Origin: a virus | Direction: 5' to 3' (one strand) | DNA: 64,000 bases | IMG/VR virus record: IMGVR_UViG_3300034063_000636 | Span: 1 to 64,000 of that record | Part shown: piece by piece, positions 1 to 64,000 of the stretch | Position numbering within the stretch: position 1 is the stretch's first letter | How the letters are laid out: each line of letters starts with the position of its first letter | Translations under genes and position numbers: made by a program | The notes under the pieces: generated by a model | Databases searched by the model: none | Told to the model about the DNA's origin: nothing | Seen by the model: the letters and a program-made list of their open reading frames with translations, nothing else

Positions 1-31
1 AAACTACCAGAAATGCCATGGAAGAAAAATA

Positions 32-235
32 ATGATGTTGCAAAGTAAAATAAAATTTATATGGACTCCATTATTTTTTATAATGTTTATCTATGAATAT
101 TTTGCTCCTGGTATGGTTCTGTGTGGTAGTATGGCTCTTACAGGTCAAATGTGGTTTATGTGGTTTATGATGAGTTTATCTGCAAGCGGAGCATATGTAG
201 AACTTTTAGAAAGAGCATTGGAGAATAGAAAATGA
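32..235 (+). CDS. small hydrophobic membrane protein
   Basis: 67 aa with 2 hydrophobic segments; stop overlaps the next ATG (ATGA). Confidence 0.55.
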   Translation: MMLQSKIKFIWTPLFFIMFIYEYFAPGMVLCGSMALTGQMWFMWFMMSLSASGAYVELLERALENRK

Positions 236-402
236 AATATCTTGTAGCACTTTCCCTTTTGTTTCTTGTGGGATGCGCAAATCCATTGACTCGTTTGGTT
301 CCAAAGATAGAAATGCCTGAACCACCAAAAGAATTGATGGCTCCACCAAAGCCATTGAAGACAATTATTCCACCAACTACACCACAACAGAATAACAAAT
401 GA
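232..402 (+). CDS. Pro-rich lipoprotein, o-spanin (Rz1)-like; not in ORF track
   Basis: MKYLVALSLLFLVGC|ANPLTRLVPKIEMPEPPKELMAPPKPLKTIIPP...; lipobox LVGC, 56 aa, translational coupling at both ends. Confidence 0.6.
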   Translation: MKYLVALSLLFLVGCANPLTRLVPKIEMPEPPKELMAPPKPLKTIIPPTTPQQNNK

Positions 403-521
403 AATACTACAAATTTGGCAACGTAAAATGCGCAAGTGGACAAGTTAAAAACTTTGAGTGCAATGCTGAGAGTTTTCGCGCTGCCAAAAAATTGTTATTA
501 GAATTCATTGAGAACAATTGA
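399..521 (+). CDS. hypothetical protein (40 aa)
   Basis: ATGA overlap with the upstream stop; MKYYKFGNVKCASGQVKNFECNAESF...; fills the gap in a dense operon. Confidence 0.45.
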   Translation: MKYYKFGNVKCASGQVKNFECNAESFRAAKKLLLEFIENN

Positions 522-524
522 TTT

Positions 525-725
525 ATGTCGCATTTAGATGACGTGAATCATACCTATTTCCAGCATCTTCGCAGAGCATGGAAGATAGCCTTTATTCTGT
601 TTATTCATGGTTTATTTCCAGAAATCTGGAAAACAAAAGCAAGTGATGAACTTTGTCAGAAGAATAAATATAATTCATCACGAGCACATTTGCTCAAAGC
701 CATGTACGGAATAGAAGAAAAATGA
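525..725 (+). CDS. small conserved protein (DUF6356-like)
   Basis: HL...TYFQHL..AW....IHGLFP pattern. Confidence 0.55.
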   Translation: MSHLDDVNHTYFQHLRRAWKIAFILFIHGLFPEIWKTKASDELCQKNKYNSSRAHLLKAMYGIEEK

Positions 726-1066
726 TTGACTTTGAGAGCAGATTAAGTAAAATAGAGACTGAGGTCGCTGCAATGAGAGAGAAGGTTTCTTTCTTCTCAG
801 TGATCTATGAGAAGTTCGATCGTACTCTTGATAAACTTGACGAAAGAACTATCGAAGACAAACGCGAATTACAAGCAATGATGGATGATCTTCGCACTGA
901 TCTTGTGCAAGAGATGAAGTCTTTGCGTGAAGAAATGGCTGCACAACATGCGGTCGAAAAACAAAAGATCGAAGATCTCAACAAATGGCGTTGGCTCGTA
1001 ATGGGCGGTGCAGTTGTTGTTGGTTGGATTATATCCAAATTAGGGTTGCCTTTTGAAGTCAAATAG
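722..1066 (+). CDS. coiled-coil protein with C-terminal TM anchor (XhlA/holin-like)
   Basis: heptad-rich body ending in KWRWLVMGGAVVVGWII. Confidence 0.6.
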   Translation: MIDFESRLSKIETEVAAMREKVSFFSVIYEKFDRTLDKLDERTIEDKRELQAMMDDLRTDLVQEMKSLREEMAAQHAVEKQKIEDLNKWRWLVMGGAVVVGWIISKLGLPFEVK

Positions 1067-1075
1067 TATATAATG
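1047..1075 (+). promoter_or_regulatory. sigma70-type promoter for primase
   Basis: TTGCCT-17 nt-TATAAT. Confidence 0.6.
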
Positions 1076-1107
1076 TTTGATCCGTTGGTGAATTTTGTGA
1101 TGGTTTT

Positions 1108-2187
1108 ATGTCTGTTTATATCGACAGAAAATTTCTTGGTTTTGTATCATCAAAGTTAGAACAGTTCAAGCAAAAGCAAACTGATCTGTATAACTTTCGA
1201 TGCCCCTATTGCGGTGATTCGAAGAAGAACAAACTGAAGGCGAGAGGCTATGTTTATCGCAAGTCAAACGACTACTTCTTCATCTGCCACAATTGCGGCA
1301 AGTCTACGACGTTTGCGAAGTTTGTGGAGCACGTCGATGGTACAACCTATAAGCAGTATATCCTCGAGCGATATGCAGTTGGTGAAACAGGATACGGATC
1401 TAACGTCAAAAAGCCTGATTTCGAACAACTCAAGGGAAACGCCTACTCCAGATTCCAGTCTACTCTCGACGACTCCAGAGGAGATTCAGCGCCAGTTGAA
1501 AGCCTGGAGAGAACAGCAAGAACGTTTGCACATTATAGTATAGAAAATCTTCCTGAAGAGCATTATGCTCGTGACTATATAAAAAAGAGGAAGATTCCTG
1601 AGAAGTTCTGGGGCGAAATTCTATTTGTTCCCAAATTTCTAGATTTCCTAGATAAAGAGTTCCCCAATCATGGCAAAGACGAGGTCCCAAACGACGATCG
1701 TGTAGTTCTCCTTTACACTAACGAAAAGGGTGAAATTACAAACGTCGCGGGAAGGGCATTGTCTGAATCTAAGATTCGATATGTCACTGTAAAGGTGTCA
1801 GATGAGAAGAAGGTGTTTGGATTGCATCGTCTGCGCAAGCAAGAACGTATCTATGTCGTTGAGGGACAGTTTGATTCTTATTTCCTTCCGAATTGCGTTG
1901 CCAGTGGCGATAGTAATTTGGGCGGCGTGGCAGCAATTTTCCCAGAACTAGATGTAGTTTTGGTTTATGATAATGAACCACGCAATAAAGATATTGTAAA
2001 GCAAATTGAGAAATCAATTGACAGAGGTTTGACAGTTTGTCTTTTCCCAGAAAGTGTAACGGGAAAAGATATTAATGAAATGATACAAAATGGTTTGACT
2101 TCTGACGAAATAAAAGATATTATAAACAGTAACACATTCAGTGGACTAACAGCCAAACTGAAGTTTACGCATTGGAAAAGGTGCTAG
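1108..2187 (+). CDS. gp61: T4-like DNA primase
   Basis: NFRCPYCGDS..KARG..CHNCG zinc finger; TOPRIM VVEGQFDS, YDNEPRN, KDINEM. Confidence 0.95.
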   Translation: MSVYIDRKFLGFVSSKLEQFKQKQTDLYNFRCPYCGDSKKNKLKARGYVYRKSNDYFFICHNCGKSTTFAKFVEHVDGTTYKQYILERYAVGETGYGSNVKKPDFEQLKGNAYSRFQSTLDDSRGDSAPVESLERTARTFAHYSIENLPEEHYARDYIKKRKIPEKFWGEILFVPKFLDFLDKEFPNHGKDEVPNDDRVVLLYTNEKGEITNVAGRALSESKIRYVTVKVSDEKKVFGLHRLRKQERIYVVEGQFDSYFLPNCVASGDSNLGGVAAIFPELDVVLVYDNEPRNKDIVKQIEKSIDRGLTVCLFPESVTGKDINEMIQNGLTSDEIKDIINSNTFSGLTAKLKFTHWKRC

Positions 2188-2188
2188 T

Positions 2189-2443
2189 ATGCAAACACTA
2201 GAAGATGCAGGGCTTGAAGTTTTCAAGCAACCAATTAAGAGAGTTCGTGTACAATTTCATGGCGGACTTTGGTATGTTGAATATCAAAGACCTGCTCAAT
2301 ATTATATTGATGGTTGGTGGTGGTTTGACGACAGCAAACATCCAGAATATAAAGATGCCTTTGTTCGCGCTCAAGAGTTAGCAGCCGAAGGTGGTAAAAA
2401 AGAAATTCGTCACAAGACACTAGTATTTGAGGTTGAATCGTGA
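2189..2443 (+). CDS. hypothetical protein
   Basis: 84-aa ORF packed between primase and thyX. Confidence 0.7.
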   Translation: MQTLEDAGLEVFKQPIKRVRVQFHGGLWYVEYQRPAQYYIDGWWWFDDSKHPEYKDAFVRAQELAAEGGKKEIRHKTLVFEVES

Positions 2444-3102
2444 AAGTAAAATTAGTATCATACAGTAAACCAGTTCTCGAGGGATTGGATACACCAACGG
2501 ACCTTGTAGCCTATTGCGCAAGAGTGTCCAATCCCTCCAATCAAATTAACTCTGAAACAGCAGAGAAGTTGATCAAGTATTTGATCAAGCATCAACATTG
2601 GTCACCATTAGAAATGGCAACCATGTGTTTAGAAATTGAAACAACACGAGATATTGCGCGTCAGATTTTGCGTCATCGTAGTTTCTCGTTTCAAGAATTC
2701 TCACAGCGTTATGCTGACCCAACTAAAGATTTAGAATTTGTCACTCGTGAAGCACGACTTCAAGATCCGAAGAATCGTCAGAATTCCATTTCTGAAGGTG
2801 TTGATGTCATGCTTCAATACGAATGGGACAAACGTCAACAAGACTTGATCGAACAAGTCAAGATACACTATAATTGGGCAAGCAATAATGGTATTGCTAA
2901 AGAACAAGCGCGAGCCCTTCTTCCTGAAGGATTAATTATGTCTCGCATGTATATGAGCGGGTCTTTGCGTTCATGGATTCACTATATACAACTCCGAAGC
3001 GGTAACGGCACTCAGAAAGAACATATGGAAATTGCGAAAGAGTGCGCAAAGGTTATTGCTGAGGTATTCCCTCTTTCAACACAATTTATCGCAACAGAAT
3101 AA
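2440..3102 (+). CDS. thyX: flavin-dependent thymidylate synthase
   Basis: ARVS, HWSPLE, QILRHRSFSFQEFSQRY, EQARALLP. Confidence 0.96.
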   Translation: MKVKLVSYSKPVLEGLDTPTDLVAYCARVSNPSNQINSETAEKLIKYLIKHQHWSPLEMATMCLEIETTRDIARQILRHRSFSFQEFSQRYADPTKDLEFVTREARLQDPKNRQNSISEGVDVMLQYEWDKRQQDLIEQVKIHYNWASNNGIAKEQARALLPEGLIMSRMYMSGSLRSWIHYIQLRSGNGTQKEHMEIAKECAKVIAEVFPLSTQFIATE

Positions 3103-3112
3103 TAAGGAGCAA

Positions 3113-5002
3113 ATGATGGCGACAAGACTTCCGTCCATTTATCAAGATTTCATTCACATTTCACGCTATGCTCGTTTTAATGACGAACTTGGTCGCCGCG
3201 AAACATGGGATGAAACTGTAGACCGTTATATTAATTTCTTTAAAGAAAAAACAAATAACAATCAACTAGTTCCATGGGAAGAATTGCGCACAGCAATTAT
3301 TAATTTGGAAGTCATGCCATCAATGCGTTGCTTGATGACTGCTGGTCCTGCTTTGGAAAAAGATCAAGTGGCTGGATATAATTGCTCCTATGTCGCCATT
3401 GATAATACAAAAGCATTTGACGAAATCATGTACATCCTTATGTGCGGCACTGGCGTTGGTTTCTCTGTTGAATCAAAGTATACAAACAAATTGCCAGAAG
3501 TTCCAGAAGAACTTCATGAGACAGATACAACTGTTGTGATTGCTGATTCCAAGATTGGTTGGGCATCTGCTTATCGTGAAATCATTTCATTGCTATATTC
3601 TGGCAAGATCCCAAAGTGGGATGTCAGCAAGGTTCGCCCAGCAGGTGAGCGTTTGAAGACATTCGGTGGTCGTGCTTCTGGTCCAGAACCATTGGTCGAT
3701 CTAATTAAATTCACTCTTAATATTTTCCATAAGGCACGTGGTAGAAAACTATCAACGTTGGAATGCCATGACATCGTATGTAAAATTGCTGATATTGTTG
3801 TGTGTGGCGGCGTTCGTCGCTCTGCTCTCATCTCCCTCACTGACCTCAACGACGACCACTTGCGTCATGCTAAGAGCGGAGAGTGGTGGACACATAATGG
3901 TCAACGAGCACTTGCTAATATCTCGGCTGTGTATGACAAGCGAGTAGATATGGATACATTCATGAACGAATGGCATGCACTATACATGTCACGTTCAGGC
4001 GAGCGTGGCATTTTCTCACGTGCTGCTTCACAGGCTGTTGCTGAGAAGAATGGTCGTCGTGATCCAAAGCATGAGTTTGGCACAAACCCATGTTCTGAAA
4101 TTATCTTGCGTCCATTTGAGTTCTGTAATCTTTCAGAGATTGTTGTTCGCGCAAATGATGACGTAGAGTCATTGAAGCGCAAGGCTCGTCTCGCTACAAT
4201 CATTGGTACGTTGCAATCAACACTTACAGATTTTCGCTACATCAATAAGAAGTGGAAGAATAATTGTGATGAAGAGCGTTTGCTTGGTGTTTCTCTTACA
4301 GGTATCTGCGACAGCAAACTTCTAAATAAGCCGTCACAGAAACTGGCAGATGCACTTGATGAGATCAGACTTCATTGTGTTGAAACAAATAAGGAATTCG
4401 CCGACTCTCTTGGCATTCCACAGTCGGCTGCAATTACTTGCGTCAAACCTTCTGGCACTGTTTCACAATTGGTGGATTCCGCATCAGGCATTCACCCACG
4501 TTATTCTCAGTTTTATGTCCGTCGCGTAAGAGCAGACATGAAAGATCCTCTTGCTCAGTTTATGATTGACAAGGGATATAAGGCTGAAGAAGATTTTTAC
4601 AGTAAGTCAAACTGGGTATTCAGTTTCCCAATGAAGGCACCAAAGAACTCTGTCACTCGCCATGATATGACTGCGATTGAACAGTTGGAACTTTGGAAGA
4701 TTTACCAGGATCACTGGTGTGAACACAAGCCTTCGATTACAGTATATGTTGGTGATGATGAGTGGATGGAAGTTGGTGCATGGGTTTATAAGAACATTTC
4801 TGTTCTATCAGGTGTTTCTTTCCTCCCACGTGACAATGGCTCATATCGTCAAGCACCTTACGAAGAAATTGATGAAGCCAAGTATAACGAACTTCTTGCG
4901 CTCCAAAACGTTGATATCAACTGGGTGGAGTTTATGGAAGAAACGGATACAACAACTTCAGCAAAAGAACTTGCATGCTCTGCAGGTGTATGTGAAATCT
5001 AA
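3113..5002 (+). CDS. nrdJ: class II (adenosylcobalamin-dependent) ribonucleotide reductase
   Basis: RRETWDETVDRY, YNCSY, TNPCSEI, TCVKPSGTVSQL, C-terminal ELACSAGVCEI; start after SD AAGGAG (3113 or 3116). Confidence 0.93.
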   Translation: MMATRLPSIYQDFIHISRYARFNDELGRRETWDETVDRYINFFKEKTNNNQLVPWEELRTAIINLEVMPSMRCLMTAGPALEKDQVAGYNCSYVAIDNTKAFDEIMYILMCGTGVGFSVESKYTNKLPEVPEELHETDTTVVIADSKIGWASAYREIISLLYSGKIPKWDVSKVRPAGERLKTFGGRASGPEPLVDLIKFTLNIFHKARGRKLSTLECHDIVCKIADIVVCGGVRRSALISLTDLNDDHLRHAKSGEWWTHNGQRALANISAVYDKRVDMDTFMNEWHALYMSRSGERGIFSRAASQAVAEKNGRRDPKHEFGTNPCSEIILRPFEFCNLSEIVVRANDDVESLKRKARLATIIGTLQSTLTDFRYINKKWKNNCDEERLLGVSLTGICDSKLLNKPSQKLADALDEIRLHCVETNKEFADSLGIPQSAAITCVKPSGTVSQLVDSASGIHPRYSQFYVRRVRADMKDPLAQFMIDKGYKAEEDFYSKSNWVFSFPMKAPKNSVTRHDMTAIEQLELWKIYQDHWCEHKPSITVYVGDDEWMEVGAWVYKNISVLSGVSFLPRDNGSYRQAPYEEIDEAKYNELLALQNVDINWVEFMEETDTTTSAKELACSAGVCEI

Positions 5003-5018
5003 AATAAAGGAGAAAGTT

Positions 5019-5225
5019 ATGAAGAATGTAATTCTTGTTGGTCTAGTTGCTTTCGGTCTCGTTGCTTGTGGCGCAAAGGAAGAAGCAGTTGTTGTTGAAG
5101 AAACACCAGCCGTTGAAGCCGCTGCTCCTGCTGAAGCACCAGCCGCTGATGCTGCTGTTGTTGAAGCACCAGTAGAAGCCGCACCAGCCGCTGAGGTTGT
5201 TGATGCAGCACCAGTTGCTCAGTAA
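5019..5225 (+). CDS. small Ala/Glu/Pro-rich lipoprotein
   Basis: SD AAGGAG; MKNVILVGLVAFGLVA|C lipobox; disordered EAAAPAEAPAA tail. Confidence 0.8.
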   Translation: MKNVILVGLVAFGLVACGAKEEAVVVEETPAVEAAAPAEAPAADAAVVEAPVEAAPAAEVVDAAPVAQ

Positions 5226-5243
5226 TAAAAACTGAGGTAACAG

Positions 5244-5268
5244 AAAGGGGACTTCGGTCCCCTTTTTT
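5244..5268 (+). terminator. intrinsic terminator with cUUCGg tetraloop
   Basis: AAAGGGGAC-TTCG-GTCCCCTTTTTT. Confidence 0.9.
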
Positions 5269-5299
5269 ATTTTAACATCTAAATTTACTATATAATCTC

Positions 5300-5956
5300 A
5301 TGGCATATATTAACGCTAACATACCGCCGATCGAATGTTTCGTGCGGACTAATTTTCTTCAGAACAGAACTGAGTTCGATGAAGCGAAAGACTCATATCT
5401 TCCAGTCCTTATATTTGGCGTGGCGTCGATACCGCATCGTGCCCCACTTTTTCATTTCATCATGGAAGATGAGGGGCTTTGGTTCCGCATGCCGATACAC
5501 GCTTTCTGTCATAAAACTCCTGCGGCGCAAGAAGAACTTTACAATTTAGTTCTCTGGGATTCGTTCAGTTCATACATTAGCGTCACTCAATTCGATTTTT
5601 TAATCAATAAACGCATGAAGTATATTGATCGAAACAAAAAGTGGAATGAAGGAACTTATTTGTTCACATTAGATTGGTCACATGAAGATAAGAACATTGC
5701 TGATCTTGGATTCAGTGAGATTCCAGGACAACATAAATGTGGTCACGTGATCAAATTAGACAATGGTAATTTTGCAATTCAGCCAAACAATCGCTGCCGT
5801 GCATTTGAGCCATCATTTGTCACGAAGCCAGGACAAAATGTCATCGAGAGAAAACTCGGAACACAGATGTGGTCTGTAGAGAACACATCAAAGTGGGTGT
5901 TGTCTGACGATGACCGATACGAATATGAGGTAAAGGAAAATGGCAATCGAAAATGA
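5300..5956 (+). CDS. conserved phage hypothetical protein
   Basis: 218-aa ORF, MAYINANIPP...GQHKCGH...AIQPNNR; no SD, ATG immediately after TATAAT (leaderless). Confidence 0.75.
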   Translation: MAYINANIPPIECFVRTNFLQNRTEFDEAKDSYLPVLIFGVASIPHRAPLFHFIMEDEGLWFRMPIHAFCHKTPAAQEELYNLVLWDSFSSYISVTQFDFLINKRMKYIDRNKKWNEGTYLFTLDWSHEDKNIADLGFSEIPGQHKCGHVIKLDNGNFAIQPNNRCRAFEPSFVTKPGQNVIERKLGTQMWSVENTSKWVLSDDDRYEYEVKENGNRK

Positions 5957-6284
5957 TTTCGATTTTGGATTTAGTTTTGAAGATGAAGAAGCAGTAACCA
6001 AAACAACTACTGCTGCAGCACCAACTGCAAACAATGATCAACTTCTTATGTTGCAGGCAAAAATTGATTCATTGTTAGATGCTCAAGAGCAAACTTTGCA
6101 GACTGCTCTCATAACTGCATTAGAAGAAAAACATAAGGCTAAACTCAAAGAACTTGAGGGACTAATTCTCCCACTGCTATATAATCTAATGAAGAATCCT
6201 GACAAACCAATCATTAATTGGCCAAACAGAGAAGCTGTCATTAAAAAACAAATTGAAAAGATTCAGGCTGTAACAAGAGGTTGA
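5940..6284 (+). CDS. hypothetical protein
   Basis: DFDFGFS N-terminus; LPLL.NL.KNP.K..I.WPNR motif typical of T4-like phages. Confidence 0.75.
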   Translation: MAIENDFDFGFSFEDEEAVTKTTTAAAPTANNDQLLMLQAKIDSLLDAQEQTLQTALITALEEKHKAKLKELEGLILPLLYNLMKNPDKPIINWPNREAVIKKQIEKIQAVTRG

Positions 6285-6286
6285 TT

Positions 6287-6511
6287 ATGCCAGATTTAAA
6301 ACTAACATGCGATAATTGTGGATCGATGTTCGCATTATCATTTGATGATGACGAAGTGAGTTATGCACCAAGTCATTGCCCATTTTGTGGCGATTATTAT
6401 GATAATGAAAAAGAAGAACTAAATTTTAACGATGATGAAGAATATCTAGACGAGGAAGATGAGATTAATAATCGTTTAGATGATAGTGAAGATGATAGTC
6501 GTTGGCATTGA
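6287..6511 (+). CDS. zinc-ribbon protein with acidic tail
   Basis: CDNC...CPFCG. Confidence 0.7.
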   Translation: MPDLKLTCDNCGSMFALSFDDDEVSYAPSHCPFCGDYYDNEKEELNFNDDEEYLDEEDEINNRLDDSEDDSRWH

Positions 6512-7052
6512 TTATAGTTTAACTTCTCCATGCGTCTGTGTCAGCAGAGACAAAACATTCTCAAATTCGTTTTTCTATTTTTTAAACGATCGTAAAACAG
6601 TACAAGGAAAGTTTCACAATATTCTTGGCGAACAACACGAAGAATATCTAACCGACCAAGAGCGTTATGAGAATATTGCTTCTTGGGTTCTGGCTATTCT
6701 TGCAGACTTTGACAAGAAAGATATTGTGATCATGATTGAAGATTATTCTTTCGGATCAAAAGGAAAGGTTTTTAATCTTGCAGAAAACTGTGGCATTCTT
6801 AAGTATATGCTGTACAAGAACGGATACAGATTCTTTACAGTGCCTCCAACAGTGGTTAAGAAGTTTGCAACAGGCAAAGGCAATGCTACAAAAGATAAGA
6901 TGTATGAAGCGTTTGTAAACGATACTTTTGTTGATTTACATAGTATAATATCTCCTACGACAAAACTTGGATCACCAACAACAGATATCGTAGATGCTTG
7001 GTACATTGCTCGTTATATGATTGAACAACATTCTAAAAAGGAAGCTGTATGA
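6492..7052 (+). CDS. RuvC-like Holliday junction resolvase/nuclease
   Basis: GIDYSLTSP, IEDYSF, LAENCG, KKFATGKGNA.K, DIVDAW RNase-H-fold motifs. Confidence 0.75.
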   Translation: MIVVGIDYSLTSPCVCVSRDKTFSNSFFYFLNDRKTVQGKFHNILGEQHEEYLTDQERYENIASWVLAILADFDKKDIVIMIEDYSFGSKGKVFNLAENCGILKYMLYKNGYRFFTVPPTVVKKFATGKGNATKDKMYEAFVNDTFVDLHSIISPTTKLGSPTTDIVDAWYIARYMIEQHSKKEAV

Positions 7053-7987
7053 AAAATATTTTAGTGACTGGTGGTGCAGGTTTTGTTGGTAGTCACTTAT
7101 GCGAAAGATTGATTGAACAAGGACATAAAGTTTATTGCGTTGACAATTTTTATACTGGCGCAGTAAAAAATGTTGCTTCAATTGTCAAGCATCCAAACTT
7201 TCGCTTTTATGAGCATGATGTGACAAGCAGCATTTTTCGTGATTACTTTTCAACTAGACCTATTGATATCATTTACAATCTTGCTTGTCCTGCTTCGCCT
7301 GTGCATTATCAGCGTGATCCAATCTTTACAACAATGACTTGTGTGCTTGGTGCTCATAATGTATTAGAAATTGCTCGCAAGACAAAGGCTCGTGTTGTTC
7401 AGGCTTCCACCTCTGAGGTGTATGGTGATCCAGATATTCACCCACAACCAGAAACATATAATGGCAATGTGAATCCAATTGGTCCACGTGCATGTTATGA
7501 TGAAGGCAAACGTGCGGCAGAGACGTTATTCTTTGATTACAGGAGAATGTATGATGTCAACACTGGTGTATTCCGTATTTTCAACACTTATGGACCACGC
7601 ATGGCAAAGAACGATGGGCGAGTTGTTTCTAACTTCATCGTCGCTGCTCTTGCTGATGCGAATCTAACAATTCACGGAGCAGGAATGCAGACAAGATCAT
7701 TCTGCTATGTTGATGATCTTGTAGAAGGTATACAAAAATTTGCGAATTCCAAAGCGATTGGTCCAATTAATCTTGGCAATCCTGGGGAGTTTACTGTTGA
7801 TGAACTTGCGACTATAATTATACAGAAGGTAAATAAAGGTTATAAGCAATATGTTGAGCGAACTATAGACGACCCTCAACAACGCAAGCCAGATATTACA
7901 TTAGCAAAATCAGTTTTAAATTGGGAACCAAAAGTTGCGTTGTCGGAGGGATTAGATAAAACAATCGATTACTTCAGGAGCGTATAA
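7049..7987 (+). CDS. UDP-glucuronate decarboxylase (UDP-xylose synthase), extended SDR
   Basis: GGAGFVGSH, LACPASPVHYQ, STSEVYGDP, CYDEGKR, RIFNTYGPRM, DDPQQRKPDI. Confidence 0.9.
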   Translation: MKNILVTGGAGFVGSHLCERLIEQGHKVYCVDNFYTGAVKNVASIVKHPNFRFYEHDVTSSIFRDYFSTRPIDIIYNLACPASPVHYQRDPIFTTMTCVLGAHNVLEIARKTKARVVQASTSEVYGDPDIHPQPETYNGNVNPIGPRACYDEGKRAAETLFFDYRRMYDVNTGVFRIFNTYGPRMAKNDGRVVSNFIVAALADANLTIHGAGMQTRSFCYVDDLVEGIQKFANSKAIGPINLGNPGEFTVDELATIIIQKVNKGYKQYVERTIDDPQQRKPDITLAKSVLNWEPKVALSEGLDKTIDYFRSV

Positions 7988-8361
7988 TGTCAAACAACGA
8001 ATTTGATGGTTGCGATGGCGCTTTATGGTACGTTGAAGTTACTCAAGAAGATAATGAAATTCGACACGAAGTAGATTCTACAATCTACAATTATCAAGAT
8101 AAACAAATTGAGCCAGATGAATTAGGATTTAAGTACCATATTCTAACATACAAAGAAGATAGAACTGAAGCAGAAGTTATTCGAGCATATATTGGCGACG
8201 TAGCGTTCTTTATTAACAATCATGCTCGTGCTGGGTACAATGGTTTAATGGTCAAGAACAATTCTATTCCAAAGAAAACTGTGAAAGAAATGTTCAAGAA
8301 AATATTGACTAACTGGCAGTTTTCAGATAAAATGATTCGTGATGTGATCAAACAGGTGTGA
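7987..8361 (+). CDS. hypothetical protein
   Basis: 124-aa ORF, coupled start/stop. Confidence 0.65.
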   Translation: MSNNEFDGCDGALWYVEVTQEDNEIRHEVDSTIYNYQDKQIEPDELGFKYHILTYKEDRTEAEVIRAYIGDVAFFINNHARAGYNGLMVKNNSIPKKTVKEMFKKILTNWQFSDKMIRDVIKQV

Positions 8362-8362
8362 T

Positions 8363-8623
8363 ATGACAATGTTTACTCGTGATGGTTTAATTGATATGCT
8401 TCGTCACAATATTGTAACTGTGACATTTACGAAAGTGAACGGAGACGAAAGAGTTATGAAATGCACTCTTTTGCCAGAGCACGTTCCAAATGCGCCAACG
8501 ACAAATGGTGATCTTGTTCTTGAATCTAAGGGATCCAGCAATAACATCCCAGTATGGGATTTAGACGCAAGTGGGTGGCGATCCTTTAAAGTTGAAAGTG
8601 TTAAAACTATTTCAATTGGATGA
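8363..8623 (+). CDS. WYL_2/DUF2693 SH3-like protein
   Basis: VTFTKVNGDER.M.CTL...VWD....GWRSF. Confidence 0.8.
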   Translation: MTMFTRDGLIDMLRHNIVTVTFTKVNGDERVMKCTLLPEHVPNAPTTNGDLVLESKGSSNNIPVWDLDASGWRSFKVESVKTISIG

Positions 8624-8752
8624 TTAAAATGCTAAATATACCACCAGCCGCCCTACCTTTCGGTGTAAGGTTTGTCGCACAGCGATGGCTGCTTTGTAAA
8701 AGAGGAATCTAGGACGTATTGCGCAGTGCGTCACGATAGATGAACCGAGTCT

Positions 8753-8953
8753 ATGATACTACAACCTAAAAGCCGTTTCGGGCAACAATTCTTAGAACTA
8801 TATGGTAACGAATGGGTTCTCATTCGTAAGATGGATTCCTGGCACTCTTCAAAACGTCCAGGACCATATGGATTTGTACAACAAGTTGAAGGTCTGAAAA
8901 CTTTTTTCATACATTTAGTCGATGACCCCCATTTTTTAATACAACGGAAATAA
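8753..8953 (+). CDS. hypothetical protein
   Basis: 66-aa ORF on the coding strand. Confidence 0.55.
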   Translation: MILQPKSRFGQQFLELYGNEWVLIRKMDSWHSSKRPGPYGFVQQVEGLKTFFIHLVDDPHFLIQRK

Positions 8954-8990
8954 TTTGCATCTATATAAATGCTCCACCGAAGGAGCATAA

Positions 8991-9767
8991 ATGGCGAATT
9001 ATAAGTCAATTTTTATATCTGATGTGCATCTAGGTTCTAAAGGATGCAAAGCCGAACTCCTTTCTGATTTTCTGAAACATAATAGTTGCGAAAATCTATT
9101 TTTAGTTGGTGACGTCATTGACGGCTGGAGACTCAAAAGAAAATTTTTTTGGCAGCAATCACATACTGATGTGATTCGAAAGATTCTTAAAGCTGCAAAA
9201 AACGGCACAAATGTTAAGTACATCGTCGGAAATCACGACGATTCTTTTCGCGATCTTCTTCCATACGACATTCACTTTGGCAACATTGAACTTGTAAACC
9301 AATGTCGCTATAACGCAGTGAACGGTAAAAGATATATGGTAATTCATGGAGATCTTTTTGATGCAGCATTAGCAACAAAACTTTCTTGGCTTTATCACGT
9401 TGGTGATTGGTTTTATGACATTTTATTATCAATCAATAATGGTTTGAATAGACTACGCAGCCGTTTAGGTATGTCATATTGGAGTTTGAGTGCATATCTA
9501 AAGAATAAAACAAAAGAAGCAGTCGCATTTATGTCTGACTTCGAAATTTTAATTACAGATTACTGTAGAAAGTATAATGCGCATGGCGTTATCTGTGGAC
9601 ATGTTCATAAAGCAGCAATCAAAGAGATCAATGGCATTGAGTATATGAACGACGGTGACTGGGTTGAGTCCTGCACAGCATTAGTCGAGCATCATGATGG
9701 TACTTGGGAAATTGTGAATTATCTTCACAATATAAACAAGCATAATAAAATTGAAAAATTTTTGTAA
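8991..9767 (+). CDS. calcineurin-like metallophosphoesterase, LpxH/YbbF (UDP-2,3-diacylglucosamine hydrolase)-like
   Basis: SDVHLG, GDVIDGW, GNHD, HGD, CGHVH, YMNDGDWVESCTAL; SD AGGAG. Confidence 0.88.
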   Translation: MANYKSIFISDVHLGSKGCKAELLSDFLKHNSCENLFLVGDVIDGWRLKRKFFWQQSHTDVIRKILKAAKNGTNVKYIVGNHDDSFRDLLPYDIHFGNIELVNQCRYNAVNGKRYMVIHGDLFDAALATKLSWLYHVGDWFYDILLSINNGLNRLRSRLGMSYWSLSAYLKNKTKEAVAFMSDFEILITDYCRKYNAHGVICGHVHKAAIKEINGIEYMNDGDWVESCTALVEHHDGTWEIVNYLHNINKHNKIEKFL

Positions 9768-9792
9768 TATAACCTTAATAGGGAGATAATAA

Positions 9793-12297
9793 ATGAAGAA
9801 ATTTCTAGCAATATTGGGAATTGTGATGTCACAAATTTCCTATGCAGAACCATTAGAAGAAGTCACTATCACAAGCATTCGTGATTCAGCAGCAGCCGCT
9901 GTTGAGCAGCAAAAGAATGCTGATGGCGTAACTAATGTTGTCGCTGGTGATACAGTAGGCAAACTTCCAGATTCAAATATCGCCGAAGCACTACAACGTG
10001 TTTCAGGTATTTCAATTCAACGCGATCAAGGCGAAGGTCGTTATATCAATGTTCGTGGTGCTCCAAGTGAGTTCACAAACATCACAGTCAATGGCGTAAG
10101 TCTACCTGCTCCTGATCCATTTACAAGAGCAATTGACCTTGACGTTGTTCCTGCTAACATTGCTGACACACTAGAAATCAGCAAGACATTGCTTCCAAGT
10201 CAAGAAGCAGATAGCATTGCTGGCGCAGTCAATATTAAAACTAAATCAGCATTCAAGAAGCCAGGACTACAATTCAATGCTGAACTAGGTGGCTCTTATA
10301 ATCAGTTTGGTGGCACACATGATGTACGTGCATCATTCAGCCTATCAAATACAATGTTGAATGATACACTCGGTGTTTCTCTTTCAACAAGTTATGGTAA
10401 AACTGATCGCCAATTAGATAACATTGAAACAGCATGGGCACGTTATAGTGTTCCTGTTAATTTAGTTCCTGTTCCTGGCAATCCATTCAGCATACCACCT
10501 ATTTTGTTGGAATCTGTATTCGCTCCAGTCGAAACATTGTTCAAAGACTATGACACAGTTCGTGAAAGAATTGCTGTGACTGGCAATGTTGAGTATCGTC
10601 CAAACGATGATACCAGTGTTTATGTCAACTCAACATGGTCACGCTATGTTGATGACGAATGGCGCAATCGTTTGAGCATTCTTTACAGCGAAGGTAAGAT
10701 CGTTGCTGGTGCTACAGATAGCAAAGCAAGTTTCACATCACCTCGTATTGAAAAGCAAGTGCGTCATCGCATCATCGAAAATCATATCATTGCTAACGAA
10801 GTTGGTTTGAAGCAAAATTTAAGTGTTGGTAAACTTGACGCTAGTGTTTCAATGGCAACAGCAAAGCAAGATTATCCACAACGCGATGAGTTATTATTCC
10901 GCAGTTCATTGCGTCCAACAATCAGTTACGATTATAGCAAGAATCCAAACGAGCCATACATTAGTTTGTTTGATACAAAAGAACATCTAAACGTTGGTGC
11001 GTATGCTTTCCGTGAAAACACATATCGTGATGCTGATACAAATGAAGATACATTGGCAGCCAAAGTAGATTATGAAGTTGGCATGTATAAGTTTGGTGTG
11101 TTGTATGCTGATAGCGAAAGAACAACAGACGGTAGTCGTTGGAGAAATCGCAGTTCAACAGCGGCGCCAGCAACTAATCTTGCTGGATTCTTATCAACGA
11201 ATGTAAGCAAGAACTATGGTTATGATCTTGGCTTCAAGTTGAATACAGAATTAGCCGATGCTTATTATGGTGCTACAAAGGCACTATCACCACCAAGAGT
11301 AGAGCAATCATTGACAGAAGATTATAATGTTGATGAAAAGGTTGCTGCTGCTTATGGTATGATGAAGTATAAGGCAGATAAACTCAATGTGATTGCTGGC
11401 GTTCGTGTAGAAAATACAAAAGACGTTGGTAGCGCACCAGTTTATAATACTGTAACAGGTCGTATCACTAGCCAAGTTGGTGAAAAGGATTACACAAATG
11501 TATTCCCTAACCTAACAGTTCGCTATGACTATAATGACAATCTAGTTGGTCGTTTCGCATTGACTCGCTCACTCGCAAGACCAAACTTTGATGACATTGT
11601 TCCAAGAGCAATTGAAAGTCAAGAAGGAACACAACTAGTTGTTACAACTGGCAATCCTGACTTGAATCCAACACTATCAAACAATGTTGATATGTCAGTT
11701 GAATATTATTTCGGTGATATTGGTCTAGCCAGCGTAAGTGTGTTCTACAAAGACCTCAAAGACTATAACTACGTCTTGAGAACAAATGGAACATACATTG
11801 GCAGTCAAGCAATCCTAGTGCGCCCAGAAAACGCACCAAAGGGCGAAATTACTGGTGTTGAAGTAAGTTATCAACAGCAACTTGATAATGGTCTGGGTGT
11901 ATTTGCGAACTACACAATCGCTGACGCAAGCATTGATGTGGGTCGTAACTACGCTGGTCGTAGCAAGTTCCCACTTCCAGGACAAAGTGATTACACTGGT
12001 AACATTGCTGTGTTCTACGAAAGGGGTAAGATTAGCGCAAGACTTTCATACACGGATCGTGGTGAGTTCTTGAACGAAATCAATGCTGACGATGGCGCAC
12101 TTGATCTATACTGGGACGGTCGCGGTCAGTTAGACTTCACTGGTGGTTACAAAGTCAACAAGCAAACTGAACTTGTAATTGAAGCCAAGAATCTAACTAA
12201 CAGTGCTGGCGTTCGTTACTATGGATCCAAGTCTCGTGTCTATGAATATGAGAAGTTTGGATACAGCATCTATCTGGGTGCGAAATATAAAATGTGA
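9793..12297 (+). CDS. TonB-dependent outer-membrane receptor
   Basis: signal peptide; TonB box LEEVTITS; plug (LPDSNIAEALQRVSG..GEGRYINVRG..GAVNI); barrel (GNPDL.P, AKNLTN); aromatic C-terminal beta strand. Confidence 0.93.
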   Translation: MKKFLAILGIVMSQISYAEPLEEVTITSIRDSAAAAVEQQKNADGVTNVVAGDTVGKLPDSNIAEALQRVSGISIQRDQGEGRYINVRGAPSEFTNITVNGVSLPAPDPFTRAIDLDVVPANIADTLEISKTLLPSQEADSIAGAVNIKTKSAFKKPGLQFNAELGGSYNQFGGTHDVRASFSLSNTMLNDTLGVSLSTSYGKTDRQLDNIETAWARYSVPVNLVPVPGNPFSIPPILLESVFAPVETLFKDYDTVRERIAVTGNVEYRPNDDTSVYVNSTWSRYVDDEWRNRLSILYSEGKIVAGATDSKASFTSPRIEKQVRHRIIENHIIANEVGLKQNLSVGKLDASVSMATAKQDYPQRDELLFRSSLRPTISYDYSKNPNEPYISLFDTKEHLNVGAYAFRENTYRDADTNEDTLAAKVDYEVGMYKFGVLYADSERTTDGSRWRNRSSTAAPATNLAGFLSTNVSKNYGYDLGFKLNTELADAYYGATKALSPPRVEQSLTEDYNVDEKVAAAYGMMKYKADKLNVIAGVRVENTKDVGSAPVYNTVTGRITSQVGEKDYTNVFPNLTVRYDYNDNLVGRFALTRSLARPNFDDIVPRAIESQEGTQLVVTTGNPDLNPTLSNNVDMSVEYYFGDIGLASVSVFYKDLKDYNYVLRTNGTYIGSQAILVRPENAPKGEITGVEVSYQQQLDNGLGVFANYTIADASIDVGRNYAGRSKFPLPGQSDYTGNIAVFYERGKISARLSYTDRGEFLNEINADDGALDLYWDGRGQLDFTGGYKVNKQTELVIEAKNLTNSAGVRYYGSKSRVYEYEKFGYSIYLGAKYKM

Positions 12298-12306
12298 GGT
12301 TGGGTG

Positions 12307-12331
12307 AAAAGGGGACTTCGGTCCCCTTTTT
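12307..12331 (+). terminator. intrinsic terminator (cUUCGg)
   Basis: AAAAGGGGAC-TTCG-GTCCCCTTTTT. Confidence 0.9.
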
Positions 12332-12340
12332 CTTATCTGT

Positions 12341-12408
12341 CGTAAGTTATTGATTTTATTCAAGTTTTTTCTATTGCTAAATCCTGTGTTTTATACTACA
12401 ATGGTTGT
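12341..12408 (+). promoter_or_regulatory. early promoter: IHF-like box + sigma70, leaderless
   Basis: CGTAAGTTATTGATT-18 nt-TTGCTA-17 nt-TACAAT-6 nt-ATG. Confidence 0.75.
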
Positions 12409-12621
12409 ATGAAACAATATTACGAAGTTTACGAAAACGCCATAGTCAACCACCCGATTACAGGAGCGCGAGTCAGAGGGAATAAATTAATTCTCACGAC
12501 CAAGAGCCGTACGAAGGCACTAGACCTATACGCTAAAAACGAAAAGACGCGCTGGGTCGAAGAAATCACCGATTACGGTAGCGGCGAAAGCACCGATATT
12601 ATCACGGGAGTTTACGCATAA
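12409..12621 (+). CDS. early hypothetical protein
   Basis: 70 aa, directly at the predicted TSS. Confidence 0.7.
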   Translation: MKQYYEVYENAIVNHPITGARVRGNKLILTTKSRTKALDLYAKNEKTRWVEEITDYGSGESTDIITGVYA

Positions 12622-12672
12622 GGGTAGAAACTGCGCCTCTCGTCGGGCTTCTCGCTCGGCGAGAGGCAATAC

Positions 12673-12741
12673 CGTAAGTTGTTGATTTACCAAGAATTTT
12701 TACTATTGTGTTTTTAGCAAAAAGAGTGTATAATTGATTTT
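12673..12741 (+). promoter_or_regulatory. early promoter: IHF-like box + sigma70, leaderless
   Basis: CGTAAGTTGTTGATT-18-TTGTGT-17-TATAAT-7-ATG. Confidence 0.75.
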
Positions 12742-12975
12742 ATGAAAACTGAAAACACCGAAGCGCAGGTTAAAGCGCAACTCATTCAAGCAATTCAAGT
12801 TTACAAGGACGAAGCCATCAATCTAGGTTTCGACTACCCCATTCAGCCTATAGAGGGAGCGGACAGTGCCGACCTCATTTTACTTTATACGGATCTTGTG
12901 GATTTTATCGCGTACAACGCAGGATTCAACGCCGCAATTCACGGCGAAGAATTAGACACTATCACGACCCATTAA
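12742..12975 (+). CDS. early hypothetical protein
   Basis: 77 aa, directly at the predicted TSS. Confidence 0.7.
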   Translation: MKTENTEAQVKAQLIQAIQVYKDEAINLGFDYPIQPIEGADSADLILLYTDLVDFIAYNAGFNAAIHGEELDTITTH

Positions 12976-13020
12976 TAAGTAAGGGTTGATTTTTTAAATT
13001 TGCGAGAGTAAGATATAGTT

Positions 13021-14124
13021 ATGGCAAAGTTCATACCAAAGGTTGTTCCCGAGCCGAATTGGGAAAAGCGCACTGAACCATGCAAGCAGTATGATCTGAT
13101 TCATGCGTTTCAGTGGTACAATCACAATAAAGAATCTCGTGATGCTCGCAAGTATCTGATCGAGTATCTTGTCAAGAACAACGAGATCACTCCGCTGCAA
13201 AAGCAAGCAGCCGATTATCTGAATCTCTCTTGGAACATCGTCGATGGCTGGCTGGCGCGATGCCTCGGTCGTGGTGCATGGATTCCTGATACCACTTTCA
13301 ATAACTTCAAGGAGCGCATGAATGTCTTTCGAGAACGATTGGACAAGATTATCGTCGAGAAAGGTCTTGCCGCGACAGTCGTTGCCGATACTAGCAATGT
13401 CATCTCGATTCAAGAGCGAGTCCAAGGCAAAGTCGACTATTTCATCATGGAACTGGAAGCCAAGTTCGACGACGTTTGGCATGAGCAAAGCGGAGAAGAA
13501 TTTGTTCCCTATACGTGGATGGTCGAGAATGAAGTAAAGCCAATGCATGCTTCGAAGATTGCAGAATACTTCAAGCAGCGTGCGGCTGACTGGATCGCGA
13601 TCATCGAGTCGAAAGATGAGTATGTGAAGGAATCGTATCCTCGTCCTCGTAAAGAGATGATCGAGGCTGCGAAATTCTTCGGACTTGTCGCTACGGATGC
13701 TGAGAAACTCGCCTCTAACAAGGCTGCTGCTCGTAAGCCGCGCAAGAAGAAGCCGATCTCGTTTGACAAAAAGGTCAAGAATCTCAAGTTCAAGAAAGAC
13801 GATATCGATAATAAGTTGGTCTCGATCGATCCTGTGAAGATTGTCGGAGCCGAAAAGTTATGGATCTATAACGTTAAGACTCGCAAACTGGGAGTCTATG
13901 TGGCTCTGGATGGTGCTGGTCTCGATGTTAAGGGTTCAGCGATTCAAAACTATAAATATGGTGAGTCGGTGAGTAAAACTCTCCGAAAGCCGAAGGACGT
14001 TCTATCTCGGGTTCTCGATGGTGGAAAGGTTGTATTGCGTAAGGTGATGGGCGAGATTAATTCGAAACCCCAAGAACTGAACGGTCGAATCAACAAGGAT
14101 ACTATCCTACTTCGAGTGGAGTAA
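13021..14124 (+). CDS. conserved T4-like phage hypothetical protein
   Basis: 367 aa; RKPRKKK linker, SIDP..IVGA..LW.YN.KTRKL..Y, KTLRKP, NGRIN; preceded by TTGATT-17-TAAGAT-6-ATG. Confidence 0.85.
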   Translation: MAKFIPKVVPEPNWEKRTEPCKQYDLIHAFQWYNHNKESRDARKYLIEYLVKNNEITPLQKQAADYLNLSWNIVDGWLARCLGRGAWIPDTTFNNFKERMNVFRERLDKIIVEKGLAATVVADTSNVISIQERVQGKVDYFIMELEAKFDDVWHEQSGEEFVPYTWMVENEVKPMHASKIAEYFKQRAADWIAIIESKDEYVKESYPRPRKEMIEAAKFFGLVATDAEKLASNKAAARKPRKKKPISFDKKVKNLKFKKDDIDNKLVSIDPVKIVGAEKLWIYNVKTRKLGVYVALDGAGLDVKGSAIQNYKYGESVSKTLRKPKDVLSRVLDGGKVVLRKVMGEINSKPQELNGRINKDTILLRVE

Positions 14125-14125
14125 C

Positions 14126-14659
14126 ATGGTTGCGGTCACTAGCAATTATCTAAAGCGTTCCGATTCAGCGATGATTCGGAAATACTCTCGGTTCGTCTTA
14201 AATCGTCTGGTGCGTCCATGCGTTCAGAAGAAAGCAAAGGTCAACATCAAGGTTCTTGGTGAGCAAGAAATTAAAGATGCTGCTGATCTTCTAGATCTGA
14301 AGAAGTACAAGGCATGGTGCACCTATGATGGTCTGGACGAAGAAGGCAACAAGAAGTTTACTGTTGTTCTCAATTACAAACGCATTAATAAATTGGGCAA
14401 AAAGCCAATCACAAGATTGAAGAATCTTCTCATTGATCTTGGACATGAACTGACTCACGTCAAGCAATATCTCAACAATGAATTGTTTGACTACAAGAGT
14501 GGTGATGTTCGATTCAAGGGATTGTTCTTTGATGCTTCACATTACATGGATGAAGAAAAGTATTTTGACTCACCATGGGAAGTTGAAGCGTATGGTCGCG
14601 AGTTGGGTCTTTATAGAATTTTTTGCAATAAATTAAAAGAGGAGCGTTTGAGTAAGTAA
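14126..14659 (+). CDS. putative Zn metallopeptidase (HExxH)
   Basis: GHELTHVKQY ... PWEVEAYGRE. Confidence 0.75.
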   Translation: MVAVTSNYLKRSDSAMIRKYSRFVLNRLVRPCVQKKAKVNIKVLGEQEIKDAADLLDLKKYKAWCTYDGLDEEGNKKFTVVLNYKRINKLGKKPITRLKNLLIDLGHELTHVKQYLNNELFDYKSGDVRFKGLFFDASHYMDEEKYFDSPWEVEAYGRELGLYRIFCNKLKEERLSK

Positions 14660-14661
14660 TC

Positions 14662-14853
14662 ATGGTCAAGAAAAAGCAGAATGAGTTCCGCGAAAAACAA
14701 TACAATCGGAACAGTGAAGGATTGAAGCAACGTCGTTTGAAGAATGAATCTCGGTGGAAGTTCAATCCGAATGAATCTTATGAGTCCGAAGAGGACGATA
14801 TCTCCGAAGAGGAAGATTGGTCGTACGATTCCGAGTACGATGATCACCGCTAA
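14662..14853 (+). CDS. small basic/acidic hypothetical protein
   Basis: 63 aa, bipolar charge distribution. Confidence 0.6.
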   Translation: MVKKKQNEFREKQYNRNSEGLKQRRLKNESRWKFNPNESYESEEDDISEEEDWSYDSEYDDHR

Positions 14854-14965
14854 AACACACCACCGAATCTGAGGCTATTCCAGCGGCTCTCGGCTCCGAG
14901 GAAGGGGTCGGGGAAGGGTAAAACCACGCCTCCGAGAAGGCTTCTCTCTCGGTTTTACGGGATGA

Positions 14966-15033
14966 CGTAAGTTGTTGATTCTATTAGAGTTTTTTCTGTT
15001 GTGTTTTTCACTCATTTAAGCGACAATAAGAGT
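14966..15033 (+). promoter_or_regulatory. early promoter: IHF-like box + sigma70, leaderless
   Basis: CGTAAGTTGTTGATT-18-TTGTGT-17-GACAAT-6-ATG. Confidence 0.75.
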
Positions 15034-15411
15034 ATGGAAAAGCAATATACATACGACGAACGAATCGTCTCGGACCTCTACAAAGAGGCTTATGGGTCAC
15101 GTCCTCGCGCAGACTTCTGGGCGAAGTGGCAAAATGGTACTGCTGACGAAAAGCAGATGGTTTGGGACTTTCTCATCGCCGAAGCCGAGTCTGATGCTGA
15201 GCGTGAGCGACAAGAGCAACTTGCTGTTGAGAGGCATCTTGAGAGGATTGTGATTCCGAACATTCAGTCGTATTTGAATGGCTGCAGTCGCGAAGATGCG
15301 ATTCGCCATCTCCATGATACTTATGACACGCATGGTGATGTTGAATATCTCGAATTCAATCTTGGTGTTCGCTATGGTTATCTCTCTGGTTCACTGAAGG
15401 TGGGTTTCTAA
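15034..15411 (+). CDS. conserved early phage protein
   Basis: SDLYKEAYGSRPR motif; start reassigned to the ATG at the predicted TSS. Confidence 0.75.
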   Translation: MEKQYTYDERIVSDLYKEAYGSRPRADFWAKWQNGTADEKQMVWDFLIAEAESDAERERQEQLAVERHLERIVIPNIQSYLNGCSREDAIRHLHDTYDTHGDVEYLEFNLGVRYGYLSGSLKVGF

Positions 15412-15833
15412 TGGACGCTCAATTGATTCAAGAAATCAAGAACGAAATTCTCGGTCTTCAAGCAAAGTTGGAAGAGATCACTGCTCGCAACACACCGAAG
15501 GTTATGCCTGAGTATGATCTCGATATTGCACTGACGATGTACGCTGATCATTTGGTCAGGGACTATTATCGTTTTGACAAGAGTGGCGTTGATCTCAGAG
15601 CAGAAAGCAAGTTTGAAATCGATTATCATCGTGGTCGCAAGTTTCTGAAGGTTGTTTCCAAGCATTATGGCTCTGTGTCTTCCCATAGTTTCATCTGTGT
15701 CAAGGCTCATGACCAGTGGAAGGTTGGTGACATTCTGAAGGCTGCTTCGTGGGCTCAACCTGCGAAGAATTTTGCTCGTGGCAATGTTTTGAATCCGAGT
15801 TCTTATATCAATCATCGATGGACGGGTGCCTAA
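15411..15833 (+). CDS. conserved phage protein
   Basis: GRKFLKV...HSFI...GDILKAASWAQPAKNFARGNV...WTG. Confidence 0.8.
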   Translation: MDAQLIQEIKNEILGLQAKLEEITARNTPKVMPEYDLDIALTMYADHLVRDYYRFDKSGVDLRAESKFEIDYHRGRKFLKVVSKHYGSVSSHSFICVKAHDQWKVGDILKAASWAQPAKNFARGNVLNPSSYINHRWTGA

Positions 15834-16243
15834 TGTCAGTGAATGTTCCTAAAATTGGTTCACGTGTTCGTGTCACGACGATGTATCCAAACACGGTTGT
15901 GTATCGCAATAGTGACAATGGCTATGTGACATACACTCGTGAGGGTGTGGTTGTTCCGTCAATCTTTCGCGATCCATTCATGTTCGCTGTTGAGACTGGC
16001 GCACCTGATCATCCTGTGAGTGAGTTCAATGCGAAGTCACAGCACGTTGTGAAGATTGAGTACATTGTTGGTGGTGCGCAGCAAGTTGCAACTGACAACA
16101 AGGCATGGAAGGTCAAGAGCACAGATGGAAAGAAAATCTATCTTGTTCAGCGTGTGAATGGTAAGTTTAGTTGCACCTGTACTGGCTTTGAGTTCCGCAA
16201 GGACTGTAAGCATATTGGTGCTGTGGCGAAAAAGGTTGCGTGA
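15833..16243 (+). CDS. SWIM zinc-finger protein
   Basis: Y.V......CTCTGFEFRKDCKH. Confidence 0.8.
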   Translation: MSVNVPKIGSRVRVTTMYPNTVVYRNSDNGYVTYTREGVVVPSIFRDPFMFAVETGAPDHPVSEFNAKSQHVVKIEYIVGGAQQVATDNKAWKVKSTDGKKIYLVQRVNGKFSCTCTGFEFRKDCKHIGAVAKKVA

Positions 16244-16602
16244 TGTCATATCAATCTGCATTGATTGCTGCTGGTGCGAATGTAATTGCGTTCGAACACT
16301 TTGGAGATTGGCAAGGCTCATGGGTTGCTCTTGTTGAGTATCGTGGTGAGCGTGGTTGGGTGCAAGGTTCATTTGGCTCTTGCGATCACTGCGATGCATT
16401 TGAAGCAGAGTTTGGTTGGGATGCTGCAGAGGAAGCCGACTACCAAACACGTCTTGCTTCTTTCGGCGAATCGTATTTGGGTGGACTTCAAACAACTGAA
16501 TCGATTCTTGCAGAACATGCGCCGAATGCGCATTGGGATGAAGATGCAGACAACATTGTGTTTTGGGTTCGTGAGACCGCACAGACTTATCGGGTGGTAT
16601 GA
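16243..16602 (+). CDS. hypothetical protein
   Basis: GDWQG...GSCDHCD; coupled ORF. Confidence 0.7.
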   Translation: MSYQSALIAAGANVIAFEHFGDWQGSWVALVEYRGERGWVQGSFGSCDHCDAFEAEFGWDAAEEADYQTRLASFGESYLGGLQTTESILAEHAPNAHWDEDADNIVFWVRETAQTYRVV

Positions 16603-16817
16603 TGAACGAACGAATCAAACAACTTGCTGAACAGGCTGGAATCACGACCAATTTGGATACTGATTATTTTGAAAAAGACAGTAACAAATGGGTTGACTGT
16701 TATTCAGACAAGTTTGCCGAGTTGATTGTTCGGGAATGTATTGATGTTGTATCTCAATGCAATCTCGTAGGTGTTGATCCTATAGCACATATCAAAGTTC
16801 ATTTTGGAGTAAAATAA
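16599..16817 (+). CDS. hypothetical protein (MNERIKQLAEQAG...FAELIVREC...HFGV family)
   Basis: recurrent small freshwater-phage protein pattern. Confidence 0.7.
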   Translation: MMNERIKQLAEQAGITTNLDTDYFEKDSNKWVDCYSDKFAELIVRECIDVVSQCNLVGVDPIAHIKVHFGVK

Positions 16818-17053
16818 TGAGCGAACACGGTCATTGTCCAAACTGCAATGCTGATCTTGATGGTGGTTCTATTTGGGAACACTTCTTCAAGGAAACTGGA
16901 GATGAGCGAGAAGCAACAAGAATTGCTGATATGTATGGTGCAACTCGTGAACGTGGAAGGTTTGGTCGCGCAATTGGACTATATGATCGCGATCAAGACC
17001 GAACTGTTGCTTGGAAGTGTCCAGATTGTGAACATGTATGGGAGAGAACATGA
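16817..17053 (+). CDS. zinc-ribbon protein
   Basis: CPNC ... CPDC. Confidence 0.7.
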   Translation: MSEHGHCPNCNADLDGGSIWEHFFKETGDEREATRIADMYGATRERGRFGRAIGLYDRDQDRTVAWKCPDCEHVWERT

Positions 17054-17313
17054 CAGAAGCATATGTAGATGAGAATGGTCGAATTCAAATAAAGTTTGAT
17101 CGACTTGAAATGGAAACGCAGATCATGTCTTGCTGGAACGTTACAACTGATCTTAAAGATCTGACTGAAGGTGTTTTAGAATATGACATGAGTCCAGATC
17201 AAATAGCGAATGCATTGATGGGAATGCAAGAACTATATGAAATTCGATTTGACAAACTGTTTAGAACATTTGAACAACTGGTGAATCAACATGGCAAAAC
17301 TCTCGATCAGTAA
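17050..17313 (+). CDS. hypothetical protein
   Basis: FDRLE...IMSCW..TTDL; SD GGAGAG. Confidence 0.7.
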   Translation: MTEAYVDENGRIQIKFDRLEMETQIMSCWNVTTDLKDLTEGVLEYDMSPDQIANALMGMQELYEIRFDKLFRTFEQLVNQHGKTLDQ

Positions 17314-17494
17314 ACCGCAATGTTTCACCGACTTTCAGTGGGAGTTGTATCAGATAGAATTGCAAACAGTCAAGAACAGCAAAACACTTGACATTTGTTT
17401 TGATTGTACGGTAGAATATCAAGTCAAGATGCGCAAAGAAGGCAAGTGTGCGTTTCCGATGAAGCGTCTGAACAAGGTCACGGAGTATGTGTGA
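17291..17494 (+). CDS. Cys-containing hypothetical protein
   Basis: P.CF...QW...CFDCT.EYQ..M...G.C. Confidence 0.65.
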   Translation: MAKLSISKPQCFTDFQWELYQIELQTVKNSKTLDICFDCTVEYQVKMRKEGKCAFPMKRLNKVTEYV

Positions 17495-17643
17495 TGGCAA
17501 TTCCTATAGTTGATTTGTTGTTTCTTATTGGAACTTCAGTTGCTGCTTTCCTCAATCGTGGAACATTAATCGGTTGGATGTGCACACTCTTGGTGCTTTG
17601 GCAAGTTTGGAATTTGATTCGATTTTATAAAGAACATCCTTGA
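17494..17643 (+). CDS. small two-TM membrane protein
   Basis: MAIPIVDLLFLIGTSVAAFL...GWMCTLLVLWQVWNLI. Confidence 0.55.
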   Translation: MAIPIVDLLFLIGTSVAAFLNRGTLIGWMCTLLVLWQVWNLIRFYKEHP

Positions 17644-17668
17644 TTTTTTTGATATTGTACTATATACT
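17640..17668 (+). promoter_or_regulatory. sigma70-type promoter upstream of a structured non-coding RNA
   Basis: TTGATT-17-TATACT. Confidence 0.55.
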
Positions 17669-17689
17669 ATTTGAAGAATTTTCCTGCGT

Positions 17690-17780
17690 GATTCGCGACG
17701 CCCTCATCTTCTTGAGGTGGGACAAGAGTTCCACGGTGCCTATGAATTTCCCCTCCCGCACCGAAAACCGCGATCTTTTT
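17690..17780 (+). ncRNA. candidate small ncRNA, four-way junction
   Basis: closing stem GATTCGCG/CGCGATC, hairpins CCTCA/TGAGG, TGGGA/TTCCA, CGGTGC/GCACCG, then T5; no ORF. Confidence 0.5.
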
Positions 17781-17839
17781 AAGGTGTTGATTTTAAAAGG
17801 TTTTTAGTTGTTGTCTTTTGCAGCCTTGTACGTTAGAAT
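17780..17839 (+). promoter_or_regulatory. IHF-like box + sigma70 promoter for the tRNA cluster
   Basis: TAAGGTGTTGATT-18-TTGTCT-17-TAGAAT. Confidence 0.7.
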
Positions 17840-17898
17840 ATATGTATAAGGTTGATGAGCGTCCTTCGCGATTGCTCTTGCTGTTTAAAAATATTATT

Positions 17899-17974
17899 GC
17901 CGCTGTAGCACAACTGGTAGTGCACCTGATTTGTAATCAGGGGGTTGTAGGTTCGAGTCCTATCGGCGGCACCA
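17899..17974 (+). tRNA. tRNA-Thr(UGU)
   Basis: cloverleaf, anticodon TGT, GGTTCGAGTCC, encoded CCA. Confidence 0.95.
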
Positions 17975-17975
17975 T

Positions 17976-18050
17976 GGACCCATCGTCTAACGGTCAGGAC
18001 ACAGCCCTTTCACGGCTGGAATAGGGATTCGAATTCCCTTGGGTTCACCA
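17976..18050 (+). tRNA. tRNA-Glu(UUC)
   Basis: CAGCC-CT-TTC-AC-GGCTG; TTCGAAT; CCA. Confidence 0.93.
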
Positions 18051-18071
18051 AATTTTTGTTATGAGATTTTT

Positions 18072-18145
18072 GGGACTGAAACATTAAAGTGATGTAACGG
18101 ACTTTTAATCCGTAAAAGAGGGAGCGTTACCCTCCAGTCCTACCA
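18072..18145 (+). tRNA. tRNA-Lys(UUU), non-canonical T-loop
   Basis: GGGACTG/CAGTCCT acceptor; ACGGA-CT-TTT-AA-TCCGT; T-loop AGCGTTA; CCA. Confidence 0.85.
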
Positions 18146-18161
18146 AATTGTGAAACGGTTT

Positions 18162-18236
18162 TGGCGAGTAGCACAGCGGCAGTGCAAATGACTGTTAATC
18201 ATTAGGTCGTTGGTTCGATCCCAACCTCGCCAGCCA
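18162..18236 (+). tRNA. tRNA-Asn(GUU)
   Basis: AATGA-CT-GTT-AA-TCATT; GGTTCGATCC; G73-CCA. Confidence 0.95.
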
Positions 18237-18238
18237 TC

Positions 18239-18390
18239 TTGGTGCTTGCAGGGAATTCACTGTGAGTCATCCGTCGGTGCAAAGACTTTTCCGTTTGAAT
18301 AGCACCAACGATATATGAGAGCGAACGGAATGCATTCTATGTTGCGTGGGGGCATAGATAAGAACGAACCTTAAATGGTAGCCCACGCCA
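18239..18390 (+). ncRNA. candidate pseudoknotted ncRNA between tRNA-Asn and tRNA-Ala
   Basis: stems TTGGTGCT/AGCACCAA, TTCCGTTT/GAACGGAA, CTATGT/GCATAG, GCGTGGG/CCCACGC. Confidence 0.4.
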
Positions 18391-18395
18391 TTTTT

Positions 18396-18470
18396 GGGGG
18401 ATTAGTGCTAATGGGAACACGCTGCGTTTGCATCGCAGAGTTGAGAGTTCGATTCTCTCATCCTCCACCA
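18396..18470 (+). tRNA. tRNA-Ala(UGC)
   Basis: G3:U70; CTGCG-TT-TGC-AT-CGCAG; CCA. Confidence 0.95.
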
Positions 18471-18473
18471 AAA

Positions 18474-18650
18474 CGTTCCGTCTAATCAGCGGATAGTCTA
18501 CCCAGATGATGAGAAACGGTGTGATAGCCGTAGGGTGGTTCCAGTCTAACCGAACTGGCGCTGGCAATGCGAGAATCCTCTTTGGTCGGGATGCGGATAC
18601 CACATAAGTGTTTGTGGTGGGATGACAAAAACCGCCGCAAAGAGGAAGCA
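18474..18650 (+). ncRNA. candidate structured ncRNA between tRNA-Ala and tRNA-Gln
   Basis: GC-rich; hairpins TCCG/CGGA, ACGGT/GCCGT, CCAGT/ACTGG; long stem TCCTCTTTG/CAAAGAGGA with nested GCGG/CCGC and ACCACA/TGTGGT. Confidence 0.5.
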
Positions 18651-18664
18651 ACTAATTTAGGATC

Positions 18665-18740
18665 GCTGGATGTGGCGAGCAGTAATGTGTCGCCTTCATC
18701 GGATGCCCAGAACGAGCAAACCCAGTTGTCTCATCCAGCA
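18665..18740 (+). ncRNA. tRNA-sized multi-stem element lacking tRNA consensus loops
   Basis: 76 nt; GCTGGATG/CATCCAGC-A closing stem, GGCGA/TCGCC and GAGCAA/TTGTCTC arms. Confidence 0.4.
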
Positions 18741-18748
18741 CTTTTTAT

Positions 18749-18822
18749 TGAGGAGTCGTCTAACGGCAGGACAGCAGGTTTTGATCCTGCTTATCGTGGT
18801 TCGAATCCATGCTCCTCAGCCA
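18749..18822 (+). tRNA. tRNA-Gln(UUG)
   Basis: U1:A72; GCAGG-TT-TTG-AT-CCTGC; CCA. Confidence 0.95.
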
Positions 18823-18826
18823 TATT

Positions 18827-18912
18827 GGGTGAACGGCGAAGTTGGAGAGTCGCGTCGGACTGTAAATCCGCTGCCATTGGCTGAGTAGGTTCGAATCCTA
18901 CTTCACCCACCA
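18827..18912 (+). tRNA. tRNA-Tyr(GUA)
   Basis: CT-GTA-AA loop, long variable arm, CCA. Confidence 0.93.
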
Positions 18913-18916
18913 TTTT

Positions 18917-18991
18917 GTTGCGGTGGCAGAAAAGTTATGCAAGAGTCTGCAAAACTCTTTTATGCTGGTGCGATTCCAGTCCGCAACTCCA
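18917..18991 (+). tRNA. tRNA-Cys(GCA)
   Basis: AGAGT-CT-GCA-AA-ACTCT; U73; T-loop TGCGATT; CCA. Confidence 0.9.
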
Positions 18992-18997
18992 GTTTAT

Positions 18998-19072
18998 GCG
19001 CGATTAACTCAGTGGTAGAGTAGCGCCTTTACACGGCGAATGTCGGGAGTTCGACCCTCTCATCGCGCACCA
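18998..19072 (+). tRNA. tRNA-Val(UAC)
   Basis: CGCC-TT-TAC-AC-GGCG; CCA. Confidence 0.95.
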
Positions 19073-19085
19073 GTTTGGAGTGATT

Positions 19086-19313
19086 ATGAAAAAATATATT
19101 CATGTCAATCAACATATAATTAGATCAAATAAAAAGAACAATGAGAATAATCCTGTGCTTACCATCAAGGAAGGCAGGAAGAACACTTATTGTCATCGTG
19201 TGAAGATTCACGGACCAAGTGAAGTTGTATACTCAGGAAATGAGAAATTACTTCTTCCTTGTGGTGCAAGAGTTGCTGTAGTTACAGAAAGCGAAATTGA
19301 AATTGTAGAATAA
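19086..19313 (+). CDS. conserved phage hypothetical protein
   Basis: IHVNQH.I..N.K...PV.T.K...GPS...CGARV; SD GGAG. Confidence 0.75.
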   Translation: MKKYIHVNQHIIRSNKKNNENNPVLTIKEGRKNTYCHRVKIHGPSEVVYSGNEKLLLPCGARVAVVTESEIEIVE

Positions 19314-19323
19314 ATAAGAGAAT

Positions 19324-19581
19324 ATGAATATGTTAAATCAATTACTTGAATATCTAAGTCCAAAAGTTGTTCGCAATACAACTCCTGATAGACTTGTGGA
19401 AAATCGACCGCAAGTTCTCAAGCCTACGCATGAAATTTATAAGGACACCAAGAAAGAGTGGCGGTGGCGTATCACTGCACGCAATGGTGATATTATTGCT
19501 GCCTCTTGCGAAGGATATAAGAATAAAGTTGACGCCGAGAAGAATTTAAGGTATATTACTAATCTAAGAATCGGACAGTAG
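19324..19581 (+). CDS. YegP/DUF1508 family protein
   Basis: EIYKD...EWRWR..A.NG.IIA.S.EGY.NK..A. Confidence 0.8.
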
Positions 19582-19648
19582 CACAGCCTGGTAGTGCATC
19601 TGCTTTGGGAGCAGAGGGTCGGAGGTTCGAATCCTCTCTGTCCGACCA
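19572..19648 (+). tRNA. tRNA-Pro(UGG)
   Basis: C1:G72; TCTGC-TT-TGG-GA-GCAGA; CCA. Confidence 0.95.
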
Positions 19649-19664
19649 ATTTTTGGAGATTGTT

Positions 19665-20234
19665 ATGGCAAATCATGTGAATACTTCGGTTCGGTTTGAG
19701 AAACTCAACGATGCTGGTAAAGCAAAGTTGCAAGAACTTTATTCTCGCATTCAACGAGAAGATAAAGGCTATGAATGGTTCAGTGATATTTTTGGTATTG
19801 ATCGTGAAACCAGCAATCTCTATGAGTGGAACGTAGAAAACGTTGGTCCGAAGTGGTGTTACTTCGAAGATCGCGGTGAAGATTATTTCAATACAGTTTC
19901 TGCTTGGAGTTTTCCACAAACAGGATTAGAATGGCTCTTTGAGCAGATTGCTTCTGTTGATCCTGACTTCATTGCCTCTGTGATGTATGAAGACGAAATG
20001 CCAAACTTCTTTGGTGTTTATGTCTACAATAAAGATGGTATCATTGATGGATGCGAGTGGGGCGAAGATGATGAAATCACCGAGATGATGCATGAAATGG
20101 TCCCATCACTTCGTGAATTAGATCAAGAAGAACAGAGCGATGTATATTTTGGTATTTGGTCAGATCATATTTGGGATCTTGTTCATGACAAACAAGATCA
20201 GGTATACAATGACATTATGGAGTCGTTGAAATAA
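19665..20234 (+). CDS. YubB/DUF1281 ferredoxin-like domain protein
   Basis: YEWN.EN.G.KW...F.SAWS.P...YEDE..NF.G; SD GGAG. Confidence 0.65.
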
Positions 20235-20239
20235 TTTTC

Positions 20240-20324
20240 GCGACTGTGGTGGAATCGGTATACACATGACACTTAAAATGTCACGGCGTTAGCCATGTCG
20301 GTTCAAGTCCGACCAGTCGCACCA
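20240..20324 (+). tRNA. tRNA-Leu(UAA)
   Basis: TGACA-CT-TAA-AA-TGTCA, long variable arm, CCA. Confidence 0.95.
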
Positions 20325-20325
20325 T

Positions 20326-20399
20326 GCGGGATTAGTTTAATGGTAAAACAGCAGATTTCCAATCTTCGGTCGAGAGTTCGATTCTCTCATCCCGCTCCA
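20326..20399 (+). tRNA. tRNA-Gly(UCC)
   Basis: GCGGGAT/ATCCCGC, U73, anticodon TCC, CCA. Confidence 0.93.
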
Positions 20400-20403
20400 T
20401 TTT

Positions 20404-20479
20404 GCGCTCGTAGTTCAGCGGATAGAACAACAGCCTTCTAAGCTGTGGGTCGCAGGTTCGATTCCTGCCGAGCGTGCCA
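20404..20479 (+). tRNA. tRNA-Arg(UCU)
   Basis: ACAGC-CT-TCT-AA-GCTGT; CCA. Confidence 0.95.
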
Positions 20480-20484
20480 CTATT

Positions 20485-20802
20485 ATGAGTCAAACAAAAC
20501 AATTAAAATTTGAAGATCTTCAACCGCATGTAGATATGCTGTGTGATGCTTTAGAAAACAAAGGAGCATCCTCTAGTGGAATTCCAAATCTAGAGGTGTA
20601 TCCATTTGCTGACAAATACAGATATATACTTGCTCAGGTGCGTGCAAAAGAATATACATTTGATGGATTGCTTTGTGATCTTTCTGCACTTCGAGTTCAA
20701 ACACTTGATGCAGCAATGAATAATCAGTACCATAGAGTTGGTAAAATTGTCGAAGCACTTGACATTTTCATATTAAAAGAATATAATAAGTGCATGAATT
20801 AG
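20485..20802 (+). CDS. hypothetical protein
   Basis: 105-aa ORF between tRNAs. Confidence 0.65.
   Translation: MSQTKQLKFEDLQPHVDMLCDALENKGASSSGIPNLEVYPFADKYRYILAQVRAKEYTFDGLLCDLSALRVQTLDAAMNNQYHRVGKIVEALDIFILKEYNKCMN
20759..20787 (+). promoter_or_regulatory. perfect-consensus sigma70 promoter
   Basis: TTGACA-17-TATAAT, 14 nt before tRNA-Ser. Confidence 0.85.
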
Positions 20803-20891
20803 GAAGGGTGGCAGAGCGGTTGAATGCATCAGTCTTGAAAACTGACGTCTCTTTACGGGGACCGTGAGTTCGAATCTCACCCCTTCCGCCA
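20802..20891 (+). tRNA. tRNA-Ser(UGA)
   Basis: TCAGT-CT-TGA-AA-ACTGA, long variable arm, G73-CCA. Confidence 0.95.
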
Positions 20892-20906
20892 AAATTTGAA
20901 ATCAAT

Positions 20907-20990
20907 GCCCATATGGTGGAATTGGTAGACACGATGGTCTTAGAAGCCATTGCCGAAAGCGTGGGGGTTCGAGTCCCTCTATGGGCACCA
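20907..20990 (+). tRNA. tRNA-Leu(UAG)
   Basis: ATGGT-CT-TAG-AA-GCCAT, variable arm, CCA. Confidence 0.95.
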
Positions 20991-21004
20991 GTTTGGAGAA
21001 GATT

Positions 21005-21847
21005 ATGAGTTACACAATTGGAATTATCGGCAAAGGATTTGTCGGTGGCGCAATGTATGAAAACTTTAAAGATGTTTTCAATACACTTGTTTGGGATACT
21101 GATGAGTCGAAACGTAACGTTGCAACATTTAAAGAGTTTGTTGAACAGTCTGAGATTATTTTTGTTTGTGTTCCAACACCAAGCCGACAAGATGGTTCTT
21201 GCGATACTAGTATTGTTGGATCAGTCTTAGACGATATTGCTCAAGTCGATCGTCGCAAATATGTTGTAATTAAATCCACAGTAACTCCTGGAACAACATC
21301 GCGTTACGCATCCGATTTCAACATGACAATTGGATTCAATCCTGAATTTCTCACAGAAGTCAATGCACACAATGACTTTCGAAATCAACGGTTGATTGTT
21401 ATTGGTGCAGATGATTCTGGTCTTGCTACTGTAATGACTCAATTATACTATGAGTTCAATTCAGCAGTCGACAATCATGCTCATGTGATTCAACGTACAA
21501 CGAAAGAAGCCGAGTTGTTCAAGTATCTTGCAAATAGTTTCTTGGCAACGAAAGTTATTTTCGCAAATGAGTTTAAAATTCTTTGCGATAAAGTCGACGT
21601 TGATTATGGTCGTATTGCAGAACTGGCTGTTCTTGATAAACGATTAGGACATACGCACTGGCGTGTTCCTGGTCCAGACGGACAATACGGATTCGGTGGA
21701 AGTTGCTTTCCGAAAGACACATCTGCACTATTATCATATGCTGACGAAGTGGGAACCGCACTGTGGATGCTCACTGAAGCAACTTATATCAACGAAGATC
21801 TTCGTGGTGAAAAGTTTATGAAACTCGAATTGGTCGAAGATAAATAA
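21005..21847 (+). CDS. UDP-glucose/GDP-mannose 6-dehydrogenase family (short form lacking the C-terminal domain)
   Basis: GKGFVG, CVPTP, IKSTV.PG, NPEFL, AELFKY..N.FLA.K..FANE, GFGGSCFPKD. Confidence 0.88.
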   Translation: MSYTIGIIGKGFVGGAMYENFKDVFNTLVWDTDESKRNVATFKEFVEQSEIIFVCVPTPSRQDGSCDTSIVGSVLDDIAQVDRRKYVVIKSTVTPGTTSRYASDFNMTIGFNPEFLTEVNAHNDFRNQRLIVIGADDSGLATVMTQLYYEFNSAVDNHAHVIQRTTKEAELFKYLANSFLATKVIFANEFKILCDKVDVDYGRIAELAVLDKRLGHTHWRVPGPDGQYGFGGSCFPKDTSALLSYADEVGTALWMLTEATYINEDLRGEKFMKLELVEDK

Positions 21848-21853
21848 TACATT

Positions 21854-22426
21854 ATGAGTTTAGTATTAGTTGTAGACAAAGGTGGAATGCCCAAAGACTG
21901 GGTGAACTTTGAAATGGCAGCGTGTTACTATGCCAAGAATAAAGTTCTCTGGGAATTGGGTGAAAAGATGAAAACCATGCTCGGTGGTCACAATCAGCAT
22001 GGTGAACAGTCGCGCATCGATATCTCTTGCATCATTGGTGTGAGTGGTCCATTACTAGGCGACAAATTCTATAATCAGCAAACTGTATTCGCCGATCGTA
22101 TGACATTATATGCTCGCGATTGGCACATCTGTGCTTATTGTGGAGATGAATTTAGCACTAGTCAATTGACAATTGATCACGTTCAGCCAAAGTCTCGTGG
22201 TGGCACGAATCAGTGGACAAATTGCGTCACTGCTTGTCGTCCATGTAACCATAAAAAGGGATGGAAGACGCCAGAAGAAGCAAAGATGCATCTTCTATAC
22301 GTTCCTTATGCTCCAACTGTACATGAGAGAATCTTACTAAAGAATCGTAAAGTTCTCGCTGATCAAATGGAATTTCTGAAAGCGAGCATTCCTAAACATA
22401 GTAGAGTATGGAGAAATATGATATGA
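21854..22426 (+). CDS. HNH endonuclease (McrA-like)
   Basis: RD...CAYCG...TIDHV.P.SRGG...W.N.V.AC..CN..K. Confidence 0.9.
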   Translation: MSLVLVVDKGGMPKDWVNFEMAACYYAKNKVLWELGEKMKTMLGGHNQHGEQSRIDISCIIGVSGPLLGDKFYNQQTVFADRMTLYARDWHICAYCGDEFSTSQLTIDHVQPKSRGGTNQWTNCVTACRPCNHKKGWKTPEEAKMHLLYVPYAPTVHERILLKNRKVLADQMEFLKASIPKHSRVWRNMI

Positions 22427-22575
22427 GCACTGGCGGAAAGGGAAGCAAGCCACGCCCATTGAGTGTTCCGAGAAAAAAGTTCGATGAAAATTGGGACAGA
22501 ATCTTTAAGAAGGGGAACAATGCGAAAACTAGATCTTCACGGAGTTCGTCATCGCGAAGTGGATCTATTGGTTGA
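22423..22575 (+). CDS. small conserved phage protein; not in ORF track
   Basis: MSTGGKGSKPRP...FDENWDRIF motif; SD GGAG. Confidence 0.65.
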   Translation: MSTGGKGSKPRPLSVPRKKFDENWDRIFKKGNNAKTRSSRSSSSRSGSIG

Positions 22576-22732
22576 GAATTATATTTTTGAACATCAACGA
22601 GACTTTCCAGTCGAAATAATTTGCGGAAATAGTTCTAGGATGATGTCATTGGTAATGAGAGTCTTAAAGAGACTCGATTGTGAGATTGATAAAAGTTTGT
22701 ATGGAATTATAATTGTTAGAAAATTTAAATAA
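22520..22732 (+). CDS. stand-alone Smr domain protein
   Basis: LDLHG.....V......I....P.EIICGNS..M...V; SD AGGGG. Confidence 0.75.
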   Translation: MRKLDLHGVRHREVDLLVENYIFEHQRDFPVEIICGNSSRMMSLVMRVLKRLDCEIDKSLYGIIIVRKFK

Positions 22733-22733
22733 T

Positions 22734-22809
22734 TGCGGGGTAGACTAGCGGTCAAGTCACTGGACTCATAATCCAGTTTCCGTAGGTTCGAATCCTACCC
22801 CCGCTACCA
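22734..22809 (+). tRNA. tRNA-Met(CAU), initiator-like
   Basis: CT-CAT-AA loop; 1:72 mismatch (U:U); A11:U24; CCA. Confidence 0.88.
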
Positions 22810-22816
22810 TTTTGGA

Positions 22817-23560
22817 GTGAGAATGATTTCTGTAATTGTTCCAATTTGTTGGGGCTTTAAACCATTTGTCAATTTTCTCTCTAATCTAGTGGAGTTGCCT
22901 GTTGTTGGAGAAGTGATCTTAATTAACAACAACAGGCAACTAACACCTCATGATGAGGTGTTAGAACATAGCAAAGTAAAGCATCATATCATGGAGGAAA
23001 ACATATTTGTGAATCCTTCATGGAACATGGGTGCATCATTAGCAGAAAATGATTTATTGTGTATCTTGAGCGATGATGTTCTAGTTGATTTGCGAGCATT
23101 CTTTGAAGCCGATAAATTTGTGACTAAAGAAGTTGGTGCACTTGGTATTGAAATACATCATGAGTATTTCAGAGCATTAAATTCTCAATATGAATATGTC
23201 ACGAATATTCAAAACATAATGATCTCTGGTGATATACAAATTACAGAACATCCTGTGCGTAGTGTGCCAGTTGCTGCAGGATCTCTATTCTTCATACACA
23301 AAGAAAATTGGATTGACATTCCAGAATCATTTAAAATATACTTTGGTGATACATGGACGTTTGATATTCAGCGACTGCTTGGTAGAAAGAACTATGCGAT
23401 GAAAAACGTTTTCTACCATACTCCATGGAATGCAGCATCTAAAATTGGAGTTAGTTCAGAGTATCAGCAAACAGAAGAATATAAACAAAACGAATCATTT
23501 GATAACTACCATAAGTTCATTTCAAATTTTATAGAAGAGAATAACATTCAAACATTATGA
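22817..23560 (+). CDS. glycosyltransferase, GT-A fold (family 2-like)
   Basis: ISVIVP, EVILINN, NIFVNPSWN.G, SDD, KIYFGD. Confidence 0.75.
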   Translation: MRMISVIVPICWGFKPFVNFLSNLVELPVVGEVILINNNRQLTPHDEVLEHSKVKHHIMEENIFVNPSWNMGASLAENDLLCILSDDVLVDLRAFFEADKFVTKEVGALGIEIHHEYFRALNSQYEYVTNIQNIMISGDIQITEHPVRSVPVAAGSLFFIHKENWIDIPESFKIYFGDTWTFDIQRLLGRKNYAMKNVFYHTPWNAASKIGVSSEYQQTEEYKQNESFDNYHKFISNFIEENNIQTL

Positions 23561-24552
23561 AAATACTATTTCACTGTGAGCAGTTAAACTATCGCGGCAC
23601 AACCAATTCTGTTTGTGATTATGCTTTGTACAATCAAGAAGTTCTTGGCAACGAAAGTGTAATTGTTTATAGTTCTAAGAGCCCAGAGGGATTAGACACA
23701 GGATCTGTTCCTTCTGTTGTAAACAAGTTTGCCAGTAAATTTAAACTGCTACAATATGATTCGAATGATCATCTAAACGATATTGCATCCAATTATGATT
23801 TCTGTTACAGTCAAAGAGCAGGAACCATAGTTGATATGGGTGGTATCACGCTGCCTGTTATAACATCGACAAAATTCGGAGTGCATTGCGTCTTTCAATA
23901 CTACAACCCACATGGCGATGTATATGCTTACATTTCTGAGTGGCTTGCTAAGAATGTTTCAATAACTTATAATGCTCCATTGCATCCGTTTGTTCCATAC
24001 ATTGTTGATCTGCCAAAGCCAACATACAACATTCGAGAGGCAATTGGGATTCCAAAGAACAAACTAGTTTTCGGAAGGCATGGTGGCAATAATACATTTG
24101 ACATTCCCTTTGTCAAACAAGTCATTGCGCGCATTGTGAGTGAAAGAGATGATATTGTATTCTTGTTTATGAATACTGAAAAGTTTATGGATCATCCGAA
24201 TGTTATATTCATCAATCCGATCTTTGATCGAAATATGATTTCAAATTTTGTTTCTGCCTGCGATGCCATGCTTCATGGAAGAAATCTTGGAGAATCATTT
24301 GGACTGGCAATTGCTGAATTCTTATATCACAACAAACCAGTTCTTGCATGGGAAGGTGGCTTTGATCGCAATCATGTCAACTGGTTGAGCAATTATGATT
24401 TGCTCTATAAAGATGAATCCGATTTGTATGCAAAGATCGTCAACTTCAGAGAAAGAGACAAGACGGTCGACTATTCTAAAATCGTCGAGCAGTTCACCCC
24501 AGCAAACGTCATGAGAGTCTTCCATGATGTATTCTTGTCATCGAACCGATAG
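23557..24552 (+). CDS. glycosyltransferase, GT-B fold (family 4-like)
   Basis: RGT....DYA.YN...LGN, FGRHGG..TFD, CDAMLHGR..GESFGLAIAE. Confidence 0.85.
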   Translation: MKILFHCEQLNYRGTTNSVCDYALYNQEVLGNESVIVYSSKSPEGLDTGSVPSVVNKFASKFKLLQYDSNDHLNDIASNYDFCYSQRAGTIVDMGGITLPVITSTKFGVHCVFQYYNPHGDVYAYISEWLAKNVSITYNAPLHPFVPYIVDLPKPTYNIREAIGIPKNKLVFGRHGGNNTFDIPFVKQVIARIVSERDDIVFLFMNTEKFMDHPNVIFINPIFDRNMISNFVSACDAMLHGRNLGESFGLAIAEFLYHNKPVLAWEGGFDRNHVNWLSNYDLLYKDESDLYAKIVNFRERDKTVDYSKIVEQFTPANVMRVFHDVFLSSNR

Positions 24553-24644
24553 GCTATCTGAGCCGTTTTCTCTTCCTACCCCAACCCTATCCCTTCCCTC
24601 GGAGGTCGCCGCTCTCCGAGGCTCTCGCTCGGCGAGAGGAGAGA

Positions 24645-24770
24645 CGTAAGTTATTGATTTTATTCAGGTTTTTTACACAAAACCACGTGGGTTTTTCACA
24701 CTCGTAAGTTATTGATTTTATTCGGGTTTTTAAACTTGCCTTTTTCACTCATTTCAGCGACAATAGTCTT
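24645..24770 (+). promoter_or_regulatory. early promoter with two IHF-like boxes
   Basis: CGTAAGTTATTGATT at 24645 and 24703; second box -18-TTGCCT-17-GACAAT-6-ATG. Confidence 0.75.
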
Positions 24771-24815
24771 ATGGGATGGGAAATTGGTCCCCCCGATATA
24801 GGAAGGAATATTATT

Positions 24816-25190
24816 ATGGGTTTCACTCTAAATCAAATGAAGGCGAATCTGGCTCGTGAGCGTCAGGTTGTGAAGGATATGATCTCTGCGATGAAAGAGA
24901 CTCGCAAGGCGATCAAGGTATCGCGACAGATGCAGAGTGCTCTCCGCGCTGAGATTCGCCGCGAGATGCAGATTAATCGCGTCGTGAAGGAAGATCATCG
25001 TCGGGCTGTGAAGGAAGCACGTGCGGCGAAGCGAGCCGAGAAGGTTGCTGCTCGTATCGCGAAAGCGGAGGCTCGTCTTCAGGCTCTGCGCGATAAGGCA
25101 AACGCGCCGAAGCAGATCCGCAAGAATTATCGCAAAGCCAGCCCTGTGAAGGTTTGGTCGGCGGAAGAAATTGCTGCGCTGAATGCGTAA
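24816..25190 (+). CDS. basic Ala/Lys/Arg-rich coiled-coil early protein
   Basis: SD GGAAGGA before ATG 24816; an in-frame leaderless ATG at 24771 is also possible. Confidence 0.7.
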   Translation: MGFTLNQMKANLARERQVVKDMISAMKETRKAIKVSRQMQSALRAEIRREMQINRVVKEDHRRAVKEARAAKRAEKVAARIAKAEARLQALRDKANAPKQIRKNYRKASPVKVWSAEEIAALNA

Positions 25191-25291
25191 GTGGTTGATG
25201 GAGCAGGGGATTTTCCCCTGCTTTACTTTTGCGATTGTTTATAGTATGATTGTTATTGTCCGTTGTTAATTTGTTATGGAGTTTTTATATT

Positions 25292-25711
25292 ATGGCTAAT
25301 CCTACTCGTAAGATGATTGAAGTGTATGAGATGTTGAAGGACGGCAAGCCGCTGAAGTTTGACACTCTTGTTTCCCGACTCGGCTGTAAGCCTGTGACTG
25401 CGATGGTCTTGATCTGTGCATTGAAGCGTGACTGCAATGCCGATATTGAGACGATCCGCGATGGTCGTAAGGTTGACTCGTATCAGTTGCATAATGCTGC
25501 TGCTATTGCGAGCAAGATGGTCGGTAAGGCAAAGGCAACCAAGGCACCGAAGGCTGCGAAGGTTGCTGTGCTGAAAACCAAGACCACTGTGACTCGTAAG
25601 TCAAAGGTCGCCGCCGATGAGGTTCCGACTGTAGACGTTGAGGAAGTTGGTGATGATGAACTTGCCTCGTTGAAGGCTGAGTTGGGTCTGAGCGATTCTT
25701 ACTCTGAGTGA
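25292..25711 (+). CDS. putative winged-helix DNA-binding protein with KA-rich linker and acidic tail
   Basis: helical N-domain plus beta hairpin (IETIRDGRKVDSYQL), KAKATKAPKAAK; SD GGAG. Confidence 0.6.
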   Translation: MANPTRKMIEVYEMLKDGKPLKFDTLVSRLGCKPVTAMVLICALKRDCNADIETIRDGRKVDSYQLHNAAAIASKMVGKAKATKAPKAAKVAVLKTKTTVTRKSKVAADEVPTVDVEEVGDDELASLKAELGLSDSYSE

Positions 25712-25724
25712 GAGTCGCGCTAAC

Positions 25725-25753
25725 AAAGTGGGGACTTCGGTCCCCACTTTTTT
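25725..25753 (+). terminator. intrinsic terminator (cUUCGg)
   Basis: AAAGTGGGGAC-TTCG-GTCCCCACTTTTTT. Confidence 0.9.
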
Positions 25754-25766
25754 CTACAGGTGAAAT

Positions 25767-26018
25767 ATGAGCAAAATTACGACTAGTGATGATGAGTTGC
25801 TTGCTATTGAAATGTCATATGGCGAGTTGACTCGAAGATTCGCAGAAGAAGGCATCAATCCATTTGCCTGTGCTGCTGTGATGACCAAGTTAGCATTCAT
25901 GATCTACAAGACTTCATTGAATGCTGAAGATTATGATACAATGATCAATGAAATCTCTGACAATCGAGATAAGATCAAGTCTTTTACAGAATATGGAAGT
26001 TCAGGAAGATTGAACTGA
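25767..26018 (+). CDS. hypothetical protein
   Basis: A.VM...A..IYKT.L..EDY..M...I...R..I pattern. Confidence 0.7.
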   Translation: MSKITTSDDELLAIEMSYGELTRRFAEEGINPFACAAVMTKLAFMIYKTSLNAEDYDTMINEISDNRDKIKSFTEYGSSGRLN

Positions 26019-26545
26019 TGATCATTTTCATCATTACAATCACTCTTGCTTGGTGGTTGACTAAAATGTTCTGGGGTGACAAAGTCGGAAAGTATAGTTT
26101 GTTTCTATATGTTCCAATTGGATTGTTTGGTGCATTTTTAAGTCTTGCCGATGAGAGTGGTAGTGAATTATTCAGTCTCGGATTTGCACTATCATTAATC
26201 TTTGCGTTCTGCTTTGTTGCGATTAATGTTCTTGCATTAATCATTATTGCATTTCGTAAAATGGACTGGTCTAATCCCGAACATCAACGAGCATTTTTGC
26301 AAGGATTGTTTGGTGCCTTTTCGAAAGGTGGTGGTTCATCTTCTTACTCCAGTGATGGTTATGGTTCATATGTGATACAATATCGTCGTCATGGTAGTTG
26401 GATCGATGGTCCTGGATCAAACAACGAAAGTGTTGCTGAGTCCATGTTCGATAATTTCCTTTCCAACGACTCTCGTTCAGAAAATCGCTGCCGTCTGGTT
26501 TACAAAGTCAACGGTCGTGTTAAAAGAGTATTGAGTACAAACTAA
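26018..26545 (+). CDS. three-TM membrane protein with a soluble C-terminal domain
   Basis: hydrophobic N-half, G/S linker. Confidence 0.7.
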   Translation: MIIFIITITLAWWLTKMFWGDKVGKYSLFLYVPIGLFGAFLSLADESGSELFSLGFALSLIFAFCFVAINVLALIIIAFRKMDWSNPEHQRAFLQGLFGAFSKGGGSSSYSSDGYGSYVIQYRRHGSWIDGPGSNNESVAESMFDNFLSNDSRSENRCRLVYKVNGRVKRVLSTN

Positions 26546-26748
26546 TGAACATCACAAAGATCATAATGTCGTTAGAACCAAAACAACAAACCTTTATCAA
26601 TCGAAAATCTAACTTAACGTTACAAAATCATTTGAGCACGATTCGTTCTATCGCCCATCACATGACCAATAGAAAATTTAGAATCAACAAAATCTCACCA
26701 AGCATCTACACAAATAAGTGTGGTGCATTAATCACTCGAGTCAAATAA
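26545..26748 (+). CDS. hypothetical protein
   Basis: TAATG coupling at both ends. Confidence 0.55.
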   Translation: MNITKIIMSLEPKQQTFINRKSNLTLQNHLSTIRSIAHHMTNRKFRINKISPSIYTNKCGALITRVK

Positions 26749-27011
26749 TGAAACGTCAATGGCGTCTTGCCGATAAAAACAATCATTACTATCATCAATC
26801 GCATAATGGATTAATTGTAGGTCATGCGTACAATGTTGTTCATACGATTGTTTGGGGTGCCAAGATTCCAATCAATGCTGCTGAGGAATTGATCCTTGGT
26901 CAGTACGTTGAACTTGAATACGCCAAACGTGCAATTGAAGAATATTGGGAAGATAAAGATAGAACTTTAGAGGTGCCACATGAACATCTTCTACCTGGAT
27001 ACGGATCATAA
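26748..27011 (+). CDS. hypothetical protein
   Basis: LGQYV..E.AK.A.E.YW motif. Confidence 0.65.
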   Translation: MKRQWRLADKNNHYYHQSHNGLIVGHAYNVVHTIVWGAKIPINAAEELILGQYVELEYAKRAIEEYWEDKDRTLEVPHEHLLPGYGS

Positions 27012-27528
27012 AACCTGCGCGCAACATCATTGCGACAAACATGTTGTCAAGATGATTGTTGAGTATGCGCAATTGCTTTCAACAGCACATCGTATTCTAG
27101 ATGGCAATCATTATTTCGACAAAAGCAAAAACAATCGCAAGATTCATCGCTGGAAGTTAGATCAGTATCGCGAAGATACGATGTATCATGCAGTGAGTTG
27201 GAATCATCCTTCTGCTATTTGGGTTCGTGAGTCTTTCGATCACTACCAGTGGCTCTGGAATATGGCTTCTGAACTCTGTCAGGAATATCGCCACCGCTAT
27301 GGCGGCGCGAATGATAAGCAGCACAAGTCGTCGTTGGTCATTCAGAAACTCAGTTTCGCTCCTGACAATATTCCTCGAACGGGTATATTCTCTGAGCCTC
27401 CGCAAGCCATGCCAGAGGATGTGAAGGTTCCTGGGAACTCGATCGCTGCTTATCATAACTATTATCGAGTCTACAAGAAACGTTTTGCTCGATGGACGAA
27501 TCGTGAGGTGCCTTCCTGGTATAAATAA
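26980..27528 (+). CDS. pyrimidine-dimer DNA glycosylase / endonuclease V-like
   Basis: MNIFYLD...A..HCDKHVVKM..EYAQLLSTAH, NHPS..W.R, EY..RYG, PQAMP, R..P.W. Confidence 0.85.
   Translation: MNIFYLDTDHKTCAQHHCDKHVVKMIVEYAQLLSTAHRILDGNHYFDKSKNNRKIHRWKLDQYREDTMYHAVSWNHPSAIWVRESFDHYQWLWNMASELCQEYRHRYGGANDKQHKSSLVIQKLSFAPDNIPRTGIFSEPPQAMPEDVKVPGNSIAAYHNYYRVYKKRFARWTNREVPSWYK
27520..27527 (+). promoter_or_regulatory. T4-type late promoter
   Basis: TATAAATA, 5 nt before ATG 27533. Confidence 0.7.
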
Positions 27529-27532
27529 AGGT

Positions 27533-28147
27533 ATGCTAGATTTTTATACCTTTTTACTGGAAGAGAAAAGTCAAGGTCGCGGACTCCATGTCTTTGACGT
27601 GGACGATACGCTGTTTCACACCACAGCAAAGATTCGCGTAATGAAGGACAATAAGGTCGTTCAGTCTCTCTCAAACTCCGAATATAACACACACAAACTT
27701 CCTCCAGGTCACCAGTACGATTACTCGGAGTTTCGTTCTGCAGAGAAGTTCGATACTGAATCGAAACCGAATCAGCGCATGCTCGAAAAGATGCGTCGCC
27801 TCCATGATCGCACGAAAGAAACTGGCGGCAAAGTGATTATTAACACCGCTCGAGCAGACTTCGATGACAAAGATCGTTTCCTAGATGCCTTTAGAAAACA
27901 AAAGGTAGACATCGATAACATTCATGTCTATCGCGCAGGCAACAAAGGCGAAGGAACAGTTGCGCAAAAGAAAACAGATATTATTCGAAATCAATTGTCA
28001 AACGGAGACTTTACTCATGTAAGCCTTCATGATGACAGCGAAGAAAATTTAAACCATTTTCTTGCTCTTAAGAATGAATTTCCAAACGTGAAGTTTGTTG
28101 CTCATCATGTCAAGCCAGATGGGAAGTCAAAAAGATATAGTGGGTGA
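27533..28147 (+). CDS. HAD-superfamily phosphatase
   Basis: FDVDDTL, I.TAR, K, DDS..NL. Confidence 0.8.
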   Translation: MLDFYTFLLEEKSQGRGLHVFDVDDTLFHTTAKIRVMKDNKVVQSLSNSEYNTHKLPPGHQYDYSEFRSAEKFDTESKPNQRMLEKMRRLHDRTKETGGKVIINTARADFDDKDRFLDAFRKQKVDIDNIHVYRAGNKGEGTVAQKKTDIIRNQLSNGDFTHVSLHDDSEENLNHFLALKNEFPNVKFVAHHVKPDGKSKRYSG

Positions 28148-28150
28148 GTT

Positions 28151-28462
28151 ATGCCAATTTATGAGTTTTTGAATACGAAAACAAAAGCGATCGAAGAACA
28201 TACGATGTCAATTACTGCCTATGATTCATTCAAGGCAGAGAATCCGCACCTAGAAAGATATTACAGTGAAGCACCACTATTCAGTTACAGTGGCACTGGT
28301 GATATGGCTGGAAAGAAAACAGATAATACTTGGAAAGAAGTCATGCACAAAATTGCTGAACAGAATCCAATCAGCCCACTTGCAGATAAAGTTTTGAAGA
28401 AGAAAACAAAACAAATTAAGACAGAGCAGGTTCTAAAGAAACATAAAGTATTGGGGGGATAA
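28151..28462 (+). CDS. FmdB-like small regulatory protein
   Basis: MPIYEF.N..T, NPHL, W.EV..KI; typical phoH-upstream gene of T4-like phages. Confidence 0.65.
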   Translation: MPIYEFLNTKTKAIEEHTMSITAYDSFKAENPHLERYYSEAPLFSYSGTGDMAGKKTDNTWKEVMHKIAEQNPISPLADKVLKKKTKQIKTEQVLKKHKVLGG

Positions 28463-28464
28463 TT

Positions 28465-29220
28465 TTGTCTAAGAAGAAAAATGGAAACTCAAACAGTTAC
28501 ATAGAAATCACTTCAGAGGTTACTGAGAAGAAACCGCCGCGAATCAAAGCAGCGGAATTAAAAAAGTTCGAACCACTCACACCAAATCAAGCAAAGTTTT
28601 TCGAGGCATATGCTCGTGGAGATTACTTCACGATGCTCTGTGGTTCAGCAGGTACTGGTAAATCATTCATTGCCTGTTATAAAGCCATTGAAGAAGTCCT
28701 CGATCGTTCGTCACCATTTCATCGCATCGTGATTGTACGTTCTGCTGTTCAGTCTCGTGATCTTGGTTTTACTCCAGGATCCGTAGAAGAAAAGATGAGT
28801 CTGTATGAACAACCTTATATGCAGATCTGTCATACGTTGTTCGGTCGTCGTGATGCATATGACGCAATGAAAGAATGTGGTCGTATTGAATTCATCTCTA
28901 CTAGTTTCATTCGCGGTATGAGTTTCGATGATGCTGTCATCATCGTCGACGAATGTCAGAATATGACTTGGGAAGAATTGACGACAATTATGACTCGAGT
29001 TGGTCATCGTTCGAAGATTATCTTCTGTGGTGATTACAAACAAACAGATCTTTATCGCAATACCAAAGACAAGAGTGGACTTCGAAAGTTCCACGAAGTT
29101 GCCAAGACTATGAACTCGTTTACGAATATCGAATTCACAACAGAAGATATCGTTCGCAGTAGTCTTGTCAAAGACTTCTTGATTGCTGTTGAGAAATATG
29201 AAAAGCAAGAAAATACTTGA
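28465..29220 (+). CDS. phoH: PhoH family ATPase
   Basis: GSAGTGKS, GF.PG..EEK, RGMSFD, DECQN, TRVG, GD..Q.DL, DIVRS. Confidence 0.93.
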   Translation: MSKKKNGNSNSYIEITSEVTEKKPPRIKAAELKKFEPLTPNQAKFFEAYARGDYFTMLCGSAGTGKSFIACYKAIEEVLDRSSPFHRIVIVRSAVQSRDLGFTPGSVEEKMSLYEQPYMQICHTLFGRRDAYDAMKECGRIEFISTSFIRGMSFDDAVIIVDECQNMTWEELTTIMTRVGHRSKIIFCGDYKQTDLYRNTKDKSGLRKFHEVAKTMNSFTNIEFTTEDIVRSSLVKDFLIAVEKYEKQENT

Positions 29221-29278
29221 CTTTTACTTGACTTTGTTATACAATAGACTATGTCGGTCATGATAGAGATACTTTATA

Positions 29279-29965
29279 ATGTTTAACCATATACACCATG
29301 ATTTCCCCAAACTCTTGCAAGAGAACGTCGACGGCACTCGCTGTTACGTCACTCCGACTGGTGAGAGGTATCCGTCTGTCACCACAGTTCTTTCTGATTA
29401 TGGGAAAGAAGCAATTCTAGAATGGCGCAAGAGAGTCGGTGAAGCCAAAGCAAACGAAGTCTCTCGCAAAGCAACCACTCGAGGGACTAGCGTCCACAAA
29501 GCACTCGAGATGTATCTTAAGAATGAGGACATCTCCTCTCTCGAAATGTTACCGAACGTCAAGTCTCTTTTCGTTCGAATGAAGCAAGAAATAGACGCAA
29601 AGGTCAATAACATCCATTGCTTGGAAGATCGCCTTTTCTCTCACGAACTCAAACTTGCTGGGACTGTAGACTGTATTGCTGAGCATAACGGGATCCTTTC
29701 TGTAATCGACTTTAAGACTTCAGTTCGTCTCAAGAAGAAAGAGAACATCGGCAACTACTTTATGCAAGCCGCTGCCTATCGCCAGATGTTCTACGAGATG
29801 ACTGGTCTAGATGCCAAGCAAGTCATTATCCTCATCGGCGTTGATACCGCTAATTTTTGCCAAACTCTTGTGGTCAAAGAGGATGAGTTAGAATCACACA
29901 AGCAAGAATTGCTTAAATACATCGAGGCATATCGAACCAAGAATAACTTGCCTTTGCTTGTGTAA
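29279..29965 (+). CDS. PD-(D/E)XK exonuclease (Cas4/lambda-exo-like)
   Basis: YPSVTT, RGT.VH, E..L....LAGTVDCIA...IDFKTS, YFMQ..AY. Confidence 0.9.
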   Translation: MFNHIHHDFPKLLQENVDGTRCYVTPTGERYPSVTTVLSDYGKEAILEWRKRVGEAKANEVSRKATTRGTSVHKALEMYLKNEDISSLEMLPNVKSLFVRMKQEIDAKVNNIHCLEDRLFSHELKLAGTVDCIAEHNGILSVIDFKTSVRLKKKENIGNYFMQAAAYRQMFYEMTGLDAKQVIILIGVDTANFCQTLVVKEDELESHKQELLKYIEAYRTKNNLPLLV

Positions 29966-29999
29966 TTTAGTATAATAATCCTATCAGTTGGAGAGTTAA

Positions 30000-30401
30000 A
30001 TGAAATGTTTTCCTGCTATCACTGCCACCCTCCTGCTTGGTTGCTCAAGCATCGTAGCAAACGCTCAAAGTACGGAACAAGTGTTGGGTGCAATTGCTGG
30101 CGGCGCACTTGGCAGCACTATCGGCGACGGTGATGGTCGTAAGGCTGCGACTGTAATTGGCGCGATTCTTGGCTACAATATGGGTGATCAAGTCTTGAAT
30201 TCAAATTATCGAGACGAATTCTCGAGATTAGATCATCATGACTTTCGAAGATGGTGTCAACACCGAGTTCCTCATCGATATGATTATGATAGAAATTTGC
30301 GCAACCAGTGGATTTCTGGTTGCGTGAGTCGATTGAATCGTCAACAACGTGAACTTGAACGTGAAGCATATGAGGATGGATATTATGGACCTGCCAATTA
30401 A
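30000..30401 (+). CDS. secreted glycine-zipper 2TM protein
   Basis: signal peptide; LGAIAGGALGSTIGDGDGRKAATVIGAILG. Confidence 0.8.
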   Translation: MKCFPAITATLLLGCSSIVANAQSTEQVLGAIAGGALGSTIGDGDGRKAATVIGAILGYNMGDQVLNSNYRDEFSRLDHHDFRRWCQHRVPHRYDYDRNLRNQWISGCVSRLNRQQRELEREAYEDGYYGPAN

Positions 30402-30549
30402 TGATTATGAATTGAGTGTGATCATCGAAGCACTACAGCGAGATGGTCGTTGGGAATTGCGTGATCGTCTCGCTCTTGTCGAGCAATTGATCAAAGAAGG
30501 CAAACCATACAAGAAGATTCTCCGCGAAGAGTATAATCTCGTCGCCTAA
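30385..30549 (+). CDS. hypothetical protein
   Basis: 54-aa ORF MDLPIND.EL. Confidence 0.55.
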   Translation: MDLPINDYELSVIIEALQRDGRWELRDRLALVEQLIKEGKPYKKILREEYNLVA

Positions 30550-30585
30550 TAGCCTCTATCAATCATTTCTATTGAATTAAATTAT
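30549..30585 (+). promoter_or_regulatory. OxyR-like operator upstream of ahpC
   Basis: ATAG-N7-CAAT-N7-ATTG-N7-TTAT against consensus ATAG-N7-CTAT-N7-ATAG-N7-CTAT. Confidence 0.7.
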
Positions 30586-30673
30586 CGCAAAAAGATGCGA
30601 CAGAGGCATCTTTTGTCATATATAATTACTCGTATAGGTTTCGTATAGGTTTTCATTATACAGGAGTTTGAAC

Positions 30674-31249
30674 ATGAAGACAGTTGGAGATAAGGTAAAG
30701 AATTTCGCAGTTACTGGTGTCAAGCCTGGTGCTCTCACTCCAGATAATGCTTTTGAAACTATTACAGATCTTTCTTTTGAAGGCAAATGGAAGGTCGTTG
30801 TGTTTTATCCAAAGGACTTCACCTTTGTTTGCCCAACAGAAATTGTTGCCTATGATAAGTTGAACAAAGATTTCGCTGACCGCGATGCGGTTCTTTTGAT
30901 CGGTTCAACAGACAACGAATTCTGTAAGTTGGCATGGAAAAATGCTCACGAAGATCTCAAGAAAACCACTTGCTGGTTCTTTGCTGACACAGCACGCGAT
31001 CTTGAAGATGTATGGGATGAAGATACAAACAGCCTCGTTCAGCAACTCGGTGTGTTCTACAAGCCAGCAGGTGCTGCTCTTCGCGCAACGTTTATCGTTG
31101 ATCCAGATGGAATCATTCAGCATGTCACTGTGAATAATCTAAACGTCGGACGCAATCCTGAGGAAACACTTCGTATCCTCGATGCATTGCAGACGGGTGA
31201 ACTTTGCCAGTGCAATCGTCAGGTTGGTGAAGCAACTCTCTCAAAATAA
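30674..31249 (+). CDS. ahpC: 2-Cys peroxiredoxin (alkyl hydroperoxide reductase C)
   Basis: FYPKDFTFVCPTE, RATFIVDP, GRN..E.LR.LDALQTGELC; SD CAGGAG. Confidence 0.95.
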   Translation: MKTVGDKVKNFAVTGVKPGALTPDNAFETITDLSFEGKWKVVVFYPKDFTFVCPTEIVAYDKLNKDFADRDAVLLIGSTDNEFCKLAWKNAHEDLKKTTCWFFADTARDLEDVWDEDTNSLVQQLGVFYKPAGAALRATFIVDPDGIIQHVTVNNLNVGRNPEETLRILDALQTGELCQCNRQVGEATLSK

Positions 31250-31264
31250 AGGAAAGAAACTTAA

Positions 31265-31513
31265 ATGAAAAAACTAATCATTGGATTGATGATGTTATCT
31301 GCGCCAGCGATGGCTCAAGATCGTGTGGCTCAGTATGACTTTGACAAGGACGGCAAAGTTTCATTTGAAGATGTAAATCGTTACTGCACAGTAACGAGTG
31401 GTTTGTTTGAAAGAGCAGACAAAAATCAAGATGGCTTTTTGAGCAACTCAGAAATGCGTCAAGCAAAAGCCTATTTGTTCTCACGCTGCGCAGAAGTACC
31501 AAAGGACGCTTAA
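31265..31513 (+). CDS. secreted two-EF-hand protein
   Basis: signal peptide (AMA|Q); DFDKDGKVSFED and DKNQDGFLSNSE loops; 2 Cys. Confidence 0.8.
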   Translation: MKKLIIGLMMLSAPAMAQDRVAQYDFDKDGKVSFEDVNRYCTVTSGLFERADKNQDGFLSNSEMRQAKAYLFSRCAEVPKDA

Positions 31514-31514
31514 T

Positions 31515-32027
31515 ATGAATTGGGTCAATGTAGTTAAAGAAGGTTTACCAGAATATGCAAAAGATACAAGATTGAATCTTGATGCAGTTCTGCTTCGCAG
31601 TTCACTTGACCCTTTGGTTGCGCAAGGATGCGCACTTGCAGCGGCATTCGCTGCAGGAAATTCTCGATTAGCAACAGCAATCGACGCAGAGTTTGAGGAT
31701 CGTAAGGAAGCCGACGCTGCGTTGACTGCTGCCTCTATTATGGCACAGAATAATGTTTGGTATCCATACATTGAAATGGTAGAAGATCCTGCATTGAAGG
31801 GACTTCCTGCATTACTTCGTATGAACGGAATCATCAATCATGGTGGCACTTCAAAGGTCAATTTTGAAGCATACTCTCTCGCTGCCTCAATCGTAGGCAA
31901 ATGCCAATTCTGTGTCAAGGCTCACTATGATACTCTCAAGAAAGAGGGTATGACAGTTGAGCAACTCCGCGACATTGGTCGAATTGCTGCTGTTGTCAAT
32001 TCAGTCGCAAAAGTTCTTGCTGGCTAA
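31515..32027 (+). CDS. ahpD: alkyl hydroperoxide reductase D
   Basis: LPEYAKD.RLNL, AASIMAQNNVWY, LRMN, FE..SLAAS...KCQFCVKAH. Confidence 0.92.
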   Translation: MNWVNVVKEGLPEYAKDTRLNLDAVLLRSSLDPLVAQGCALAAAFAAGNSRLATAIDAEFEDRKEADAALTAASIMAQNNVWYPYIEMVEDPALKGLPALLRMNGIINHGGTSKVNFEAYSLAASIVGKCQFCVKAHYDTLKKEGMTVEQLRDIGRIAAVVNSVAKVLAG

Positions 32028-32062
32028 ATAATACTACCTTTTTCTATTATTGGGAGTATAAT

Positions 32063-32221
32063 ATGTCTGAAGTGAAACAATATCCATGCGCATGCGGACG
32101 CAGTCCGACTGGCTATTGCATTGGTTTGCATGCAATGACATCTGAGCAATACAAGAAGTATCTTGAAGAGCAACAGAAATCATTGAATGAACAGACAAAG
32201 CCACAGTTTCTAGTTGATTAA
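32063..32221 (+). CDS. small CDGSH-like Fe-S/Zn-binding protein; not in ORF track
   Basis: SD GGGAG; MSEVKQYP-CACGRSPTGYCIGLH-...; 52 aa. Confidence 0.65.
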   Translation: MSEVKQYPCACGRSPTGYCIGLHAMTSEQYKKYLEEQQKSLNEQTKPQFLVD

Positions 32222-32530
32222 TGGTTGTAAACTGACAATTAAAGGTGTTCTGGACTCGGGTTCGACCCCCGACATCTCCACCAAATGCCCATCACCTCTG
32301 CATTAATGTACGTGGTGGCTATCTTATGGGGATGAATTTGGCTTCGACAGGGCAAGTAATAACCTGACAGCAACCAGTGAGGCGACTGACTTAATCAGCG
32401 CAAACAAAGTAAACGCAAACGACGATTACTTCGAAATGGCTCTCGCTGCTTAATTGCAGTATGAGATTACCAGAGTTGACCGCTTGGTAACAGAAAGGTC
32501 TGGGTTGGTGGTGCGAACCACCAACCTTTT
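32221..32530 (+). ncRNA. ssrA: circularly permuted (two-piece) tmRNA
   Basis: acceptor piece with T-arm and CATCTCC-A-CCA ends at 32283; 5' GGGGATG begins at 32328 (G3:U70); tag GCA AAC GAC GAT TAC TTC GAA ATG GCT CTC GCT GCT TAA (32415-32453) = ANDDYFEMALAA. Confidence 0.9.
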
Positions 32531-32533
32531 CTT
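32503..32533 (+). terminator. intrinsic terminator ending the tmRNA
   Basis: GGTTGGTGGT-GCGA-ACCACCAACC-TTTT. Confidence 0.85.
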
Positions 32534-32560
32534 TCCACTGCAATAATGGAGGCAACTAAC

Positions 32561-33199
32561 ATGAATGCAGTAGATATATTACATAATGTTGAAAAATATT
32601 TTGATCGCAATCACAATTTGTTCTGTATGTGGGGTGGATTATTCTCCCTAATATTTTTCGGAATCTTTATCCCATACAGAATGTTGGCAATACAAGAAGC
32701 AAATCTTAATGCTCAATTGTCAGCATACCAAACTCAAAATTCATATCTTGCCACTCAGGTCAATGATATGTCTCATGAAATGAAATTTTTGAAACTCAGT
32801 TATGACGAAAAGCAAAACGTCATGCGAGAAGTTGATTGCCTTGCAAAAAACATTTACTTCGAGGCAAAGGGTGAACCACGCGCAGGTAAAATTGCCGTGG
32901 CTGAAGTCACAATGAATCGTGTAAAGAGCAAGCAATTCCCTCGTTCTGTTTGTGCAGTAGTTTATCAAAAGACCAAAGGCACTTGCCAATTCTCTTGGGT
33001 GTGTGAGGGAAAGAAAGTAATTCGCAATCGTGCAGCATGGAAAGAGTCTTTGCAAATTGCTGAGACTATATTGATTTTAGACAGGAAGTACGGTATAATT
33101 GGATCTGCAAAGTATTTTCACGCAGACTATGTTGATCCATCTTGGGCAGAGAAAAAGAAACTGATTCGCAAGATTGGCAATCATATATTTTATCATTGA
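32561..33199 (+). CDS. SleB/Hydrolase_2 cell-wall hydrolase with N-terminal TM and coiled coil
   Basis: CLAKNIYFEAKGE...AVA.V.MNRV..FP.SVC.VVYQ..CQFSW, YFHADYV.P.W, IGNHIFY; SD GGAGG. Confidence 0.9.
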   Translation: MNAVDILHNVEKYFDRNHNLFCMWGGLFSLIFFGIFIPYRMLAIQEANLNAQLSAYQTQNSYLATQVNDMSHEMKFLKLSYDEKQNVMREVDCLAKNIYFEAKGEPRAGKIAVAEVTMNRVKSKQFPRSVCAVVYQKTKGTCQFSWVCEGKKVIRNRAAWKESLQIAETILILDRKYGIIGSAKYFHADYVDPSWAEKKKLIRKIGNHIFYH

Positions 33200-33205
33200 G
33201 GCTTT

Positions 33206-34228
33206 ATGAGAATTATTGAAGACGTTAAGTTGGACTATAAAGATGTCCTCATCACTCCGAAACGTTCTAACCTTTCTTCAAGAAGCGAAGTAAATCTAGA
33301 AAGAATATTCACTTTCAGAAGTGGCAACAGTTGGAAAGGCGTTCCAATTATTGCTGCAAACATGGATGGTATTGGCACTCTAGAGATGGATTTAGAGTTT
33401 GCCAAACATAATTGTATGGTTGCTTTGACCAAACATTATGGTGAGTCTGAATTAAACAGTCACTTTGCGCGAAGATTAGACAGTAGCATCTATTCTCTTG
33501 GCACTTCTGGCGAAGATTTAAAGAAATTCGATGAAGTGTATAATATCGTCGGAAATCGAAACATGAGAGTTTGTATTGATGTTGCGAATGGTTATACACA
33601 AGCCTTTGTAAATTTCGTTCGTCATTTTCGCGATCGTTATCCTTATGTTGTATTGATGGCAGGTAATGTTGTCACACCAGAAATGACAGAAGAACTAATT
33701 ATCGGCGGTGTTGACATCGTGAAAGTTGGTATTGGTCCTGGCTCTGTTTGCACTACACGCAAAAAGACAGGCGTCGGCTACCCGCAGTTGAGTGCAGTGA
33801 TTGAGTGTGCGGATGCTGCTCATGGTCTCAAGGGTCATATCATAGCGGATGGAGGGTGTTCCGTTCCTGGGGACGTTGTGAAAGCATTTGCTGCGGGAGC
33901 CGATTTCGTGATGCTTGGTGGAATGTTGGCAGGTCATAAGGAAGGCGGAGCGAGTGCACTGGGCGGAAATAAATTCTACGGAATGAGTTCTGATACTGCA
34001 ATGGATCTGCATAATGGTGGTGTTGCCAATTACAGAGCATCTGAAGGCAAGACTGTAGAGATTCCATATCGCGGTGAGGTAAAACGAACTATGCAAGATA
34101 TTTTGGGTGGATTACGTTCGGCATGTACTTATGTGGGAGCAAGTGAATTGAAAGAGTTGAGTAAGCGCACAACGTTTGTTCGTGTGACTCAGCAGTTGAA
34201 CAATTCCTTGAGTGAATATGAGATCTAA
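33206..34228 (+). CDS. guaC: GMP reductase
   Basis: [52 protein letters not shown]. Confidence 0.95.
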
Positions 34229-34229
34229 T

Positions 34230-34451
34230 ATGGCAAGTCGCGAAGAAAAAAATAACTTTTCTATGATGATCATGAATTTGGCGATTCAAGAAAAGATTGA
34301 TCACATGGATGCAATCACTTCATACTGCGAGCGTAACAATCTTGAGATTGAAGTTGCTGCAAGTTTGATCAATGATTCTCTAAAGAGTATCATTGAAGGT
34401 GAAGCAATGGAGTTGAGATTCTTGCCGCGAGGAAGTCGATTGCCTCTATGA
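34230..34451 (+). CDS. gp33: late-promoter transcription coactivator
   Basis: FS..I......MDAI..YC..N..E.E.AA.LI...LK..IE.EA.EL.FL...LPL; synteny with gp59 and gp32. Confidence 0.88.
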   Translation: MASREEKNNFSMMIMNLAIQEKIDHMDAITSYCERNNLEIEVAASLINDSLKSIIEGEAMELRFLPRGSRLPL

Positions 34452-35056
34452 ATGGATACGATTTGTATTGCATCTATCAAGCCATCAAGTTGCATTTCAC
34501 TTCAGAGAGTTATAACTTCTTTCAATATGATGGCAAAACTCGAGTATCAGTAGATGCATTTCAAAAACGCCGTGACAAGTTTCTATTCCACCGCCTTGCG
34601 CGCAAGTATCGCGACGATGAGATGGTTCCATTTCTGGTTGCTAATTTTGTACACAGTGATGATAACTGGACCAAGTCATTGCTTGAAGACCAGGCTGAAG
34701 AAACTTATCGGTATTGGAAACGAACCACCGATTCCATGAGCAAAGTATATTTGGAAGATCTGCAGAAGATTTGTCCAGATCCAAAAGAGTTTAACAATTT
34801 ATTTAAAGTTGAAGATGGACAATTTCCAAAATTGTTAGTCGCATTCCTCCAAAAAGATGTAACGATTGAGACTCTTGTGATTCTTAATAACATCTTCAAC
34901 TTTATACAAATTTGGGACAAGAAGATTTCAGATGATATCATCTATCCCAAAGTGTCAAGAAAGGTGCGCAAGTATGGTGCTTTTCTTGCGGTGAACGTTG
35001 ACAAGTATAAGCAATTGACAAAGGAAACTTTACTTGCTGACGAAAATACTATATAA
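34448..35056 (+). CDS. gp59: helicase loader
   Basis: Y.A.KLHF...Y.FF.Y.GK....F.KRRDK..F..LA.KY. Confidence 0.9.
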   Translation: MNGYDLYCIYQAIKLHFTSESYNFFQYDGKTRVSVDAFQKRRDKFLFHRLARKYRDDEMVPFLVANFVHSDDNWTKSLLEDQAEETYRYWKRTTDSMSKVYLEDLQKICPDPKEFNNLFKVEDGQFPKLLVAFLQKDVTIETLVILNNIFNFIQIWDKKISDDIIYPKVSRKVRKYGAFLAVNVDKYKQLTKETLLADENTI

Positions 35057-35125
35057 TGATGTTGTGATGATGAAAAAAGTGGACAAGTCGATATACATTA
35101 ATACTACGCTATACGGAGAATACAA

Positions 35126-36025
35126 ATGAGTCTAGCAAATCTAAAGAACAAGAGTTCTTCTCTTGATAAGTTGAAGAAGGCAGTTGAGCAATCCTCTGCT
35201 GGTAACGGTGGTGGCAAGAACGTTGATGAGCGTTTTTGGCAACCAGAAGTTGACGCTGCTGGCAACGGATACGCAGTTATCCGTTTCCTCGATACGCCAG
35301 CCGTTGACGGTGAAGATGGTCTACCGTGGGTACAAATCTGGTCACACGGTTTCCAAGGTCCAGGTGGTTGGTACATTGAGAATTCTCTCACTACACTTGG
35401 CAAGACCGATCCTGTTTCTGAGTACAACACTGTTCTGTGGAACTCAGGTATCGAAGCAAACAAAGAAATTGCTCGCAAACAAAAGCGCAAGTTGACGTAC
35501 ATTGCAAACGTTCTTGTGATCTCTGACGCCAAGCGTCCGCAAAATGAAGGCAAGGTTTTCTTGTTCAAGTTCGGAAAGAAAATTTTCGACAAGATCAAGG
35601 AGCAACTTGAGCCGCAGTTTGCTGATGAGACTCCAATGAATCCGTTTGACTTCTGGAAGGGTGCGAACTTCAAGGTCAAGATTCGTAACGTCGAAGGCTA
35701 TCGCAACTATGACAAGTCGGAGTTTGAGGCTCCTGCTGCATTGTTGAATGGTGATGATGCGAAGATTGAGCAGGTTTGGAAGTCTGCATATTCACTCAAG
35801 GATTTCCTGAAGCCTGAAAACTTCAAGACCTATGATGAACTTAAAGCGAAGTTGGACAAGGTTCTTGGTGCTGGTGGCGTGTCTGGCGCAACCGCCAAGC
35901 GAGTTGATGATGAGGAAGCAGCCGCTCCTGTCATTCGCTCTGCTCCAGCCAAGAAAGTAACTGCTGAAGAAGTCAGCGTCGATGATGACGATATGGCATT
36001 CTTCGAGAAACTTGCTGCTGAGTAA
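35126..36025 (+). CDS. gp32: single-stranded DNA-binding protein
   Basis: DERFW.P..D..GNG.AVIRFL, WYIEN..TT.G..DPV, FGKKI, GANF..K, NYD.S.F, acidic tail. Confidence 0.96.
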   Translation: MSLANLKNKSSSLDKLKKAVEQSSAGNGGGKNVDERFWQPEVDAAGNGYAVIRFLDTPAVDGEDGLPWVQIWSHGFQGPGGWYIENSLTTLGKTDPVSEYNTVLWNSGIEANKEIARKQKRKLTYIANVLVISDAKRPQNEGKVFLFKFGKKIFDKIKEQLEPQFADETPMNPFDFWKGANFKVKIRNVEGYRNYDKSEFEAPAALLNGDDAKIEQVWKSAYSLKDFLKPENFKTYDELKAKLDKVLGAGGVSGATAKRVDDEEAAAPVIRSAPAKKVTAEEVSVDDDDMAFFEKLAAE

Positions 36026-36053
36026 TTTCGATTAGAAAACCGTAGATGTTTTC

Positions 36054-36078
36054 AGGGGGACTTCGGTCCCCTTTTTTT
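36054..36078 (+). terminator. intrinsic terminator (cUUCGg) between convergent genes
   Basis: GGGGGAC-TTCG-GTCCCCTTTTTTT. Confidence 0.85.
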
Positions 36079-37429
36079 ATCTTCCATAACCAATGTATTG
36101 TGGGTGATTAGAGTCTGCACCAGCAAGACGATTGAAAGTATTTTCGTTACTGAATACTCTTTCAGTTTTTGCGTCTGCTGCCTTTGCAGTGATTGTTCTA
36201 TTGTTATTGATTACAATTGGTGCTGACGATTTCTTTTCTTCTGTTGAACTCTTATAATCATCAAGCATTTCTGAGAAAGCATCTAAATCGTCTTTCTCTT
36301 TCTTAGCATTTAAAATTTGTTGTGTGTCAGATGTAATTGGGTTCATCGAAGATTCATCTAAATCTGCTGCAGATGATTCTTCGAGCGATGCATCATATTC
36401 ATTTTCTCGCATCTTGACTTGTTTTAAAATTTCTCCTGCATTATCTCCGCCATAAAAGTCAGCATACAATCGTTTAAATCTTTCCCATGGGTTATTACTT
36501 TCCTCTTCTTCATTTTTTTCTTTCATATCACTAACATCTTTATACACTTTTTTACAATATGATTCTTCTTCTCGTTTCCCACTTACTAAGATATCTTCTA
36601 TATCTTCTTCGTCAGTCAATCCCTCAACATCAATGCTTTCAATTTCTTCAGAAAGATCATCGATATTTTCGTCTTGGGTTTTTCCAATTACAGTAATATC
36701 CTCAATCTCATCATAGATGTCATCTAGAGTATCATCTTGCGTCTTACCAATGACTTTTATTTCTTCAATCTCATCATATATGTTATCTAACGTTTCATTG
36801 AATTTGTCATTAATGTATGATGGTGTAGGTTGCTCTGTGTCATCAGTCGGTGTTTGAACAAAATCTTGTTCTACTAATGAATCTATAATTGGTTGAACAA
36901 ATGGTTCAACTTGTGTTTGTTCTAGAACTGGTTCTTCCTGCGCACTATTTGGCTGAATGTTTTGCAGAAAGTCCCACGTACCATCATTGAAATTGAAATC
37001 TAAACCTTCCAATCCAGCTAATGTTCCAGTGTCTGTTGTTGACAATGCAGCTGCAGCATTTTGCATTGTTGGATCTTGTGCACCAGAATTAAAGGTTTTT
37101 CTCATTGCCTCTTGAATGTCCTCTAAATTAGAGAACGATTGAGGCATTTGACTCGGGTCAAATTGAATGTCTTGTTTTGAATATGTTGGTTCTTCAGCCT
37201 TCTCTGGCATCTCACCCAACCTTTCGTCGATTGCAGATGAAATCATATCGTTGATCATCTTTGTGTCTGTACCAACCGCATCTTTCATCATTTGAGATGC
37301 ATCAGGCTTAAACATGTCAACTAGATCAGCTGATGCAAACGTTCCGCCACCAAATCGTTTGGCAAATCCGTTTTTTAACTGATCACCTTTTTTTGCAAAA
37401 GGAGACATAAATTCTGATCGATCAATCAT
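36077..37429 (-). CDS. acidic baseplate-hub/tape-measure (gp29-position) protein with internal 21-aa repeats
   Basis: lies downstream of gp26/gp51; APIVINNN C-terminal motif; function from synteny only. Confidence 0.55.
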   Translation of the reverse strand: MIDRSEFMSPFAKKGDQLKNGFAKRFGGGTFASADLVDMFKPDASQMMKDAVGTDTKMINDMISSAIDERLGEMPEKAEEPTYSKQDIQFDPSQMPQSFSNLEDIQEAMRKTFNSGAQDPTMQNAAAALSTTDTGTLAGLEGLDFNFNDGTWDFLQNIQPNSAQEEPVLEQTQVEPFVQPIIDSLVEQDFVQTPTDDTEQPTPSYINDKFNETLDNIYDEIEEIKVIGKTQDDTLDDIYDEIEDITVIGKTQDENIDDLSEEIESIDVEGLTDEEDIEDILVSGKREEESYCKKVYKDVSDMKEKNEEEESNNPWERFKRLYADFYGGDNAGEILKQVKMRENEYDASLEESSAADLDESSMNPITSDTQQILNAKKEKDDLDAFSEMLDDYKSSTEEKKSSAPIVINNNRTITAKAADAKTERVFSNENTFNRLAGADSNHPQYIGYGR

Positions 37430-37587
37430 TTATTCTTTCTCTGTAATTGTCGTTCTCTTATCTTATCATTTTCTTCTTTCACATGTTGCGCCACTAATGC
37501 AACATATGTCGCTCTTTCCCACGGGAGCATATTTTCGAGTTCACTTAAACTATATCCATGATGCTGCATTAATGCAAAATTAGTCAT
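37426..37587 (-). CDS. gp51: baseplate hub assembly catalyst; not in ORF track; frame open upstream to the gp26 slippery site
   Basis: YYMTNFALMQHHGYSLSELENMLPWER..YV.L...H.KEEN. Confidence 0.88.
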   Translation of the reverse strand: MTNFALMQHHGYSLSELENMLPWERATYVALVAQHVKEENDKIRERQLQRKNK

Positions 37588-37619
37588 ATAATATGTTTTC
37601 AAACTCTCATTACGAAGGC

Positions 37620-38342
37620 TTATACGAAAAAATCGAGGAGACCCTCCAGTTTGATGGTATGGTTTCTATCACACTTACCACAAACTAATTCATTCTTATA
37701 TCTTAACATTGGCATCTCTAAGAAAAAGTTTTTAATTTTCTTGAATTGCTCAGTGGTTAAATTGTTTATGAATTCATCAAACTCGCCTTGTTGCATCTCA
37801 TTAATATTATACACCTGATTCTCATCGTAAAGATACTCAGTACATTGCTTGATAATTTCTGTTGGAGCATCTTTTGTGTTGAGTTTCTCAACTAATACTT
37901 TAGAGATTTCTATTGTCGGATATCTCAATTTAATTCCAACATTGCTTGTTAACGGAACCAAACTGTTTGAGGGTTTATGTTCATATGCAACTTTAAGTAA
38001 GTCAATATCAAGCTGCATCTTTCCTTTACACTTCTTATTCTTATCCACAATATTTTCACAAACGTATTCTAATGAAACAATTTCTCCAATTGATCTTGCT
38101 CGTAGATTCAAGAACAAATATTCAATCTCATATAATGGTAAAGACTCAACATCTATCTGATCAACAACACAATTGTTGACAATTTGTTTAATTGCATCAA
38201 GACTTGTCTCATAATCTCTGGACTCTAAAGCCATCAAAAGAATTTTTTCTTCTTTGACAACAAAAGGGCGAAAGGTTATGTCTTTGCCTAGAGATTCTAG
38301 TTTAAGTTTAAATGTTGGTAAATCAATTTTTGGTATAGCCAT
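37620..38342 (-). CDS. gp26: baseplate hub assembly chaperone
   Basis: FRPF.VKEEK.LL.A.E, D/EIEY.FL.LR..S.GE, KLRYP, F...MP.L, LEGL.DFF. Confidence 0.9.
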   Translation of the reverse strand: MAIPKIDLPTFKLKLESLGKDITFRPFVVKEEKILLMALESRDYETSLDAIKQIVNNCVVDQIDVESLPLYEIEYLFLNLRARSIGEIVSLEYVCENIVDKNKKCKGKMQLDIDLLKVAYEHKPSNSLVPLTSNVGIKLRYPTIEISKVLVEKLNTKDAPTEIIKQCTEYLYDENQVYNINEMQQGEFDEFINNLTTEQFKKIKNFFLEMPMLRYKNELVCGKCDRNHTIKLEGLLDFFV

Positions 38343-38356
38343 AAATCACTCCATAG

Positions 38357-39145
38357 TTATCGTGGGTCGACGTTTCTTCTTCCTCGACCCACCACATCAA
38401 TGCTCGTCAAGACTTCTCTGTCACTTGTTGTTCCTCTGACATCAATATCTGTCAAAACCTCATTTCCATCACCAGTTCTTCCAACAACATCGATACCAGT
38501 AAGAACTTCTCTGTCTGCTGCTCTTCCAACGACCTCAATATCTTCAAGGACTTCTGGTGCCTCGTTATCATTTCGTTCATATCGGTCTGCATTGAAACTT
38601 CTCCAGTAACGATATGAGAAGTTGACATCTATTCTTACTGCTTCTTGCTCAGCCCATGATCCCTTTACTTCACTCACAGCAATCGGAAATACTTCATATA
38701 ATCTCACTCCATATGAAATCCTATTTCCATCTTCGGAGATTTGATACACATCAATTTCTCCGATGTAATCATCTCTATATCTAAAGTCGAATTTATTTTC
38801 TTTTGGATTGATATAATTCAACCAAGCATCAAAGAAGGTTTTTTGACGCATATCATCATCAACTAAGAATGTGGTTGAGACATCTTTATACTCAGAACGA
38901 ACTGGGATGTTCATTTTTGGTCCACCCAAGTAAAGATCGTTTGTGAGTATCTCATATCCTGGAATCAAAACAGACTCAGCATAGTATGTGAGATAATTAT
39001 CTTTATTTTTATAATTCAGAATGTTGACTAGTTCTGTTGGTGGCTTGATTACAATGGCAATCTTATTGAGTCGTGAAAATCCGCTCTTTCGAACCTCTGA
39101 GAGAAAGTTGTTGATGTTTAGTGTTTTTCTTGGATTGAGCGCCAT
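38357..39145 (-). CDS. gp54: baseplate tail-tube initiator (gp54/gp19-like) with C-terminal repeat extension
   Basis: ES..IPG, TF.VD.D...K.FFD.W...I, Y.DDY...I...Q, L.E.FP..V, V.FSYRYW. Confidence 0.75.
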   Translation of the reverse strand: MALNPRKTLNINNFLSEVRKSGFSRLNKIAIVIKPPTELVNILNYKNKDNYLTYYAESVLIPGYEILTNDLYLGGPKMNIPVRSEYKDVSTTFLVDDDMRQKTFFDAWLNYINPKENKFDFRYRDDYIGEIDVYQISEDGNRISYGVRLYEVFPIAVSEVKGSWAEQEAVRIDVNFSYRYWRSFNADRYERNDNEAPEVLEDIEVVGRAADREVLTGIDVVGRTGDGNEVLTDIDVRGTTSDREVLTSIDVVGRGRRNVDPR

Positions 39146-39696
39146 TAACCAAAACTCCTCATTCGTTCAACTGGAAGAAATACTGCAGTCTCCCAGAAGT
39201 TTGGTTCTACATATATCAGTGGTGAAACTAGTTGATCATAAAGATATCTTCTATAGCAACTTCGAACAGCACCAGAGAATTGGCTCATGTTGGATAGGAG
39301 ATCATAGGACAATAAAAATCTTGTAGAATCGTCATATTTATCGTTGTTTAAGAACATCGACAATCCATCCAGAATACTCATTCTTTCTCCTGGACCTAGA
39401 AAGTGTAGATTGATGCCAGCGAACCCATCACCATCTACAACCATTGGAAGAACTAGAGGAAATTCATCCCATTGCGAGAGTCTTTCTTTTGTGAGTGGAT
39501 CATATCGAAAGAAGAACATTCTTCCAACTGCAGCGAATGCAGTAACTCGCTTTGCATCGTTCAGAATATTAGATCTATTGGATGGAATTGAGGCTTTGGC
39601 TACCATGCCTTGTATGAACTTTTTGGCTTCTTCAGTTCTTGGCTTGATCCCTTTCTTTGCCATTCCCTTTTCAATTTTTTCGAGTAGTGCTCCCAT
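39145..39696 (-). CDS. gp2: DNA end protector protein
   Basis: GRMFFF.YDP..K..L..WD.FPLV, GINLH.L, C.R.YL, W..A.FLP. Confidence 0.9.
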   Translation of the reverse strand: MGALLEKIEKGMAKKGIKPRTEEAKKFIQGMVAKASIPSNRSNILNDAKRVTAFAAVGRMFFFRYDPLTKERLSQWDEFPLVLPMVVDGDGFAGINLHFLGPGERMSILDGLSMFLNNDKYDDSTRFLLSYDLLSNMSQFSGAVRSCYRRYLYDQLVSPLIYVEPNFWETAVFLPVERMRSFG

Positions 39697-40130
39697 CAGA
39701 TTCCTAATTCATCCTCTGTGATTAGACTAAATCTCCATTTTCTATCCATACAGTATTCATTTGCTGCCTTCCACTTTGCTTCGTTCACACCCCAAGTTGC
39801 AACTTCTTGGATGTATTGCTTTGTGATACGACTCTTTGGTTTAGGAGGAGATGCTTGACTCTTTGGCTTAACTTCTAGAATCATACTTTCTTCTAGACCA
39901 TTTCTATTCTTAACTTTCACGAAAAAGTCTGGAAAGTACCGATGCCATCTTCCATCTACTGGGGATAAATAAGGAATAACGATCTCTTCGTTCGACCATC
40001 CGATTACACTTGGATTTTCATCCAGATGCACCATGACTCGGCGTTCCCATAACGATCGATACCAAATGTTCGTATGGTCACCTAAATATTTACTGATGTT
40101 TTTCGGACTGTATTTGCCGCTGTATGCCAT
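39696..40130 (-). CDS. gp4: head completion nuclease
   Basis: Y.GKY.P.N..KY.GD, YRSLWE, W.NEE..IPY, HRYFPDF, EVKP, N.AKW.AA..YC. Confidence 0.92.
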   Translation of the reverse strand: MAYSGKYSPKNISKYLGDHTNIWYRSLWERRVMVHLDENPSVIGWSNEEIVIPYLSPVDGRWHRYFPDFFVKVKNRNGLEESMILEVKPKSQASPPKPKSRITKQYIQEVATWGVNEAKWKAANEYCMDRKWRFSLITEDELGI

Positions 40131-40134
40131 CAAT

Positions 40135-40142
40135 TATTTATA
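40135..40142 (-). promoter_or_regulatory. T4-type late promoter for the gp4 operon
   Basis: TATAAATA on the minus strand, 4 nt before the gp4 ATG. Confidence 0.7.
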
Positions 40143-40152
40143 GGAAATCTCA

Positions 40153-41352
40153 ATGACCGAAGTATTAGAGAACATCGACGTCATAGGTCGACGACCTGGA
40201 GTCGATCGAAGAGGCGATGAAGTCTTGACAGATATTAATGTCATTGGAAGAACTCCTGGTTCTGCTCCGCGAGATGCAGAACTTTTAGAAGGCATCGATG
40301 TAATTGGAAGATCTAGATCAAAATCTGAACCAAAGCATTTAAGATATCCACTTAATATGACTGATCCGAGTGGTGGTTTTAAGAATGCAGTTCGTTTCGT
40401 TGCATATGCACAGCGCAGATCGTTCCTAGATGACCCAAATGAAACACCATCTTTTAAAAATCCGCCAGATCAATTTGATCCTGGAAGACCAAGAAAGTTT
40501 CCTGTAACTCAAGGTGCGTTTAATACTTCTTTTTTGTTTAGAAGTTCACTAGTTCAATCTTCTAAATTTAATATCGGTACAGTTACAGAAGATTTGATTG
40601 GAATTGGAGCAAATGGAATCGAATTTTTTACTGGTGGTCGCGACATTTCCTATGGACAAAGAACAGTTGAATTAGACAGTTCAATCACTTTGTATATGCC
40701 TGATACAGTAATCAATCAAGACAAACATGATTATCAATCAATTTCTATTAATCAGGCTTCAGGTAGAGCAGGACTATATTCCGCAGGATTTCCTGCTGCT
40801 TTAGGTGGACTTGGATCTGCTTTAGGAAGAACAGAAGTATTTGCAGAGCTGGCTGGAAGAGCAGGAATATTTGGGACACGATCAACTGAAGCGATTCTAT
40901 CAGGACTCGGTTATGCATTAAATCCGATGCTTGAAATGACATACGGTGGAACGCAACCAAGATCCTTCTTGTTCCAATTTAGATTTGCTCCAAGAAATTT
41001 AAAAGAAGCAGAAGAAGTTAAGAAAATCATTAAGACCTTCAGATTCCATTCACACTCTGAGAATGCTGGTGGACAGGGCACAGCTGCAGAAGGTAGCGGA
41101 ACTCGATATTTGGTTCCACCAAATCATTTCGAAATTCAGTTCCTTCGTAGAGATAGCACAGGAAAATTTGTAGAAAATTTAGCGATGCCTAGAGTTACGA
41201 CATGCATGATAGCCTCGATCAACACAAACTATGCAGCGCAGTTAGATACCTTTGCAACACACCAAGACGGCACTCCAGTTTCTATAAGCCTTGATCTTGA
41301 ATTTATAGAAAGCGTCGTTCTCACTAAAAACGATATTAAGAACGGTTACTAA
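40153..41352 (+). CDS. gp48: baseplate tail-tube cap with N-terminal repeat extension
   Basis: LRYP, I.LYMP, NP..E..Y.G...RSF.F.F.F.PRN..EA..V..II..FR, P..F.I.F, L.F.E...LTK. Confidence 0.85.
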   Translation: MTEVLENIDVIGRRPGVDRRGDEVLTDINVIGRTPGSAPRDAELLEGIDVIGRSRSKSEPKHLRYPLNMTDPSGGFKNAVRFVAYAQRRSFLDDPNETPSFKNPPDQFDPGRPRKFPVTQGAFNTSFLFRSSLVQSSKFNIGTVTEDLIGIGANGIEFFTGGRDISYGQRTVELDSSITLYMPDTVINQDKHDYQSISINQASGRAGLYSAGFPAALGGLGSALGRTEVFAELAGRAGIFGTRSTEAILSGLGYALNPMLEMTYGGTQPRSFLFQFRFAPRNLKEAEEVKKIIKTFRFHSHSENAGGQGTAAEGSGTRYLVPPNHFEIQFLRRDSTGKFVENLAMPRVTTCMIASINTNYAAQLDTFATHQDGTPVSISLDLEFIESVVLTKNDIKNGY

Positions 41353-42278
41353 TGTCTTATTTCTCAAAATTTCCAAGAGTATTATACTCTATCAATAAAG
41401 AAGGAACAAATGCAAAAATTGTTCCAGATATGCTCGCTAGAGTTAAATTTATCGACTCTATTCTGTCAAATCAAAGTTTATTTTTTAAATATGAAGTAAA
41501 GGGTGAAGAAACAGCAGAGCAAATTGCGAACAGAGTTTATGGAAATCCTGAGAAACATTGGATTCTTTTTCTTGTCAATCAAATCATTGATCCTCAATTT
41601 GATTGGCCACTAGGTCCATATGACTTTGAAAAATATATCAAACAAAAGTATGGATCAATTAATGTAAGTTTGAGCACTGCGGAGTCGTATGCAACTCCAG
41701 GAACCTATTATACTGCAGGTGAGATTGTCTATCAGGGGGCATCTACTTACGATAAATCAACAGCAGATGCAACAATTGTCGCCTATGATTCAACAAATAA
41801 AGTTTTAAAATTAAAATTTCCTTCTCAGATGTTTGCAAATGGTAGCACCATTAAAGGTGTAACTGCTAACTCGGCAGCGCAAACACATACTGTTATTGCA
41901 ATCACAAACAACTTAGATGGATACCAGTGGGCTGTTAACACTGTAAGTCATTATGAAGTAACAGAGACAAAAACAAACTCAGATGATCCAACATTTTCTG
42001 AAGTCAAAAAGTATAGAATCACAGCAAATGGATTTAATTACTCAACAAATACTGTAATTGCTCTCAACACAAATACTTCTTATTCGAATACATTTAATGT
42101 TGTAAGTTCAGTGACTGGCGGAAATGCTCAAATGACAATTGCAACAACAGTTTCTCCTGTATCATATTATGATTATGAGGTTGAATTAAACGAAGAGCGA
42201 AGAAAAATTATAGTGCCACAGTCTTCAATAATCGGTGCTATTGAGAATCAATTTAGTTCATTAATGCTGGCAAAATAA
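41352..42278 (+). CDS. gp53: baseplate wedge subunit (with insertion)
   Basis: YFS.FP...Y, E..E.IA...YG....HW.L...N.I.DP.FDWP, YE.E.NE..R.I. Confidence 0.88.
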   Translation: MSYFSKFPRVLYSINKEGTNAKIVPDMLARVKFIDSILSNQSLFFKYEVKGEETAEQIANRVYGNPEKHWILFLVNQIIDPQFDWPLGPYDFEKYIKQKYGSINVSLSTAESYATPGTYYTAGEIVYQGASTYDKSTADATIVAYDSTNKVLKLKFPSQMFANGSTIKGVTANSAAQTHTVIAITNNLDGYQWAVNTVSHYEVTETKTNSDDPTFSEVKKYRITANGFNYSTNTVIALNTNTSYSNTFNVVSSVTGGNAQMTIATTVSPVSYYDYEVELNEERRKIIVPQSSIIGAIENQFSSLMLAK

Positions 42279-42279
42279 T

Positions 42280-43608
42280 ATGAAAGATGTTAATTCGAGC
42301 GGAAGATCAGCTGGTGATGGTCTGTACTCTGAGTATGATTTTTCTTTAACAGAATTAAAGTTAATCAATTGTCTTGGGGTTAACATTGACGTCGATTTCG
42401 TTTTTCAAGAAATAAATTTATACGAGGATCTGTTCAACAATGTCATCAGTGGTGATGCGACTCTTGTTGACTCAAATGATTTGCTAAACAGATTGAAGAT
42501 GCACGGAAACGAATTTATTTCTGTCGCATTTAGCACACCTGGAATGCAAAGGTATCAAAAAGTTTTTAGAATCTACAAGATAAGTGATTATACTTTGCGT
42601 GGAACATCAAATGCAACTTTTAAATTGCATTTCTGCTCTGAAGAATTCATGTTGAATCAACAATACTACATCTCCAAATCATTTAAGGAGAGTAGACTTT
42701 CAGATATTATTAAAATTATTTCTAGAAATTTTTTAAAGATTTCTCCAGAAAAACTAACCGATGATAACATCGAGCAATCAAGCCTACTAATTAATCCAGA
42801 AAAAAGTCCTCTAATTGTTCCAAACTTAAGACCATTTGAGGCTATCAATTGGATTGCATCCTTTGCAATAAATCCAAAAGATTTATCTCCTGGATACATG
42901 TTTTACGAGAACATCAATGGCTTTAATTTTGTTTCCTTGAGCAGTTTATATTCCAGACCAGCAAAGAAAACAATTTATTACTCACCAAAAAATCAAAACT
43001 TCTTAGAATCCATCGGATCAAGACATGATAAATTAGATGAGATGGAATTTAAACAAGTATTTGATGTTTTGGATAGCATGAATAATGGAGCATACGCATC
43101 TGAACTATTGAAACTTGATATTATGAATCGAACGACTGAATACGAACAGTTTGGTGTGAATCAGTCATCTCTTAAACTGTTGAATGAATATTTGCCGTAT
43201 AGTTACGCAAAAAATAGAATGGGCAATTCTTTAAATCAGGCTTCTGGTTATGTTCGCATGTTTCCTAAATTTCAAGACATGCTCACAAGTAAATGGTTAC
43301 TTTCGCGTGCTGCTCGAATAGCTCTCTTAAATAACACAAGATTGCATGTTGATCTGCCAGGGGATAGTTCGTTGTCAGTCGGCGATATTGTGAATGTCAG
43401 TTTGCCTAAAAATGATGCACAAACAGATCCAAATAATATCAAAGAAGACAATATGATGTCAGGAAGATATCTAATCACTGGAATACGTCATCAACTTATT
43501 GAAAATTATTACTATTGTCATGCAGAGCTTTGCAAAGACTCAGTGAATGTCAATATAGGATTTAACCCACAATTTAATTCTGCGTGGAATTTGGTAATTA
43601 ACTCATGA
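42280..43608 (+). CDS. baseplate hub protein (gp27/tail protein D-like)
   Basis: YEDLF...ISG....D, F.S.E, P.L.PFEAI.W, FYE...GFNF.S, PGD....VG, SG.YLIT...H; located between gp53 and gp5. Confidence 0.8.
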   Translation: MKDVNSSGRSAGDGLYSEYDFSLTELKLINCLGVNIDVDFVFQEINLYEDLFNNVISGDATLVDSNDLLNRLKMHGNEFISVAFSTPGMQRYQKVFRIYKISDYTLRGTSNATFKLHFCSEEFMLNQQYYISKSFKESRLSDIIKIISRNFLKISPEKLTDDNIEQSSLLINPEKSPLIVPNLRPFEAINWIASFAINPKDLSPGYMFYENINGFNFVSLSSLYSRPAKKTIYYSPKNQNFLESIGSRHDKLDEMEFKQVFDVLDSMNNGAYASELLKLDIMNRTTEYEQFGVNQSSLKLLNEYLPYSYAKNRMGNSLNQASGYVRMFPKFQDMLTSKWLLSRAARIALLNNTRLHVDLPGDSSLSVGDIVNVSLPKNDAQTDPNNIKEDNMMSGRYLITGIRHQLIENYYYCHAELCKDSVNVNIGFNPQFNSAWNLVINS

Positions 43609-46568
43609 AATTAAGAAAGAATTTTATTGGACAAGACGGATTTCAATGGTGGATTGGCGTCGTTGAAGATCGCAATGATCCAGAAAAGATTGGAAGATGT
43701 CGTGTTCGCATCTTTGGAATACACACAGATGATACTGTTGCAATCCCAACAGAAGATTTACCATGGGCAATTCCAGTATATTCTGTCAATAACAACGAAT
43801 CATTCTCTGCACCAAAAGAAGGCGAGTATGTTGTTGGGTTTTTCCTTGATGGATCATTCGCTCAATCACCAGCCATTCTAGGAGTTCTTCCTGGAATTAA
43901 TAAACAAAATCCTCCAGATGGTCGCGGATTTGGTGACGTTAGAGATGCAAGTAAAATAAGAAACTCACCAAGAAAACCATCAGCCATTGATTATCCTGAG
44001 GCTAGAACTGGAACAGAAAATCCAGTGAGTGCGAATATTATTAATGATGGAATCGGATTATTGAAAATCATTGAGAATAGTATCAAATTGCATGTTCCAT
44101 TGTCTTTAAAAGCCAAACAGTCTCTTACAGAAAGTGATCAGAGTATGATCGGATATGATCATCAGTTTACACAACAAGAATTACGACAAGGTTATGTTTC
44201 AATCAGTTCTTTTGAGACAGTGCCAATTTATGGTATTAATGGAATTGACACTGTTATAACACCACAACAAGCAACAGCACTTCTTCGAATTGATATTAAC
44301 AACTCTATAAATCGCGCTCGAAGTTCAATTAGCGATGGTGTTTGGAACGGATTAAACGTTGCTCAAAAAGCAGGTTTGGCGTTTCATGCGTATCACATCG
44401 GTCTTAATGTGGATTTTGAGAGAATCGGTGTTCGTTCTGCAATCACTTCTGGCGACCTCGTTAGAGCAGCTCAGTTAATCAGTTCCGATAAACTCAAATC
44501 TTCAACTGGGAAATATCTGATCAGTGAAGATTCGCTGTCACATATTGCTGCTAATCTATTCAAATCAATTCCAAAGTCATCATTGGCTGAGCAAAGAAGA
44601 AATACTTTAACAAAAAGAAATCCAATCTCAGCTGCAGGGGCTGGACTTGGTGTTCAAATTCACGAATCAGATTTATCTGCAGATTCAGATGCAAAATCTC
44701 TAAAGTATCCGCTTCCAGAAGAGCAAGGCAAGCCTTCATTGAATGATTTTGCAACCTCATTAGAAAAGAGCGTTACACAAAAATTCCGAGAGCGATCTTC
44801 AATCATTGCAATTGGAGCAAATGATCAATCATGGTCAGAACCTGCCTCTCCATACATAGCTGAATATCCATATAACAAGGCTATGGAAACAGAATCTGGT
44901 CATGTGTTCGAACTTGATGATACTCCTGGAAGTGAGCGTGTTCATCTAGCGCATAGATCTGGAAGTTTTGTTGAATTTTATCCAAGTGGAACTAAAGTAG
45001 AAAAAGTCGTCAAGAGTAATTATAGAATTGTTCTCAACGATGATTATCTTTATGTTGCAGGAAAGGTTAATATTGTCTTAGAATCTAACGCTCATATTAA
45101 AGTCGTTGGTGATTGTTTCTTGCAAGTCGAGAATAATCTAGAGGCAAATGTGAGTGCAAATATGAATGTATCGGTTGGTGGCGCATTTAATATGCGAGCC
45201 AATACTCTGCACTTCGACATTGCAAATACATCGACAATCACTGCTAATAATCAATACATTTCAGTTGATGATAAACTTATTATAAATTCGAATACTTCTA
45301 ACATATCAACTGCGAATGATTTCACTCTTTACTCTAAATCAAATCAATACTTCAACGTTGCGAATACGATTCATTATAGATCTGGAAACGTGGCGATCCA
45401 ATCCTCTGGAAATATCTCAATCAACAGTGTAGGAAATGGATACTTCACTTCAAGTAATGTTCTTCACCTAAAAGGAAGTTCAACTCGAGTCACTGGATCC
45501 TCTGTTGAGATTAATGGATTGTTAAATGCTGGTGCGACCAATATGGAAGCGACAGGATATGATTCGAACGGGGATTCTCATGTTCTATCTGTAGCAGGCA
45601 GCGGAGGAATTGCTGCATTGATACCAGATCCTTCCTTAACTCGCATGCCTGCGATAGATGCAAATGGTATTGTTTACTTGTATCATGAAGATAAAACGAA
45701 CAAGGATAGAATGAGAAGAAATAGCAGTGAAGAGCAATTTGTTCTAATCGAAATCGCTGATCAGTTCCAAATTAATGTAAATCAAGTGCAAGAAGTTGTA
45801 AATGCGACATCTTATCTTGAGAAACCAATTAAATTAGGAACTCCAACTGATACACAAAAACATCTAGAACCAGATAGAATCTTTAGATTTAAAGACTCGA
45901 TAACAGAAGAAAACAATAAGTTATTAAGAGATTATCTTGCAAATCCTTATGCATATTCTTCACCATATTCAAACGTTAAGAGATTTATTGCACCACCATC
46001 AACTTCAGGCTCTGATGTGATCTTTAATGATGTTGTGGGAGAGAGTTTGATTGTGATTAATGATGGTGCGGATATATCTGCTTGGCTGAGAAAACAATTA
46101 GTTCTCGCAGCAAACGGTTATTGGAGAGAAACTGGTGTTGAAATTTCTGGTAGAATCGAACCGTCGAATCCAAATATCACTGATCTCTGGAGAAATCTCG
46201 GATTCTCTAGAGAATTTTGGAATTTGAGCGATCAATCGAGATGGGCAATCGCATTCGTCAACTTCGGATTGAAACAGAATGGCTATCGATATGTTCAGAC
46301 TCCAAATCCAAGAGATCTTGAAATTCGAATCGATGATTATCGTTTCACTCGTGTTAAGCCATCAGATGCTCAGCCTGGAGATGTTGTTTTGTGGAATAAT
46401 GACCATACCAACTTCGTTTATGAAAACATAAATGGATCTCTAACCTTTATCGGAGGATCTCAACCACCGTATAACGGTAATATCGGTGATGGTCGCATTG
46501 GTGACGTCTCTCTTGTCAGCAGCGGAGGTGCGCAAATTGTTGCAATTCTTCGTCCGTCTAAGACATAA
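43605..46568 (+). CDS. gp5: baseplate hub/puncturing protein with OB fold, degenerate lysozyme-like and degenerate CHAP-like domains
   Basis: WW.GVVEDR.DP...GR.RVRI.G.H..LPWA; YPYN...ETESGH.FE.DDTPG.ER....HRSG; beta-helix repeats. Confidence 0.9.
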   Translation: MKLRKNFIGQDGFQWWIGVVEDRNDPEKIGRCRVRIFGIHTDDTVAIPTEDLPWAIPVYSVNNNESFSAPKEGEYVVGFFLDGSFAQSPAILGVLPGINKQNPPDGRGFGDVRDASKIRNSPRKPSAIDYPEARTGTENPVSANIINDGIGLLKIIENSIKLHVPLSLKAKQSLTESDQSMIGYDHQFTQQELRQGYVSISSFETVPIYGINGIDTVITPQQATALLRIDINNSINRARSSISDGVWNGLNVAQKAGLAFHAYHIGLNVDFERIGVRSAITSGDLVRAAQLISSDKLKSSTGKYLISEDSLSHIAANLFKSIPKSSLAEQRRNTLTKRNPISAAGAGLGVQIHESDLSADSDAKSLKYPLPEEQGKPSLNDFATSLEKSVTQKFRERSSIIAIGANDQSWSEPASPYIAEYPYNKAMETESGHVFELDDTPGSERVHLAHRSGSFVEFYPSGTKVEKVVKSNYRIVLNDDYLYVAGKVNIVLESNAHIKVVGDCFLQVENNLEANVSANMNVSVGGAFNMRANTLHFDIANTSTITANNQYISVDDKLIINSNTSNISTANDFTLYSKSNQYFNVANTIHYRSGNVAIQSSGNISINSVGNGYFTSSNVLHLKGSSTRVTGSSVEINGLLNAGATNMEATGYDSNGDSHVLSVAGSGGIAALIPDPSLTRMPAIDANGIVYLYHEDKTNKDRMRRNSSEEQFVLIEIADQFQINVNQVQEVVNATSYLEKPIKLGTPTDTQKHLEPDRIFRFKDSITEENNKLLRDYLANPYAYSSPYSNVKRFIAPPSTSGSDVIFNDVVGESLIVINDGADISAWLRKQLVLAANGYWRETGVEISGRIEPSNPNITDLWRNLGFSREFWNLSDQSRWAIAFVNFGLKQNGYRYVQTPNPRDLEIRIDDYRFTRVKPSDAQPGDVVLWNNDHTNFVYENINGSLTFIGGSQPPYNGNIGDGRIGDVSLVSSGGAQIVAILRPSKT

Positions 46569-46591
46569 ATAATCATTTAGAGGACTCATAA

Positions 46592-46984
46592 ATGGCAAGA
46601 GCTGTTCGCGTTTATTCTGATCTGGATCTAAAGTTCACAAAACATCCTGTGACTGGAGATGTTGCACTCAAATTAAACGAAAACGCCATTATTGCATCGG
46701 TTAAAAACATTGTATTGACGAATAAAGGAGAACGTCGGTTTACTCCTTTATTTGGTTCCGATGTGTTTTCGCAGTTATTCGAACCTCTCGATGACATGAC
46801 TGCTATGAACATTAGAGAAGAAATCCTCACAAGTATTACAAATTTTGAGCCAAGAGTAAAAGTAGATTATGTAAGTGTATCGCCTAATTTTGATGCAGAT
46901 GGATTCGATGTTACGATTCGATTCTACTTACTAAACTCTATAAGACCAGTCACAACGGCTATATTTTTGCAAAGGTTAAGATAA
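46592..46984 (+). CDS. gp25: baseplate wedge subunit
   Basis: YSDLDL.F..HP.T.D, AI..SV.N.V.T..GER.F.P.FGS, EPRV. Confidence 0.93.
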   Translation: MARAVRVYSDLDLKFTKHPVTGDVALKLNENAIIASVKNIVLTNKGERRFTPLFGSDVFSQLFEPLDDMTAMNIREEILTSITNFEPRVKVDYVSVSPNFDADGFDVTIRFYLLNSIRPVTTAIFLQRLR

Positions 46985-46985
46985 C

Positions 46986-49061
46986 ATGGCAAATGTCGAA
47001 AGTAAACTCGTTATTTCAGAACCAGATTTCTTTACAATAAAGGCGAGTCTCAAGAACTTTTTGAAGTCTCAGAGTACGTTTGCAGATTACGACTTTGAGG
47101 GATCAACTTTATCTCAATTGATCGATCTATTGTCATATAATACTCATTACCTATCATTCTATATGAATATGATTGCAAATGAGTCGTTTTTAGATACCGC
47201 CGCACTGAGAGACTCTGTTGTTTCTCATGCGAAGATGTTAGGATACACTCCTTCTTCCATTCGCAGTGCTCAAGCAAAAATCGATTTAAGTTTCACATTG
47301 GCAAATAATCCTGGAGTTGGATCCATCACTTCGCTAACTCTTCCGAAGTTCACACGATTTGCATCATCAGCAATTGATGGCGTCAATTATATCTTCACAA
47401 ATTTAGATGAAGTCACTGTAACTAAATCAAATAATGCATTTACCTTTGCAGATCTAGAGATTTATGAAGGCAATCCTGTTTCTCAGGTTTTTGTATACAA
47501 TGAGCTGATCAATCCTCTTCAAGAATTTAAACTTCTAGATCAAAACATTGACACGTCAACTCTTGAAGTGATTGTGCAAAATTCAAGTTTAGATTTAACA
47601 CAAGAAACATATACTCTTGCAACAGATTCAACAATCTTATCTCAAACAAGTAAAGTTTATTTCCTAGACGAAATCACTAATGGAAATTATAAGATTTATT
47701 TTGGAGATGATATTCTTGGAAAGAAACTTTCTGATGGAAATATCGTTATTGTTTCTTATGTCGTAAGTAAAGGCGCAGAAGCAAATAAAGCAAAAGGATT
47801 TAGATTGATGGATTCTGTTGGTGGCTTAACTGAAGGCACCATCGTCGTTGATCAAATTGCTTTGGGCGGTGCCGCTGCAGAGTCAATCGAGAAGATTAAA
47901 AATATCGCACCAAAATCATATGCCTCAAATGGCAGAGCGATAACTAAGAACGATTATATTGCATTGATTCAACAAAGATACCCTGCATTCGAATCAGTAA
48001 ACGTTTGGGGTGGTGAAGAAAATATTCCTCCAGTTTATGGTAAAGTGTTTGTTTCAGCTAAACCTGCAGCTGGATACGAAATTTCTAGAACAGAAAAAGA
48101 CTATATCATTAATACAGTTATTGATCCAATTAGTATTTTGACAGTGACGCCTGAGTTCGTTGATCCAGATTATAACTTCTTAAATTTAAATGTAAAAGTT
48201 ACATATGATCCGACTGCAACGACTTTAACTCCAGGCGAACTCTCAACTCTTGTTCGTGATAAAATTAATGGATATGCAAATACCTACTTGGATCAATTCA
48301 ATTCATACTTTAAGATCTCAAGATTAATGCATGAAATTGACATGGCACATCCATCAATTGTAAGTAATGATGTTGACGTTAAGATCGAAAAACGACTAAC
48401 ACCAATACTTGGTACATCTAGAAGTTACGTCATCAAATACTACACTGAATTAAAACGTTCAACAGGTGCTGATAGAATCAGTTCAAGCCCTGCATATACT
48501 GCATATGACAACGAAGGCATCTTGCGCGAATTCTACTTTGAAGAAGTTCCATTGTCTTCTACTGGTGTCTCTTCAGTTCAAGTTGTTCTTGGTGGTTCTG
48601 GATTAACAACCACGCCAAGACTTGACGTTATTGGTGATGGTATCGGTGCTGAACTTGAGGCTATTGTAACAAACGGAAAGATTACAGCAGTCAATGTTAA
48701 AAAGCCTGGTGCGGATTATACGACTGCAGCAATTAGAGCATATGATCAAGATAATAATTTATTGACAAATATTATCTTAAAACCAATCGTGGAAAACACG
48801 ACTGGCAGATTAAGATCTTACTATTTCGATAATAATAACATCAAAGTGATTTATTCTGATTCTGCAGGTGTGATCGACTATATTACTGGAACAATTACTC
48901 TTACGCAATTTAGCCCAATCGATGTTAGAGATAATTTTAAAATCTTGAAGTTCTATGCAACCCCAAAGAACACTCTGTTTAATTCTGCTCGAAATACAAT
49001 CATTACACTAGACATTGACAATCAATCTCAAGTTTCAATTGATATTGTTAAAGTAACCTAA
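46986..49061 (+). CDS. gp6: baseplate wedge subunit
   Basis: DF..IK..L..FL..Q..F.DYDFEGS, NESFLD.A..R.SV.S.AK.LGY.P, RA.T..DY, WGGEEN.PP.YG.V. Confidence 0.93.
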   Translation: MANVESKLVISEPDFFTIKASLKNFLKSQSTFADYDFEGSTLSQLIDLLSYNTHYLSFYMNMIANESFLDTAALRDSVVSHAKMLGYTPSSIRSAQAKIDLSFTLANNPGVGSITSLTLPKFTRFASSAIDGVNYIFTNLDEVTVTKSNNAFTFADLEIYEGNPVSQVFVYNELINPLQEFKLLDQNIDTSTLEVIVQNSSLDLTQETYTLATDSTILSQTSKVYFLDEITNGNYKIYFGDDILGKKLSDGNIVIVSYVVSKGAEANKAKGFRLMDSVGGLTEGTIVVDQIALGGAAAESIEKIKNIAPKSYASNGRAITKNDYIALIQQRYPAFESVNVWGGEENIPPVYGKVFVSAKPAAGYEISRTEKDYIINTVIDPISILTVTPEFVDPDYNFLNLNVKVTYDPTATTLTPGELSTLVRDKINGYANTYLDQFNSYFKISRLMHEIDMAHPSIVSNDVDVKIEKRLTPILGTSRSYVIKYYTELKRSTGADRISSSPAYTAYDNEGILREFYFEEVPLSSTGVSSVQVVLGGSGLTTTPRLDVIGDGIGAELEAIVTNGKITAVNVKKPGADYTTAAIRAYDQDNNLLTNIILKPIVENTTGRLRSYYFDNNNIKVIYSDSAGVIDYITGTITLTQFSPIDVRDNFKILKFYATPKNTLFNSARNTIITLDIDNQSQVSIDIVKVT

Positions 49062-49062
49062 T

Positions 49063-52000
49063 ATGTCGACATTGAATAAAGTATCAACGTTAATTGAGTC
49101 TCAACTTCCTGAGTTTATTCGCTCAGAGTTTCCCACATTTGTTGAGTTTCTACAAAAATATTATGAGTTCTTAGAGCAACCTGGAAATCCTACTTATGAA
49201 ATTAAGTTATTCCAACAAAATCATGATGTTGATTTAACTCGTGAGAGTTTGCTTTCTTATTTCAGAACAAAAGTTCTTCCTTCATTTCCAGAAGAATCTC
49301 AATTAAGCACAGAAAGAATTATTAAAAGTGCAAGAGATTTCTATGCTAAAAAAGGAACTCCTGACTCTTTTAAGTTTCTATTCCATGTTTTATATGATAA
49401 AGATCTAGAAATCTTTTTCCCAAAACTTCAGATTTTTAGAGCATCTGACGGTAAGTGGGTATTACCTCAAGCATTCCGACTAACAATATCTCCTGGCAAC
49501 CAATCAGTTGATTTGAATGCATTGAAAAATAGAAAAGGTATTGGCACAATATCTCGCGCAACTTGCATCATTGAAAGAGTTTATAGATCATATGATGCTG
49601 GCACAAATACTGAAATTTATGAGGCTTATGTTTCTGGCGTTACAAGACCATTCGTAAACGGTGAGACATTAGATATTGAATATGTTGATACTAATGGAAC
49701 AAAATTAGTTTTCACTGAAACGATTATCGGCAGTTTGTCAAATGTTCGTATTAATCCTCGAAAGAGAGGCAGAAGATATGTTACTGGCGATCCTGTCGTA
49801 ATTTACGGTGGATTGGATCCTGGTCTCACATCAAGACAAAAAGCAGTTGCATATGTTAATAACGTAACGAGCGCAAGTATTGACTCAACAACCATTGTTC
49901 GAAGAGGTTATGGTTTTAGAATCGCTCCGAATAGTTACGTTGATATTATCACTAAAAATACATCGTCTGGCGTTTATGATGGTACAGGAAACGGTTCTGG
50001 TGGTAACATTGTTGTCAGCGTCATTGACACAACATCGCCAAATGCTAACATACAACTCAGCTGGGGATTAGATGCTATTCTTCTTTCTGCTAACTTGACA
50101 TTGAACGTTGCATACGATTTACCAAACACAAATCCAGATACAACGTTCTTGGTCACGCCAGCTGGAACAACGCAAACAACTGTCAACATTGCGAATGCTC
50201 CAACAGTAAGTTCCACAAACGACTATTATAATAGTACGATACTTCGAATTCTTTCTGGAACAGCATCAAATGGATTTGGAGCAAATATCAATACTGTTGT
50301 AATCTCAGACTACTATGGTTCAAACACCATGGCTATTCTGAATGCAAACACTCCAATCGAAGGCACTGTGAATATTTCTGGTGTTGAGGTTGTTGGCAAT
50401 ACAACATATCCAAATCTCACCAATTTTATTGGTGGCACACCAGGATTTTATAATTACCTGTACTCTGGAAAGACCATTGAAATTAACGGTGAAGAAAGAG
50501 TGATTGATGTTGTCACAAATGCGAATCACTTAACAGTGACTTCTGCTTTCTCGGGTAGCGCAACGAATAAGAAATTGAATGCAAATTCAATTCTCACAAC
50601 CACACCAGATGTAACAAGTCTAGTTCAAATCAATTCTCTTGGCGATACGAAACTATACAATTCACTTGCGTTTGAAACATTTAATGTCAATCCAATATTG
50701 ACTACAGCAATTATTTCTGGTGGTGCAGATTTCGATAGCGAACCACCAGCGTCATTAAATGTAGTTGCAACGTATGAAACAGACTATTCATCTGATGGAT
50801 TTATTACGATTAATCCAGGAAGTTTCAGCACGTACAATCCAGTAAATGCTTCAATCAAATTAAGTGGTTCTGGATTCTCAACAACTGATGACTGGTATAA
50901 CGGAAGAAGATTGCTTCTTGAAAGTCAATATAGAACCATCATTGATTATGATGGTGCTTCGAAAACTGCTTTCTTAGATAGACAGTTTGAGACGAATATT
51001 AATCAGATAAACATCTTGACAAAAACCATTAGAATGGATAATCGTCCAATCATTCTCGGGATGGGAATTCTTGCCAACGTTGAGGTCATCAATGGTGGAA
51101 CTGGTTATGCAGTCAACGATGTATTAAATTTCACTGGAACTGGAGTTGGTGCTGCTGGTCGCGTTTCTGCAGTGAGTGGTGGATTCATCACGGCTATTGA
51201 ATTGACAAATCGCGGTGAGGGATATCCTATTGCTCCTAATGTTACAGTAAATGGATCTGGAACTGGTGCAATTTTAAAAGCATATTTGTTAGGTGATGGT
51301 GAAGACATCACTCCAACTGCGACGACTCTCGGAGAAATTATCGACTTTAAACTTACAAGTCGCGGCGCAGGATATATCTCAACACCAAACGTTTCCCTTA
51401 AGATTTACGATCTCTATCTTGATCCATCAAGCAACACAACGAATGTTGCCGAGATTCTCGAAAATGATGTTGTGTATCAAGGAACGCCAAGCGCCAAGAC
51501 ATTCACGGGAATTGTTGACGGGCAATGGGGATCAAATAATTTCCTTCGCGTTTATAACTACTCTGGCGCACCAGCAAATGGACAGTTGGTTGTAACAAGA
51601 GCAAATATCACTGGAAACCTTGTGAATGTTCACAATACTGGAATTAATGTTACGGCTACCGTGTTTAATGGAGTAAGTTATCCAAAAACATACGGAAATG
51701 CGAAAGCGAAAGCGAATGCAGAATTCTTGCAAGGACTGATCCGATACAACGGATATTATCTAAACAGTGACGGATTTATCAGTTCTGATAAGAGACTTCA
51801 GGATAAAGAAAGGTATCACAACTTCTCATATGAACTTGTTTCTGAAGAAAGTTTTGACACATACAAGAAAACCATTCTAGATGTGGCTCACCCTGCAGGA
51901 ACTAGACTGCTTCCAACGCACGTCATCCCAGAAGATTATAATCTAGAATTTGAATCAGATATTAGTGCTCATGAAGTTGTACTAACAACGAACAATTTAA

Positions 52001-52506
52001 TCGATAATTGCTCTGTTGCATTTGAATCGAATAACGTGATCAGTGGAGACGGAACGTTTGACACTGTTGCAAATGTGAATGATATCATTGTCATTAATTC
52101 TGCAAACACCTTCCGCGCATTCTCCAAGATTATTACTGGAATCTCTAATAATTACTCACTAAATATTGAAAGTCCTTGCATTCTTGTGGGAGAAGGTAAG
52201 GCGAAAATCAACAGCGGAAATGCAGTTGTTCAAATTGCTGGAAATACGAATCCGATCGCTCGATTTATATCGACTGGCGATCGAATTATGATCAGTGTTG
52301 ATGGAAACTTACTCACGAAAACAATTAATAGCATTTCTGGTAATGCGATCACATTGAATAGCAATACTGGAATCACTAATACAACAAACCTTACGATCGA
52401 CACATCAAATCCAAGAAACTATGGAAATCCAAATGTGCCAGCCATTGTATACTATGTTGTTCCGTCATTCAGTAATGTCGCATATGAGATCGTAAGGACG
52501 ACATGA
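49063..52506 (+). CDS. baseplate wedge initiator (gp7-like)
   Basis: Q.PEF.....P.FV.FL..YY, FY..KGT..S..FLF..LY, G.GY repeats, LQD...Y..FSY, HPAG. Confidence 0.8.
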   Translation: MSTLNKVSTLIESQLPEFIRSEFPTFVEFLQKYYEFLEQPGNPTYEIKLFQQNHDVDLTRESLLSYFRTKVLPSFPEESQLSTERIIKSARDFYAKKGTPDSFKFLFHVLYDKDLEIFFPKLQIFRASDGKWVLPQAFRLTISPGNQSVDLNALKNRKGIGTISRATCIIERVYRSYDAGTNTEIYEAYVSGVTRPFVNGETLDIEYVDTNGTKLVFTETIIGSLSNVRINPRKRGRRYVTGDPVVIYGGLDPGLTSRQKAVAYVNNVTSASIDSTTIVRRGYGFRIAPNSYVDIITKNTSSGVYDGTGNGSGGNIVVSVIDTTSPNANIQLSWGLDAILLSANLTLNVAYDLPNTNPDTTFLVTPAGTTQTTVNIANAPTVSSTNDYYNSTILRILSGTASNGFGANINTVVISDYYGSNTMAILNANTPIEGTVNISGVEVVGNTTYPNLTNFIGGTPGFYNYLYSGKTIEINGEERVIDVVTNANHLTVTSAFSGSATNKKLNANSILTTTPDVTSLVQINSLGDTKLYNSLAFETFNVNPILTTAIISGGADFDSEPPASLNVVATYETDYSSDGFITINPGSFSTYNPVNASIKLSGSGFSTTDDWYNGRRLLLESQYRTIIDYDGASKTAFLDRQFETNINQINILTKTIRMDNRPIILGMGILANVEVINGGTGYAVNDVLNFTGTGVGAAGRVSAVSGGFITAIELTNRGEGYPIAPNVTVNGSGTGAILKAYLLGDGEDITPTATTLGEIIDFKLTSRGAGYISTPNVSLKIYDLYLDPSSNTTNVAEILENDVVYQGTPSAKTFTGIVDGQWGSNNFLRVYNYSGAPANGQLVVTRANITGNLVNVHNTGINVTATVFNGVSYPKTYGNAKAKANAEFLQGLIRYNGYYLNSDGFISSDKRLQDKERYHNFSYELVSEESFDTYKKTILDVAHPAGTRLLPTHVIPEDYNLEFESDISAHEVVLTTNNLIDNCSVAFESNNVISGDGTFDTVANVNDIIVINSANTFRAFSKIITGISNNYSLNIESPCILVGEGKAKINSGNAVVQIAGNTNPIARFISTGDRIMISVDGNLLTKTINSISGNAITLNSNTGITNTTNLTIDTSNPRNYGNPNVPAIVYYVVPSFSNVAYEIVRTT

Positions 52507-52515
52507 GGACCTAAT

Positions 52516-53928
52516 ATGTCATCACTATTCACTCGAAACTTTGGAACGTTTGCAGCAACTTGCTTTGAGAATTTTATTGCAAGTAACTATGCTTATTTGT
52601 ACATAACAATTGGTCGTCCACAAGAATGGGCGAACACTTCAAACTCATCTATTCTAGATGACATCACTGTTCCAAGTCCAGTTGAATCGTCAAATGCGTT
52701 CTACAATCTCTGGAACGATATGATCGGTATGAAGAGAATCACTTCAGCCGATATGAATCTAGTTGTTCCTCGTGTTGACTGGTCTAACGGAACAACATAC
52801 GTTGAGTACACACAAGATCTAAATCTATTCGCAAAAGCCAACACAGCAAACATCGCATATGATAATAAGTTCTATGCAAGAAATACGAAAGATCAGGTGT
52901 TCAAGTGTTTGTTTAATAACGGAAACATTGCCTCCACGATTATGCCAGACATTGATCTTGGTGGCCAGCTCCCTGAGAACCCATATATTGAAACTTCCGA
53001 TGGATATAAGTGGAAATATATGTACACGATTCCATATGGATTGAAGAAGAAGTTTTTTACGAACGATTATATGCCAATCTATGTTGAGAGTAACGTGGCT
53101 GGAAGTGCTGATAACGGTCGACTTGATATTCTTAAGATTATTACAAGTGGCGCTGGATTTAACGCAAATAATAACAACAACTTCCTAAACATCGTAACTG
53201 TAAATGGCGACGGAACAGACGCCAATATTCGTGTAAATGTCTTTTCAACCGCTGCAAACGGTGGAAATATCACAGGATATACCGTCATCTCTGGTGGTAA
53301 CAACTACACCAGAGCATCTATTTCTCTTATCGACCCAAACAAGACTCCTGGAACTGCAAACGCGAATCTAATCGCAATTATCGGTCCTCCAGGTGGACAT
53401 GGATCTAACGTCGCAAGCGAACTCGGAGCTTCTGCTCTCATGATCAGCGCAACAATTGAGGGAAATGAGAACGAAACTCTTCCTGCAGTTTCAGGTGGTC
53501 AGAATAGATATAGACAAATCTCTGTTCTGAAGAATCCTCAACTCACCTCAAATACTGTAGCGACAGGAACGGTTTATAGAACGACAACTAAATATTTCTT
53601 AGCAAGTCAGGTCGGAAGTTTCCAAAATAGAGAGATTGTTTACTCTGGGTCTACTTTGGCAAATGCGAATCTAACTGCTGTCGTTGATCATTTTGACGGT
53701 GCTAACTCTGCAATATTTGTGAATAATATCGTAAACACTGCAAATATCAATGTGAGCAACTCGTTCTCAATTACTGGAGCAAATTCTGGAGCAACAGCAA
53801 CTGTGACTGCACTAGAAGGAACTACGGTTAAATTGTATTCTGGACAATTGCTCTACGTTCAGAATAGTGCATATATTACTCGAGATCCAACAGAACACCA
53901 GCAATTTAAAATTGTATTAAGGTTTTAG
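52516..53928 (+). CDS. gp8: baseplate wedge subunit
   Basis: Y..IGR...W, MIG.KRI, PR.DW, VFKCL.N, DGYKWKYMYTI, GGHGS....ELGA, YRQ....NP. Confidence 0.88.
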   Translation: MSSLFTRNFGTFAATCFENFIASNYAYLYITIGRPQEWANTSNSSILDDITVPSPVESSNAFYNLWNDMIGMKRITSADMNLVVPRVDWSNGTTYVEYTQDLNLFAKANTANIAYDNKFYARNTKDQVFKCLFNNGNIASTIMPDIDLGGQLPENPYIETSDGYKWKYMYTIPYGLKKKFFTNDYMPIYVESNVAGSADNGRLDILKIITSGAGFNANNNNNFLNIVTVNGDGTDANIRVNVFSTAANGGNITGYTVISGGNNYTRASISLIDPNKTPGTANANLIAIIGPPGGHGSNVASELGASALMISATIEGNENETLPAVSGGQNRYRQISVLKNPQLTSNTVATGTVYRTTTKYFLASQVGSFQNREIVYSGSTLANANLTAVVDHFDGANSAIFVNNIVNTANINVSNSFSITGANSGATATVTALEGTTVKLYSGQLLYVQNSAYITRDPTEHQQFKIVLRF

Positions 53929-53939
53929 GAATATAACTC

Positions 53940-56900
53940 ATGGCAATAGATTTTAATGTAGAACCATTTTATGACGATTTTAATGCTTCGAACGGAGCCA
54001 AGGAACAGAACTATGTTCGTATCTTGTTTCGTCCTGGGTATGCTGTACAGGCTCGCGAATTAACTCAAATTCAGAGCATTATTCAGAATCAGATTAAACA
54101 ATTCGGTGACCACATTTTTAAGAATGGATCTCCAGTTTTTGGCGGTCACATCACTTATGATCTAAATGTTCCTTACATTAAATTGCAAACTGCTTATAAC
54201 GGTGCTGACGTCGACGTGGAAGATTATGAGAACGCTGTTATTCGCAACATTGCTGGTACATCAAAGGCTAGAGCAAGAGTAATTGCCACAGACGATACTC
54301 AAACTTATCCAACACTAATGGTTAAGTATTTGAGAGGCACTCGATTTATCGACAACGAAGTTATTTCGAACGCAGAATCAGGCGGTAACGAAGCAAAACT
54401 ATTGGCTTCAAGCGCAACAGGAATTGGATCAGTTGCAACGATTCAACCTGGTGTGTTCTATGTTGACGGATACTTTGTTCAGGTTCCACAGCAATCAATC
54501 GTTTTAGATCCATATGCAAGCACTCCGTCATATAAAGTCGGACTTGAAATCGTCGAAACAATTATTGACGAAAGTGCTGATGCAAATCTCCTCGATCCTG
54601 CTCAACAATCATTCAACTACCAAGCTCCTGGTGCGCATCGATACCAATTCTCTTTGGATCTTGCAAAAAGAGCATTAGATTCAGTTGATGACACGAAGTT
54701 CTTCGAACTATTGCGCATCGAAAATGGTGTCATTACAAAACAAGTCAAGTATCCAATTTACTCTGAACTTGAAAAGACACTTGCTCGTCGCACTTACGAT
54801 GAGTCTGGCGATTATACAGTAAGCCCATTTAAAGTCGCGTTTGAAGCAAATACATCAACTGCAGCTGGCAACACCGATAGTTTCATTGCTGTTGTCGCTC
54901 CAGGAAAAGCATATGTAAAAGGATTTGAGTATGAGGCAATCGGTCCACAAAGACTTACGATTCCGAAAGCACGCACAACTCAAATCTCAACAGACTATGA
55001 TCTGTCTTTAGAATATGGCAACTATTTGTATGCAAATTCAATCTTAGCATCAAATACTAGCGGATTCTTAAATTCAGCAAATCTACCAACACTCGAGTTG
55101 CACTGCGTTCCAAAGAACAGTGTCAATTTGACAAATGCTATTACTTACAACGCAACCTTTATGGGTAGCGCAAAATTAAAGCATATCACTCGAAATTCTG
55201 GAGAAGAATTTATTGTTTACTTGAGCGATATGCAATTAACATCGAACACCGTTACTGCTGGAACGACTGGTGCAAATACTCTTGCAATCAATTTCCCAGT
55301 CAACTATGCAAACATCGCTAATGCATACCAAAATGTCTCAGTAAGAATTACTTCTGGTGCATCTTCTGGCGATGTTCGTCGTATTGTTGATTACAACTCA
55401 ACAACAAGAGTTGGTGTTGTTGATGTTCCATTTACTGGATTGATTGGATCTGGTCAAACATTCTCGCTTCTATACAGCACTCGAGATATTGATTCTCTTA
55501 TTCAAGCAAATGCAGCCAAAACAGCATTCAATGTTTCAATGAATGTTTCGAATAATAGTAAAGACGTCACTGGTCGAACTATTGTTTACGACTCAAATAG
55601 AAAAACTTTATTATTCAAATTCCCAGATGTTCAAATTGAGCGTGGTTCAATTGACAATGCTGATTATGTGACAAATCGATTCTTCGAAGCGCAATCATTT
55701 AATTCAAGTGGTGTTTCAACGCTCACTTTGACTGGTAATGAAGTGCTCGATTTTGGATCTGACGGCAGCACGATTTCTTCCACACTACTTGGTCAAAATT
55801 TCATCTTTGTAATTAAAACTCTTGGGACTGCAACGGCATATAGCGGAAACTCTACTCCAGTTGCAAATGGACAAATCTTTACACCATCAAGTGTTACAAG
55901 AACGTCATCAACAGGGTTAAGTATCACCTCTGGAATCAATGGATCTTTCACTGCTGACATCTATGTCAGAGTCAAGATGGAAAATTCTGAGAACAGCGGA
56001 AACAATGTTCGTAGTAAGACAAGAGTTGGCAACGTTGCAAATACAACACTGTTGGCAACAGATAGTTACACGCCACACACTACAGTTACTGGATGCACTT
56101 CAGTTTATATTGACTCTTCAAATGGTCGTATTTGGTTCACAGATCCAGCGAGTACAATTAATAAAACTTCTGGTGGCAACACATCACTCTATATTCCAGA
56201 CGTTTATAAACTTATTAAGGTTTATACTTCTGGAAATCCTGCATACATGCCGAACACGACAAATGCAATTGATGTGACAAATAACTTTATGCTTGATACT
56301 GGACAAACAGCAGAATACTATGATCATTCTAAGTTAGTCCTCAAGCCAGGAAGAACAGCCCCAAGTGGTCAGACAGTGGTCTTTGTTGAATACTATCAAC
56401 ACGCCACAACAACTGGATACTTCAGCGTTGATTCTTATCCAGAGACACAGTATTCGAACGGTCAAATCGGTATCTTTAAATCTGGTGATGGTGTTGAATA
56501 CGTTCTTAGAGATTGTATTGATTTCCGTCCAACGAGAACACTCGGAACAACAGCCAACACATTCTTCGGCGCAAGAATTCCATTACCATATGAGCCAATG
56601 GAATTGACTTATGAATACTATCTCCCAAGAAGAGATAAGATTGTATTGACGTCGTCAAAAGAATTGAAGGTTGTCAGCGGTATTCCGAATAAAGATCCAA
56701 AGTATCCGCCAGATCAAAGTGATGCTATGACTTTGTTTACGATGGATATTCCAGCCTACACAAGTTCACATACTCATGTCACAGCAAGAGCTCTTGATCA
56801 TAAGAGATATACAATGCGTGACATTGGTAAACTTGAACAGCGAATCAGAAACGTTGAATACTATTCTGCACTTACTTTAGCTGAAACAAAGGCTAAAGAC

Positions 56901-57848
56901 TCTGCAATTCTATATGAAGACAACGCAACGCAGAAAGAGAAGTATGGCATTATTGTAGACAACTTTACAGGGTTTAAAGTTGGTGATAGCACCAGTGGAG
57001 ACTTTGTGTGCTCTATTGATGGTGGTAAATTAAAACCATATGCTAAAACAACTAATATTAATTTAGTTCCACAATCTAAGACATACACAACGCCAGATTA
57101 TCCAACCATGCCTAAGAAAGTCATGTGGACAATTCCTGGAACAGAAAAGATTATTAATGCTCAAACAGCGGCAACAAAAAACACTGCAATCATTCCACCA
57201 GTTCTTGCTGGTAAGTTTGAGGGTGATGTGCATTTGTTCCCATCAACGGATCATTACTATTCTGTGATGCTTCCACCTGTGCTCAATTCAGATACAGAAA
57301 TTGTTCCACCACCATCAATACATTATGTTCCAGAACTTATTAAATGTGATCCTCCAGTGAAATTTGTGGAACCACCACCTGTTATTGATGTTTACTCTCC
57401 AGTTCTTGATACTCGAGTTGAACCAGTATTGCCGCCAGCAGTACCAGTTCCAGCTATCGTCTTTGAGCCTGTAGCACCTCCAGCATACTTGATTCCAACT
57501 CAAACAGTGGATCCACCAACAGCATATCCACAAATTGTGATGGATCCAGTTCCATATCCAGATCCAGCAACGATTGGTCAGGTTTTGGTACTTCCACAAC
57601 CACCAGCTCCAGTGTCTCCACCAACTCCGCCACCAATCTACATTGACGGAGTGGGAACGATTTCATTAATCGATTTTGTGCCACCTCCACTAGATCCTAT
57701 TCCAGCGGATATTACGGGCTTGGCTCCAATCGTATCAACTGTTGATACCTGGTATGCTGCACCAGTTAGTACCGATCCAGAAATCTCCATCGGCGGTGGC
57801 GGAATGTTGAGAGATCTTGTTTATGAAGATAGAATAGCATTACATTAA
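53940..57848 (+). CDS. large virion structural protein, VrlC/DUF4815-like, N-terminal part with Pro-rich tail
   Basis: FN..P.YDDF, ILFRPG.AVQARELTQ.Q, APGA.R, LARRTYDESGDY, RYTMRDIG.LE.RI. Confidence 0.85.
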   Translation: MAIDFNVEPFYDDFNASNGAKEQNYVRILFRPGYAVQARELTQIQSIIQNQIKQFGDHIFKNGSPVFGGHITYDLNVPYIKLQTAYNGADVDVEDYENAVIRNIAGTSKARARVIATDDTQTYPTLMVKYLRGTRFIDNEVISNAESGGNEAKLLASSATGIGSVATIQPGVFYVDGYFVQVPQQSIVLDPYASTPSYKVGLEIVETIIDESADANLLDPAQQSFNYQAPGAHRYQFSLDLAKRALDSVDDTKFFELLRIENGVITKQVKYPIYSELEKTLARRTYDESGDYTVSPFKVAFEANTSTAAGNTDSFIAVVAPGKAYVKGFEYEAIGPQRLTIPKARTTQISTDYDLSLEYGNYLYANSILASNTSGFLNSANLPTLELHCVPKNSVNLTNAITYNATFMGSAKLKHITRNSGEEFIVYLSDMQLTSNTVTAGTTGANTLAINFPVNYANIANAYQNVSVRITSGASSGDVRRIVDYNSTTRVGVVDVPFTGLIGSGQTFSLLYSTRDIDSLIQANAAKTAFNVSMNVSNNSKDVTGRTIVYDSNRKTLLFKFPDVQIERGSIDNADYVTNRFFEAQSFNSSGVSTLTLTGNEVLDFGSDGSTISSTLLGQNFIFVIKTLGTATAYSGNSTPVANGQIFTPSSVTRTSSTGLSITSGINGSFTADIYVRVKMENSENSGNNVRSKTRVGNVANTTLLATDSYTPHTTVTGCTSVYIDSSNGRIWFTDPASTINKTSGGNTSLYIPDVYKLIKVYTSGNPAYMPNTTNAIDVTNNFMLDTGQTAEYYDHSKLVLKPGRTAPSGQTVVFVEYYQHATTTGYFSVDSYPETQYSNGQIGIFKSGDGVEYVLRDCIDFRPTRTLGTTANTFFGARIPLPYEPMELTYEYYLPRRDKIVLTSSKELKVVSGIPNKDPKYPPDQSDAMTLFTMDIPAYTSSHTHVTARALDHKRYTMRDIGKLEQRIRNVEYYSALTLAETKAKDSAILYEDNATQKEKYGIIVDNFTGFKVGDSTSGDFVCSIDGGKLKPYAKTTNINLVPQSKTYTTPDYPTMPKKVMWTIPGTEKIINAQTAATKNTAIIPPVLAGKFEGDVHLFPSTDHYYSVMLPPVLNSDTEIVPPPSIHYVPELIKCDPPVKFVEPPPVIDVYSPVLDTRVEPVLPPAVPVPAIVFEPVAPPAYLIPTQTVDPPTAYPQIVMDPVPYPDPATIGQVLVLPQPPAPVSPPTPPPIYIDGVGTISLIDFVPPPLDPIPADITGLAPIVSTVDTWYAAPVSTDPEISIGGGGMLRDLVYEDRIALH

Positions 57849-57863
57849 TTAGGGATACCAATT

Positions 57864-60713
57864 ATGGGATATATACCAAGAACAATTTTTGAGCCTTCTA
57901 TTCGACGCCAGTACGAGGACGTTGGGCTACAAAGAACACTCGGGTTCGTTAACGATGACATGCAAACGTCATTTCAAGACAATGAGTCGCAAAGAGCCCA
58001 GTATACTCGCTTCATGCGAAATCAAGAAATCACATTTGTTTCAAATGGTTTATGTCCAGACGCTAATGCAAATATTTTCTTCGATAAGGTCAACGTAAAT
58101 CGCTTTACGCAAAAGGCGAACAAACTGACTGTGACGAATATGTCAGTGCCGTTCTTTCAAGATGAAGAAATTATCAATTCAACAACTAATGCGTACGCAA
58201 AAGTTCTAACATCTTCGAATAACTTCGTTTATGTTAATGAAAACTTTATTAATGTGAATATTGCTCCATATGGATCTAACTCATTGAGTACAACCACAGG
58301 AGTTAATTTAACTGTGGTTTATGAAGATGACGTCATCTATCAAACATCATCTAACAATTATTCTGGTCCAATTACTTTTGCTGGAACTGTTGAGCGTTAC
58401 GAAAGAACAACCAATCAACATGCCTATCTTGTAATCAAGCCTATTGCTGGATCATTTAGAAAATTCTCAGCCAATTCAGTAATTTTCTTTAGAGACGATA
58501 ACTCAAAGAGAGTGAATGTTGCTGCAGTTCAAACAGCAGGCAACAATTTCCCAGCAGGATCAACAATCTATAGTAAGCGAGATATTACAAAAACAGCAAA
58601 CGTTGCTTCGCATAATCATTACTCTGGTGTAGTGTCGTATGCAAGCAGCAATAGCACAACTGAGATTCATCTATCTGGAAATGTTGCTCCTGCTGTTGGT
58701 GAGACACTTAGAATTGCCTCAGGAGCTGGTATTGCTTCTGAAAGAACAATCAATAGCGTTTCTTCAAATGGATTTATGGTCACATTGAATGCTGCAGTGT
58801 CAGTAACATCCAACTCCAAATATTCTTATGGAAAGCATGAAGTTGATGATTTTGGTGTTCTTGCTGGTTTGTTCCATATTCCAGAAGTTTCTGATGCGTA
58901 TTTCTCAGCTGGCAAGAGACTTCTTACGATCACTGACGCTGCATCTAGCGACAGTACAGATTATAAGATGAGAGCATTTAACTATTACTCTGTAGTGGGT
59001 AATATGGGTCTCATGTCTGATTATGCAAGAGTCGCATATGACACAATTGCGCCTTCGAAAGAAGTTGCACTTAATGCTAATGACATTTTAAAGAATAATA
59101 GAAAGTTCTTCCCACTTTCTCAAACATTCTTTACTCCATCATCATCAAATACTCACTCAGATGGCATCACATCAGAATTTAACGTACTGCAAATTAGTGG
59201 TATTGATTTGTTCTTTGCTGAGAAACCAACCAGTGGTGATTTACAGCTTCCTGTAAAAGTTACGATCAATGAAGTGGAAAACGATCTTCCATCTACGAAG
59301 GTTCTTGGTCAAAGCATCGTCGAAGCAAAAGATATTAATACCTCATTGATTCCAGACTCATCTCAGATTACAACAGTGACAACATTTAGATTCTCTCCAC
59401 CAGTCATCGTGAAGCCATCTAAAGAGTATGCGATCACAGTGTCAACTTCTTCACCAGACTACGCATTGTTTGTTGCAGAAGTTGGTGGAGAAATTCTAGG
59501 AACAACTCCTGCAAGAAGAGTCTCAGAGCAACCATATATTGGAGATCTCTTCAAGGCGCAAAATGCATCAAATTGGTCACCAATCCCGAACGAGGATTTG
59601 ATGTTCCGTGTTCGTTATGCAAATTGGAGTGGTGCAACATCAAATACGATCACCTTTGTTCCAGAGAATATTCTATCTAATGTTAATGTTGACTCTATTT
59701 TGATTCACAGCACAGATTATAATTTCAAGCCAACAAGCATCAATTATGCGTTTAAGACAACGAACATCGATGGATCGTTTGATGATGGTTGGAAAAATGT
59801 TAGACCAGGAAAGATCTTTGACTTCAGCGAAGATTTTGAGACATCTACAAAATCATCTAATCGCAGAAGAAGAATCATTGCAGGTAATAATGAATCGCTA
59901 CTTGTGAAGGCAGATTTGTCAACTACTGATGAAAACATTGCACCATTGGTTGACATGGAAAGAATCAGTGCGGTTGCCTTTGAATATATTATCAATGATG
60001 CTGGTATTTCTGCATCTGATATTACCTTTACAAATCTTGGTAGACATTCAAATGTGTCCAATATCACCATCACTTTCTCTGCACCTGATCGTTCAGACGG
60101 CGTGACTGCAAATGCTTATGTTGCTGCTCTTGTAAATGCAACTTCGTATGTGTCAAATACATTCCCTTCATATTCTGCCAATATTGCGATGATTGTAGTT
60201 GACGAACCAGGCTCTGGGTATTATACTGCTCCTACGATCACAATTTCTGAGGTCGGAAGTACAGATAATGCGACAGCTGTCGTTGCTGGTGAAAATGGAG
60301 CATCAGGTGGTAACTGTAAGGCGAAGTATGTAACAAAAACAATTACTCTTGCTGACGGATTCGATGCTGGCGATATTCGAGTTTACTTGGATTGCAATCG
60401 CCCTGTTGGCACAGATGTGAATGTTTATTATAAGGTCAAGTCTGGAGACGATACAGATCCATTCGAAAATAAAAAATGGCAACGTATGTCAAAAGTCAAT
60501 GATAATTTCTCGAAGGATCAAAATCAGGTCATCGAGTTAGAATATCGTGCAAGTCTTGATGTAAATAGAGTTTCTTATGTTGAGAATGGCGTGACTTATC
60601 CGCTTGGTGGGAAGTTTAAATACTATGCAATCAAGATCGTGATGACTGCTGCCAGTTCATCTGTCATCCCTTATATCGCAAACTTTAGAGCAATTGCAAC
60701 TCCTGCAGGTTGA
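57864..60713 (+). CDS. large virion structural protein, VrlC-like C-terminal part
   Basis: FMR, PLSQTF, IDLFF..KP, T.F.F..P, QPY.G.LFK.QN...W.....EDL.F, YVTK...L, Y.IKIVM, RAIA. Confidence 0.8.
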   Translation: MGYIPRTIFEPSIRRQYEDVGLQRTLGFVNDDMQTSFQDNESQRAQYTRFMRNQEITFVSNGLCPDANANIFFDKVNVNRFTQKANKLTVTNMSVPFFQDEEIINSTTNAYAKVLTSSNNFVYVNENFINVNIAPYGSNSLSTTTGVNLTVVYEDDVIYQTSSNNYSGPITFAGTVERYERTTNQHAYLVIKPIAGSFRKFSANSVIFFRDDNSKRVNVAAVQTAGNNFPAGSTIYSKRDITKTANVASHNHYSGVVSYASSNSTTEIHLSGNVAPAVGETLRIASGAGIASERTINSVSSNGFMVTLNAAVSVTSNSKYSYGKHEVDDFGVLAGLFHIPEVSDAYFSAGKRLLTITDAASSDSTDYKMRAFNYYSVVGNMGLMSDYARVAYDTIAPSKEVALNANDILKNNRKFFPLSQTFFTPSSSNTHSDGITSEFNVLQISGIDLFFAEKPTSGDLQLPVKVTINEVENDLPSTKVLGQSIVEAKDINTSLIPDSSQITTVTTFRFSPPVIVKPSKEYAITVSTSSPDYALFVAEVGGEILGTTPARRVSEQPYIGDLFKAQNASNWSPIPNEDLMFRVRYANWSGATSNTITFVPENILSNVNVDSILIHSTDYNFKPTSINYAFKTTNIDGSFDDGWKNVRPGKIFDFSEDFETSTKSSNRRRRIIAGNNESLLVKADLSTTDENIAPLVDMERISAVAFEYIINDAGISASDITFTNLGRHSNVSNITITFSAPDRSDGVTANAYVAALVNATSYVSNTFPSYSANIAMIVVDEPGSGYYTAPTITISEVGSTDNATAVVAGENGASGGNCKAKYVTKTITLADGFDAGDIRVYLDCNRPVGTDVNVYYKVKSGDDTDPFENKKWQRMSKVNDNFSKDQNQVIELEYRASLDVNRVSYVENGVTYPLGGKFKYYAIKIVMTAASSSVIPYIANFRAIATPAG

Positions 60714-60715
60714 TC

Positions 60716-60940
60716 ATGTTAGTTAAGATAAAAGACAATGATGATCTTGCAAGAGATGTGAAGTCAAGAGCAATCTTGAATGTTAATAAAAACGTTTTGC
60801 TTAAAGATCAGATGTATCAAGAGAAACTAAAGAAACAACAAGAGGTAGAGTCCTCAATAAATACTCTCAGAGAAGAAGTATCTTCGATTAAAGGCGACAT
60901 TTCTAAGATTCTAGAAATGTTGAGTTCCAGAGGTAAATAA
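60716..60940 (+). CDS. small coiled-coil protein
   Basis: L.RD..S.AI.N motif typical of genes following VrlC-like genes. Confidence 0.7.
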   Translation: MLVKIKDNDDLARDVKSRAILNVNKNVLLKDQMYQEKLKKQQEVESSINTLREEVSSIKGDISKILEMLSSRGK

Positions 60941-61983
60941 TGGCGAACACAAATATTTCACATGTCCAATTAGTGAACACCTTTAATGAGTGGCGTGCAG
61001 CAACTAATGACTTAATTGAAGATAGAAATATTCTTCGAAATGCTCATTATGTCAAAGATAATTCTTCTTTTGACATTGCAAACGGAACCATGACGATCAG
61101 CCGTTCAAGCAACGGCACAGTTCTAACAGTCGCAAACTCTGGTAACGTTGCTGTCGGTGGTTGGGTCAATGCAAATACTCTTGCAACAAACTCAGAACTC
61201 TGGTTTGGATTAAGAACTAGCGACATTGCTTCTGTCATTAAGATGACACAAGAGCCAGCAAATACTGTAGAGGCTGGAAACGCAACTTGGTATACTGCAA
61301 ATCAGAAATCAAATAATCCATATTACGGATTCACCTTCCACTCCAATGGCACAATGGTCATTGCGAATGAAGAGGAGAATGCAACTCAAGTGGTTGTCAT
61401 CGGTGACTCTGCTTACAATGTTTCTCCGACCAAAAATGGTACGATTTTTGGTGTCAGTACAATCGTTGGAACATCAGCACCAACAACAGGATATGAATCT
61501 GGTTGGCAACCCGTTCTAGACCTTCGAAGCAATTCTCTATTCATCATGCCAGTTGCTTCTGCAAATGCAGGCAATTGTTTGTATTACAACGTAACAACTG
61601 GCGAAATCACATACTCAACTGCGCCAAGCGGTAATGTTCTTGCTGGTGATCCAATTCTAATCAACACTGCAGTTGATTCTGCAAACACTGTAAGACTAAA
61701 TGTGTCAAACTGGTTCAAGTATACATTGACAGGATCATCTGGCAATCGTAATTTGACATTCACAAATCCTCCTGCTTCTGGCAATGCATATACGTTCACA
61801 ATGATTGTGATTCAAGATGGAACAGGCGGTAAAACTCCAAATTGGACAAATACAGTGTATTGGGCTGGTGGACAAATTCCTCCGCCAACAACTGACGCAA
61901 GCGCACAGGATATCTGGACATTTACCACATATGATGGTGGAACAACATATATTGGCACACTTGCTGTTAAAGACGCGAGATAA
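60940..61983 (+). CDS. tail fibre/fibre-base protein
   Basis: NTFNEWR..TN N-terminal anchor; C-terminal T....QDGTG......W...V.W.GG..P......D...F.T.DGG domain. Confidence 0.7.
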   Translation: MANTNISHVQLVNTFNEWRAATNDLIEDRNILRNAHYVKDNSSFDIANGTMTISRSSNGTVLTVANSGNVAVGGWVNANTLATNSELWFGLRTSDIASVIKMTQEPANTVEAGNATWYTANQKSNNPYYGFTFHSNGTMVIANEEENATQVVVIGDSAYNVSPTKNGTIFGVSTIVGTSAPTTGYESGWQPVLDLRSNSLFIMPVASANAGNCLYYNVTTGEITYSTAPSGNVLAGDPILINTAVDSANTVRLNVSNWFKYTLTGSSGNRNLTFTNPPASGNAYTFTMIVIQDGTGGKTPNWTNTVYWAGGQIPPPTTDASAQDIWTFTTYDGGTTYIGTLAVKDAR

Positions 61984-61985
61984 TC

Positions 61986-63935
61986 ATGCCGAATAGTTTT
62001 GGCTTAAACAAAACTTGGATTCCTGGTCCTTCCAGAGGAACAACGACATTCAATACTACTGGCAATATTAATATTGCTTATGGTAGAAATAAAACCACAG
62101 TTTCAGGTCGTGGTGGTTCTGGTTCAGGTGCTTCATACAACACTGTTCCAGGAACAACTAATCCCACTACATTTCCATACACACCAGCATCGTATAATAC
62201 GGTTCCTGGAAATTTAAATCCAACAACTTATCCGTTTACTCCAGCATCATATAATACAGTGCCTGGAACGACAAATCCTACAACGTTTCCCTTTGTTCCT
62301 GCTAGTTATAATACTGTGCCTGGAAATACAAATCCACCAAACTATCCTTACACACCAGATAGTTACAACACTGTTCCTGGAACAACCAATCCAACAGTGT
62401 ATCCATATACTCCAGAAAGTTATAACACTGTTCCAGGAAATAGTAATCCGCCAAATTATCCATTTACTCCTGAATCATACAATACAGTGCCAGGAAACTT
62501 AAATCCAACCAATTATCCATACACACCAGCTTCGTACAATACAGTTCCTGGAAACACTAATCCAACTAACTACCCATTCGTTCCTGCATCATATAATACT
62601 GTTCCTGGTAATTTGAATCCAACAGTGTATCCATATACACCAGAGAGTTACAACACTGTTCCTGGAAATACAAATCCAACAAACTATCCATATACACCAG
62701 CTTCCTATAATACTGTTCCTGGAAATACTAATCCAACTAACTATCCATATACCCCAGAAAGTTATAACACAGTTCCTGGAAATACAAATCCAACGAATTA
62801 TCCGTACACTCCAGAGAGTTATAACACTGTAACAAACTATCCATATACTCCAGGCTCATATAACGCACCAACAGGTGTTAGTTGGAATTTGACTGCAATC
62901 GGACCAAGTTACGGTGGTGTTGCAACAATAATTGGTGACGGATTTGATACAAATTGCCCATCACCATATAGCACACCAACTCCGTTTGGTCCAGACGAAT
63001 TCACATATGAATGTTTCCCAGCTGGAAATACTGAAAATCCTGCGAGTTATAACACAGTTACCAATTATCCATATACACCTGCGTCGTATAATACAGTTCC
63101 AGGAAATGTAAATCCAACCAATTATCCGTTTACCCCTGCATCGTACAATACAGTCCCAGGAAATTTAAATCCAACGAACTATCCTTATGTTCCTGCAAGT
63201 TATAACACTGTTCCTGGCAATTTAAATCCAACCAATTATCCATACACACCAGCATCGTATAATACAGTTCCTGGAAACTTAAATCCAACGAACTATCCTT
63301 ATGTTCCTGCAAGTTATAACACTGTTCCAGGAAATGTAAATCCGACAGTGTATCCATATACTCCAGAAAGTTATAATACAGTTCCTGGTAACTTGAATCC
63401 GACTAATTATCCGTTTACTCCTGCATCGTATAATACGGTTCCTGGTAACAGCAATCCACCAACTTATCCATACACACCAGCGTCTTACAATACTGTTCCT
63501 GGGACAACAAATCCAACCAATTATCCGTATACACCAGCATCGTATAACACAGTATCAGGAAACTTAAATCCAACCAATTATCCATTCGTTCCTGCAAGTT
63601 ATAACACGGTTCCAGGAACGACAAATCCACCGTCGTATCCATTCGTGCCTGCAAGTTATAATACTGTGCCAGGAACAACAAATCCAACAGTGTATCCATT
63701 CGTCCCTGCAAGTTATAATACTGTGCCAGGAACAACAAATCCAACAGTGTATCCATTTACTCCAGGAGTTCCTGGAACACCAACAACTGTTCTTGGTGTA
63801 TACTTCCCAGGCGGTGTTGCTGGCGTTGCTCCATATGTTCCAGAAACTGTAGTGAATTATTGGGACTATCCAGATAATGCGACCTATCCAGTCACTGTTC
63901 CAACAGGTGCATACATAGTAGTGAAGATTGAATAA
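61986..63935 (+). CDS. repeat-rich fibre/adhesin protein
   Basis: 649 aa with 19-aa repeats flanking a unique Cys-pair centre. Confidence 0.75.
   Translation: MPNSFGLNKTWIPGPSRGTTTFNTTGNINIAYGRNKTTVSGRGGSGSGASYNTVPGTTNPTTFPYTPASYNTVPGNLNPTTYPFTPASYNTVPGTTNPTTFPFVPASYNTVPGNTNPPNYPYTPDSYNTVPGTTNPTVYPYTPESYNTVPGNSNPPNYPFTPESYNTVPGNLNPTNYPYTPASYNTVPGNTNPTNYPFVPASYNTVPGNLNPTVYPYTPESYNTVPGNTNPTNYPYTPASYNTVPGNTNPTNYPYTPESYNTVPGNTNPTNYPYTPESYNTVTNYPYTPGSYNAPTGVSWNLTAIGPSYGGVATIIGDGFDTNCPSPYSTPTPFGPDEFTYECFPAGNTENPASYNTVTNYPYTPASYNTVPGNVNPTNYPFTPASYNTVPGNLNPTNYPYVPASYNTVPGNLNPTNYPYTPASYNTVPGNLNPTNYPYVPASYNTVPGNVNPTVYPYTPESYNTVPGNLNPTNYPFTPASYNTVPGNSNPPTYPYTPASYNTVPGTTNPTNYPYTPASYNTVSGNLNPTNYPFVPASYNTVPGTTNPPSYPFVPASYNTVPGTTNPTVYPFVPASYNTVPGTTNPTVYPFTPGVPGTPTTVLGVYFPGGVAGVAPYVPETVVNYWDYPDNATYPVTVPTGAYIVVKIE
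62133..63767 (+). repeat. coding tandem repeat, 57-nt unit (SYNTVPGNxNPTNYPYTPA), 24 full and 2 short copies
   Basis: direct reading of the translation; synonymous variation between units. Confidence 0.95.
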
Positions 63936-63937
63936 AC

Positions 63938-63966
63938 TTGAAATTTTTTATAGATTGTAGTATAAT
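63938..63966 (+). promoter_or_regulatory. sigma70-type promoter for the next (truncated) gene
   Basis: TTGAAA-17-TATAAT, then SD GGAG and ATG near 63989. Confidence 0.6.
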
Positions 63967-64000
63967 GATTTAAATCTTGGAGTTATATTATGCCATCATT

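Follow-up and report, generated by a model that had tools for sequence, protein, structure and literature searches.

The window (64,000 nucleotides, the whole stretch of DNA analysed) comes from a freshwater, T4-like phage and carries short repeat arrays in three virion genes. At 40153..41352 on the plus strand lies a gene for a 399-aa homologue of gp48, the baseplate tail tube cap or distal tube ring. Its match to PHROG 230 (6.6e-49) spans residues 54-398, the tube-cap body, and Pfam PF11091 is reached at 20.3 bits (cut-off 20.2); the frame has a stop three codons upstream of the start, which is further fixed by AGGAAA as ribosome-binding site and by TATTTATA, a box resembling a late promoter. 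The homologue of gp54, the initiator ring of the tail tube, has 262 aa (38357..39145, minus strand) and is identified by profile and by synteny: PHROG 45 'tail tube' is matched at 1e-31 over residues 5-192, Pfam PF23849 is matched weakly, and the gene lies directly 3' of a gp2 homologue, an adjacency also found in Caulobacter phage Cr30, in which the order gp2-gp54-gp26 is the same. An earlier note on this DNA had called the array-bearing genes unrelated; gp48 and gp54 are both tube-fold proteins.

The third gene (36077..37429, minus strand) encodes an acidic protein of 450 aa with a net charge of -59, placed at the gp29 (tape measure) position by synteny only. Its ORF lies between gp26 and gp32, the slot of the annotated tape measure in Cr30, and to this extent the assignment to gp29 in the earlier note holds; homology and a hydrophobic segment were not found. 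Comparison with T4 gp29 by hhalign gave no match (probability 0.2%), the protein has no Pfam or PHROG family, and neither tblastn against 50,697 phage records nor an ESM Atlas search returned a match (in the latter case, a usable one). The maximal 19-residue hydropathy is 0.46-0.72 in all eight members of the gp29-position family, against 2.20 in T4 gp29, and the channel-forming segment is lacking. By eye, a loose C-terminal likeness to T4 gp29 (INNN...VF) can be seen.

The repeated unit has 11 residues and reads E-V-L-x-x-I-D-V-x-G-R; three copies are found at the gp48 N-terminus, four at the gp54 C-terminus and four looser ones inside the gp29-position protein (scores are from the TonB-box matrix described below). 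gp48 array (40159..40311, plus strand; period 20 aa; basic Pro/Gly linkers): unit 1, EVLENIDVIGR, beginning at residue 3 (40159-40191; 9.4 bits); unit 2, EVLTDINVIGR (40219-40251; 0.6 bits); unit 3, ELLEGIDVIGR (40279-40311; 3.7 bits). gp54 array (38384..38554, minus strand; period 15-16 aa): unit 1, EVLEDIEVVGR (38522-38554; 8.9 bits); unit 2, EVLTGIDVVGR (38477-38509; 1.7 bits); unit 3, EVLTDIDVRGT (38429-38461; 4.6 bits); unit 4, EVLTSIDVVGR (38384-38416; 7.3 bits). gp29-position array (36575..36775, minus strand; acidic linkers): unit 1, DEIEEIKVIGK (36743-36775; -2.8 bits); unit 2, DEIEDITVIGK (36680-36712; 0.7 bits); unit 3, EEIESIDVEGL (36617-36649; -4.7 bits); unit 4, EDIEDILVSGK (36575-36607; 4.5 bits). 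Another example of an array unit is EVLENIDVIGRR; LEEVVVSGTR is one from sister lineages.

Pattern scans of the complete contig (108,214 bases, six frames) recovered the three arrays where the earlier note had placed them. The strict 11-mer pattern has seven matches, all within gp48 and gp54; the core [IVL]-x-V-x-G-[RK] has nine, none of them outside gp48, gp54 and the gp29-position ORF. In AF2 monomers, gp48 residues 1-69 are coil (pLDDT 30-44) and gp54 residues 186-262 are at pLDDT 30-43 with short strands at every unit; mean pLDDT is 48-50 for the two models, which are read only as tails that are not confidently folded. The low-confidence coil or short strands of both array tails may mean an unstructured context.

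The arrays in metagenomic relatives

Co-occurrence of the arrays in gp48, gp54 and gp29-position homologues, proposed as a check in the earlier note, is seen in metagenomic relatives, and the arrays also co-vary across the three proteins (genomic contexts of some gp48 homologues were taken from IMG/VR scans). They are kept at 0-5 copies per protein. All three array proteins carry IDVxGR in the window's lineage and V[VT]V[TSG]GT in L103-105; IDIxS and IDVQSS are found in gp54 and gp29 of L015/16. The gp48 array precedes a conserved KHLYYP motif; in L013-16 it is gone, about 18 residues remaining before KHLYFP, and the gp54 and gp29-position arrays are retained. The gp29-position array is kept just upstream of an invariant NPWERFK motif. 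The family logo, from 136 distinct units, is E-x-L-E-[SGD]-I-D-V-x-G-[RTK]-R.

Identical array residues are written with the same codon in only 37-45% of cases, and the Ser of VVVSGT in L104 is TCT in gp48 and AGT in gp29. Such scrambling of synonymous codons argues against recent gene conversion, which was rejected as the source of the similarity among units; together with the conservation of the arrays and the concerted change of the motif, it suggests that a single common partner selects for the peptide. The L104 gp48 array had no tblastn match in 50,697 phage records, and a phmmer search of 1.84 billion representatives with the gp54 array yielded, besides three spurious repeat proteins, a single fragment from the same family.

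Likeness to TonB boxes

A TonB-box matrix of 10 columns was built from 52 non-redundant receptor boxes of only four proteobacterial genomes, all of one receptor style. Under their own matrix these boxes score 14.9-30.9 bits (median 23.9). Among the 40,219 10-mers of the phage, the top score (13.4 bits) falls to LEEVTITSIR, the box of a phage TonB-dependent receptor that lies outside the arrays (9793..12297, plus strand); the receptor has a signal peptide, Pfam Plug and barrel domains and an N-terminal match to TIGR01782 at 4.9e-32, and both the gene and its box PLEEVTITSIR are real, as the earlier note had described them. Array units take ranks 3, 4, 6, 12, 13, 16 and 25.

The resemblance to TonB boxes claimed in the earlier note is supported in part, by these ranks and by sister lineages, and less so by the units of the window itself. 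The latter, 11 in number, have scores between -4.7 and 9.4 bits, lower than any of the 52 real boxes, with Asp where the boxes have Val and with Thr missing. Sister-lineage units (LEEVVVSGTR, LDEVVVGGTR, LESVVVTGRR) reach 18.8-25.2 bits, within the range of real boxes: six units of L104 at 19.9-25.2 bits, units of L106 at 22.5 and 18.8 bits, one of L007 at 20.5 bits and one of L010 at 19.8 bits. Matches reach 10 of 10 positions, as between LDEVVVTGTR of a bacterial receptor and LDEVVVSGTR of a phage. The array logo agrees with the TonB-box logo, L-E-E-[VI]-V-V-T-[GA]-[ST]-R, at most positions; it differs at positions 5 and 7, the side chains of which presumably point away from TonB, as in the BtuB-TonB structure.

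Homologues in T4, in Cr30 and in array-less relatives stay at or below 2.6 bits with one exception, a stretch rich in Gly/Ala in the tape measure of Cr30 (8.3 bits). A control matrix was built from 30 TolB N-termini, another strand-addition motif, and no array unit is among its top 20; the distance between the I-x-V core and Gly fits TonB boxes and not TolB. The idea of a TolA box was rejected on this control. An NCBIfam scan of the array segments, for which the motif is too short for profile libraries, gave a receptor-model match only for the N-terminus of the phage receptor. Complex prediction with E. coli TonB 150-239 and gp48 1-70 (alignment A1), run without controls, returned no answer either way (score 0.01, mark 0.32).

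Boxes of TonB-dependent transporters (LEEVVVTG/A-x-R; TonB-Xanth-Caul subfamily, TIGR01782) have in common with the arrays Leu, acidic residues, I/V-x-V, a small residue and a basic residue, in a probably flexible segment near a protein end. The arrays, in contrast, are tandem, of 2-5 copies, on virion proteins without plug or barrel; the window's units carry Asp at position 5 and fall short of real-box scores, and their binding to TonB is a prediction. By sequence likeness, the array motif appears to be specifically TonB-box-like.

Candidate ligands of the arrays

The arrays are best explained as short linear strand-forming motifs, carried on flexible tails of gp48 and gp54 and in a disordered middle part of the gp29-position protein. 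As selection keeps every copy within a phage to a single sequence type, one shared ligand is most likely, and host TonB's C-terminal domain would be the best-supported candidate. The leading reading, judging from the sequences, is that the arrays mimic TonB boxes and may bind the C-terminal domain of host TonB by beta-strand addition; we put this at somewhat less than an even chance.

In T4 structures, gp48 and gp54 are located at the tube end that enters the periplasm, the gp48 hexamer being the distal end; contraction sets the gp48 N-terminal loop free, and it is from this distal end that the tape measure is expelled. The tube-end placement in the earlier note is supported for gp48 and gp54 by analogy with T4; emergence of the tape measure holds for T4, the gp29 identity of the present protein being given by synteny. 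The N1 domain of filamentous phage g3p binds TolA domain III, which resembles the proposal in that the co-receptor of a phage virion protein is a host protein of the TonB/TolA class, motor-coupled and spanning the periplasm; g3p differs in using a folded domain instead of a linear motif array, and in phage type and host protein. The arrays can be likened to group B colicins, pyocins and klebicin C, in which a box at the unstructured terminus of a foreign protein reaches the periplasm and engages TonB; the N-terminal boxes of colicin M and klebicin C drive import, klebicin C being taken in even by way of a non-receptor channel (PMC11658791). The colicin M box, ETLTV, is at residues 2-6, comparable to gp48 unit 1 from residue 3. 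Bacteriocins have one box and are themselves imported, whereas the phage would bring many boxes on a tail tube already through the membrane.

TonB capture could proceed as follows. In the virion, the array tails would be tucked away or loose; sheath contraction would drive the tube tip through the outer membrane, the spike would leave and the gp29-position protein would be expelled. Dozens of motif copies would then be exposed in the periplasm, a location taken over from T4, and could by avidity capture TonB anchored in the inner membrane, tethering the tip and the expelled protein to that membrane and possibly coupling a delivery step to the proton-motive force. The proposal as a whole, that in a clade of freshwater T4-like phages multivalent TonB-box mimics on the tube tip and on the expelled tube-filling protein capture TonB-ExbBD for docking at the inner membrane, perhaps with genome delivery coupled to the proton-motive force, is tentative and short of even odds in our estimate. 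The arrays may stand in for the membrane-inserting helix missing from the tape-measure-position protein; that TonB pulls on the tail, uncaps it or powers delivery is purely conjectural.

The main rival, which we hold to be somewhat unlikely, keeps the arrays inside the virion. The units would supply beta-strands to a partner within the phage (gp53, gp25, the first sheath layer or a hub assembly factor) and keep the tube end fixed to the baseplate up to contraction, in the manner of an expanded T4 gp48 anchor loop; the likeness to TonB boxes would reflect convergence on a strand-addition peptide of generic type. In T4, residues 7-32 of gp48 are wedged between the gp53 platform and the first sheath layer and come free as the baseplate expands on contraction, and this structural anchor in the baseplate-sheath interface makes a purely virion-internal role plausible. 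The gp48 array occupies exactly this N-terminal segment of the same protein, ahead of KHLYYP, and a shared phage partner would explain the concerted change too. The T4 loop is a single structural insert, and gp48, gp54 and gp29 of T4 have no repeat or such motif. Against this rival, a copy number of 0-5 and the loss of the gp48 array in L013-16 are unlike a fixed interface, and the motif is also present in the tape-measure-position protein, by T4 analogy in the lumen and out of reach of the baseplate-sheath interface. Generic convergence would leave matches of the LDEVVVTGTR/LDEVVVSGTR type and the failure of the TolB matrix unexplained.

Pairing of the units with one another is rather improbable: as a homotypic beta-zipper or plug, gp29-position units would pair with those of gp48 and gp54 and retain the gp29-position protein at the tube end, and with it the DNA, pending a trigger, replacing the helix-based contact of gp48 with the tape measure in T4. 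The T4 gp48 hexamer does bind the tape measure and arrests ejection after contraction, the gp29-position protein has an array in place of the hydrophobic helix that makes this contact, and self-pairing would naturally yield concerted change in three proteins; but in T4 the tape measure is within the tube and the gp48 N-terminus on its outside, and self-pairing gives no reason for the full TonB-box consensus with its flanking acidic and Gly-Thr-Arg positions. Another envelope ligand engaged after penetration (a TolA-type domain, another periplasmic or inner-membrane-anchored protein, or peptidoglycan) is improbable. The TolB-derived matrix and the core-to-Gly spacing speak against it; for it, the C-terminal domains of TolA and TonB both accept strands, and the central Asp of the window's units may be compared with the central acidic residue of TolB N-termini. 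T4 tail-tip parts are also reported to contact PpiD and DamX, inner-membrane-anchored periplasmic proteins (PMC7600766, PMC11054660).

The steps by which contractile phages span the periplasm and breach the inner membrane are as yet poorly understood. That T4 needs membrane potential for DNA entry is long known, with no clear coupling device. If true, TonB capture would give a concrete, testable link from the tail tip to an energy-transducing motor of the host, would extend TonB-box parasitism from bacteriocins to viruses and would lead one to expect a new class of determinants of host range and resistance (tonB, exbBD, TonB-box compatibility). The literature searched describes no TonB box and no such colicin-style trick for any phage virion protein, in keeping with the earlier note, which knew of no description. 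Even with a phage-protein partner, the arrays would show, in a clean case from nature, concerted evolution of a short linear motif in three virion proteins.

Host context of the phage

The nearest relatives of the phage receptor (54-57% identity) are in freshwater Steroidobacteraceae MAGs, which have 61-67% G+C against 40% in the phage. No TonB, ExbB or ExbD genes were found on the contig, and psbA is absent from it. The phage tmRNA has no close copy in 400 sampled genomes of the class that holds the nearest receptor relatives; its best match is the betaproteobacterial two-piece family. The phage gp32 is closest to pelagiphage and cyanophage homologues.

Motif arrays in three virion genes

The tandem arrays of an 11-residue unit that the earlier note had placed in gp48, gp54 and the protein at the gp29 position were recovered, with 3, 4 and 4 units read, respectively. 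Units are EVLENIDVIGR, EVLTDINVIGR and ELLEGIDVIGR at the N-terminal start of gp48; EVLEDIEVVGR, EVLTGIDVVGR, EVLTDIDVRGT and EVLTSIDVVGR at the C-terminal end of gp54; and the looser DEIEEIKVIGK, DEIEDITVIGK, EEIESIDVEGL and EDIEDILVSGK in the acidic gp29-position ORF. A six-frame search of the entire contig gave 7 matches to the strict unit pattern and 9 to the core [IVL]-x-V-x-G-[RK], all confined to these three ORFs. The arrays are covered by no Pfam or PHROG family; PHROG 15034 (function unknown) gives a weak match touching one unit.

The source is a 108-kb IMG/VR viral contig of a T4-like myophage (completeness estimate 63%). The minus strand carries homologues of gp4 (39696-40133), gp2 (39145-39696), gp54 (38357-39145) and gp26 (37620-38342), and the acidic ORF of 450 aa (36077-37429), which adjoins gp32 (35126-36025, plus strand); gp48 (40153-41352) is on the plus strand, as are gp53, gp27 and gp5. 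Caulobacter phage Cr30 shows the order gp2-gp54-gp26-[ORF]-gp32 too, its ORF at that place being annotated as tape measure. Immediately 5' of the gp48 start, at 40130-40152 (plus strand), stands TATTTATA, resembling a T4 late promoter, with an AGGAAA ribosome-binding site; both fall within a divergent intergenic gap of 19 bases.

Conservation and concerted change

Arrays of 2-5 copies occupy the same three sites in IMG/VR relatives (gp54 identity 49-100%), so that the co-occurrence to be looked for across gp48, gp54 and gp29-position homologues was found, except that one sub-lineage (loci L013-L016) has lost the gp48 array and retained the other two. Of the 32 nearest gp48 homologues (identity 52-99%), 30 carry N-terminal arrays and the remaining two (P0026, P0033) have a short N-terminus; no gp48 homologue at 40% identity or less carries one, and the motif was not found in T4, Cr30 or more distant T4-like relatives. 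Between units, codon identity at identical residues is only 37-45%, and in relative L104 the gp48 gene encodes the Ser of VVVSGT by TCT, the gp29-position gene by AGT; since the codons of identical residues mostly differ, the likeness of the units is maintained at the peptide level. Judged from these comparisons, the arrays are old, conserved and subject to selection, and the differing codons rule out a recent origin of the likeness by duplication or gene conversion. In two array-less relatives the gp48 homologues (L018, 1700-2689, minus strand; L020, 3878-4912, minus strand) begin with MAIISIPTSIGGVSIPG, another short strand-like N-terminal segment, distinct from the array units; lineage-specific strand motifs seem to concentrate in the part of gp48 that precedes the conserved YP motif.

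The motif also varies between lineages. I-D-V-x-G-R is common to all three proteins in the window's lineage; V-[VT]-V-[TSG]-G-T is found in all three in sister loci L103-105 (LEEVVVSGT, LLGVTVTGT, LDEVVVSGT); and in L015/16 Gly is replaced by Ser in both remaining arrays (gp54, VGIDIFSRR; gp29-position protein, EGIDVQSSR). Such concerted variation across three proteins points to a single shared partner or to pairing of the arrays with one another.

Likeness to TonB boxes and predicted placement on the tail

A 10-column matrix (consensus L-E-E-[VI]-V-V-T-[GA]-[ST]-R) was derived with a motif finder from segments upstream of the Plug domain in 60 receptors of four proteobacterial genomes (52 non-redundant). 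As positive control, the box of the phage's own receptor, outside the training set, ranked first of 40,219 phage 10-mers (13.4 bits). Window units (type peptide EVLENIDVIGRR) ranked 3, 4, 6, 12, 13, 16 and 25, with at most 9.4 bits, under all 52 real boxes (14.9-30.9); the four genomes behind the matrix represent one receptor style. Units of the sister lineages (type peptide LEEVVVSGTRQ) scored 18.8-25.2 bits, within the real range, and were invariably the top 10-mers of their own locus. The counterparts of these proteins in T4, Cr30 and relatives without arrays did not exceed 2.6 bits, apart from 8.3 bits at one hydrophobic site in the tape measure of Cr30. To test specificity, a second matrix was built on 30 N-termini of TolB, the part contributed to TolA as an added strand; none of its 20 top matches is an array unit. 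The logo of 136 distinct units, in which positions 1, 4, 6 and 8 are partly set by the search pattern and the others free, differs from the TonB-box logo chiefly at positions 5 (Asp vs Val) and 7. Side chains at these two positions reportedly point away from TonB in the BtuB-TonB structure. The second-ranked phage 10-mer is LDEVTVTKSN (11.0 bits), alone in the gp6 homologue (46986-49061, plus strand; residue 142 of the stop-to-stop frame); it is a single copy and probably due to chance.

According to a 2026 preprint (10.64898/2026.03.06.709160), residues 7-32 of T4 gp48 make up an anchor loop that sits between gp53 and the lowest layer of the sheath and comes free as the baseplate expands. Once the tail has contracted, the far end of the tube is formed by the gp48 hexamer; there the tape measure is exposed and held by gp48, and its hydrophobic segment makes the membrane channel. 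By analogy, the gp48 and gp54 arrays would finish up in the periplasm, as would the gp29-position protein. AF2 models of the gp48 and gp54 monomers leave the array tails unfolded, with low overall confidence in both cases. In the gp29-position family both ends and an NPWERFK motif are conserved, the array lying immediately upstream of the latter; net charge is -15 to -59 (-59 in the window). As a putative gp29 the protein shares the slot of the Cr30 tape measure; homology to T4 gp29 is not detectable, and no match was found among phage records. Neither this protein nor any of its 7 relatives has a hydrophobic segment (maximum hydropathy at most 0.72, vs 2.20 in T4 gp29); if it is the tape measure, it differs from T4 gp29 in having no channel-forming helix.

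We tentatively favour a host ligand, specifically TonB, because the match to the TonB-box consensus is specific, lineage-dependent and sometimes complete, because the motif evolves in concert, and because copy number is variable and dispensable on unstructured tails of proteins that would enter the periplasm; a precedent is given by bacteriocins, which carry TonB boxes in unstructured N-termini (PMC11658791). Mimicry of TonB boxes is the leading possibility, though somewhat less likely than not; against it count the low scores of the window's own units and the fact that the N-terminus of gp48 is structural in T4. The T4 placement cuts both ways, since the gp48 array coincides with the anchoring segment of T4 gp48; docking of the arrays within the virion would suit that anchor and a common partner but leave the consensus match aside, and is rather unlikely. 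A homotypic zipper would suit mutual pairing, yet not the same match, and appears improbable; about equally improbable is another envelope ligand, the TolB control having placed no unit among its 20 top matches. Parasitism by way of TonB boxes is known from colicins; for candidate TonB boxes on the virion proteins of phages, a full-text literature search found no description.

Receptor, host clues and neighbouring genes

The phage receptor (9793-12297, plus strand; box LEEVTITSIR) is TonB-dependent, of the TonB-Xanth-Caul type, and nearest to those of freshwater Steroidobacteraceae MAGs (54-57% identity), then Sphingomonas and Brevundimonas. Two of these MAGs have some 33 receptors each by Plug-domain search, with boxes including LDEVVVTGTR. 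A permuted two-piece tmRNA (32169-32529, plus strand; tag ANDDYFEMALAA) fits the betaproteobacterial family, Rfam beta_tmRNA, best (137.9 bits, full length) and has no close copy among 400 sampled genomes of the class of the receptor's nearest relatives. The gp32 is closest to pelagiphage and cyanophage homologues; the contig carries no psbA and no TonB, ExbB or ExbD genes. All candidate host groups are Gram-negative. Also encoded are a B12-dependent class II ribonucleotide reductase (3032-5002, plus strand) and ThyX (2440-3102, plus strand); cobalamin for this reductase might be taken up through the receptor during infection. A cluster of 15 tRNA genes lies at 17899-22809 (plus strand), and an NAD-dependent sugar epimerase/dehydratase of the GDP-mannose 4,6-dehydratase family (7049-7987, plus strand) lies among early/metabolic genes.

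What the first reader, a model, noticed from the sequence alone, without database searches (positions are those of the whole stretch)
62133..63767. Mirror-symmetric repeat fibre: 12 full + 1 short / tip / 1 short + 12 full
Both arms have exactly 12 full 19-aa units plus one 13-aa unit lacking the same six residues next to the 63-aa unique centre (62856-63044, two Cys). Variants also mirror: the only GNSNPP units are 6th from each end, GTTN units sit at positions 1, 3 and 5 from both ends, and GNLN at 7 and 9 from both ends. Inference: the chain runs out and back as an in-register antiparallel stalk presenting a small disulfide-closed tip, with the N- and C-termini forming the base. Arm lengths would then have to co-evolve, an unusual constraint for a tandem repeat.
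Basis: partly seen in the sequence, partly recalled or inferred. Interest (0 to 1): 0.72.

Follow-up and report, generated by a model that had tools for sequence, protein, structure and literature searches.

The report
Fold-back repeat fibre of lake phages
An uncultured freshwater T4-like phage encodes a tail-module protein whose two ends fold into one small base, while the middle most likely runs out to a swappable tip and back along two repeat arms kept equal in length across more than 100 relatives, a fibre family that appears undescribed.

Summary
ORF 61986-63935 (649 aa) reads: N-terminal piece, 12 x 19-aa units, one 13-aa unit, a 63-aa unique centre with two Cys, one 13-aa unit, 12 x 19-aa units, C-terminal piece.

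The claimed mirroring of unit variants is weak (permutation P about 0.07; absent in the closest homologue).

The main inference is well supported:
- In 129 full-length relatives the arms range from about 13 to 350 aa and stay matched (median asymmetry 3%, r = 0.94).
- Close relatives differ by paired changes, for example 12/12 against 11/11.
- Two AlphaFold2 models place the N- and C-terminal pieces in one confident beta-sandwich.

Near-identical proteins carry unrelated tips, as expected of a specificity cassette. The arms themselves were not modelled (pLDDT about 30), so lateral pairing, register, oligomeric state and the disulfide remain inferences.

The closest known design is the T4 gp37 needle, a stem-and-tip insertion in a collar domain with 50/50-residue arms. 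No sequence or clear fold relationship was found.

In 52 of 53 related loci the gene is followed directly by a prolyl-hydroxylase-like oxygenase gene, usually with a GlcNAc-transferase-family gene. This suggests the Pro/Thr-rich arms are modified.

This scan has noted other fold-back hairpin fibres, with different repeats, in other uncultured T4-like phages.

The parts
61986..63935 (+). Whole gene: 649-aa fold-back fibre protein (stop codon included)
   Evidence: Single ORF. No Pfam, PHROG or PDB sequence match. More than 100 full-length relatives in metagenomes and viral contigs.
61986..62123 (+). N-terminal half of the split base domain (residues 1-46)
   Evidence: Conserved in 112 proteins that also carry the C-terminal half. 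pLDDT 82-91 for residues 21-50, with three beta-strands. Aligned together with the C-terminal half as one beta-sandwich.
62133..62816 (+). Left (outgoing) arm: 12 units of 19 aa, consensus SYNTVPGNxNPTNYPYTPA
   Evidence: Units are only about 73% identical in DNA. AlphaFold2 pLDDT about 30.
62817..62855 (+). Left 13-aa short unit (lacks PGNxNP), next to the tip
   Evidence: Also present in homologue L002.
62856..63044 (+). Tip domain, 63 aa, with the only two Cys (C324, C343)
   Evidence: pLDDT 87-90 for residues 293-348, with three strands. The CPxP ... YxCxPxGN frame recurs in many relatives. The tip is exchanged between otherwise identical proteins.
63045..63083 (+). Right 13-aa short unit (lacks the same six residues), next to the tip
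63084..63767 (+). Right (returning) arm: 12 units of 19 aa
63768..63932 (+). C-terminal half of the split base domain (residues 595-649; profile match from residue 597)
   Evidence: pLDDT 87-93, with five strands. Part of the same beta-sandwich as the N-terminal half.
60940..61983 (+). Upstream neighbour: 347-aa protein with a tail-fibre-type C-terminal domain. Conserved next to the family gene in related phages.
   Evidence: phrog_9017 and phrog_7760 'tail fiber protein'. Synteny.
63990..64000 (+). First bases of the downstream 2OG-Fe(II) oxygenase gene (runs to base 64580 of the genome, beyond the window). It is followed by two DUF6065-like genes and a GlcNAc-transferase-family gene.
   Evidence: L007 ORFs. 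PF13640 at 1.4e-18 and PF11397 at 8e-32. Best solved relatives are PKHD-type and prolyl hydroxylases. Linked to the family gene in 52 of 53 loci.

Best explanation
The gene encodes a virion fibre or adhesin of an uncultured freshwater T4-like myovirus, built as a fold-back.

The first ~46 and last ~54 residues fold together into one small eight-stranded beta-sandwich, the base. Everything between them is an insertion. It leaves the base, runs out along 12 + 1 repeat units, forms a small two-Cys tip domain, and returns along 1 + 12 units to the base.

Both arms span the same base-to-tip distance and most probably lie side by side. Selection therefore keeps them equal: any gain or loss in one arm must be matched in the other.

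The tip is the variable, exchangeable end and most likely recognises the host surface. The stalk sets how far the tip is held out.

The Pro/Thr/Asn/Tyr-rich arms are probably hydroxylated and/or glycosylated by the enzymes encoded directly downstream. This would stiffen them into an extended rod.

Shown: the repeat anatomy, the family-wide arm parity, paired changes between close relatives, the single base fold in models, tip swapping, and the gene linkage.

Inferred: lateral pairing and its register, the disulfide, the oligomeric state, the receptor-binding role, and the modification.
For: - Anatomy.
- Tail-module position: downstream of gp5/gp6/gp7/gp8-like baseplate genes and next to a tail-fibre-type protein. 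A fibre-assembly-type small protein and a giant fibre gene lie downstream.
- Split base: 112 proteins of 133-659 aa carry both terminal pieces with inserts of 34 to about 550 aa. Both pieces are confident in two AlphaFold2 models. Structural neighbours align 75-100 residues running from the N piece to the C piece.
- Arm parity: median asymmetry 0.03, 106 of 129 below 0.1 (10% expected for random tip placement), r = 0.94, median |L-R| 6 aa. In 35 further proteins from viral contigs the maximum asymmetry is 0.074, with arms of 94-348 aa.
- Paired changes: Q has 12/12 units and L002 has 11/11, with GNSNPP still 6th from each end. In 25 disjoint close pairs dL against dR gives r = 0.68, P = 1.6e-4; examples are +23/+23, -25/-24 and +48/+49.
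- Matched arms of different types: some members have a left arm of 11-aa FNIVPGN-type units and a right arm of 10-aa FNAPTNGPQN-type units, still matched in length and count. Common ancestry of the two arms cannot explain this.
- Both short units, lacking the same six residues, sit at the same level next to the tip.
- Tip cassettes: base and arms 95-100% identical, tip 10-40% identical.
- The DNA units are about 73% identical, so this is an old, maintained array and not a recent expansion.
- Linkage to the oxygenase and glycosyltransferase genes.
Against: - AlphaFold2 gives the arms no confident structure in either model (pLDDT about 30-45), so pairing of the arms is not seen directly.
- The unit-variant mirror is not significant.
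- Motif positions in the two arms of other members are mirrored only by zone, not exactly.
- Some relatives are truly asymmetric or have two tips (P0021, P0015/P0018, P0047/48/50/72/78).
- No virion, proteomic or host data exist. No cultured phage carries the gene.
- At 21% proline, a regular hydrogen-bonded beta-ribbon is unlikely, so the physical nature of the stalk is open.
Confidence: 0.72

Rival explanations
1. Tethered loop. The chain does go out and back, but the arms do not touch. Each arm is an independent, extended (polyproline-II-like, perhaps glycosylated) spacer joining base and tip. Parity reflects only that both must span the same distance.
For: The arms are 21% Pro with no predicted secondary structure. 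A hydroxylase and a glycosyltransferase are encoded next door, as for self-supporting extended glycoprotein rods. Parity is close but not always exact: left exceeds right by about 6% in the L014 group.
Against: Parity is often exact to the residue (248/248, 258/258, 217/217, 243/243), which is tighter than slack tethers would need. The same six residues are missing from both units at the same level. Left-type and right-type units are kept as distinct, matched sets, which suggests a specific partner surface.
Confidence: 0.15
2. Compact stack rather than long rod. Each repeat unit is one rung (a beta-arch or short polyproline-type helix) stacked about 0.5 nm on the next. The left arm forms one layer and the right arm the facing layer. 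The stalk of this protein would then be only about 6 nm long, and parity would be in unit number rather than in residues.
For: Every position of the 19-aa unit is strictly conserved, and an aromatic-Asn pair recurs once per unit in every subfamily, as in Asn and aromatic ladders. Where the units differ in length (10 against 11 aa), the unit counts match (6/6, 6/6, 3/3) while the lengths differ by about 10%.
Against: AlphaFold2 usually models solenoids confidently and did not do so here. Four prolines per 19 residues fit poorly in beta rungs. In the L014 group the unit counts are equal only to within 1-2, so count parity is no better than length parity.
Confidence: 0.1
3. No structural meaning. 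Equal arms are chance, or an assembly artefact of a repetitive gene.
For: Short-read contigs break inside the repeats, so the copy number is not independently bridged.
Against: Units differ by about 27% in DNA, and all pieces recur at 100% identity in four other runs without alternative joints. The same rule holds in 129 proteins from many samples and in paired contrasts.
Confidence: 0.02

Closest known systems
Needle (D10 collar + D11 stem/tip) of the phage T4 long-tail-fibre protein gp37
   Same: An elongated stem-and-tip is an insertion in a base domain made from the flanking N- and C-side segments. The stem is formed by two segments of equal length (residues 882-931 and 960-1009), with the receptor-binding tip between them (PMC6957217). 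Both are distal parts of T4-type tail fibres.
   Different: - No sequence match, and gp37 is not among the listed structural neighbours of the base.
- No His at all, so none of the HxH iron sites that hold the gp37 needle together.
- The arms here are tandem repeats of 7-19 aa, up to about 350 aa per arm against 50, and vary in copy number between relatives.
- The whole protein is just this module.
- A hydroxylase/glycosyltransferase gene set is linked to it.
Hydroxyproline-rich glycoprotein rods (plant extensins) and the Skp1 prolyl-hydroxylase / GlcNAc-transferase pathway; chlorovirus PBCV-1 prolyl 4-hydroxylase
   Same: A Pro-rich repeat with Tyr-x-Tyr motifs lies next to a P4H-type 2OG oxygenase (PF13640; PDB neighbours include prolyl hydroxylases 4iw3 and 5c5t) and a PF11397 GlcNAc-transferase-family enzyme. 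That extended glycosylated polyproline-II rods are the outcome in extensins is from my own knowledge.
   Different: There are no Ser-Pro(3-5) blocks. No modification has been shown. The target residue (Pro, Thr/Ser or Asn) is unknown. The host is bacterial and the enzymes are phage-encoded.
Other fold-back hairpin fibres noted by this scan in uncultured T4-like phages (e1-5703815, e1-6095843 and others)
   Same: Two equal arms around a variable tip, paired length changes in relatives, and the same comparison to the gp37 needle (AI notes, not checked here).
   Different: Those are four-residue Tyr/Gly repeats in much larger proteins. Here the units are 7-19 aa and Pro/Asn/Thr/Tyr-rich, with a defined split beta-sandwich base and a linked modification operon. 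Homology between the two groups was not tested.
TNF/C1q-type and other viral jelly-roll beta-sandwiches (for the base domain only)
   Same: An eight-stranded sandwich of about 100 residues. Neighbours include 4-1BBL, Cbln1, the collagen VIII NC1 domain, and phage tail-tip and penton proteins.
   Different: All Z values are 5.4 or below, within the background for this search. Foldseek finds nothing significant. No oligomeric state is established.

Membership tests
T4 gp37-type needle (collar with stem/tip insertion) | Base domain formed by segments flanking an inserted stem and tip | tested here: met
   The N (1-46) and C (597-649) pieces are confident and align as one beta-sandwich in two models. 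Inserts of 34 to about 550 aa lie between them across the family.
T4 gp37-type needle (collar with stem/tip insertion) | Outgoing and returning stem segments of equal length | tested here: met
   248/248 aa here. Median asymmetry 0.03 over 129 relatives.
T4 gp37-type needle (collar with stem/tip insertion) | HxH motifs coordinating iron along the stem | tested here: not met
   The protein has no histidine.
T4 gp37-type needle (collar with stem/tip insertion) | Sequence or fold homology of the base to the gp37/gp12 collar | tested here: inconclusive
   No PDB sequence hit at E <= 1. The structural neighbours listed are generic sandwiches with Z <= 5.4.
T4 gp37-type needle (collar with stem/tip insertion) | Homotrimer with intertwined chains | not testable with these tools
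   The only oligomer job gave no verdict (see Tried and rejected).
Collagen-like phage fibre | Runs of Gly-X-Y triplets | tested here: not met
   No run of four or more G-x-x triplets.
Polyglycine-II sandwich adhesins (phage S16 gp38 type) | Glycine-rich motifs forming PGII helices | tested here: not met
   The arms of this protein are 5.4% Gly. Some distant family members do have Gly-rich units. No sequence match to solved structures.
Hydroxyproline-rich glycoproteins (extensin type) | Ser-Pro(3-5) blocks; Hyp O-glycosylation; Tyr cross-link motifs | tested here: inconclusive
   There are no SPPP blocks. YPY/YPF motifs occur once per unit. P4H-like and GlcNAc-transferase-family genes are adjacent. 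The modification itself cannot be tested here.

The most novel reading that the evidence does not exclude
A length-tunable fold-back phage fibre whose two matched repeat arms are substrates of a dedicated phage-encoded prolyl-hydroxylase-like oxygenase and a GlcNAc-transferase-family enzyme. This would be a hydroxylated and glycosylated, extensin-like stalk on a bacteriophage virion. It would carry an exchangeable receptor-binding tip, and its length would evolve by obligatorily paired repeat gains and losses.
Probability: 0.35. Interest if true: 0.85.

Novelty: new variant of a known kind. Interest (0 to 1): 0.72.

Why it matters
Tandem repeats normally drift in copy number independently. Here two arrays in one protein are held equal over a 25-fold length range. 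That is a clear natural example of a geometric constraint acting on repeat evolution, and it suggests a simple way to build fibres of adjustable reach.

The family is common in lake T4-like phages: 20 lake metagenome runs hold this very gene, and dozens of viral contigs hold relatives. It has no Pfam, PHROG or PDB counterpart.

It combines three features useful for understanding and engineering host recognition: a conserved anchoring base, a stalk of tunable length and a cassette-like tip.

Its invariant linkage to a P4H-type oxygenase and a Skp1-type GlcNAc-transferase family member offers a concrete, testable substrate for the many unexplained 2OG-Fe(II) oxygenase genes of aquatic phages.

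Tried and rejected
- Homotrimer prediction of the short relative P0033 (3 copies, with alignment A2): score 0.00, no verdict. This is neither support nor evidence against.
- AlphaFold2 of the full protein and of the 276-aa relative P0035: the arms were not modelled. In P0035 the tip was not modelled either.
- Foldseek against the PDB: nothing at E <= 0.001.
- VIA-align against PDB representatives: only generic beta-sandwich neighbours, Z <= 5.4.
- Pfam, PHROGs, PDB sequence search and ESM Atlas for the protein: no hit.
- tblastn of the protein and of P0033 against 50,697 phage genomes: no match. The low-complexity filter may hide the repeats.
- Scan of 185,579 prokaryote genomes: no relative.
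Neighbourhoods were taken from IMG/VR loci instead.
- Exact mirroring of a QPExSRP motif between arms in the P0005 group: only zone-level agreement.
- Unit-count parity against residue parity could not be separated.
- The automatic tip caller mis-split some tips (for example P0014, P0052, P0105, P0120 and P0162, which are symmetric by eye). The asymmetry figures are therefore conservative.
- Literature searches for a phage prolyl hydroxylase acting on a fibre found nothing specific.
- The context of the DUF6065-like homologue in halovirus HF1 was uninformative.

Full report
**What is there.** The window is the first 64 kb of a 108-kb IMG/VR viral contig. Genes at 40-57 kb match T4-type baseplate proteins: tube cap, gp5-like hub, and gp6-, gp7- and gp8-like wedge proteins. 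About 30% identity to cyanophage and pelagiphage proteins marks it as a distant T4-like myovirus. Twenty lake-water metagenome runs hold the gene studied here.

The finding lies in one ORF, 61986-63935 (+), 649 aa.
- a 49-residue N-terminal piece;
- 12 units of 19 aa;
- one 13-aa unit lacking PGNxNP;
- a 63-aa unique centre with the only two cysteines;
- one 13-aa unit lacking the same six residues;
- 12 units of 19 aa;
- a C-terminal piece of about 55 residues.

The arms are 21% Pro, 19% Thr, 17% Asn and 14% Tyr. They contain no His, no Gly-X-Y runs and no N-x-S/T sequons.

**Is the symmetry more than chance?** The fine mirroring of unit variants is not convincing. The mirror register scores 190 identities against 183.6 +/- 3.9 for shuffled orders (P about 0.07). 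In the closest homologue the mirror register is at chance, while the direct register scores higher.

The DNA units are only about 73% identical to each other, within and between arms. The arrays are therefore old and not the product of a recent expansion or of conversion between arms.

The strong evidence comes from relatives.
- The 81%-identical protein of another contig (L002) has 11 + 1 / tip / 1 + 11 units. GNSNPP is again sixth from each end, so one unit has gone from the tip-proximal part of each arm.
- Its first five left units are identical in DNA to those of the window protein. The rest has diverged, yet parity is kept.
- More distant relatives use other units (mixed 7- and 13-aa units, or 14-aa units) and still have arms of 211/215 and 207/211 residues.

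**The family.** A profile search of 1.84 billion representatives gave 145 hits. Counting all proteins fetched so far, 112 carry both the N-terminal 46 residues and the C-terminal 54 residues. Total lengths run from 133 to 659 aa. The family is thus a conserved pair of terminal pieces with an insert of 34 to about 550 residues.

The short members are telling. They have three plus three, or six plus six, 10-11-aa units around a bare turn, or short arms around a Cys-pair domain.

I delimited the non-repetitive core automatically and measured what lies on each side of it. Over 94 proteins the median |L-R|/(L+R) is 0.043. Fifty-seven viral loci gave 35 further distinct proteins with arms of 94-348 aa, median asymmetry 0.012 and maximum 0.074. 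Combined figures:
- n = 129;
- median asymmetry 0.03;
- 106 of 129 below 0.1, against 10% expected if the core sat anywhere;
- r(L,R) = 0.94;
- median difference six residues.

Several apparent outliers are caller errors and are symmetric by eye. To limit the effect of shared ancestry I took 25 disjoint pairs of close relatives. The change in the left arm predicts the change in the right arm (r = 0.68, P = 1.6e-4). Clean cases are +23/+23, -20/-19, -25/-24 and +48/+49.

In one subgroup the two arms are built from different units: 11-aa FNIVPGN-type on the left and 10-aa FNAPTNGPQN-type on the right. They are still matched in length and in count. Common descent of the two arms cannot explain this parity. 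A structural constraint can.

True exceptions exist. P0021 has arms of about 120 against 58 aa, P0015 and P0018 have two tips, and there is a multi-domain subgroup. Tipless forms (P0033, P0040) and two-tip forms are what unequal crossing-over between two directly repeated arms would produce. That origin is my inference.

**The base and the tip.** AlphaFold2 on the whole protein (25-row alignment) gives the following:
- pLDDT 82-91 for residues 21-50;
- 87-93 for most of residues 591-649 (one ten-residue block at 65);
- 87-90 for residues 301-330, and 71-74 in the flanking blocks;
- about 30 for the arms.

A second model, of the 276-aa relative P0035, gives the two terminal pieces pLDDT about 95. 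It shows a small bridge between the first residues of the left arm and the last residues of the right arm.

In both models the structural neighbours align 75-100 residues running from the N piece to the C piece. The termini are therefore modelled as one eight-stranded beta-sandwich. The neighbours (TNF/C1q-type domains, nucleoplasmin, and phage tail-tip and penton proteins) all have Z <= 5.4, so no family can be named. Foldseek finds nothing.

The tip behaves as a cassette. P0005 against P0009/P0010, and P0014 against P0017, are 95-100% identical in base and arms but 10-40% identical in the tip. This is the usual signature of a host-specificity determinant. The receptor-binding role is inferred.

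**What the arms are physically.** This remains open. Neither model shows a structure for them, and the one oligomer job gave no verdict.
- If the chain is extended, 241 residues per arm would give a stalk of roughly 75 nm.
- If each unit is a stacked rung, the stalk would be only about 6 nm.

Both figures are my estimates, from about 0.31-0.34 nm per residue and about 0.48 nm per rung. Three observations favour lateral, level-by-level contact over two independent tethers: exact parity in many members, the matched deletion of six residues in both tip-proximal units, and the matched sets of different left and right units. None of them proves it.

**Context.** Directly downstream, starting at base 63990, lie the following:
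- a 196-aa 2OG-Fe(II) oxygenase (PF13640, E = 1.4e-18), whose best solved relatives are PKHD-type hydroxylases and prolyl hydroxylases;
- two DUF6065-like paralogues;
- a 315-aa member of the PF11397 GlcNAc-transferase family, the family of the Skp1 hydroxyproline GlcNAc-transferase;
- a small protein of a fibre-assembly PHROG;
- a giant fibre gene.

In 52 of 53 related loci with enough downstream sequence, the oxygenase gene starts 22-81 nt after the family gene. Forty-two loci show the full oxygenase, DUF, DUF, transferase set. Most of the others either end before the transferase position or carry an oxygenase-transferase pair after an upstream paralogue. Some phages carry two tandem paralogues of different length, each with equal arms.

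This linkage makes the arms the obvious candidate substrate. The lead came from an earlier first-stage note on this genome. I verified the domains and the synteny, not the chemistry.

**Comparison with what is known.** The closest described design is the T4 gp37 needle. Domain D11 is an insertion in collar domain D10, and its stem is formed by residues 882-931 and 960-1009, that is 50 + 50 residues, around the tip (PMC6957217).

The present family shares that logic. It fails the defining iron-binding HxH feature, shows no detectable homology, and differs in having repeat arms of variable copy number and a linked modification operon. I therefore file it as a new variant of the fold-back fibre design, not as a member of the gp37 family.

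No cultured phage and no prokaryote genome searched carries it. This scan has reported fold-back hairpin fibres with four-residue Tyr/Gly repeats in other uncultured T4-like phages. Those notes agree in kind but concern other proteins, and I did not check them.

**Assembly.** Logan contigs of four other lake runs cover 61800-64000 at 100% identity with no alternative joints. One contig spans the inner left units, both short units, the tip and the first right units. Contigs break within the repeats, so 12 + 12 is not independently bridged.

**Verdict.** The out-and-back reading, with termini forming the base and arms that co-evolve, is supported. The pairing geometry, disulfide, oligomer, receptor role and modification remain to be shown.

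Noticed in passing
window 63990-64000 and beyond (L007:191-3262 = genome 63990-67061): An operon of a 2OG-Fe(II) oxygenase (PF13640, prolyl-hydroxylase-like), two DUF6065-like paralogues and a PF11397 GlcNAc-transferase-family gene directly follows the fibre gene. The oxygenase follows the family gene in 52 of 53 related viral loci.
   Followed up: partly
P0005 vs P0009/P0010; P0014 vs P0017 (metagenome proteins): Proteins with 95-100% identical base and arms carry unrelated tip domains, with and without the Cys pair. The tip is exchanged as a cassette.
   Followed up: yes
P0033, P0040 (tipless); P0015, P0018, P0072 (two tips): Family members without a tip or with two tips look like the reciprocal products of unequal crossing-over between the two directly repeated arms.
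   Followed up: partly
L025, L031, L034, L035, L054 and others: Several related phages carry two tandem paralogues of the fibre gene with different lengths (for example 598 and 669 aa). Each paralogue has equal arms.
   Followed up: partly
L014:2218-4266, L060:5980-7164: In this subgroup the outgoing arm is made of 11-aa FNIVPGN-type units and the returning arm of 10-aa FNAPTNGPQN-type units, joined by a bare turn with no tip domain.
   Followed up: partly
L007:775-1503 (genome 64574-65302): The DUF6065-like protein has 30-36% identical homologues in haloarchaeal tailed viruses (HF1, HF2, HRTV, HCTV) and in a few cyanophages. In HF1 it lies between a ribonucleotide reductase gene and virion genes.
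   Followed up: partly
window 53940-60713: Two large proteins (1302 and 949 aa) together match one 2056-position PHROG of unknown function (phrog_358). They look like a split or duplicated giant structural protein between gp8 and the fibre genes.
   Followed up: no
L007:3620-10000 (genome 67419 onward): A fibre-module ORF of more than 2127 aa starts just after a small protein of an 'L-shaped tail fiber assembly' PHROG. It was not analysed here.
   Followed up: no
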